From assembly GCF_003065365.1 (NCBI RefSeq), contig NZ_CP023276.1, positions 897,231 to 929,230 of the forward strand: 32,000 nt of DNA, in the 5' to 3' direction. This document shows positions 1 to 32,000 of the stretch, piece by piece. The notes below the pieces were generated by a model. The model worked only from the letters and a program-made list of their open reading frames with translations, had not been told where the DNA came from and did not search any database. The translations under genes were made by a program, and so were the position numbers. Each line of letters begins with the position of its first letter. The first letter of the stretch is position 1. Origin of the DNA: Polynucleobacter difficilis (GTDB lineage Bacteria > Pseudomonadota > Gammaproteobacteria > Burkholderiales > Burkholderiaceae).

Positions 1-376
1 GGTGAATGTCGCGGCAGTCACCAAACATGAAAACAGCCCGAATCGTACGATCAACCAATACCGATATTAAAAATTGAGGCCAGTGCGATTGGCGCCCCTT
101 GTACTGAATAACCGAATCGTTAATAGGGGGATAGAACAGGTCATCCCCACTATTAAAATTAACTTTAGTAACGTTAGCACCACGATTGCGCCAGTAGTGC
201 CCTAGCTTAGAAAAGAAAGGGCCAACAGGCCCTTGCAATAAAAGAATGTTGCTGTAGTTCGGTAAATCACTTAGTAATAAAGTGCGATTAAAGCCATCTT
301 GCCGAATTGCCAGTCTAGTTGTAGTGGTGGGCGATATTGGTCGCTCGCCCAGCAATTCGGTATCAAGATAACCCAC
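1..376 (-). CDS. kpsS: Capsule polysaccharide modification protein KpsS (beta-Kdo transferase), N-terminal part; the gene runs off the window start
   Basis: Not in the ORF track because it has no stop in the window. My reverse-strand translation is open from about 376 to base 1. It reads ...NILLLQGPVGPFFSKLGHYWRNRGANVTKVNFNSGDDLFY...AVFMFGDCRDIH, which matches the hallmark KpsS N-terminus (LLLQGPxGPFF ... NGGD ... FGDCRxxH). The start is uncertain: GTG at 376, or TTG at 355. Confidence 0.8.
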   Translation of the reverse strand, partial: MGYLDTELLGERPISPTTTTRLAIRQDGFNRTLLLSDLPNYSNILLLQGPVGPFFSKLGHYWRNRGANVTKVNFNSGDDLFYPPINDSVIQYKGRQSHWPQFLISVLVDRTIRAVFMFGDCRDIH

Positions 377-390
377 AGCTCAGTACTAAA

Positions 391-1083
391 TTAAAACCGG
401 TACCCAATACCAATTAGGCCGTTGTACGCACTAACTCCTGGATTAACAGCGTAGGTAGTATTGCCTGAAGTAACGCCGGCATTTGGTTTGCTGTAACTGT
501 AGTAATTGGCTTCAGCAAATCCATACAATCCACCCTGAATCACTTGGCGATAGCCCAGGCCCAGTGAGTAGCCGGTTTGGTTTTGACTTAGCGGGCTTAA
601 AAATCCACTATTGCCTTGCAGACTCTGTCCTGTAAAGCCAACCTTGGCATAGGCTAGTCCAGTTTTATTGACTGCAATGGCTGGCGAGAAAAAGATGTTG
701 TAGCGGTTCGATACTTTATAGCTGCCATTGAGCGAAGCTTGGCCTGGGCTAGCAACGGTGTAGCTCGATGTCTGTTGGCTTAGTGGTTGATACTCGGCGC
801 CTAAGCCCAGTAAAAAGTCGGCATGAACAGGAATATAGACTCCTATACCAATAGCGCCTGCAAAGTTAGAGCGGTGCGGATTGGATCCAGTCGGATTTAA
901 AGTAACTGAATTACCACCAGAGCTCGATACCACGGAATTATTGCTGGTATCGGTTCGCTCATACCCAATACCGACTTGACCATAAAATCCTGCTAATGCG
1001 CTTTGTGCTAGGGCAGCGCTTGATGCGCCATTGAGGCAGGCAAGGGCTAAGGCAAGGCGAAAACTGGACTTTGCGAAAGGCAT
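391..1083 (-). CDS. Outer-membrane beta-barrel protein (OmpW/OmpA-N-like small porin fold), 230 aa
   Basis: An internal ATG at 1083 is preceded by AAGGAG (1091-1096 on the reverse strand). It gives the signal peptide MPFAKSSFRLALALACLNGASSAALAQ. The protein shows an alternating Gly/aromatic beta-strand pattern and a terminal GIGYRF with C-terminal Phe, typical of OMPs. The 272-aa track ORF (start 1209) is probably over-extended. Confidence 0.75.
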   Translation of the reverse strand: MPFAKSSFRLALALACLNGASSAALAQSALAGFYGQVGIGYERTDTSNNSVVSSSGGNSVTLNPTGSNPHRSNFAGAIGIGVYIPVHADFLLGLGAEYQPLSQQTSSYTVASPGQASLNGSYKVSNRYNIFFSPAIAVNKTGLAYAKVGFTGQSLQGNSGFLSPLSQNQTGYSLGLGYRQVIQGGLYGFAEANYYSYSKPNAGVTSGNTTYAVNPGVSAYNGLIGIGYRF

Positions 1084-1219
1084 TGGAAAGCTCCTTAAAT
1101 TGAAAAATTTATTGTAATTTTTAGTAACAGTCTGAATAACAACTAAAGTTGTATTCATATGTAAATAACAACAAAATAAGGAAATGACTCGACTGAAAAA
1201 AATGAACATAGCAATATGC

Positions 1220-3514
1220 CTACATGCCCTTAACGCGATGGATAAGCCCCATTAGCCTTGCTAAGCAGGCATTGGTACTGGCATTCCATAGTCTCCAAAC
1301 AAAGCCTTTTGGGGCAGTCTTCATGTCTTGTAGGGCGGTGATTAAAGCCTCGGGCGTGCAGTACAGCTGACTTTTTGGATGCAGATAGCTAGGATACAAA
1401 ATTAGGCTACCTGCAATCAGTTCTAGAAGGCTAAGTTTGCGTGTTCTGCGGTCGAGGCGATGGCGATCTGTTGTAAGCCCCCAGCCAGCATAAAACGGTA
1501 ACCCATAGCAAAAAACAGGAACACCTCGAATTAATGCTTCAAATCCAGAGAGCGAACTGATGGTGTGCAGCGCATCCACAAATGGCAAACAATCCACCAG
1601 TGCAACATCAGAAACAAGCAGATCATAGGCTCTTTGATGATCAGCAGAGCTGCCACCACTAAATCGAACTGAGGTGGCAATATCCGGATGAGGTTTATAG
1701 ACAATAAACGCATTGGGGAATTGTTCTCGAACTGCCCGAAGAAGAGCGGTATTGCTTAATATATCTACGCCCCCAAAGCGAACCGATGCATCGACTTCAA
1801 CTTGGCCAATAACAAACAAGCAAGGGCGGGTGGGGTGCTCTTCTCGAATCCTTTTTAATGCCGCCAAATCCTGTTGCGCAGCACCCAGCCTTTTTAAGCT
1901 CTCTAAATTGTATTTACTGATCCCCAGGGTAATCAACTGCCCTTGTAGCAAAGTAGCCCTAGTAAGCAAGGGCAGATCAAATACCATAGTCTGCAGGATA
2001 TGTTCTAAATCACTAACCGATCTCGCATCGTAATAAATACCAAGGCGATCAAATACCCAAGAGTAAGGCTTGGCTAATGCCGCACCAAGACCAATGGACC
2101 GTATAAAGCCATCCTCAACCTGAATACGCTCGCCATGAATAGGGTAATCATCACTCCCTATAGGTGTACTACCCCAGCGAACAGCGATGCTGTCTGGATA
2201 TGCAGAATGGCCATGCGTTGAATCACTATCAACGAAGGCGCGAGGATGATGATCATCGCTGCCACCCGCAACACAGCCGCCAGTAACGCTAACACCAGCA
2301 GAACGACGACCAACACCAACACCAATCCATTGAGCACCTTGAGTAAAGCGCCCTAAATGGCGTAGTTTATTTCTAGAAAACCCGAGCGGAATCAAGCGCT
2401 GTTTAAAGCGGCTACGCATCACGCGTTGAAACCCTAAATACGAGATCAAATCTTCAACTTCACATAACTGATTGGTTTCAGGGTGAAGGTATCGAGGGTA
2501 ACGAACTAAGGCGGCATAAATCAGTTGTTCTAGGCTAATACTGCAGCGCCGCTCTGGCGCATGAAGGTAATCGTAAGTGAGACCCCAGCCCGCATAAAAG
2601 GGCATACCAAAGGTATAAACCGTCTTACCCCATAAGAGGGCCTCAAAACCAGCTTGCGAGCTCACGGTATAGACTGCGCTGGCTTCTTTAATGACGCTTG
2701 GCAAGCTGTAATCATCCGTCATAATCCGAATCCGTGGATTACGAGAAATAGCAGAACCAGGTGATAGATCGAAGTGCCCTAATTTAGTACCGCGCACCAC
2801 CTCTGGATGCACTTTGATCACAATATGCTCAATTGCTGTTTGAGCAAGCGCAGCTTCCAGCATGACTATGAACGACGACTCATCAGCAAAAGCCCCGGCC
2901 ACGGATTGATCGCCGCGGGTTTGGTCAATTAATAAAATATAAGGGGCGCCAAGCCAGTCATTACACCAGACATCACCAGAGGTATCACCCAAGACATCAA
3001 CCCAGGAATTACGCCAAGCATCACTGCTGCGCAGCCAATCGGGCGCGTGATTGTATTTTGAGACGCCATGCTGAATCCACAAGTCACGTACCAATTGGGC
3101 TCGAGCAACTTGATCTGCATTCAGGGGGCTAGCAATCAAGGCCTCTAACCTAGACGGATGCCTTGCATCGTAATAAATACCTAAATCATCAACCACTAAA
3201 CTCATGCGACGTGAGGCAGGCTCTAAACCGTATAAAAAACCATCCTCAACACGCAGTAGAGGAATGGATAAGCGAGTTGCTAAAGCACTTGCTGAAAATG
3301 CGCTGGGTTTAGTGCCCCAAGCAAGAACTCCATCCAGCTCGGAAGTGAGTCGCGAGTGAAGTGGGCTATACACATCGCATTCTGGAAAAAAAGATGCCAA
3401 ATTTTGACGATAGAGCCCCCAGGAAGTAATGCCGTAACGAGGCCGTGATCCAGGAGAGGAATGCGAAACAAGGGCAGGAGGGCGGAAAAGAGAGACAGGG
3501 TGAAAATCAGGCAC
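1220..3514 (-). CDS. kpsC: Capsule biosynthesis protein KpsC (tandem beta-Kdo transferase domains), 764 aa, GTG start
   Basis: The capsule-biosynthesis domain is duplicated. The motif block RVEDGF...LGIYYDA occurs twice (LLRVEDGFLYGLE..DDLGIYYDARHPSRLE and IQVEDGFIRSIGLG..DRLGIYYDARSVSDLE), and FYAGWGLT also occurs twice. It sits with kpsS and kpsEMTD. Confidence 0.9.
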   Translation of the reverse strand: MPDFHPVSLFRPPALVSHSSPGSRPRYGITSWGLYRQNLASFFPECDVYSPLHSRLTSELDGVLAWGTKPSAFSASALATRLSIPLLRVEDGFLYGLEPASRRMSLVVDDLGIYYDARHPSRLEALIASPLNADQVARAQLVRDLWIQHGVSKYNHAPDWLRSSDAWRNSWVDVLGDTSGDVWCNDWLGAPYILLIDQTRGDQSVAGAFADESSFIVMLEAALAQTAIEHIVIKVHPEVVRGTKLGHFDLSPGSAISRNPRIRIMTDDYSLPSVIKEASAVYTVSSQAGFEALLWGKTVYTFGMPFYAGWGLTYDYLHAPERRCSISLEQLIYAALVRYPRYLHPETNQLCEVEDLISYLGFQRVMRSRFKQRLIPLGFSRNKLRHLGRFTQGAQWIGVGVGRRSAGVSVTGGCVAGGSDDHHPRAFVDSDSTHGHSAYPDSIAVRWGSTPIGSDDYPIHGERIQVEDGFIRSIGLGAALAKPYSWVFDRLGIYYDARSVSDLEHILQTMVFDLPLLTRATLLQGQLITLGISKYNLESLKRLGAAQQDLAALKRIREEHPTRPCLFVIGQVEVDASVRFGGVDILSNTALLRAVREQFPNAFIVYKPHPDIATSVRFSGGSSADHQRAYDLLVSDVALVDCLPFVDALHTISSLSGFEALIRGVPVFCYGLPFYAGWGLTTDRHRLDRRTRKLSLLELIAGSLILYPSYLHPKSQLYCTPEALITALQDMKTAPKGFVWRLWNASTNACLARLMGLIHRVKGM

Positions 3515-3610
3515 CCATTGAGTCTATTTAAGCAGAATCACATCAAACCCAACTTTAGTTGGAATTTATAACTAACCCACTCAATAAAAGAGAATATAAA
3601 AAATAAAAAA

Positions 3611-3632
3611 ACGAATAAACAACGAATAAACA
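3611..3632. repeat. Tandem direct repeat, 2 x 11 bp (ACGAATAAACA), in the A-rich spacer upstream of kpsC
   Basis: Read directly: acgaataaaca acgaataaaca at 3611-3632, followed by aataaaaaaa. It lies in the 158-bp gap between the glycosyltransferase stop (3673) and the kpsC start (3514). Confidence 0.7.
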
Positions 3633-3672
3633 AATAAAAAAATCACCAGAAAACACGAATATCCAGCAAGCC

Positions 3673-4638
3673 TTAGGTCAGTTGCTCTAAAGCCTTATTC
3701 AGATCACGCAGGTAGTCTTGAATCGCGGGAGAGGCAGGGCTGTTATCCAGGACCTTAAGCCAGGCAGCATCGGCCATGTTTTGTCGCAATTCGGGTAAGT
3801 TCACTAATTCGACAATGCGTTCAACCCAAAGCGTAGGATCATTTTCTAAAACAAAACCATCCACACCATTGCTAACAAAGTCAGAAAAAGCTGGACCAGC
3901 CGAATAGACTCCAACAGCTCCTGCTCTGGCGTAGTCAAAAAACTTGATAGGACCACGCCCACGATTAAATAAGGTGTCGCGTAAGGGCGCCAATCCAATA
4001 TCTTGGCGTATGGTTTGGGTATGCTTTAAATAGTCTGGCCAGGCCATTGTTGGTAAGACCAGCACACGGGGTATACCTTTAAAGATTCGTGCAACCCGAT
4101 CCCCGCCAATTACTTCAAATAAAGTATTAGGACATCGCCGTTGTACTTCAGCAATCACTGGCGCAAGCCATTTCATATCATCACGGTGAGACCAAGTGCC
4201 GTGATAACAAATACGTACAGATTGCATATCAGAGTCAAGAGAATAAGTAGCAGCAGAAGCAGAATCAGAGAGAACCAAAGAAGATGATGAAGGCAAGTTG
4301 GAAGAAGGTACCCATGAACGCTCTAAAAGAGGGCCACTTGCTACAGGGCGCAATAGACGGGGATTCCAGGCGGCGTACTTATTTGCGAGGTATGGGGTAG
4401 AAACCCAAAGCTCAGAGCATGAAGAAAGTATCCACTTACGCCTGGAGGTGGCTTTATACCAGAGGCGAAATGCATAAGGTAGAGGGATATCCAGAAGAGC
4501 TTTCCAGTCAAGGAGGTCGTCATCCATAAAATAGACAAAAGGCCTTCTAAAAAATGAATTCCCTTGATGTAGATCGCTAATGAAAAATCTGAAGACTAAT
4601 TGTGTCGCGATAGGGTTGAGATCAAAAGCAAAATACAT
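3673..4638 (-). CDS. Glycosyltransferase, GT-B (family 1-like), 321 aa
   Basis: The C-terminal half looks like a GT1 donor-binding domain: ICYHGTWSHRDD..LFEVIGG..GLAPL..FFDYARAGAVGVYSAGPAFSDFVSNGVDGFVLEND. The ATG at 4638 sits directly after the TTG used by the track. Confidence 0.65.
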   Translation of the reverse strand: MYFAFDLNPIATQLVFRFFISDLHQGNSFFRRPFVYFMDDDLLDWKALLDIPLPYAFRLWYKATSRRKWILSSCSELWVSTPYLANKYAAWNPRLLRPVASGPLLERSWVPSSNLPSSSSLVLSDSASAATYSLDSDMQSVRICYHGTWSHRDDMKWLAPVIAEVQRRCPNTLFEVIGGDRVARIFKGIPRVLVLPTMAWPDYLKHTQTIRQDIGLAPLRDTLFNRGRGPIKFFDYARAGAVGVYSAGPAFSDFVSNGVDGFVLENDPTLWVERIVELVNLPELRQNMADAAWLKVLDNSPASPAIQDYLRDLNKALEQLT

Positions 4639-4655
4639 CAAATAGCTAATCGACC

Positions 4656-5237
4656 CTAGCTCGGATCAAAGAAGGAATTGAAGCGACATAGGATATCTTT
4701 GGCGGATAGTTTTCCAGGAGATATTTCAAAATACGCGGCTCTATCAATAACGTTGAGTGGCTTGCAATACTTTTCGATAATATTTTTATAAGGTCTATCA
4801 ACATAGTCGTCAAAAATTATCTTTGTTGGTTTTGTAATATTTGCAAGAGTTGCTAGCATGCAAGCAACTCGGAATCTCCCATCTATTAAAACTAAATCAG
4901 GTGTAATTTTTGCATTATTAAGAATTTCCCATGGCCTAAGTGAGTAGGTATGCCAGTTAGATTGCTTTGACGTATCTAGTGGATGGCCCCACTCTTTGGT
5001 CGGGCCAATATCTACAAATACAGGTATGGTTGAAAGAGCATATCCTTGGATAGAAATTTTCTGCAAAAGGTTTAAGAAAAAAACATAATCAGATTCAACG
5101 GACATACATTTTTTTTTATTTTGAATCAAAAACTCAGTTGATGACCCTGATCCGTACTCCAAAATGAAACTCGATTCTAATGCTTGATTTGAAAAAAATT
5201 TCGCTAATTGTTTAGGGAATGAAAGTAAATTTGTCAT
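4656..5237 (-). CDS. Hypothetical protein, possible SAM-dependent methyltransferase fold, 193 aa
   Basis: It has LEYGSGSST (a motif-I-like glycine loop) and VLIDGRFRVAC. The DNA is very AT-rich. There is an ATGA overlap with the upstream gene. The functional call is weak. Confidence 0.4.
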   Translation of the reverse strand: MTNLLSFPKQLAKFFSNQALESSFILEYGSGSSTEFLIQNKKKCMSVESDYVFFLNLLQKISIQGYALSTIPVFVDIGPTKEWGHPLDTSKQSNWHTYSLRPWEILNNAKITPDLVLIDGRFRVACMLATLANITKPTKIIFDDYVDRPYKNIIEKYCKPLNVIDRAAYFEISPGKLSAKDILCRFNSFFDPS

Positions 5238-5884
5238 TTTATAAAATCAACTATTATAGAAATAGGTTTACCGTTTGCACGGCTGTCATGAGGGGGTGCT
5301 CGTAAAACTGGCATCCCAAGATCATCAAAAGAGTTTGCAGTAAATGTTCCATCGCTTCTCCAATAATGATGAAACACAATAGATTGGCACATCCTAATTT
5401 TTGATGTGAGAATCAGTGCCAGTAATTTTTCATGAGTTGGGTACCAAATGTGGCCGTCGCCATTCATGGGTTGCGTGATCAGAACAATTGAATTGCATGA
5501 TGATGATACGCTCGCACCCATGCCTAGATCGGCTAGTAAATTTCCATAGCAGTCATAAACTGAGCGCATTTTTAACAATGGACAACAATAGTCAGGGGCA
5601 CTGAGTCTAAAAATTCCTCCAGGCTTAAGCGCCCTGTATACGTCATCTAAAATTGCTATATTGTTATCATAAGGTATATGTTCAATAACATCTTGACTTT
5701 GAATTTTTTCGAGAGAATTGTCTTCAAATGGCAGTCTACTATTTAAATTATGCTGGATATCTTTTTCAAACTTAGGATGTAGAGCTAGGCCATAAAATTC
5801 ATTCGATTGGTATTGCGGCTCGCTCGGAAACAGATTTCCAAAATATATCTTTTTTATGTTTTCATTCTTATTCATAAAGATCAT
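5234..5884 (-). CDS. Class I methyltransferase-like protein (Methyltransf_11-like C-terminal half), 216 aa
   Basis: LPFEDNSLEKIQSQDVIEHIPYDNNIAILDDVYRALKPGGIFRLSAPDY is the typical post-motif-I region of SAM methyltransferases from polysaccharide clusters. The N-terminal GxGxG loop looks degenerate (IYFGNL). An alternative start is at 5875. Confidence 0.55.
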   Translation of the reverse strand: MIFMNKNENIKKIYFGNLFPSEPQYQSNEFYGLALHPKFEKDIQHNLNSRLPFEDNSLEKIQSQDVIEHIPYDNNIAILDDVYRALKPGGIFRLSAPDYCCPLLKMRSVYDCYGNLLADLGMGASVSSSCNSIVLITQPMNGDGHIWYPTHEKLLALILTSKIRMCQSIVFHHYWRSDGTFTANSFDDLGMPVLRAPPHDSRANGKPISIIVDFIK

Positions 5885-6749
5885 CGCTTATGTCAGATGG
5901 CGGAAATACATATCCATTCCTATTTCCTGTAATTTTGTAATAATTATTATTTTTGAGTAAATCTCCGGAGTTCTTAAAAGAGTCAGAAGGTTGGTAAATA
6001 AAATTATCCTTAAGGGCAAGATAGTAATACTGCCCAGCGATAACTCTCCCCCCGAAATTGGATCGAACAAACCTATTCGTCCATTCAACATGTCCATAGC
6101 CATATCCTCTGAAGTTAGAGTCAAAGTAGCCAAATATATTTTTTACAAGGTCTTTCTTAACTGCTGTGCACTGACCGGTCACAACTGAAAATAGGGAGGG
6201 GTTTTCCGGAGTACCCCCCCCGCCTTTTAAATATTTAATATGATCTTGATCATAAAACCATGGGGGTGCAACATTAATTTGTCCATAAAGTGAGGCCGCC
6301 ATAATCCATTTTTTTTCCCAGGAAAAATCAGCAATCTCGACATCATCCTCTATTAAGATTATTACGTCTTTGGGACTAATTTCGCTAAAGTAGTAAAGCG
6401 CCCGATTTTTGTTTCTAATTACGCCTTGATTTTGATATCCAATAACTTTAATGTTAAGTTCGGATTCTATAAATTTTGAAGTCAAACTCTTTGAATCATT
6501 ACAGATAATTAGTTCATAAGGTGTGTCGGTAAATTTTTGAATACTTTTCACGAGGTTTGACAAGTGAAAAAATCTATCGCAGGCAATCAGCGCTATTCCC
6601 AGCGTCGGAGCTGCTCCTTTGTATATTCTTTTTTCAATTATTCCATATGTTAAGTAGTGAGCTATTGGATCAACGCTAGCTTTTTTTACATCAGGATTAA
6701 GTACTAAATATTCGGCTGGATCAAAGTCATCAGGTAGTTCGGCCTTCAT
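5868..6749 (-). CDS. Glycosyltransferase, GT-A fold (GT2-like), 293 aa
   Basis: It has a GT-A-like N-terminus (GIALIACDRFFHLSNLVKSIQKFTDTPYELIICNDS) and a DxD-like IEDDVEI. It contains the C8/G8 tract. It overlaps the upstream gene by ATGA. Confidence 0.6.
   Translation of the reverse strand: MKAELPDDFDPAEYLVLNPDVKKASVDPIAHYLTYGIIEKRIYKGAAPTLGIALIACDRFFHLSNLVKSIQKFTDTPYELIICNDSKSLTSKFIESELNIKVIGYQNQGVIRNKNRALYYFSEISPKDVIILIEDDVEIADFSWEKKWIMAASLYGQINVAPPWFYDQDHIKYLKGGGGTPENPSLFSVVTGQCTAVKKDLVKNIFGYFDSNFRGYGYGHVEWTNRFVRSNFGGRVIAGQYYYLALKDNFIYQPSDSFKNSGDLLKNNNYYKITGNRNGYVFPPSDISDDLYE
6214..6221. repeat. Homopolymer C8 (G8 on the coding strand) inside the GT-A glycosyltransferase gene
   Basis: Read directly: gtaCCCCCCCCgcc. 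On the coding strand this is AAA GGC GGG GGG GGT, encoding KGGGGT. Confidence 0.9.
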
Positions 6750-7945
6750 ATAATTCCATCCATAAACATAATTAGTTTTAGGCCCTTGTAATGATTACCA
6801 GATGGGTGCTTAATCATTGACAGTATATTTTTATATTCATCTGGACAATATTTTTTCAGCAGAGATGTAAGGAAGTCGTAGTCATAACCAGCCCTATAAG
6901 CAAGGTCTCTTTTTATTACAAATGGTTGATTTCTTCTGAGGAAATAGGAAAGCCCAAGGTGTGACGGGTTGCCAATACTAATTTCTCTGTATAAATCTTG
7001 TGCAATATTTTGGTAAAAGGCTTTAGTTGCTTGATCTCTTGTAATTGCGGCGCTAATAACAATGTCCTTTGTTTCATTGCCGCCAATTCGAAATGTTTTG
7101 GCTGTATTTGAGGCAATAAGTGTTTCAGTCAGCTTTAATTGAGTCTCAGAAATAGATTTTTGAGATCTATATCTATCGGGCAGCTCACTTAGGATTTCAT
7201 TAATGCATGCAAAGTCAGTAAATTCTTTTTTTAAATCTTGGTATGTATTGATTACATTGATGCTGCAGCCCGTTTTAAGAATTTTTTTGGTTAAGCCAAC
7301 TTCACCGTTTTTAATCATGTACCGTCTTCTATCTAGTGGTAGGTATGATTCCCAAAATTTAATAAAAATAGGATCATTAATTAAACTTTCACTGCAAGAA
7401 AAGAGGAATGATTGAAAGTGAAAGTGAATTTCCTTTACTTGTGAATGCGCAATAAAGTCATATTCAGGATTTATTAATTCATTTATAAGGTCATCAATAA
7501 TTTTCTTCGGATAAATAACGCTATCATTTGCATATATTATTTTTTTCCAATCAAGTAGCGCATTCTTTTTTAAAAATAAAGTGGCATCTTTATAGCCACC
7601 AAAGTCTTTGCCTGTATTATTTCTAGTAATTACGCAATCTGCACCGACTTCTAGCAATCGCTTATCATGCTTAGGGTTTCCGTTATTCACAATAAGAAGT
7701 TGCAATCCCTTTTCTTTAAAAGATTTCAAGGCTTCTAGGGTTAAGTGCGGCAACTTATTCTTTTCAAAAACAATAAAAATAACTAAATTTTTACCGCCAT
7801 CTATGGTTTTTAATGACCCTGAAATTTTTTTGATCCTTAATGCGTAAATATAATTTCCCAATCTCAATCTTTGAGTGAGTGTGATGATGTCATCAATAAA
7901 ACGTACAAATTTTATTTTTGACTGAAAGGTAAGTTTTTTAATCAT
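6746..7945 (-). CDS. Putative glycosyltransferase (GT2/rhamnosyltransferase-like), 399 aa
   Basis: LVIFIVFEKNK..LQLLIVNNGNPKHDKRLLEVGADCVITRNNTGKDFGGYKDA..ANDSVIYP resembles the GT2 pattern (xVDNxS ... N.G.a.g.N.G ... DxD region). It has ATGA overlaps with kpsD upstream and with the next glycosyltransferase downstream. Confidence 0.5.
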   Translation of the reverse strand: MIKKLTFQSKIKFVRFIDDIITLTQRLRLGNYIYALRIKKISGSLKTIDGGKNLVIFIVFEKNKLPHLTLEALKSFKEKGLQLLIVNNGNPKHDKRLLEVGADCVITRNNTGKDFGGYKDATLFLKKNALLDWKKIIYANDSVIYPKKIIDDLINELINPEYDFIAHSQVKEIHFHFQSFLFSCSESLINDPIFIKFWESYLPLDRRRYMIKNGEVGLTKKILKTGCSINVINTYQDLKKEFTDFACINEILSELPDRYRSQKSISETQLKLTETLIASNTAKTFRIGGNETKDIVISAAITRDQATKAFYQNIAQDLYREISIGNPSHLGLSYFLRRNQPFVIKRDLAYRAGYDYDFLTSLLKKYCPDEYKNILSMIKHPSGNHYKGLKLIMFMDGII

Positions 7946-9186
7946 TTGTTTCCAATATTGCCGACGTTCACAATGGGATATACCGCTGATACCAAGATAT
8001 TGAGGAACTTTTGTAGCTCGACGGATGAGGCATTGGATACGTAGAGCACGTCTTTGTTTTTGATAGCAAAGTTTTGAGCTGTTAAGAATGCCGAGCCATC
8101 AGTGAGGTTCATACGGTAAATAACGGGCACTTTATTTTCTGCCGTTTTAATGCCGCTCTTCGCTTCTTCTGGTACTGCCTCGGGCTCTTCAAAGCGGAAG
8201 ATAAAGACACCTCTGGCATCAGCTCGGTTATCTTGTACGCCGCCTACCCTTGCCAAGGCCTGTACTAAGGAAATACCTTGAGCCTCAAAAGTGATTTCTT
8301 GATTTTGACCCGTTGCGCCTAAAGCAGTAAAGCTATAGGGCTGAAAGTAAGCCGTAATTACATCGCCCGAGGTGAGGGGGATATTTTGCTTGGGGTCTTT
8401 GATGACCGATTCCAGCGGCATGCTGTGTACTGCGCCGTTACGCGCCAACTGAATGGTGATTTTATTAATGGGTTGCTTAACGCCGCCTGAAGCGGCAATC
8501 GCATCAAGTAACTTTTCTTGTTTTGGTGAGAGCGGAATGAGCTGGCTGGTATTGACTTCGCCCACCACGGTCACTGCAGAGGTAGTGTTGCGTGTCATGC
8601 GCACCAAGACTTGGGGAAAGTTGGCCTTTCCTTTTAGTGCAGTGGTGATTTCAGTGCCTATAGCTTGCGTACTTTTACCAGCCACCTGAATGCTGCCCAC
8701 AAAGGGGATGGTGATGGTTCCATCAAGACTAACCATTTGCTCGGGCAGGGTAGTCGCTTTGGAGCTGGAGGCATTGACGATGGAGAGTGAAGCGCTCGAA
8801 GTGCTGCCAAAGAGCATGGCGGGTGAGGCTTCCCAGATATTGACTTCTAGTACATCACCGGGGCCCACCAGATTGCGATTGGCAGCCACTTTTTGAAAGA
8901 GGCTTGCAAACTCGCTGCGTTTTTGTGCTTGATTGACTTGCCTTAGGGTGCGTTCTGTAATGTCAATGAGCTGCACTGTTGGTGCTGTTGGATCCACTTC
9001 TAAACCAGAATTAGAGCTAGCCCCCACATCGCCCCGTATGGGGCCGGAGCCAGGAAGCCAAGTATTAAATAAGGCACATCCGCTTAAGGTTGATAGTAGC
9101 AAGACCCCCATAAGGACTTTGCTTACCTTGAGGGCTTGTTGGTCTGCTAGTGGGTGGTGATGGGGTAGCATGTGCATTTTTTGCAT
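7942..9186 (-). CDS. kpsD: Polysaccharide export protein KpsD/Wza family (Poly_export + SLBB), lipoprotein, 414 aa
   Basis: It has a lipobox (LLLSTLSGC), the motif GPGDVLEVNIWE characteristic of the Poly_export domain, and repeated SLBB-like segments. The ATG at 9186 overlaps the kpsT stop (TAATG). The TTG at 9195 used in the track is less likely. Confidence 0.85.
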   Translation of the reverse strand: MQKMHMLPHHHPLADQQALKVSKVLMGVLLLSTLSGCALFNTWLPGSGPIRGDVGASSNSGLEVDPTAPTVQLIDITERTLRQVNQAQKRSEFASLFQKVAANRNLVGPGDVLEVNIWEASPAMLFGSTSSASLSIVNASSSKATTLPEQMVSLDGTITIPFVGSIQVAGKSTQAIGTEITTALKGKANFPQVLVRMTRNTTSAVTVVGEVNTSQLIPLSPKQEKLLDAIAASGGVKQPINKITIQLARNGAVHSMPLESVIKDPKQNIPLTSGDVITAYFQPYSFTALGATGQNQEITFEAQGISLVQALARVGGVQDNRADARGVFIFRFEEPEAVPEEAKSGIKTAENKVPVIYRMNLTDGSAFLTAQNFAIKNKDVLYVSNASSVELQKFLNILVSAVYPIVNVGNIGNK

Positions 9187-9833
9187 TAGTGGCAATTGCC
9201 ATAAAATTGATAGGCGGCATTCATGGATGTAAACGGGTTAAGTCGCCCTTGATCTAAGACATAGGCCTGATCGCAAAATTCTTTAATGCTGGCCTGCGAA
9301 TGCGAGACCATCACAATGGCTTTGTCTTTGCGTTGATCGAGCGCATCCCTGCAGCGCTGCGTAAACCGAGAATCGCCTGCCGATAAACCCTCGTCAATCA
9401 GTAAGCAATCAAAGTCAAATGCCATTGATAAAGCAAAAGCCAAACGGCCGCGCATACCGGCTGAATAGGTTTTCACGGGTTCCAGTAAAAAAGCGCCTAA
9501 TTCAGTAAAGTCGCTGACGTATTCTTTTACCTCGCTGGGGTTAACACCGTAGATGCGGGATAAAAAATAAATGTTGTCTAAGCCCGTAAGGCTACCTTGC
9601 ATGCCGCCAGCATAGCCAAGAGGCCAGGAGATTGACATATTCGATTGAATCTCGCCAGAGTCGGGTTTTTCTAGGCCGCCAATCAGGCGAATGAGTGTGG
9701 ACTTGCCGGCGCCATTACGACCCAGAATGGCCACTTTTTGACCTGGAGTCACCGTCAAATCAATTCCCTTTAAAACAGGGAACATCCGGCCGTGCAGCGG
9801 ATAGGATTTGGCGACGTGATGGAGGGTGAGCAT
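9186..9833 (-). CDS. kpsT: Capsule ABC transporter ATP-binding protein KpsT, 215 aa
   Basis: Walker A is GRNGAGKST, the ABC signature is [12 protein letters not shown] and Walker B is [11 protein letters not shown]. The short size is typical of KpsT/CtrD. Confidence 0.9.
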
Positions 9834-9888
9834 GTGTTTTTTTGAGCGTATGGTTGAGCTTGAATTTTTCTTATTCGTGTTCTTATTT

Positions 9889-10716
9889 TTAGTCGGCCGT
9901 AATGATTTTTTTCACGCGCTGCAGAAGCAGTAGGGCGGCGCCGGATAAAAAAATATTGCAGGTGACCAAATACGAGATGGAGTATTTGGCATTAATGCCA
10001 ACACCAAAATACCCTTCGCGCAGCATCTCAACTGCATTGACCATGGGTGAGTACAGCAAAATGGTTTGCGCGGCTTCGGGCAGCCAACTCACCATCGTAA
10101 AAGCTCCGGTAAAGGGGAGAGTAAGGTACATGGCGACGTGCCAGACGCGCTCGAAGATCTCGGAGCGCTCATCCAGGTAGACTGCAAGCAGGCCCGCCGC
10201 AATCACAAACCAGCCTAGTAAAACCCAGCCCAGCACTACCTGCAGCGGGTCGACGGGCAAGCTCATAAGCCCAAGCTCTGTAAATAGAATTGAGAGGGTT
10301 ACAAAGGAAACGGAGACGGCTACCCACTCAAGCAAGGCCCTACTAATGGCAATATCAAAAATAGTCACCATGCGGTGGTAAAGCAGCGCTTTATTGGCCT
10401 GAATGCTCGAAGAGGTCCTGCCAACGCTATTGCGCCAAGCCACAATGGCTGAGTAGCCCGTGAGTGCAAAACCCGCTACCGGAATAGTACCTTTAGCGTG
10501 ACCACCCATATAGGTCCATAAAATCGTGATGCCAATCGAGAACATCATGGGCTCGACAAACATCCATAAAAAGCCAATGTTATGCCGACCAAAGCGGGTA
10601 ATCATTTCGCGCAAGATCAGTGCTTTAATTACTCGCACTTGTACTGTTGCCGCATGCAAGAAATCCGCTTGGGTAAATGGCTTACGCTGTGGTGTAGGGG
10701 TAATTAGCTCAGGCAT
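9889..10716 (-). CDS. kpsM: Capsule ABC-2 transporter permease KpsM, 275 aa
   Basis: It is a multi-pass hydrophobic protein with the ABC-2 N-terminal pattern ([24 protein letters not shown]). It sits between kpsE and kpsT. Confidence 0.85.
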
Positions 10717-11680
10717 GGTGTCGGTGCTCTTTTACGCCCGCAATAATCATCGAGGCAATGCCCCACAACACCAAACCCAATACAAAAGTAGTGATAATTC
10801 CTCGAATGCGTTTTGGCTCCAACGCTTGATCAGGTTTGCTAGGCTCGGCTACGCGCTCTAGATACAGTTGTTTTTTGATCGCCTCAATTCTGGCTTGTTC
10901 TAGGGAGGCAAACGCAGCAGCTAAATTGCGATCAGCAAAGTCTTTTTCACTGCCGAGTTGCTGAAAGACGGCGACTTGTTGCTCGGATGGGCCACTTTGC
11001 TTCTGGTTTCTGAATTTATAGATTTTGAGATTGATGTTCTCCACTTTGTTTCTAGCCAGCTCCACTTCTTTTTGCGCAAATTCCAGCATGTCTTGCCGTG
11101 CGCGCAGATTAAGGCGATTAATTAGTGCTTCACTTAATTCATTGAGTTGTTGATTCACGACATATGCGAGCTTCGGATCAAATGCACGCACGCTGAGAGT
11201 GGTGATGCCGGAGCTGGTATCGTGAGCAATGCCGACCACGTTGCTGAGATAGTATTCGTAAAAGCGCTCTAAGCTGGTATCCCAAAAACGAATTCCGGCA
11301 AAGCGATGTAGGCGGTCAATGCTGCTCTCGGAATACGCTGCTTTGAGATTCAGTTTGTCATTAAGAACCCCCAGCGCATCGCGTGACTGAATGTAGTTTT
11401 CTGCGGTAAAGGAGTCGTTTTCAGAATTGTTAAGCCCCATTTTGCCAATTACCCCTGAAAAACCACCGCTCATGCTGGCTATCGAGTCTTTGCTGGGCGA
11501 ACGTACGATAAAACGGGATTCTGACAAATAGATATTAGAAGCTATAAAGGTGAAATAAATGCTTGCAATAAATGTAGGCGCAATAACCAAGCAAAGAAAC
11601 AATGTATTTTGACGAATCCATTGCAAACTTTTAGTCCCTATTGTTAGCTGAATATTGGCGTGATGAATTTTTGATCTCAC
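10709..11680 (-). CDS. kpsE: Capsule export inner-membrane adaptor KpsE (PCP-3 family), 323 aa, GTG start
   Basis: There is an N-terminal transmembrane segment followed by YLSESRFIVRSP, a long coiled-coil region and a C-terminal transmembrane segment. It overlaps kpsM by 8 nt. Confidence 0.8.
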   Translation of the reverse strand: MRSKIHHANIQLTIGTKSLQWIRQNTLFLCLVIAPTFIASIYFTFIASNIYLSESRFIVRSPSKDSIASMSGGFSGVIGKMGLNNSENDSFTAENYIQSRDALGVLNDKLNLKAAYSESSIDRLHRFAGIRFWDTSLERFYEYYLSNVVGIAHDTSSGITTLSVRAFDPKLAYVVNQQLNELSEALINRLNLRARQDMLEFAQKEVELARNKVENINLKIYKFRNQKQSGPSEQQVAVFQQLGSEKDFADRNLAAAFASLEQARIEAIKKQLYLERVAEPSKPDQALEPKRIRGIITTFVLGLVLWGIASMIIAGVKEHRHHA

Positions 11681-12101
11681 AGTGCATTACTTCTTTTTCG
11701 GGGGGGGGGGAGTTTTTGTACAGCTCTGCTATTTCTAAGATTGTTTGTTGCGCGTTTGAATTGAGTTGATCAAATAAATGCAAAAGTTTTGTTGAGTCTG
11801 AGGACCCGCTACTATTATTCTTTGGAGATACTGATGGAGTATTAGATGTATTGCTGTAATGTGGTCCATCAAGTACATCGACATTTAAATTGAGCCATAC
11901 AACTAAAGTGCGCATTCTGGCGGCATGGGGCATATTGACGCCCAGCAGCCATTTGCGAATTGTCTCGACAGAGACTGGCTCTAACTCGCGTGAAATGAGG
12001 GTAAAGTCCCTCGCGATTTTTGCGCAACTTGGCACTTTTCCGTAATGGGCTATCAAGGAACGCCTGAATTCTTTTGCAAATGCGTTTTTAAGTTCAACCA
12101 C
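11631..12101 (-). CDS. Putative HTH (XRE-like) DNA-binding protein, first gene of the kps transcription unit, 156 aa, GTG start
   Basis: The N-terminus reads SCAKIARDFTLISRELEPVSVETIRKWLLGVNMPHAARMRTLVVWLNLNV, a helix-turn-helix pattern. It is followed by a Ser/Asn-rich linker. The C-terminal tail depends on the length of the C11 tract. Confidence 0.5.
   Translation of the reverse strand: MVELKNAFAKEFRRSLIAHYGKVPSCAKIARDFTLISRELEPVSVETIRKWLLGVNMPHAARMRTLVVWLNLNVDVLDGPHYSNTSNTPSVSPKNNSSGSSDSTKLLHLFDQLNSNAQQTILEIAELYKNSPPPEKEVMHCEIKNSSRQYSANNRD
11700..11710. repeat. Homopolymer G11 (C11 on the coding strand) at the 3' end of the HTH gene, 20 nt upstream of the kpsE start
   Basis: Read directly: ttctttttcGGGGGGGGGGGagttt. 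The coding strand reads AAC TCC CCC CCC CCC GAA, encoding NSPPPE. Confidence 0.9.
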
Positions 12102-12317
12102 GTTGATAAGATTTCATAAAACTTTCAGATAATAACTACAAAATTTACAATAAAAATACGAACTAGATTGCAACTTTAATTGCAATGATTGGCATCAATA
12201 CTTTGAAATAACAGTTTTTCCAACATAAATTGCTTTTAGTGAAAGAGCATAGTTGCGCGCATAGCCAATTACTAATATTGCATAGGGGGAAACCCTTGGA
12301 GGATAGCGATTTTTTCT

Positions 12318-12485
12318 CTAACTAACTTTTGCCAACTCAATTTCCCCAGCTTGAATCTTTTGCCTTGCTCGTTCCGCTTTAACTGCTGCTTGTGCTCGTT
12401 TGGCCTGATCTTTCAGAGCTTTGATTCGTGCCTGTGCTGGGCTTAATGGTTTGGATGAGGATGATTGGAATTCATAAAATCGCAT
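12318..12485 (-). CDS. Small basic coiled-coil protein, 55 aa (below the track threshold)
   Basis: My translation is MRFYEFQSSSSKPLSPAQARIKALKDQAKRAQAAVKAERARQKIQAGEIELAKVS. It lies 29 nt downstream of the DUF6876-like gene on the same strand. Confidence 0.3.
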   Translation of the reverse strand: MRFYEFQSSSSKPLSPAQARIKALKDQAKRAQAAVKAERARQKIQAGEIELAKVS

Positions 12486-12514
12486 ACTGGTATTTAGCTT
12501 CTGGCTTTTAGTTA

Positions 12515-12880
12515 CTAATACTCAGTAGGTAGCATTAAGATCCAGCGTTCACTATCCCAACAGGCGTAGAGTGCTATTGAATCGAGTGGAAAGGTCGTAT
12601 AGGCAATGTTCTGCGTGGCTAGTACGTTGCCATTGCCATCATCGAGTAATAGCTCAGCTTTACCGTTATAGACAGTTAACTTGCAACTGACAAATACTTC
12701 GTTTTTAGGTAAGTGCAGAATATGACTGGTAATCGCATCCATCAGCCAGTAGCAGGCCGCTTCTTGTGCTAGAAACTGGGCACCATCCGTTAGAAAGACT
12801 TTAGGCCATAGAGGGTAGTAGTACTGCGTTCCATAAAATTGCTCCAAATGATTCAAAAGCTGGGTTTTAGATAGATTCAT
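12515..12880 (-). CDS. DUF6876-like protein of plasmids/ICEs, 121 aa
   Basis: FYGTQYYYPL..FLTDGAQFLAQEAACYWLMDAITSH and the terminal ILMLPTEY match my memory of the DUF6876 pattern (F.GTE.YY.H..., TDGV.YLAE.AGAYWL.DAI, ...LLLPSEY). This is unverified without an HMM search. Confidence 0.55.
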   Translation of the reverse strand: MNLSKTQLLNHLEQFYGTQYYYPLWPKVFLTDGAQFLAQEAACYWLMDAITSHILHLPKNEVFVSCKLTVYNGKAELLLDDGNGNVLATQNIAYTTFPLDSIALYACWDSERWILMLPTEY

Positions 12881-12898
12881 TTTTGCTATGCCTCATAG

Positions 12899-13429
12899 TC
12901 ATTTATTTATGAATTGGGTTTGCGCAATGGAATCAGTCAAAACCTTGCTCTTTTGACTCGTTTTCGGGATTTTCAATTCAAAGCGGCTGCGCAGCTGTAG
13001 GCTGGCTGCCTCTATTGCTTCATCAAATGTACCCATGTCAGCTTCGCGCTTTAAGAGTTCTAGTACTTCAATTACATTCTCTAAATTAGTAGCCTCTACA
13101 GCAGTTTTGCCATTAGCCAGCTCTAAAACCTTGCTGCCGTAAAACACATTGATACACAGTGCTCCCGTGCTGCTGATAAACCACCAGGGTTTGATGCGCT
13201 TGGGCTTTTCAACGCTCTTGATATTGCCCTCTAGATCTTTAACGTTTTTGTAGCGCTTTACGACAAAGTCTTTGCCGTTATGTTTTGCTTTGGCTAATTC
13301 CAGCTGCTCCCATAATTTGCTAATCAGCTTGTTTCTACGCTGCACTATAGGGGGTTGGTTTTTAGGCCGTTTTGCATCGGTCAATTTAAGGGTATTTAGG
13401 TTCTCTAGCGTTGCCATCGTGCTCTCCAT
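12899..13429 (-). CDS. Hypothetical protein of mobile elements, 176 aa
   Basis: It is a clean ORF. A GGAGAG RBS precedes the second ATG at 13417. The protein is Lys-rich (..RRNKLISKLWEQLELAKAKHNGK..KPKRIKPWWF..). I can name no domain with confidence. Confidence 0.5.
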   Translation of the reverse strand: MESTMATLENLNTLKLTDAKRPKNQPPIVQRRNKLISKLWEQLELAKAKHNGKDFVVKRYKNVKDLEGNIKSVEKPKRIKPWWFISSTGALCINVFYGSKVLELANGKTAVEATNLENVIEVLELLKREADMGTFDEAIEAASLQLRSRFELKIPKTSQKSKVLTDSIAQTQFINK

Positions 13430-13815
13430 CAGTTGCGTTAAAAATGCCTGGACAACACAACAATATGATCAGAAAACCCCTTTGGACAACCGAAAAAAGG
13501 CCATTATTGAGCTCTTTTTAGGCCTTAGAACATATATGTACTTTTTTTACCGATCTTTATGTTCAAGCTAAATAAATTCATAGAAACAAGTAAAACAGTA
13601 AGGCTTAAAGGTTGGCACGCCGAAGGTAATAGTGCTGCGAAACCCGTTCTGATGTGTGACGGTACGCAATTCAGATTTCTTACTATCTGGCCTCATTGCA
13701 CTACCCAAGACCCTGGCTGTTTTGGATGCTTTAAACGACGCCCCTGTGTGGCAGTACCGTTTGCGATGTTGTATGAGTTGGTAGCGTAGAAATACGTGAA
13801 TGTAGGCTAAATTGT

Positions 13816-13834
13816 CGAATTAATGATTAATTCG
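13816..13834. repeat. Perfect 19-bp palindrome CGAATTAAT-G-ATTAATTCG in the 760-bp non-coding stretch
   Basis: Read directly. It has 9-bp arms and a 1-nt centre. Confidence 0.8.
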
Positions 13835-14189
13835 TCTAGGCTGAAAGTGAGTGGGAGCGCCAATGAAATAAACCCACAAGCTAGTTTGCAAGGGTTCCTG
13901 ATATAGACCGCAAATTAGCTGCGTATGACGGCACGTAATAGGTGATAGCAATACCTACCTATCTTGCTTCTTGCAAGTTGTGTGTATATCAGTTGAAAAC
14001 CTCAGTGAAAGAGGCTTGCATGAGTTGAGCCCTTTATCAGGGCTTGGCTTGTGCTTCCTAGTGAAAGATCTTGAAATTCAATATTTCAAATCATAATTTT
14101 AAAAAACATTTAAAAGAAGAAAAATGCGATGAGCGGAAGCGAAGAGCAGGCTAACGCAGTTAGCTTTAAAACACATCAATCAAAAGAGC

Positions 14190-14867
14190 TTAAGTAGATT
14201 GCTGCTCTAAAAAACCACGCCAACAATAGCTACCATATGATTTTTCATTTTCCTTGGTTCTCTTTTGATCAATACAGTCTTTAAGTAGAATTTTTGAATA
14301 AAACCATTTTTTCCCATTCCAATATGCATAGCCACTATGCTTAGGTGATTGGTAATCCATATCGGATATTTCATAGATACCAGTTCTTAATGGATTTATA
14401 TCACTTGGGAACCAAATAGTTTTTTTGCTGTATTCGTATTTCTTTTTTGTTTCCGTATCTTCTTCAAGATAGGTGTGCATTTTGTAGTACTCAATATCCC
14501 TGAGTTCAATAATGCCCTCGGCTGCGTCGTCCGTGTTCCATGTCCCTGAGAACATACAGTATGCAATCGTATTTCTAAAGTCTTGAATGAATTGTTCTTT
14601 TTCATCTGAATCAACAAATTCAAATAGAGAGCTAACACTGGGTATAGAAAAGTAATCATCCGCATCGCCATCTTCAGAAAATTCCTCACCGTTCTCGTAG
14701 GCAGAATATTTTCTCGCCGCTGTTGGATACAGTTCGGCCATGATCGAGTCGAGATTTTGATGAATTTCTTCATGAATTAATCCAAAACCTTCAAGCTGAT
14801 TAAGAAGGCTATAAAGCAGCTCAATATTTTTATTTGGGCTATTTGTATATCGTGGGTGCTGTGGCAT
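14190..14867 (-). CDS. Highly acidic hypothetical protein, 225 aa
   Basis: An ATG with a GGAGAG-type RBS (ctctcct at 14871-14877). The N-terminal two thirds are rich in Asp/Glu (EEFSEDGDADDYF..EFVDSDEKEQF..). The C-terminus is Trp/Tyr-rich (YAYWNGKKWFYS..SYCWRGF). Confidence 0.6.
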   Translation of the reverse strand: MPQHPRYTNSPNKNIELLYSLLNQLEGFGLIHEEIHQNLDSIMAELYPTAARKYSAYENGEEFSEDGDADDYFSIPSVSSLFEFVDSDEKEQFIQDFRNTIAYCMFSGTWNTDDAAEGIIELRDIEYYKMHTYLEEDTETKKKYEYSKKTIWFPSDINPLRTGIYEISDMDYQSPKHSGYAYWNGKKWFYSKILLKDCIDQKRTKENEKSYGSYCWRGFLEQQST

Positions 14868-14983
14868 TTTCTCTCCTAATCTAGCTTTTTATTTCGCCAT
14901 AATATGCAAATACTACATCAGCTGATAATCTGATAATTAACTGATTTTCTAAGACTAAATTCCTAGTGTCTATTTATTATTTC

Positions 14984-15148
14984 GTGGCAGAAATGCCACA
15001 AATTGCCATCAAATTCCATTGTTTTAGCACTCAACACTTTTTTCACATTTGATGTTGAGTGCTTGTAACCACTTGAAAATCATACGGTAAATTTTCAGCC
15101 AAATTCACTTGTAAAACCCATCAATCTGAGTGTATTTGTGGCCATTTC
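14984..15148. repeat. Inverted-repeat set upstream of the small recombinase
   Basis: All read directly. GCCACAAAT (14995-15003) and ATTTGTGGC (15134-15142) form a perfect 9-bp inverted repeat. It extends to GAAATGCCACAAAT versus ATTTGTGGCCATTTC (14 of 15, one 1-nt indel). There is also a local palindrome GTGGCA-gaaa-TGCCAC at 14984-14999. Confidence 0.75.
15026..15063. repeat. Perfect 11-bp inverted repeat AGCACTCAACA-N16-TGTTGAGTGCT, nested between the outer inverted repeats
   Basis: Read directly. No flanking T-run on either strand, so it is not an obvious terminator. Confidence 0.8.
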
Positions 15149-15213
15149 CGGTAGGAATATGGCAGTTTTGAATACAAAATATAAGTACATAGATGGCAAA
15201 ACAAGGAGGGACC

Positions 15214-15780
15214 ATGGCACAAGCAAAAACATTAAGTGATCAAGAGCTGCAAAGGGCTTTAGATTACACAGCAACTACTAAAGCAGCAGTACGTAATCGC
15301 GCAATACTGCTGTTAACGCACTGGGCGGGTATGCGTATAGGAGAAGTAGCGAGTGTGCGCTACAGCGACGTTTTAAGCAGCGACAACCAGGTTTTAAGTG
15401 AGATCCGCTTGGCAGCCAATCAAACTAAGGGCTCTAAAAGTAGGGTGGTACTCTTATCGGAGCGTATGCAACAGGAGCTTGCCATCTATATCGCAGCTTA
15501 TCCACCTAAGGATATGAATCGTCCACTCTTTCCCACACAAAGGGCTTTGGGATTTACTCCTAATACTCTTACTCACGTAATTAACGGCTTATACCGTCAA
15601 GCAGGGCTTAATGGCGCTACTAGTCATAGTGGCCGTCGTGGCTTTTTGACACGATTAAGTGAGAAAGGGGTTTCAGTTAGGGTAATGATGCAGTTAGCAG
15701 GCCATAGTCAAATGTCTACAACACAGCGTTATATTGATACAAGGCCGGATATCCTGCGTAATGCAGTAGAGCTAATTTAG
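15214..15780 (+). CDS. Small tyrosine recombinase (catalytic domain only, FimB/FimE-like size), 188 aa
   Basis: AAGGAGG lies 5 nt upstream of the ATG at 15214. Catalytic residues are in order: AGMRIGE (Arg), HSGRRGF (His-x-x-Arg), LAGHSQMSTTQRY (His ... Tyr). There is no N-terminal core-binding domain. Confidence 0.8.
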   Translation: MAQAKTLSDQELQRALDYTATTKAAVRNRAILLLTHWAGMRIGEVASVRYSDVLSSDNQVLSEIRLAANQTKGSKSRVVLLSERMQQELAIYIAAYPPKDMNRPLFPTQRALGFTPNTLTHVINGLYRQAGLNGATSHSGRRGFLTRLSEKGVSVRVMMQLAGHSQMSTTQRYIDTRPDILRNAVELI

Positions 15781-16679
15781 CGGTATTTGGCTTTTTCTCT
15801 TTTAGCCCAGGCCGTTTGTTTAGCTAAGACTTGATGAAACTCATCCGCATTAAATTTAACTGCATAAGGATGCTTGGCATTACTGGGAAAAATACCCCGT
15901 GCAGCATTTTCAGCAACCATATTGGCGTTAAGTAGTGCACGACTAGTGACGATCGTGAGTGTTTGCCTTGCCTGTGAAGTTAGAGTAGTTTTTTTAGTAG
16001 CTTTAGGGTCAACTTCATTGCTATAGGTTTTACTAACTTGTGCTTCTGCACCAATGCGCCATAGCTCACTTTCATTGTGCAGTGCTCTTAGCCATAATGT
16101 CTTAATACCGATCTTTAAGGTTTGTAAGTGCGTTTTCTTTTGTATGAGCTGGTATTGAGCTTTTGATTGCGTTGGCTTATTGCTAATACTGTTAGATAGT
16201 ATTTGGGTAATTTCGGTGATCAAGCGGCTACGTTTAATATTCAGTGGAACAGCTATCAGCAAGGTATCGGGTTCGCCTGTCTCTGCCCAGTCATTGCGAA
16301 TGTACTTTTCAACATTTTCTAAGACGCTCTTTACTTCTTTATTGCTTGTTAATTTAGAAATGGATTTAGGGCTGGGCCTTTTGGTAGGCGTACCCATTAA
16401 TGCAAGACCAGTATTAATCCACCAGGGCTTAAAGAGTTTCTGTTGGAGATTGCCAAAATCATCAAATACCCTCAGTACCTGGTCGAAGTCTTTTGGCAGA
16501 CGCTGCCTATCTAGTGCCGAGAGTTTGCCTGTCCGATGGAGCCTAGCAAGTTCATAACTAGGGCTGAGTCTCAGGTATTCAAACCAATATTGATAGAGCA
16601 CCTGCATTTCCGCATAGCGATTTTTGCCAACAAAGTCTTTGGCTTTAATACGCAGTTGTGGAGGGGTCTTAAGGCTCAT
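15777..16679 (-). CDS. Hypothetical protein, 300 aa
   Basis: It is a clean ATG ORF. It is divergent from the ATPase operon and overlaps the recombinase gene tail-to-tail by 4 nt. The N-terminal YQYWFEYLRLSPSYELA is faintly like the W.WEFLRRNP.Y motif of DUF6499/DUF2285 mobile-element regulators. That resemblance is weak. Confidence 0.5.
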   Translation of the reverse strand: MSLKTPPQLRIKAKDFVGKNRYAEMQVLYQYWFEYLRLSPSYELARLHRTGKLSALDRQRLPKDFDQVLRVFDDFGNLQQKLFKPWWINTGLALMGTPTKRPSPKSISKLTSNKEVKSVLENVEKYIRNDWAETGEPDTLLIAVPLNIKRSRLITEITQILSNSISNKPTQSKAQYQLIQKKTHLQTLKIGIKTLWLRALHNESELWRIGAEAQVSKTYSNEVDPKATKKTTLTSQARQTLTIVTSRALLNANMVAENAARGIFPSNAKHPYAVKFNADEFHQVLAKQTAWAKREKAKYR

Positions 16680-16783
16680 AATTATTAACAGAATAGCATA
16701 AAAATTATCTAGTTAATCTATGAAATAGTTAATATATGAGATCCTTCAAATACAGCAATTTCGCTGTGTATAAGGAGCTAATA

Positions 16784-17635
16784 ATGTTAGAAACGATCAC
16801 AAAAATTAATGAATCAATTAACTATGCTGCTGTGGCAGATATCCTGCAAGATCCCATCTTTAAGCCAAGTCTTCGTAAGCGCATTGATGAGGTGCGTGAA
16901 TATAACGAAGATGCTCAAGAGTTTTTGCGTGACGTAGTCGCTGGTGCACATCGTGCGGCTATTATCTACGGCCCTCCGGGCATGGGGAAGACCCATGCAA
17001 TTGTTGAGGCACTTAATAGTGCCGGCCTACAAGAACTTAATGATTTCATTATTGCAAGAAGTCATACAACCCCTGGAATGTTGTATGTATTACTCTATCT
17101 GATGCGTAAGCACGGCAAGTATGTCATTTTAGATGATTGCGATGGCATTATTGCTGACGAAACTGGCCTTAATTTATTAAAAGGGGCTACCGATCCAACT
17201 TATCGTTGGGTGGGATGGTCATCTACAAAAGAGTTGCGCAATCCAACTAATGGAAAATCGTTGCCCAGTAGTTTTGAATTTAATGGCACAGTGATTGTGT
17301 CTACAAACGTGCGTTTAGCCAGCGGACGGGGACGTATTGCTAACCACATGGATGCTCTGCGTAGTCGTTCCGCACCATTTTCTTTAAATTTAGAGAGTCG
17401 CGAGGATCAGTATGCTCAGATATTTCATATGATCGTTGAAAAGGACTATCTTGCAGCTGATGTAAATACTGAAATTAAAAATGAGCAGAAAGTTGAGCTT
17501 CTCAAGTTTTTATTAGAAAACTTGGATATACCTCGTAGACTTGATCTTCGCCTGCCTCAGCACATCGCTCGAGCCATGAAGGCAAAGCCTAATAATTGGC
17601 AGCGTCAAGCTCGTCGCTTCTTGGAGGCTGCATAA
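16784..17635 (+). CDS. AAA+ ATPase of the clamp-loader-like clade, 283 aa
   Basis: AAGGAG lies 6 nt upstream of the ATG at 16784. Walker A is IIYGPPGMGKTH, Walker B is YVILDDCDG, sensor-1 is TVIVSTN, and MDALRSRS is an SRC-like arginine-finger box as in RFC/DnaX-type loaders. Confidence 0.75.
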   Translation: MLETITKINESINYAAVADILQDPIFKPSLRKRIDEVREYNEDAQEFLRDVVAGAHRAAIIYGPPGMGKTHAIVEALNSAGLQELNDFIIARSHTTPGMLYVLLYLMRKHGKYVILDDCDGIIADETGLNLLKGATDPTYRWVGWSSTKELRNPTNGKSLPSSFEFNGTVIVSTNVRLASGRGRIANHMDALRSRSAPFSLNLESREDQYAQIFHMIVEKDYLAADVNTEIKNEQKVELLKFLLENLDIPRRLDLRLPQHIARAMKAKPNNWQRQARRFLEAA

Positions 17636-18387
17636 TGACCAGATCAAAAGAGCGCAGTATTGAGTGGCTGTTATCGCTAAGTCCTGCGCAATTTAATTCA
17701 GCTACATTTGCTCCAGGGAATACAAAGTGGCGCGCTTCATTATCAGATGAGCAAAAAGCTGAATTTGCTCGTAAGTTAAGTATCGCTAATAAGGGCAAAG
17801 TTCGTAGTCAGGAAACACGCAACAAGATTAGCTTGGCAAAGCTAGGAAAACCTAATCCAAGAAAGCCTGGATGGGTAGCTCCACCGTCGCCATTGAAAGG
17901 TAAACCTGGGGTTGTCCATACTGAAGCAACTAAGCTAAAAATCTCAATAGCCAATAAAGGTCGCCTTAATGGCATTAAGCGTGGCCCACAAAGTGATCAA
18001 ACTAAGGAGAAGTATTTACTCAGTAAAATTGAAGCTGGCTTAACTACGAGGTGTCAAACACCATTGGGTATTTTTAGAACTCGTGCTGAGGCTGCTAGAG
18101 CTCATGGCGTTGATCCTGTTTCAATATCAAATTGGATGAGGAAAGAAAAGCCTGGATTTTTTTACTTAGATAAAAAAGATATTGACAAATGTAAGCGAGA
18201 TCGTGAAGAGTGGCTAAACCATTTAGCATCTAAACCAAGCTTAAGAAGAGGTCGCTCTGTCAAAACGCCATTAGGAGATTTTCCCAGTATTCGTTCAGCC
18301 GCAAAAGCTATCGGAATTGATCAATCAACACTGTCCGATAGAATTAAGCGAGACTGGAATGGTTATGCGTTTATTAATAAAAAGTAA
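17635..18387 (+). CDS. DNA-binding protein built from NUMOD3 repeats and two IENR1/NUMOD1-type HTH modules, with no nuclease domain, 250 aa
   Basis: The ATG overlaps the ATPase stop (TAATG), with GGAGG upstream. The repeats are KLSIANKGKVRSQETRNKISLAKLGK and HTEATKLKISIANKGR. The HTH-like modules are TPLGIFRTRAEAARAHGVDPVSISNWMRK and TPLGDFPSIRSAAKAIGIDQSTLSDRIKR. No GIY-YIG or HNH motif is visible. Confidence 0.7.
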   Translation: MTRSKERSIEWLLSLSPAQFNSATFAPGNTKWRASLSDEQKAEFARKLSIANKGKVRSQETRNKISLAKLGKPNPRKPGWVAPPSPLKGKPGVVHTEATKLKISIANKGRLNGIKRGPQSDQTKEKYLLSKIEAGLTTRCQTPLGIFRTRAEAARAHGVDPVSISNWMRKEKPGFFYLDKKDIDKCKRDREEWLNHLASKPSLRRGRSVKTPLGDFPSIRSAAKAIGIDQSTLSDRIKRDWNGYAFINKK

Positions 18388-18389
18388 CA

Positions 18390-18863
18390 TTAAGCAAATC
18401 CAGCCAAACTTAACTGTTTTTCAACATCCCTAAAGGCCAACTCCGTGTTGGCCTTTTTTACATCCTTTGTACTTGGGGACACAAAGACGTATTTGCCTTG
18501 TGTAGTCACTTTGATCTCCACCAGGCCTAGCTGCGTATTAAATTGGTAGATGGCTGTAAATCGCGGAACTAGTTCACCTTTGTAGGACTTATGCGTGACT
18601 GACAACTTGGCTTTGGCTGCCTTTGGCAAGGTCCAATAATCATTCAAATCCGTATCGCAGCGTTTAATTAAAGTCTTCACTGCCGCTAGGGCGTCTTTCT
18701 TGGATAACTTTTTGAGCTGCGGCAGTTCCTTGGTTAAATCCTCACCAGCTTCTAGTCTGGTTTTAACCTGCTTAAAGTGCGACAAATCACAAGCTCGCTC
18801 TATGCTTTGTTTTAAAGCGCCATCGGCTTTACGTTCAAAGAAGGTCTGAATAAATGGAGTCAT
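18390..18863 (-). CDS. Hypothetical protein, 157 aa, downstream of the integrase on the same strand
   Basis: It is a clean ATG ORF, Lys-rich, with no recognisable motif. Confidence 0.45.
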   Translation of the reverse strand: MTPFIQTFFERKADGALKQSIERACDLSHFKQVKTRLEAGEDLTKELPQLKKLSKKDALAAVKTLIKRCDTDLNDYWTLPKAAKAKLSVTHKSYKGELVPRFTAIYQFNTQLGLVEIKVTTQGKYVFVSPSTKDVKKANTELAFRDVEKQLSLAGFA

Positions 18864-18912
18864 CAGATCACCATAGCCGTGGGATATCTTTGAAAGTAGT
18901 GCGCTTTTGTCA

Positions 18913-20295
18913 TTAACTTACTTTCGCCAGTGATTTATTGAGCTCGTCTTTGAGCTCTTTAGTGGCTTTGGCATTGGCTTCATTTAGTGGCAAATAGATG
19001 CCAGTAGTTGCCCCTACTAAGCTCATCACATCGCTACGTACTGGACTTGGGTTCATGTAGCGCAAAATCTCTTCACTGGCAGCAGTCTTATCATTTGGAA
19101 TGCTGCCTGCCAATTGCTCAGCAATCATCAGTGGTTTGAGATGACTGTAATGACGCTCAATCATCAAAATACTCGTACCCATCTGATTAGCGAGCTGCCC
19201 AAAACTCATGCCTTCTAATACTCGCTGCGTAGCGTAGTAGTGGCGCAGGCTATACAAACTTCTTGATTTGCCATCTTTATCGCTTTTGCTCAAACCAGCA
19301 GCCTCTAAGCAATCAGCAAAAGCGCCCACTAAGTCATAGGGGCGATTGCCATCGCGCATTCTAAAAAGCAGCTTATCTTCCTTTTTTGCTACCAACTCTT
19401 CTAAAGTCAGTTTGGAGTAAGCGGGTTGAAATTCACGCAGCTTGTCTAGCAAAGGCCAAAGCTCGTTTCTAGCAATCAGTTGTCTACTGCCACGTTTACC
19501 TTGTGGCAAGGTGATGTGAATAACTCGCATCGTAGGCTTTTGAATAAATTCAATATTCTTCCACTTAAGCTCTTTAGTCTCGGTGCCTGGGCGAACACCG
19601 GTACAGGCAATGAAGGTGATGTACAAGCCCAGTAGCTCGCGAAGCTGCTGACTCTTGACATTCTTAGTGGCTTGTATCCAACCTCTAATAAATGTCTGCA
19701 GCTCAATCAATTCATCGGTACTAAAGATCCCACGAGTCGCATTAGCTTCACCGGTATTTTTAAGGCTAGGGCGCTGACTCTCAGTCATGTACTTCTTTTC
19801 AACTGCGTAATCAAATACGTAATTGAGGGCAGCATTATGGTTATTTTGGGTTGAAGCCTTAAGCTCATAGCCAACCTTTTCCGTGCGCCAACGGTGAAAG
19901 TCCGAGACGACATCAGGCGTTATGCGGTCGATATTGAACTTGCCAAGGAAGGGGGTTAAGTAGCTATCAATGGCACGGTAATAGTCGGCATAACTCTTCT
20001 TGCCGGTACCGGCTTTGACCTCGGCCTTTAGGCGGTTGCTCACTATTTCAGCAACGGCTTTGAACTTCTTGCTAACGACAGCCAGTCCTCGTTTATCAAG
20101 CACTCTAGCTTCGTGATAAATGTCCTCGGCAATCTGTGTTGCTTCAGTTAAATCAGCAGTTCCAGTCGTTTTACGGTACCAAGTTTTACTAGACCCGATT
20201 TTGTAATGCACTTGCCAAAAGCCCGAACGATTTCGACGAAAAAGGCGCAATTCCTTTTTACGCAGTATGATGCTAGAGTCCTGACTGGCTGGCAC
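18913..20295 (-). CDS. Tyrosine integrase (phage-integrase family), 460 aa, GTG start
   Basis: There is an N-terminal arm/SAM-like region (FRRNRSGFWQVHYKIG) and a catalytic domain (CTGVRPGTE ... LRHYYATQRV ... MGTSILMIERHYSH). It sits next to the tRNA-Asn 3' end. Confidence 0.85.
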   Translation of the reverse strand: MPASQDSSIILRKKELRLFRRNRSGFWQVHYKIGSSKTWYRKTTGTADLTEATQIAEDIYHEARVLDKRGLAVVSKKFKAVAEIVSNRLKAEVKAGTGKKSYADYYRAIDSYLTPFLGKFNIDRITPDVVSDFHRWRTEKVGYELKASTQNNHNAALNYVFDYAVEKKYMTESQRPSLKNTGEANATRGIFSTDELIELQTFIRGWIQATKNVKSQQLRELLGLYITFIACTGVRPGTETKELKWKNIEFIQKPTMRVIHITLPQGKRGSRQLIARNELWPLLDKLREFQPAYSKLTLEELVAKKEDKLLFRMRDGNRPYDLVGAFADCLEAAGLSKSDKDGKSRSLYSLRHYYATQRVLEGMSFGQLANQMGTSILMIERHYSHLKPLMIAEQLAGSIPNDKTAASEEILRYMNPSPVRSDVMSLVGATTGIYLPLNEANAKATKELKDELNKSLAKVS

Positions 20296-20353
20296 TTTGC
20301 TGTTTTTATAGGGTATTAATTTATAGCAATAGTAGCATCAAACTTGAAATTGA

Positions 20354-20375
20354 AGTGCGCTAAGAGTGCGCTAAG
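20354..20375. repeat. Tandem direct repeat, 2 x 11 bp (AGTGCGCTAAG), between the integrase start and the tRNA terminator
   Basis: Read directly: agtgcgctaag agtgcgctaag. Confidence 0.8.
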
Positions 20376-20388
20376 TTATTTTAAGGGT

Positions 20389-20419
20389 AAAAAAATAGCC
20401 CGCATCGCTGCAGGCTATT
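20389..20419 (-). terminator. Intrinsic terminator downstream of tRNA-Asn
   Basis: The reverse strand reads AATAGCCTGCA-GCGA-TGCGGGCTATT followed by TTTTT. This is an 11-bp stem (one G-U pair), a GNRA tetraloop and a T-run, 19 nt after the tRNA CCA end. Confidence 0.75.
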
Positions 20420-20437
20420 GATTTTGCTACTAATTCT

Positions 20438-20513
20438 TGGCTCCTCGACCTGGGCTCGAACCAGGGACCTACGGATTAACAGTCCGGCGCTCTACCGACT
20501 GAGCTATCGAGGA
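20438..20513 (-). tRNA. tRNA-Asn (anticodon GUU), 76 nt, CCA encoded
   Basis: The reverse strand reads TCCTCGATAGCTCAGTCGGTAGAGCGCCGGACTGTTAATCCGTAGGTCCCTGGTTCGAGCCCAGGTCGAGGAGCCA. The acceptor stem is TCCTCGA/TCGAGGA, the anticodon loop is CTGTTAA and the T-loop is GGTTCGAGCC. Confidence 0.95.
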
Positions 20514-20560
20514 ATTGCGTAAGCCAATATCATACAACATCTTCCATTTTTGCCTTAAAT

Positions 20561-21481
20561 ATGCGCTTTATCGACCTACGTGTAATGCTGTACCTGATGC
20601 TGGCTGCCTTGCTATGGGCGGGTAATGCCGTGGTTGGTCAGTTGCTGGTTGGGGAGATATCCCCCTTGTTGCTGAGTACCGTCCGATGCTTGGTTGCCAT
20701 TGCAGTGTTATTGCCATTTGGTGTATCGATTTTGAGGGCCAACAGCCCGCTCTGGCAGAATAAAAAACGCTTTCTCTTGCTCGGTTTGTTTGGGGTGGGC
20801 GGTTACAACATGCTGCTCTACTTGGCCATTCAGACATCAACCCCCATTAATGTGACCTTGATCGGGGCAAGCATGCCCATTTGGATGCTATTGATAGGCG
20901 CTTTGTTTTTTGGCAATCGACCGAATGCTTACCAAGTCATCGGCGCCTTGATTTCTATTTTGGGGGTATGCATTGTTCTCTCGAGAGGGGACTGGCTGGC
21001 CATATTGCAAGTCCAGTTTGTATATGGTGACTTGCTGATGGTTTTGGCAACCATTCTCTGGGCGTTTTACAGTTGGATGCTGACAAAGCCGGGGGGCAGC
21101 TCGGAACGGAGTTGGCCTTGGAACGCTTTCTTACTCGCCCAAGTTTTATTTGGCTTAATTTGGTCTTCTGCATTTACCGTAGTGGAGTGGCAGGGCGGTT
21201 ATATGCATTTTGAGCCCAGTATTTTGGTCTGCATACTCATTCTGTATGTAGCTATCGGGCCATCCTTGATTGCATATCGCTGTTGGGGTTTGGGCGTTGC
21301 CAAAGCAGGGCCAACGGTAGCGGCTTTCTTTGCTAATTTCATACCCCTTTTTACCGCCATTCTCTCCACGTTGATTCTGGGAGAATCCCCTCAGGGCTTT
21401 CATGGACTCGCCTTTTTATTGATTGTGATCGGAATTGGCTTGTCGGCAACATTAAAACCAAAAGAGCGTATTTCGAACTAA
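20561..21481 (+). CDS. EamA/DMT-family transporter, 306 aa
   Basis: It is a hydrophobic protein of about ten transmembrane segments with two EamA-like halves ([11 protein letters not shown]..., [10 protein letters not shown]...). Confidence 0.8.
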
Positions 21482-21490
21482 GATAGGAAT

Positions 21491-22384
21491 ATGAAAACCA
21501 GTAAAAAAACCTCAGTTCGTATTCCTAAAATACTCACGATTGCCGGCTCCGATAGCGGTGGTGGAGCAGGTCTGCAGGCGGATCTCAAGGTGATTACCGC
21601 CTTAGGTGGATACGGCATGACGGTGGTGACTGCAATCACTGCACAAAACACCCTCGGCGTGACTAAAATTCAGGGGATCGATCTGGATGTGATTGATGCG
21701 CAAATTGATGCAGTAGTGAGTGACATAGGCGTAGATGCAGTCAAAATTGGCATGCTTTCCAGTCCCGAGATTGTGCACTGCGTTGCTGCGGCATTGCGTC
21801 GCCATGCCATCAAAACCATCGTGCTGGATCCCGTCTTACGTGCAACATCCGGTGCAAGCTTGGGAGGCGATGCAACCGCGCGTGCCATGCGCGAGGCTTT
21901 GTTTCCGCTGGCAACGGTGATTACGCCCAATATGGAAGAGGCCTCCATATTGCTTGGCCGTCCAATTTCAGAGCCTACCGACTTTGAGCAGGCTGCCCGT
22001 GATTTGATCGAAATGGGCCCGGACGCGGTATTGATTAAGGGCGGACACCTCGATGCAAAGCATACGCAGCTGATGGATTTTTTGATGTGGCGAGCAATTG
22101 ATGAGGATGGTAAAAAAATCCTAGAACAGAAAAAACTCCTGCATTACCGTGTCAATACACCCAACACCCACGGCACTGGCTGCTCTCTGGCATCGGCGAT
22201 TGCAACCTATTTGGCGGACGGTCATGACCTTAGCCATGCTGTTGCAAAAGGAATCGCTTATGTTGAGGCGGGACTGGAAGCAGGCGCTTATCTCAGTATT
22301 GGTCAAGGCTCGGGTCCGCTATGGCATATGCATGCGTTTTATCCAACCGTATTACCCGACGACATCGATCCTGCAATCGCTTAG
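21491..22384 (+). CDS. thiD: Hydroxymethylpyrimidine / phosphomethylpyrimidine kinase ThiD, 297 aa
   Basis: [30 protein letters not shown] and [11 protein letters not shown] are canonical ThiD motifs. It starts 9 nt after the EamA stop. Confidence 0.9.
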
Positions 22385-22392
22385 CTAATTTT

Positions 22393-23340
22393 CTACGCAG
22401 TTTTTGCTTGCGCCATGAGTTGGGTCAGGCGCTTTATCGCGGCCTCTGGCTTATCAGATCCTGTAATTGCACGCACTACCGCCACCGATCCCACGCCAGT
22501 TTGAGCGACGGATTGGATTGTGCTTTCATCAATACCGCCAATGCCAACCAGGGGATAGTGGTGCATGAGTTGCGCATATTTGCGTAGCCGCCCAAGTCCT
22601 TGAGGTGCAGTTGGCATTCGCTTTAACTGCGTTGGAAAGACAGCGCCCATGGCAATGTAACTGGGTAAGAATGAATCGGCATAGACCATCTCAGCATAAC
22701 CATGTGTACTTAAACCCAAACGCAAACCGGCTTTGCGAATGGCGTCCAAATCAGCCAGCGCTAGGTCTTCTTGGCCGAGGTGCACGCCATAGGCCCCCGC
22801 ATCAATCGCTTCACGCCAATAGTCGTTAATAAACAGAAGGGTCTTGCTGCCTTGGACAGCGGCAACGGCAGCATTGATTTCTGCCATGAGGCGACCGCGA
22901 TCAAGAGTGCCTTCTGCTTTGTAGCGTAACTGAACGGTGGGCACTTTGGCATCGACCATGCGCTTAACCCATTCTGCATTCGGCAAGACTGCATAAAGCC
23001 CAAGTGCGTGCGGGCATTCAGGGAAGGCGCTGGCATTGGATTGGTGCGGTGTTGGCATTAAATCAAAGTACTCTGGCAGGCTTGGCCAACTGGCCGGATT
23101 AAAGCCGCCAGCATGATGCGCCATGCGCGACCATGCCTTGCCTAAAACCCGTGCATCAGTTTCAATAAAGCCCATTTGGATAGCAGCCAAAGCGCCAGCC
23201 AGTTCGTAATGATCACCAGCGTGTGTATTGTCTAATGCGGGAGGTAGTTGATGAATGCTGGACTCAGCAACGGCAATGGCTAGATCATCTTGCTGATGGC
23301 AGGTAACAATTTGTTCAGCGAGATCGCGAATGAGGCTCAT
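22393..23340 (-). CDS. thiE: Thiamine-phosphate synthase ThiE with an N-terminal extension of about 110 aa, 315 aa
   Basis: The C-terminal 200 aa are TMP-synthase-like ([52 protein letters not shown]). The ATG at 23340 overlaps the thiG stop (ATGA). The TTG at 23355 in the track is less likely. Confidence 0.85.
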
Positions 23341-24152
23341 GAGGTCTGATGCCAAAACGGGGTGCCAACCAAAGGGGTGCTGGCTTGCGCTGAACTTTGC
23401 GCCTGCATTGCACCGGATAAGTAGGCTGCCCGACCAGCATCAACTGCCTTGGCAAACGCAGTGGCCATTGCCACGGGATTGTCAGCTAGGGCTACTGCGG
23501 TATTAAGTAAAACGCCATCGAAGCCCCATTCCATGACAGTGCAGGCATGCGATGGTAAACCGAGGCCGGCATCCACTAAGAGCGGTACCTGCAGGCGTTC
23601 ACGCAATAGTTTCATGGCATAGGGATTGAGTGGCCCCTGGCCCGTACCGATCGGCGCCGCCCATGGCATTACCGCTTGGCAACCGACGTCTACTAAGCGT
23701 TGGCAGAGGATTAAGTCCTCGGTGCAATAGGGCAAGACCTTGAAGCCATCTTTAATCAGGGTTTCGGCAGTTTGCACTAAGCGCAAAGTATCGGGTTGAA
23801 GGGTGTAATCATCGCCAATTAATTCGAGCTTAATCCAGTCGGTCTCAAATACCTCGCGGGCCATTTGGGCTGTCGTAATGGCTTCTTGGGGGCTGTGGCA
23901 GCCGGCCGTATTCGGCAACACGGGGACGGCCATTTTTTTGAGTAAATCCCAAAAGCCACTATGCGTTTCAGTAGTCGATGTGCCTTGGCGCCGAAGGCTA
24001 ACGGTGATCATCCCTGGGTTTGCTAGCGCAACCGCATTTTCCAGAATTTGCGGCGATGGATAACGCGAGGTACCGAGGAGCAAGCGACTTGCAAAGGTCT
24101 CACCATAGAGAACCAATGCATCGCTAGTAGAAAGGGGGAGTGAAGTCGTCAT
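23337..24152 (-). CDS. thiG: Thiazole synthase ThiG, 271 aa
   Basis: [41 protein letters not shown] and VDAGLG are canonical ThiG motifs. Confidence 0.92.
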
Positions 24153-24179
24153 GGGTACAAATTTGTTAGCGAAGGCGGA

Positions 24180-24377
24180 TTAACCGCCGGTGACCGGGGC
24201 AATGATTTCAACCTGATCGTTTTCCTGCAAGATGTATTCAGCATGGCGCGTCTTGGGTACAAATTGCAAATTAACAGCAACGGCATAGGGCGGCTTCGCC
24301 TCGATCACCGCCAGGAGATCAGTAATGCAACTATTGCTTGGCAGATCGCGCGGAATTTGATTGGCTATGACGCGCAT
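24180..24377 (-). CDS. thiS: Sulfur-carrier protein ThiS, 65 aa
   Basis: It is a small ubiquitin-like protein ending in VTGG, located between thiO and thiG. Confidence 0.85.
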   Translation of the reverse strand: MRVIANQIPRDLPSNSCITDLLAVIEAKPPYAVAVNLQFVPKTRHAEYILQENDQVEIIAPVTGG

Positions 24378-25543
24378 GCGAGTAACTCAGGTTGAGGGTC
24401 ATGCGTTACCCGTAAATCAAGGCGCTTGGCTAATGCACTGCTGGCATGTGACTGGTCTACTGCCGAAGAGTGCAACAGCTCGATCGCGCAATCCATTACT
24501 GCGGGTGCAATTAAGAAGCCATGCCGATATAGTCCATTGATTAACATCAGCCCAGGCTTGTTGATTCGGATTTCAGGCAAATTGTCTTTAAGGGTCGGGC
24601 GGCATTGCGTACTCATTTCTAGAATACGGGCCTCAGCAAAGCCACTATGGACGGTATAGACCGCACTGAGTAATTCCATTGCCGAGCGAACGCTGGTGGG
24701 CGATAGGTCTTCGGATTCAATTTCAGTAGCGCCAACCACATACATATCATCCTCTTTGGGCGCAATGTAAATGGGGTAACGTGGATGAATGAGCCGCGTA
24801 GGGCGCTTGAGTTTGACTTCAGGCGCATGTAACCGGATTACCTCACCTCGGATACCGCGTAAAGGATTGGACTCCCATGCCTCTTTTGCCCCTAGGCCGC
24901 GACAATCAATCACCCAGTCATGCTGTGCTTGGCGATGCAAGTCATCGGGATCGATTGCGAGATTCCAGTGCATCTTCACTTCCATGGTGCCGAGTGCTTG
25001 CAATAAGGAGACCATCAATTGCCGATTATCCAATTGGCCTTCGTGCGGTAAAAACAAACCCTGATGAAAGCGGTCGGCTAGGCTGGGTTCAAGCTCTTCT
25101 AAGGAATGGCGATCAAGCTGCTGTGGCTGCTCTAGCGGAAAGGCGGATGTGCCTGGTTGCTGACTCTCGCGGCAATTACGGACCAGTTGTGTGCTAAGGC
25201 GTTTAGCTTCGATGGCATCTTGTTGATGCCAAACAAAAACCGTACCTTCTTGCTGAAAAAAAACCGGAAGGCTGAGTTCAGCAGTCAATGATTGCCAGCG
25301 CGGCAAGCTGTAAATGCCCATTTGCACGACATTGGCTTCGGTGATTGCAGACTCTGCCAGTGGAGCCAGCATCGCCGCTGCAATGGTTGCGGCAGCATGT
25401 TCGCCATCTACCCCGCCACGATCATAGAGCGATACCGCTGCTCCCCCTTTTGCTAGGGCGTAGGCCATCATCCGGCCCATGAGGCCGGCCCCGACAATGG
25501 CTATTCGCTTGCCAGCAAAAGATGGATTTTCGTGAGCGCGCAT
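24365..25543 (-). CDS. thiO: Glycine oxidase ThiO (FAD-dependent), 392 aa
   Basis: It has the Rossmann motif RIAIVGAGLMGRMMAY. Its operon position is thiC-thiO-thiS-thiG. The ATG at 25543 avoids overlap with thiC, so the longer track ORF (25600) is probably over-extended. Confidence 0.8.
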   Translation of the reverse strand: MRAHENPSFAGKRIAIVGAGLMGRMMAYALAKGGAAVSLYDRGGVDGEHAAATIAAAMLAPLAESAITEANVVQMGIYSLPRWQSLTAELSLPVFFQQEGTVFVWHQQDAIEAKRLSTQLVRNCRESQQPGTSAFPLEQPQQLDRHSLEELEPSLADRFHQGLFLPHEGQLDNRQLMVSLLQALGTMEVKMHWNLAIDPDDLHRQAQHDWVIDCRGLGAKEAWESNPLRGIRGEVIRLHAPEVKLKRPTRLIHPRYPIYIAPKEDDMYVVGATEIESEDLSPTSVRSAMELLSAVYTVHSGFAEARILEMSTQCRPTLKDNLPEIRINKPGLMLINGLYRHGFLIAPAVMDCAIELLHSSAVDQSHASSALAKRLDLRVTHDPQPELLACAS

Positions 25544-25562
25544 CGCGTTTACAACCAATGCT

Positions 25563-27488
<1,926 letters not shown>

Positions 27489-27499
27489 CTAACTGATTA

Positions 27500-27615
27500 T
27501 TCGATGGACGAAACCGGGTACCGGTTTTGATGACACTCCCCACGCCAGCATTATCTGGATCGGGTAATAGGGTCTTTCTCAGCGCCACCAGTTACGGAGG
27601 GCACCCCTGTTTCAT
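27500..27615 (-). promoter_or_regulatory. TPP (THI-box) riboswitch in the thiC leader
   Basis: The reverse strand reads GGGGTGCCCTCCGTAACTGGTGGCGCTGAGAAAGACCCTATTACCCGATCCAGATAATGCTGGCGTGGGGAG. It contains the conserved GGGGTGC, CTGAGA, ACCC and GATC.GGATAATGC..GCG blocks. An AAACCGG-TAC-CCGGTTT hairpin follows, then the SD. Confidence 0.9.
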
Positions 27616-27663
27616 CCTTATACGCATTTAACCATGATTCGGTGGCTCGTGTCCTGACCTGAA

Positions 27664-28512
27664 TCAAGCTGAGGCATTGCTGCGCCGCAAAATAAAATCG
27701 GCAGTGACGAGGGCAGCATCCGCAGTGAATTCATCGGCCAATATACGGGCAGCCGCTTCGCCAAAGGAAACCGCAATAAAGCCGGCCACCTCGCCATCGC
27801 GGTTGGTGGGCAGCAAATTGCTTGGGAGCAATAAATCGTAGATAAATAGGGATTCCGCATGAAAGCCCAAGGGCGGGGTGGGCCTACGCATCTCCATGCG
27901 GCCTGCAGGCTGAATCTCGCTGGCAATGGCTTTGGGGATACCGGCTTCTTCCCAAAGCTCACGGGAGGCGCAAACCCAGGGGGTTTCATCGGCTGAAATG
28001 CCTCCAGCACTTACGTTATCCAATTTTCCAGGGTCTATTTGCTTGTTTTCACTACGGCGACCCAGCCAGATATGACCGCTTTCAGTAAAACCGTTGATAT
28101 GGCTAGCCATACTCTTGAGCCCAAAGGTACGAAAAGCAGCCCGTTCCAGCTGAAACAAGGCATGCCCCTGAGCATCGATAAAGGCAAATTCTTCATTACG
28201 CCAGCCTGGAATAAACCCCCCTTGGCGCATGCGATCAGCCAAGGTCCGCATGGTTTGGCTGAGCAAGGCAGGGCGAGAGCCGTCGAGCAATATGCGCTGT
28301 GGCTCGATGTGCACCCCGGCGATCGGACTGGCGGCCAGGGATTGCTTAAGAAAAGTAAAAAAATCCAAGTGCAGATAGCCTACCGTTTGCCCCGATTGAT
28401 TACCCGATGGAATGGCAAGAAAAATGGGCACGTATTCCGATGGAACCGACCGCGCCGTATTTTGGAGCAATTCTTCGAGGGCAGCAAGGGTGCTGGGCGT
28501 GAGTGCATTCAT
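27664..28512 (-). CDS. NUDIX hydrolase with an N-terminal DUF4743-like domain, 282 aa
   Basis: It has a perfect Nudix box, GGISADETPWVCASRELWEEAGI (GX5EX7REUXEEXGU). The ATG at 28512 is preferred over the TTG at 28536. Confidence 0.8.
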   Translation of the reverse strand: MNALTPSTLAALEELLQNTARSVPSEYVPIFLAIPSGNQSGQTVGYLHLDFFTFLKQSLAASPIAGVHIEPQRILLDGSRPALLSQTMRTLADRMRQGGFIPGWRNEEFAFIDAQGHALFQLERAAFRTFGLKSMASHINGFTESGHIWLGRRSENKQIDPGKLDNVSAGGISADETPWVCASRELWEEAGIPKAIASEIQPAGRMEMRRPTPPLGFHAESLFIYDLLLPSNLLPTNRDGEVAGFIAVSFGEAAARILADEFTADAALVTADFILRRSNASA

Positions 28513-28742
28513 GCGTTTAAGTGTACGAGAAAGCAATCTGCTAGCAGCTGGGAATGAAAATGTATTTCATTTTTTAAACCTTGGATTGGCATCGCACTCA
28601 TGAAAAATCAGGAACGCATAGATTTAAAAATAAAAGTCAATGGTTAAATAAAAACAAAAAATCGTCGCAAGGGCATTGCTTATTTTTTAAGCAATCCAGA
28701 TCGGCCTATAAAAATTCAATACTTAGCAACACTTTCTGTAAT

Positions 28743-28765
28743 TTATCCACATTTGCTGTGGATAA
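28743..28765. promoter_or_regulatory. Two perfect consensus DnaA boxes in inverted orientation (TTATCCACA-tttgc-TGTGGATAA)
   Basis: Read directly at 28743-28751 and 28757-28765. They lie in a very AT-rich spacer of about 310 bp between the NUDIX gene and tRNA-Arg. Together they also form a 9-bp-stem palindrome. Confidence 0.6.
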
Positions 28766-28849
28766 CTTTTTGAATAAATAATCCGATTGACTTTTCAATT
28801 CATTTGAGAAATAAAAAGTGAGTTACTTATAAGTGAAGCGTGCAGACTG

Positions 28850-28924
28850 TGGTCCCGCCGACAGGAATCGAACCTGTATCCCACGCTTAGGAGGCATGTG
28901 CACTATCCATTGTGCTACGGCGAG
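28850..28924 (-). tRNA. tRNA-Arg (anticodon CCU), 75 nt, CCA encoded
   Basis: The reverse strand reads CTCGCCGTAGCACAATGGATAGTGCACATGCCTCCTAAGCGTGGGATACAGGTTCGATTCCTGTCGGCGGGACCA. The acceptor stem is CTCGCCG/CGGCGGG (one G-U pair), the anticodon loop is CTCCTAA and the T-arm is ACAGG-TTCGATT-CCTGT. Confidence 0.9.
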
Positions 28925-28947
28925 CAATGCAATTCAATCGCTTGTAT

Positions 28948-29109
28948 TTAAAAGCCGCACAATGCCCAAACGGTATTGGTTAATGCAACCATGAGGTCGG
29001 GTGCAAAGTAAGCCATAAAGGTCAAGCTTAAAACAAGACCGCAAAACAGCAACACAGCAAAACGTTGCCACAGGGGCTTACGGACTGGCGTGCTAAAAAG
29101 GGTGCGCAT
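28948..29109 (-). CDS. Possible small membrane protein, 53 aa (below the track threshold)
   Basis: My translation is MRTLFSTPVRKPLWQRFAVLLFCGLVLSLTFMAYFAPDLMVALTNTVWALCGF. It has one clear hydrophobic helix and lies 43 nt downstream of the MFS gene. No clear SD. Confidence 0.3.
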   Translation of the reverse strand: MRTLFSTPVRKPLWQRFAVLLFCGLVLSLTFMAYFAPDLMVALTNTVWALCGF

Positions 29110-29152
29110 ACCGGATTGTACTCAGACGGGCGGTATCGATACGTAAGCGTAT

Positions 29153-30385
29153 TTAGGTCGACTGCAATCGACCAAGGGCGCGTTCCTGTATCGGTAAGTT
29201 AATCAGTGCAGCAAAAATGCCCAGCCCAATAGCAATCATCCATACGGGGTCATAGGTGCCGCTGCGATCATATAAAAGCCCGCCCAAATAGGCGCCGCAA
29301 AAACTTCCCAGCTGGTGTGAAAAGAATACCAAGCCAGACAGCATTGTTAAGTATTTAACGCCAAAAATTTGCGCCACGATTGCATTCGTTAAGGGAACGG
29401 TGGAGAGCCAAAGAAATCCCATCACCGCTGCAAACACATAGGTTGATAGCGGCGTGATTGGCATAAATACAAAAAGGGCGATGGCAACAGCGCGGCTCGC
29501 ATAGATGCCAGACAGTAAATACCGCTTCGGAAAGCGCTGACCTAAAACGCCGGCATAAAAGGTACCAAATACATTAAAGAGGCCAATCAAGGCTAGTGCT
29601 GTGCTGGCAACTGCCGGAGAACCAAGCGATGGGACCGCCTTGGAGAGATCACTGAGGTATGGCGCCAAGTGCACCGATATAAAGACCACCTGAAAGCCGC
29701 ACACAAAATAACCCAATGTCAGTAGCTGAAAGCTGCGGTTATGCATCGCCTCACCCAGCGCCTCTGCAATGGTTTGATTTCCGAGCTGTAAGTGTGTCGA
29801 TCCTGCCGGCTCTTTAAGCTTAAAGGCGATGGGCAACATCAAGGTGGCCATTAAGCCCAGCAGCAGAAGTGCATCGGTCGCGCCAAAATGGGTAATCAAG
29901 CCTTGCTCGACGGGAATCATCAGGAACTGACCAAAGGATCCTGCCGCTGCTGCTACCCCCATTGCCCAAACCCGTTTCTCGGCGGCTACATTACGACCCA
30001 AGATTCCATAGACGACGCTGTAGGTAGTAGCGGTTTGCGCTAAGCCAATCAAAAGACCGCCAGCCACAGTGAACGGAAGAATGTCGGTTGATAGACCCAT
30101 ACCCACCAAACCTAAGGCATAGAGGATGCCGCCGGCTACCATGATGCGAAAAGCACCAAAGCGATCGGCGAGGGCGCCAGTAACGGGCTGCATTGCGCCC
30201 CACACTAAATTTTGGAGGGCAATAGTGAGTGCAAAGGTTTCGCGATCCCAGCCATTGGTGGCAGTGATGGGTAGGTTAAATAAACCAAAGCCATGGCGAA
30301 TACCCATCGATAGAGTGACAAGCAGGCCGCCGTAAATCAGGACTTGTTTGAGTGAGATAGACGCTCTTGATTGGGTATTTATCAT
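29153..30385 (-). CDS. MFS transporter, 410 aa
   Basis: It has about 12 hydrophobic segments and the MFS loop motif GALADRFGAFRIM between TM2 and TM3. Confidence 0.85.
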   Translation of the reverse strand: MINTQSRASISLKQVLIYGGLLVTLSMGIRHGFGLFNLPITATNGWDRETFALTIALQNLVWGAMQPVTGALADRFGAFRIMVAGGILYALGLVGMGLSTDILPFTVAGGLLIGLAQTATTYSVVYGILGRNVAAEKRVWAMGVAAAAGSFGQFLMIPVEQGLITHFGATDALLLLGLMATLMLPIAFKLKEPAGSTHLQLGNQTIAEALGEAMHNRSFQLLTLGYFVCGFQVVFISVHLAPYLSDLSKAVPSLGSPAVASTALALIGLFNVFGTFYAGVLGQRFPKRYLLSGIYASRAVAIALFVFMPITPLSTYVFAAVMGFLWLSTVPLTNAIVAQIFGVKYLTMLSGLVFFSHQLGSFCGAYLGGLLYDRSGTYDPVWMIAIGLGIFAALINLPIQERALGRLQST

Positions 30386-30397
30386 GCGATGAGACGC

Positions 30398-31618
30398 TTA
30401 GATTGCGTGTTTTTGGCGAAGGGTTGAAATCGCTTCTGCACTCAGGCCAAGGCGATCGCGCAGCACCTCATCAGTATGCTGACCTAATGTCGGGGGCGGC
30501 ATGCGCACCTCGACGGGCGTTGCCGATAGCTTCATGGGGCTTGCAACCAATTTCATGGTGCCGGCAGTGGGATGGGGTACTTGCAGTTGAACCTGACGCG
30601 AAACGACTTGCTCATTAGCAAAGACTTCTTCCAAATCGTTAATCGGTCCGCACGGCACGTTGACCTTTTCCAAGGTAGCAATCCAATCATTCTTGGTTTT
30701 GGTCTTCGTCATCTCCGTTAGCAAGGGAACCAAAATAGAGCGGTGCGCAACCCGCGATGGATTGTCGGCAAAGCGTGCATCGTCAGCCAGCTGCTCTTGC
30801 CCGCCAGCCTTTACAAACTGCCGAAACTGACTGTCATTACCAACGGCAATGATCATCCAGCCATCGGAGGTAGGGAAAGTTTGATACGGAACAATATTGG
30901 GGTGGGCATTTCCCCAGCGTCGCGGCGCAGTTCCGGTGCATAAGTAATTGCTCGAGATATTGGCCATGACCGCAATTTGGGTATCCAATAAAGCCATGTC
31001 GATGTATTGACCCAGGCCGGTACGGTCACGGTGAATCACGGCAGCCAGAATGGCTGAGCTGGCATACATGCCGGTAAACAAATCGACAATCGCAACCCCC
31101 GCTTTTTGCGGCCCACCGCCGGGTAAATCGTCAGCCTCACCCGTCACGCTCATGAAGCCACCCAAGCCTTGAATAATGAAGTCATAGCCAGGACGCTGAG
31201 CGTAGGGGCCAGTTTGACCAAAGCCGGTGACGGAGCAATAAATCAGATCGGGCTTTAGTAAGGTGAGGCTGTCATAATCCAGCCCATATTTTTTTAACTG
31301 ACCCACCTTGTAGTTTTCAATCACGACATCGGATTCAGCAGCTAGTTTGCGAATGATGTCTTGACCCTCGGGCGTGCTGATATCGACGGTAATCGAGCGT
31401 TTATTGCGATTGATCGAAATGAAGTACGCGGCTTCTGCCGTATCTTCGCCTTGTGGATTTTGGGCAAACGGAGGCCCCCAGTGGCGGGTATCGTCGCCAA
31501 CGTTAGGGCGCTCGACTTTAATGACGTCGGCACCTAAATCGGCTAAATTTTGGGCGCACCACGGACCGGCAAGAACCCGGCTGAGGTCTAAAACCCGAAT
31601 ATGACTAAGTGCACCCAT
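30398..31618 (-). CDS. Family III CoA-transferase (CaiB/BaiF family), 406 aa
   Basis: The N-terminus IRVLDLSRVLAGPWCAQNLADLGADVIKVERP and the motif GYDFIIQGLGGFMS are typical of this family. Confidence 0.88.
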   Translation of the reverse strand: MGALSHIRVLDLSRVLAGPWCAQNLADLGADVIKVERPNVGDDTRHWGPPFAQNPQGEDTAEAAYFISINRNKRSITVDISTPEGQDIIRKLAAESDVVIENYKVGQLKKYGLDYDSLTLLKPDLIYCSVTGFGQTGPYAQRPGYDFIIQGLGGFMSVTGEADDLPGGGPQKAGVAIVDLFTGMYASSAILAAVIHRDRTGLGQYIDMALLDTQIAVMANISSNYLCTGTAPRRWGNAHPNIVPYQTFPTSDGWMIIAVGNDSQFRQFVKAGGQEQLADDARFADNPSRVAHRSILVPLLTEMTKTKTKNDWIATLEKVNVPCGPINDLEEVFANEQVVSRQVQLQVPHPTAGTMKLVASPMKLSATPVEVRMPPPTLGQHTDEVLRDRLGLSAEAISTLRQKHAI

Positions 31619-31747
31619 GGCCTAATTTTGGCATGAATGGGTAAATAATCGCGTGCAAGCTCCTTAGAACGCCTCAAAATACGCAAGCAGAGCCCATGCA
31701 ACGGTAAAAAAAGAAGCCAATCCCAGACATGGCTACAATTTCTGCGC

Positions 31748-32000
31748 ATGGCAACCCGTAAAACCTCCGAATACAGCGAATCATCGATTCAAGTTCTGAA
31801 AGGACTTGAGCCAGTTCGTCAGCGCCCTGGAATGTATACCAGGACCGATAACCCCCTTCACATCATCCAGGAAGTACTGGATAACGCATCTGATGAGGCT
31901 CTAGGGGGCTTTGGTAAGCAAATCATGGTGACCTTGCATGCCGATGGCAGCGTCAGTATTGAGGACGATGGTCGCGGCATTCCTGTGGGCATGCACCCCA
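31748..32000 (+). CDS. parE: DNA topoisomerase IV subunit B (ParE), N-terminal 84 aa; runs off the window end
   Basis: My translation is [84 protein letters not shown]. It has the GHKL ATPase N-terminus. [10 protein letters not shown] fits ParE better than GyrB (PGMYIGDT). Confidence 0.8.

Follow-up and report, generated by a model that had tools for sequence, protein, structure and literature searches.

The 32,000-nucleotide stretch of Polynucleobacter difficilis DNA analysed here (the window) encodes a 283-aa AAA+ ATPase and a nuclease-free partner protein that form a genuine, co-conserved and translationally coupled pair. We propose that the pair is a two-part, DNA-targeted AAA+ machine belonging to the core equipment of mobile elements, a statement to which, taken as a whole, we assign a probability of roughly 45%. 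That the two proteins act as a DNA-targeted adaptor and motor serving the element itself is probable; replication initiation as their specific role is a tentative and somewhat doubtful assignment. No description of the pair was found in the literature searched and no PADLOC, Pfam or NCBIfam system matches it, in keeping with the original prediction that it is undescribed. The coordinates of all features are collected in Table 1.

Table 1. Features of the island and of the ATPase-partner pair, in window coordinates
Feature	Position (nt)	Strand	Remarks
Integrative island, ~8.1 kb	12347-20437	.	left limit inferred from start of homology to related islands
DUF6876 backbone gene	12515-12880	-	
DUF6641 backbone gene	12899-13429	-	
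Variable cargo slot	13430-15192	.	from comparison of related islands
225-aa ORF	14190-14867	-	occupies the cargo slot in the window
Structured non-coding region	~14960-15192		conserved; to the right of the 225-aa ORF
Tyrosine recombinase, 195 aa	15193-15780	+	catalytic domain only
300-aa protein gene	15777-16679	-	island backbone, separate from the pair
Divergent control region	16680-16783	.	
16-bp tandem repeat TAGTTAATCTATGAAA / TAGTTAATATATGAGA	16710-16741		contains the TAGTTAAT repeat pair
ACAGC-N6-GCTGT palindrome	16752-16767		conserved in island-type loci only
ATPase ribosome-binding site AAGGAG	16772-16777	+	
AAA+ ATPase, 283 aa	16784-17635	+	short form of T4 NrdC.10 / phrog_1250 family, by homology
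Walker A GPPGMGKT	16970-16993	+	aa 63-70
Walker B ILDDCD	17126-17143	+	aa 115-120
Pre-sensor-1 insert, 33 residues	17189-17287	+	aa 136-168, from the AF2 model
Sensor-1 STN	17300-17308	+	aa 173-175
S-R arginine-finger motif LRSRS	17357-17371	+	aa 192-196
Sensor-2 Arg	within 17543-17557	+	
Coupling signal GGAGG + TAATG	17623-17627 + 17633-17637	+	ATPase stop TAA 17633-17635 overlaps partner ATG 17635-17637
Partner, 250 aa	17635-18387	+	NUMOD3 and HTH modules, no nuclease domain
N-terminal motif SIEWLLSLSPAQFNS		+	partner aa ~8-22; ATPase-clade-specific
NUMOD3-like units of partner	17806-17847, 17920-17961, 17992-18033	+	one further degenerate unit upstream
IENR1/NUMOD1-like HTH modules (TPxGxF...HTH)	18058-18165, 18265-18372	+	aa 142-177, 211-246
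Backbone protein, 157 aa	18390-18863	-	without assigned function; adjoins integrase, conserved there
Tyrosine integrase, 460 aa	18913-20295	-	inward-facing at the tRNA end of the island
tRNA-Asn (GTT)	20438-20513	-	integration target; marks the right end of the island

The TAATG junction and the GGAGG ahead of it, on which translational coupling was first proposed, are borne out. In most related loci with a short-form ATPase the two genes likewise overlap in this way or lie no more than 14 nt apart, and a tightly coupled downstream ORF follows 45 of the 46 non-redundant short-form ATPases, so the co-conservation of the two genes, proposed as a check on the prediction, is upheld. Recognisable NUMOD3 or IENR1-like HTH modules occur in the downstream gene of 35 of these 46 short forms, as against 1 of 40 long forms (counts in which seven forms of ~311 aa were reclassed as long), and none of the downstream genes of the 46 has a detectable nuclease domain. 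The pairing is kept even where ATPase identity is only 31%. The N-terminal ~20 residues of the partner co-vary with ATPase clade: its N-terminal motif classes correspond to ATPase identities of 54-100, 42-52, 39-44, 32-37 and 25-33%, with little overlap. The number of modules varies freely (0-10 NUMOD3 units and 0-4 HTH modules), and the partner is hypervariable where the ATPase is conserved.

Homology places the window ATPase in the T4 NrdC.10 / phrog_1250 AAA+ family, as one of its short forms; it is thus no orphan and belongs to a very large phage family. It matches phrog_1250 over residues 44-277 (E=1.1e-43, beginning at profile position 92 of 327) and T4 nrdC.10 in tblastn (E=2e-11, 87% coverage), the latter being one of 1272 phage records that match in that search; at E<=1e-30 the family comprises 1776 representative clusters. 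NrdC.10 / phrog_1250 is an AAA+ ATPase without an assigned function that is conserved in phages of the T4-like and jumbo kinds and in others. A profile of the window ATPase scores the long forms at E~1e-50 to 1e-70, with identities of 27-33% to the T4, KVP40 and PA5oct proteins. The two forms share a homologous AAA+ core and lid, the same Walker A and B, sensor-1, arginine-finger and sensor-2 residues, and an insert before sensor-1. The phage proteins, however, are 310-530 aa long and carry an N-terminal domain of 50-230 residues that the window protein lacks, and they are without the coupled DNA-binding partner of the window ATPase (1 of 40 clusters being the exception). In the long forms an N-terminal domain stands in place of a partner, which hints at fusion: one such domain looks winged-helix by eye from its sequence, and one long-form representative has a DUF4096 HTH. 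Some relatives contain three tandem AAA modules in one chain, which fits assembly of the ATPase into a ring. The near-absence of the ATPase from 72,556 plasmids argues that it is not a general replicon initiator. T4-like phages bear the long form next to a full replisome of their own, and to our knowledge nrdC.10 has not been reported as essential; essential replication initiation is therefore unlikely as the ancestral role of the family.

The genes themselves and all four motifs first read in the ATPase (GPPGMGKT, ILDDCD, STN and LRSRS) lie where they had been placed, and K69, D117/D118, N175, R195 and R256 are invariant among 46 homologues. The AlphaFold2 (AF2) model (pLDDT 89) consists of an AAA+ core and a helical lid, preceded by only a helical lead-in of ~40 residues; in this model the insert forms two short strands ahead of sensor-1, and the chain stops at residue 283, past the five-helix lid region, with no collar domain. 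These features bear on the label "clamp-loader-type", which fails several tests and is not supported. The likeness to clamp loaders (RFC, gamma/delta') lies in the P-loop AAA+ core and in the LRSR(S/C) motif, which resembles the SRC box. S194 and R195 of this motif are conserved and the following residue is S, T, A, C or M, Cys occurring in few homologues; motifs resembling the box are also found in RuvB. The best NCBIfam matches, to the RFC large subunit and Hda, are very weak and far below threshold (21.9 bits where the cut-off is 280, and 16.6 where it is 194.8). Clamp loaders have no insert between helix alpha3 and the sensor-1 strand, in contrast to the window ATPase, which also lacks their collar, and the fold search ranks NorQ/CbbQ and RuvB above RFC, even these best matches being weak and generic (TM 0.45-0.53). 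No initiator-clade protein or SF3 helicase is among the top 50 fold matches, and a PDB profile search returned P-loop-level matches only (E>=0.0035).

RuvA-RuvB, in which a DNA-binding adaptor loads a ring-shaped AAA+ motor, offers an analogy, in that a separate DNA-recognition protein and a small AAA+ ATPase may work likewise here. The insert at the pre-sensor-1 position, the (L)R-S/D-R arginine-finger motif and the presence of RuvB among the best fold matches support the comparison. The structural similarity is nevertheless low (TM ~0.5, identity ~15%), the partner is unrelated to RuvA, the ATPase is without the C-terminal winged-helix of RuvB, and the proposed target is a specific sequence rather than a Holliday junction.

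The partner matches Pfam NUMOD3 (E=5.8e-9, 36.2 bits, cut-off 20.4), Pfam NUMOD1 (23.6 bits, cut-off 22.8) and phrog_314, which is annotated as a homing endonuclease (E=2e-12). Its description as NUMOD3 repeats and two HTH modules is confirmed; the N-terminal motif, the NUMOD3 units, the two HTH modules and a charged linker together cover its whole length. The protein is basic, with only three His and two Cys. It has no GIY-YIG, HNH, LAGLIDADG or PD-(D/E)xK motif and no conserved His, Cys or acidic motif, and Pfam, NCBIfam and PHROG searches gave no catalytic-region match; a weak match to an NCBIfam group I intron endonuclease covers model positions 79-206 only, which is the DNA-binding part. 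Nuclease Pfam domains are likewise absent from 24 homologues at >=52% identity, and PF01541 or PF01844 are carried only by distant hits (P0265-P0267, E>1e-8). The proposal that the partner is nuclease-less thus withstands both motif and profile scans, no cryptic nuclease domain having turned up. In GIY-YIG and HNH homing endonucleases of the I-TevI and I-BmoI type, NUMOD3 and HTH modules are strung together in a linear array like that of the partner. The partner and its 24 close homologues differ from these enzymes in having no catalytic domain, and the partner gene is second in an ATPase operon, neither free-standing nor intron-borne, with a new N-terminal motif that follows ATPase clade.

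As had been proposed, the pair sits in a small integrase island that is associated with a tRNA and has no structural or conjugation genes. The 8.1-kb tRNA-Asn island is present in Polynucleobacter-like genomes, and the junction of tRNA-Asn and the 460-aa integrase recurs in related islands; no tRNA-derived direct repeat was found for the far end. Tycheposon/PICI-like elements are defined by an inward-facing integrase at the tRNA end, an optional small replication module beside the integrase and a cargo region (bioRxiv 10.1101/2020.12.28.424599). The layout of the island matches this definition, and the island resembles these elements in its size (~8 kb), its position at a tRNA, its inward integrase, small conserved module and variable cargo slot, and its lack of capsid and conjugation genes. 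It differs in lacking genes for a primase, a helicase, an excisionase/AlpA, a terminase small subunit and a capsid: primase and helicase hallmarks are missing, and none of the island proteins scanned against Pfam, PHROG and NCBIfam matched a primase/replicase or a gene for packaging or capsid redirection (terS, capsid, Sid-like). Its backbone consists of uncharacterised families (the 300-aa protein, DUF6641, DUF6876 and the catalytic-domain-only recombinase). In dozens of islands the pair is conserved backbone beside the integrase and a separate slot varies. The island setting that had suggested a defence or satellite module is upheld, but the pair belongs to the backbone rather than to the cargo. 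Since comparable elements keep a small replication module next to the integrase, the likely job of the pair would be replication or processing of the excised element.

Homologues are found in phages as well as in islands. Phage copies of the pair lie in the early region, on contigs that also have terminase, portal and capsid genes, and the late genes, terminase among them, begin a few kb downstream. The neighbours of the pair often include terminase and methyltransferase genes, and their 25 most frequent PHROG families include none for a polymerase, primase or helicase. A search beside the pair gave no iteron-type origin. One locus has the pair immediately after a type I restriction operon, starting 19 nt past hsdR; another has it near a methyltransferase and a UvrD helicase. 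IMG/VR viral contigs yielded no island copy above 57% ATPase identity, which argues weakly against packaging by a helper phage.

The divergent 300-aa gene, originally counted as part of the system, belongs to the island but not to the pair. Phage copies of the pair lack this gene, which recombines independently of the pair, and its homologue in Rhodobacterales islands adjoins an unrelated AAA+ ATPase. The family of the protein numbers at least 500 and has the invariant motifs SPSYELA, DDFGDV and ENAARGxFP; its fold is all-alpha and has no match in either fold library searched. Its gene is convergent with that of the 195-aa recombinase, the two overlapping by 4 nt at the 3' end of the 300-aa gene. 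The spacer upstream, first given as 56 bp, is 104 bp when measured to the real ATPase start, the shorter figure being the distance to the longest ORF. The TAGTTAAT repeats within it are in their reported place and can be refined to a 16-bp tandem, which co-varies with the allele of the 300-aa gene. The palindrome of the control region is island-specific and has no link to partner type, and thus does not reveal the target site of the partner.

We infer from these observations the following mechanism. The NUMOD3 clamps and IENR1/NUMOD1 HTH units of the partner would recognise a specific DNA site, and its first ~20 residues would dock onto the ATPase by physical contact. The recruited ATPase would probably form a ring and spend ATP on remodelling the DNA, or moving along it, at that site. 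The pair may thereby initiate or assist the replication or processing of the island once it is excised, and in phages that have it may do the equivalent job on the infecting genome. Among the three roles first suggested (anti-phage defence, a decoy for homing endonucleases, a loader/initiator), loader/initiator fits best.

The backbone position of the pair and its occurrence in phage early regions make a function in the life cycle of the element itself more likely than defence, and the pair is probably not a defence system. PADLOC-DB v2 models gave the ATPase best matches to MkoA and IetA (~17 bits, P-loop only) and the partner a match to the HEase model at E=0.03, and none for the 300-aa, 157-aa, 225-aa, DUF6641 and DUF6876 proteins; without a meaningful match, the statement that no named defence system has this make-up holds. 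Anti-phage or inter-element interference, in which the partner would recognise competitor phage DNA and the ATPase would block its replication or packaging without cutting, phage-borne copies acting on rival phages, is unlikely in our judgement. A hypervariable partner beside a conserved ATPase is a pattern typical of conflict genes, and the integrase-island setting, the neighbouring hsdR and the methyltransferase and UvrD genes, and the presence of homologues in both phages and islands are in line with interference. It is opposed by the best PADLOC score of 17 bits, the location outside the variable slot, the wide distribution of long forms in lytic T4-like and jumbo phages, and the lack of any effector domain, be it nuclease, toxin or membrane protein. 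Against our own reading we count the fast turnover of the partner, which would also suit a conflict or defence role, together with the restriction operon at one locus, the lack of an iteron-type origin beside the pair and the generic fold matches without initiator-clade proteins or SF3 helicases. If the pair were instead a decoy, the partner would occupy homing sites and shield them from cleavage, as its possession of GIY-YIG and HNH homing endonuclease modules might suggest. This is highly improbable, for it leaves the obligate ATPase coupling and the co-varying N-terminal motif unexplained; nuclease domains are absent throughout the partner's close relatives, and no homing endonuclease gene accompanies the pair in the loci inspected, T4 mobD adjoining a long form that has no partner.

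A transcription switch, in which the partner would bind the element's promoters or operators and the ATPase would remodel the complex to turn on later genes or turn over a repressor, seems quite unlikely. The position of the phage pair upstream of late genes, the use of HTH modules as classic regulator parts and the conserved operator-like palindromes and repeats at the island operon would suit it, but those elements follow the 300-aa allele or the island backbone and not the partner type, islands with backbone sequence in common differ in their partner gene, and the proteins show no sigma-54 activator signature and no regulator family match above threshold. Targeting of site-specific recombination, as in Tn7 TnsC and TnsD, would have the partner mark a site to which the ATPase recruits the 195-aa recombinase. 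Where the flanks are long enough, nearly all island loci have the small recombinase no more than ~3 kb from the pair, including one locus without the 300-aa gene, and this recombinase has a catalytic domain only, with no core-binding domain of its own. Phage copies of the pair are nevertheless without such a recombinase, and in most related islands it stays at 84-96% identity while the ATPase switches among clades 31% identical and the partner changes wholly. A specific protein contact is therefore unlikely, and we regard recombination targeting as very unlikely.

The adaptor-plus-motor reading can be extended to a broader proposal, which lies on the unlikely side: that homing-endonuclease DNA-binding arrays were domesticated as swappable, fast-evolving targeting subunits for a NrdC.10-family ring motor, which phages and islands share to fire their own origins or jam competitors. 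If true, this would define a new, previously unrecognised class of sequence-directed, non-nucleolytic DNA machine and provide a first function for T4 nrdC.10, the machine being common to phages and to a new family of small islands integrated at tRNA genes.

Two adjacent genes of this island, encoding a 283-aa AAA+ ATPase and the 250-aa NUMOD3/HTH protein directly 3' of it (here called the partner), are best regarded as a split form, not described before, of a phage ATPase family that is catalogued but uncharacterised; the island backbone in which they are situated is also new. The open reading frames, the TAATG overlap that couples the pair and the GGAGG site of the partner gene were all found as the original prediction described them. 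The spacer that separates the divergent 300-aa gene from the pair had been put at 56 bp and measures 104 bp to the true ATPase start, and the two TAGTTAAT repeats reported within it are present, although their actual form is a 16-bp tandem repeat. The window has the look of a Burkholderiaceae chromosome of Polynucleobacter type, and its closest genome loci belong to Polynucleobacter species and to metagenome-assembled genomes of Burkholderiaceae. In the sources searched, no named system and no family model or publication was found to cover the pair, consistent with the view that a system of this composition has not been described.

Coordinates of the island, its flanks and the features discussed in the text
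Feature	Position	Strand	Description
Polysaccharide cluster	391-11680		capsule-type
156-aa ORF	11631-12101	-	just beyond island left end
G run	11690-11711		~11 G, within the 156-aa ORF; encodes SPPPE
Island backbone	~12347 to 20437		~8.1 kb, at tRNA-Asn
Variable slot	13430-15192		related slots in loci L004-L092
Structured non-coding region	~14960-15192		upstream of small recombinase
Palindrome	14984-14999		GTGGC-N6-GCCAC
Inverted repeat	~15026-15064		ACTCAACA...TGTTGAGT, 10-11 bp
Small recombinase	15193-15780	+	195-aa tyrosine recombinase, catalytic domain only, no core-binding domain
300-aa ORF	15777-16679	-	divergent from ATPase
16-bp tandem repeat	16710-16741		between 300-aa ORF and ATPase
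Palindrome	16752-16767		ACAGC-N6-GCTGT
AAGGAG	16772-16777		ahead of ATPase
ATPase	16784-17635	+	283 aa
GGAGG	17623-17627		ahead of partner
TAATG overlap	17633-17637		ATPase stop, partner start
Partner	17635-18387	+	250 aa
11-bp tandem repeat	20354-20375		AGTGCGCTAAG x2, perfect

The ATPase is a short form of the T4 NrdC.10 family. In PHROGs it matches the uncharacterised family phrog_1250 (E=1.1e-43), and 1272 phage records match the ATPase by tblastn, mostly from T4-like phages of Escherichia, Klebsiella, Vibrio and Acinetobacter, plus jumbo phages; wherever these records give a gene name, it is nrdC.10. When 1.84 billion representative proteins were searched with a profile, 1776 clusters matched at E<=1e-30, mostly 300-400 aa long. 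Pfam gave generic AAA matches alone, all sub-threshold, and PF27228, which is on record for some homologues, lies outside the Pfam set scanned. No near or distant DNA matches were found in phages. The literature searched mentions nrdC.10 in a single 2006 paper, which records a marginal AAA match and nothing more. Among the family proteins P0277, P0278, P0320 and P0374, some members carry three tandem NrdC.10-like AAA modules in one chain of 800-970 aa, and one has an IS4/5-type DUF4096 HTH fused ahead of the ATPase.

All four predicted motifs (Walker A, Walker B, sensor-1 and LRSRS) occur in the ATPase, and their key residues K69, D117/D118, N175, R195 and a sensor-2-like R256 are invariant across 46 homologues. 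The AF2 model (pLDDT 89.4) has a standard AAA+ core and a helical lid, and helix alpha3 is separated from the sensor-1 strand by an insert of 33 residues (aa 136-168). The pre-sensor-1 hairpin of RuvB-, MoxR- and MCM-type ATPases occupies the same position; clamp loaders are not known to have such an insert. Foldseek places NorQ/CbbQ (MoxR type) and RuvB at the top and RFC lower, with TM-scores of only 0.45-0.53 throughout, and NCBIfam RFC and Hda scores are far under their cut-offs. The box read as "SRC-like" keeps a genuine S-R, but its third residue is variable. Together, the insert, the weak Foldseek order and the NCBIfam scores lead us to reject the clamp-loader label, for which there is no clear case, and to treat the protein as an AAA+ family of its own whose features are RuvB/MoxR-like. 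When profiles of the ATPase, of the partner and of the 300-aa protein were searched against PDB sequences, they gave P-loop-level matches only, or none.

The partner is built from DNA-binding modules of homing endonucleases. All 250 residues are assigned, to an N-terminal motif, about four NUMOD3-like units, a first HTH, a charged linker and a second HTH. NUMOD3 and NUMOD1 score above Pfam cut-offs, and the PHROG and NCBIfam matches to homing or intron endonucleases are confined to their DNA-binding parts. The protein is strongly basic (53 Lys+Arg vs 23 Asp+Glu, with 3 His and 2 Cys), and the residues invariant in 18 aligned homologues all fall inside these modules. A nuclease Pfam domain was found in none of the 24 homologues at >=52% identity, and true GIY-YIG or HNH enzymes occur among remote matches only. 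The proposal that the partner lacks a nuclease thus holds.

Co-conservation of the two genes is borne out by a survey of 8 genome loci, 80 metagenome loci and 80 IMG/VR viral loci scanned with custom HMMs. ATPases were clustered at 90% identity, seven proteins of ~311 aa just under the length cut being moved to the long-form group (family members with an extra N-terminal domain). A downstream ORF that overlaps the ATPase gene or begins <=14 nt past its stop accompanies 45 of the 46 short-form clusters, and this ORF carries NUMOD3 and/or HTH modules in 35 of the 46; some partners missed by the custom HMMs have a weak match to a homing-endonuclease PHROG. Such modules follow the ATPase in only one of the 40 long-form clusters. 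Pairing is kept at ATPase identities as low as 31% to the ATPase described here. Module counts vary freely among partners (NUMOD3 units 0-10, HTH 0-4), and the N-terminal ~20 residues sort into motif classes that go with the ATPase clade, with ATPase identity ranges per class of 54-100, 42-52, 39-44, 32-37 and 25-33% that overlap little. We infer that this N-terminal motif is a docking peptide. In a marine phage-like contig (L015, 8823-10131), one ATPase gene is followed by three tandem partner paralogues that have a common N-terminal motif class and different DNA-binding parts, so a single motor may serve several targeting subunits.

In long forms, the N-terminal domain stands in place of the partner. 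Judged by sequence, this domain looks beta-rich in most of them and looks like a winged helix in that of Rhodobacter phage RcRudolph; one representative has a DUF4096 HTH there. Similar-looking "NG...WSxHK" strings in PA5oct prompted the idea that the partner N-terminus derives from this domain by fission, which was abandoned because the spacing of the strings differs and HMMs give no support.

The island's gene order, which recurs in dozens of freshwater contigs, is DUF6876, DUF6641, variable slot, 195-aa tyrosine recombinase, 300-aa protein, ATPase, partner, 157-aa protein and 460-aa integrase. Across islands the ATPase belongs to clades ~80% or ~31% identical to the one described here, and the partner varies independently of the 300-aa protein. 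No direct repeat of the tRNA-Asn 3' end (>=11 nt) was found for the left end, so this boundary was placed by homology instead. An Rfam scan of the island returned the tRNA alone. Between the integrase start and tRNA-Asn lies the perfect AGTGCGCTAAG tandem, a possible arm-type binding site of the integrase. Just beyond the left end, the G run may be prone to slippage or may mark a weak point of the assembly. The polysaccharide cluster further left, which looks like a second, separate flexible region adjoining the island, holds Capsule_synth, glycosyltransferases, a methyltransferase, an RgpF-like protein, Poly_export/SLBB and an ABC-2 transporter pair, with a low-GC core (32-37%) at 5-8 kb.

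The small recombinase is 84-96% identical in most related islands and its length is kept at 188-195 aa, which argues that it is probably functional as it stands. Upstream of it, the variable slot spans 1-2.8 kb per island and mostly holds one or two small genes that differ between islands, much like the variable hotspots of phage satellites; ten slot genes from related islands gave no match in Pfam or PADLOC. Directly ahead of the recombinase, the inspected islands of Polynucleobacter type share a structured non-coding region that is conserved. It comprises the GTGGC-N6-GCCAC palindrome with its variable spacer, the inverted repeat with its variable loop and a conserved GGTAGGAAT(A/T)TGGCAG box, and has no Rfam match; candidate roles are those of a replication or transfer origin, a recombination site or an operator.

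The 300-aa protein had been counted as part of the pair's system. Its family comprises at least 500 proteins in Beta- and Alphaproteobacteria (Polynucleobacter, Polaromonas, Rhodobacterales), with no Pfam domain and with the strictly invariant motifs SPSYELA, DDFGDV and ENAARGxFP. The Pseudophaeobacter member faces an operon of an unrelated AAA+ ATPase, a DUF6641-like gene and a 188-aa recombinase. The protein is absent from sequenced phages and essentially absent from plasmids, and phage copies of the pair have neither the 300-aa gene nor the small recombinase nearby. The 16-bp tandem tracks the 300-aa allele, being present at 69-89% identity and absent at 30-48%, whichever ATPase or partner type is found alongside. 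From the Pseudophaeobacter context, the absence from phages and the repeat that follows its own allele, we conclude that this is a separate backbone gene. AF2 models the protein with confidence (pLDDT 92.1) as all-alpha, and a fold search against PDB and BFVD gave no match (best E-values 2.6 and 0.31, respectively); this uncharacterised family thus appears, on the model, to have a fold not yet seen in either database. Regulation of the divergent operon by this protein is possible but speculative.

The ACAGC-N6-GCTGT palindrome directly precedes the gene that opens the ATPase operon, and it occurs 27 times across all loci vs 1.6 expected. Twenty-three of these copies are just upstream of an ATPase operon; every one of the 23 is in an island-type locus, and phage-type loci have none. 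Neither promoter element was retained as the partner's binding site: the tandem follows the 300-aa allele, and islands share the palindrome even when their partners are unrelated, whereas phage loci lack it. Loci L002, L020 and L025 have an extra ~130-aa Cys-rich gene that opens the ATPase operon, between the 300-aa gene and the ATPase, and L014 and L010 (Rhodobacterales) have a conserved 270-282-aa unknown protein in that position.

The best-supported picture of the pair is that the partner would act as a sequence-specific adaptor that recruits a ring-forming AAA+ ATPase to DNA. Several observations point towards its use in replication or processing of the element's own DNA. Initiators differing in origin specificity would fit a conserved motor with a variable DNA-binding part, and the conserved ATPase and variable partner are, by analogy, consistent with such a role. 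In contigs of true phages, recognised by terminase, portal, capsid or tail genes, small early genes surround the pair, and no other replication gene was detected in the neighbour families that occur most often: terminase large subunit, DNA methyltransferase, portal and scaffold lead the 133 neighbouring ORFs, and the top 25 PHROGs include no polymerase, primase or helicase family. The pair's place in the island backbone, adjoining the integrase, is also where tycheposon and PICI-like elements hold a small replication module (bioRxiv 10.1101/2020.12.28.424599). Against this, nothing convincing in the way of iterons or tandem repeats marks an origin near the pair, plasmids are essentially devoid of the ATPase, T4-like phages encode a full replisome themselves, and the fold matches of the ATPase are generic.

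A defence or interference module is a live rival to this own-replication role. The hypervariability of the partner would suit it, as would one locus in which the pair adjoins a type I restriction system; however, the PADLOC defence models gave no match and the pair lies outside the cargo slot.

The nrdC.10 gene is a conserved T4-family gene still without a function, and the split version offers an experimental handle on it, since the DNA-recognition half is a recognisable, swappable module. The pair is also a case of homing-endonuclease DNA-binding domains being reused without the nuclease, as an adaptor for a motor protein. A further outcome is a defined backbone for a small integrative element that is common among freshwater bacteria resembling Polynucleobacter, a backbone that includes the confidently modelled 300-aa protein and a tyrosine recombinase cut down to its catalytic domain. 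If the pair is a replication or interference module, it would provide a new hallmark gene set for satellites and tycheposon-like elements in environmental genomes.
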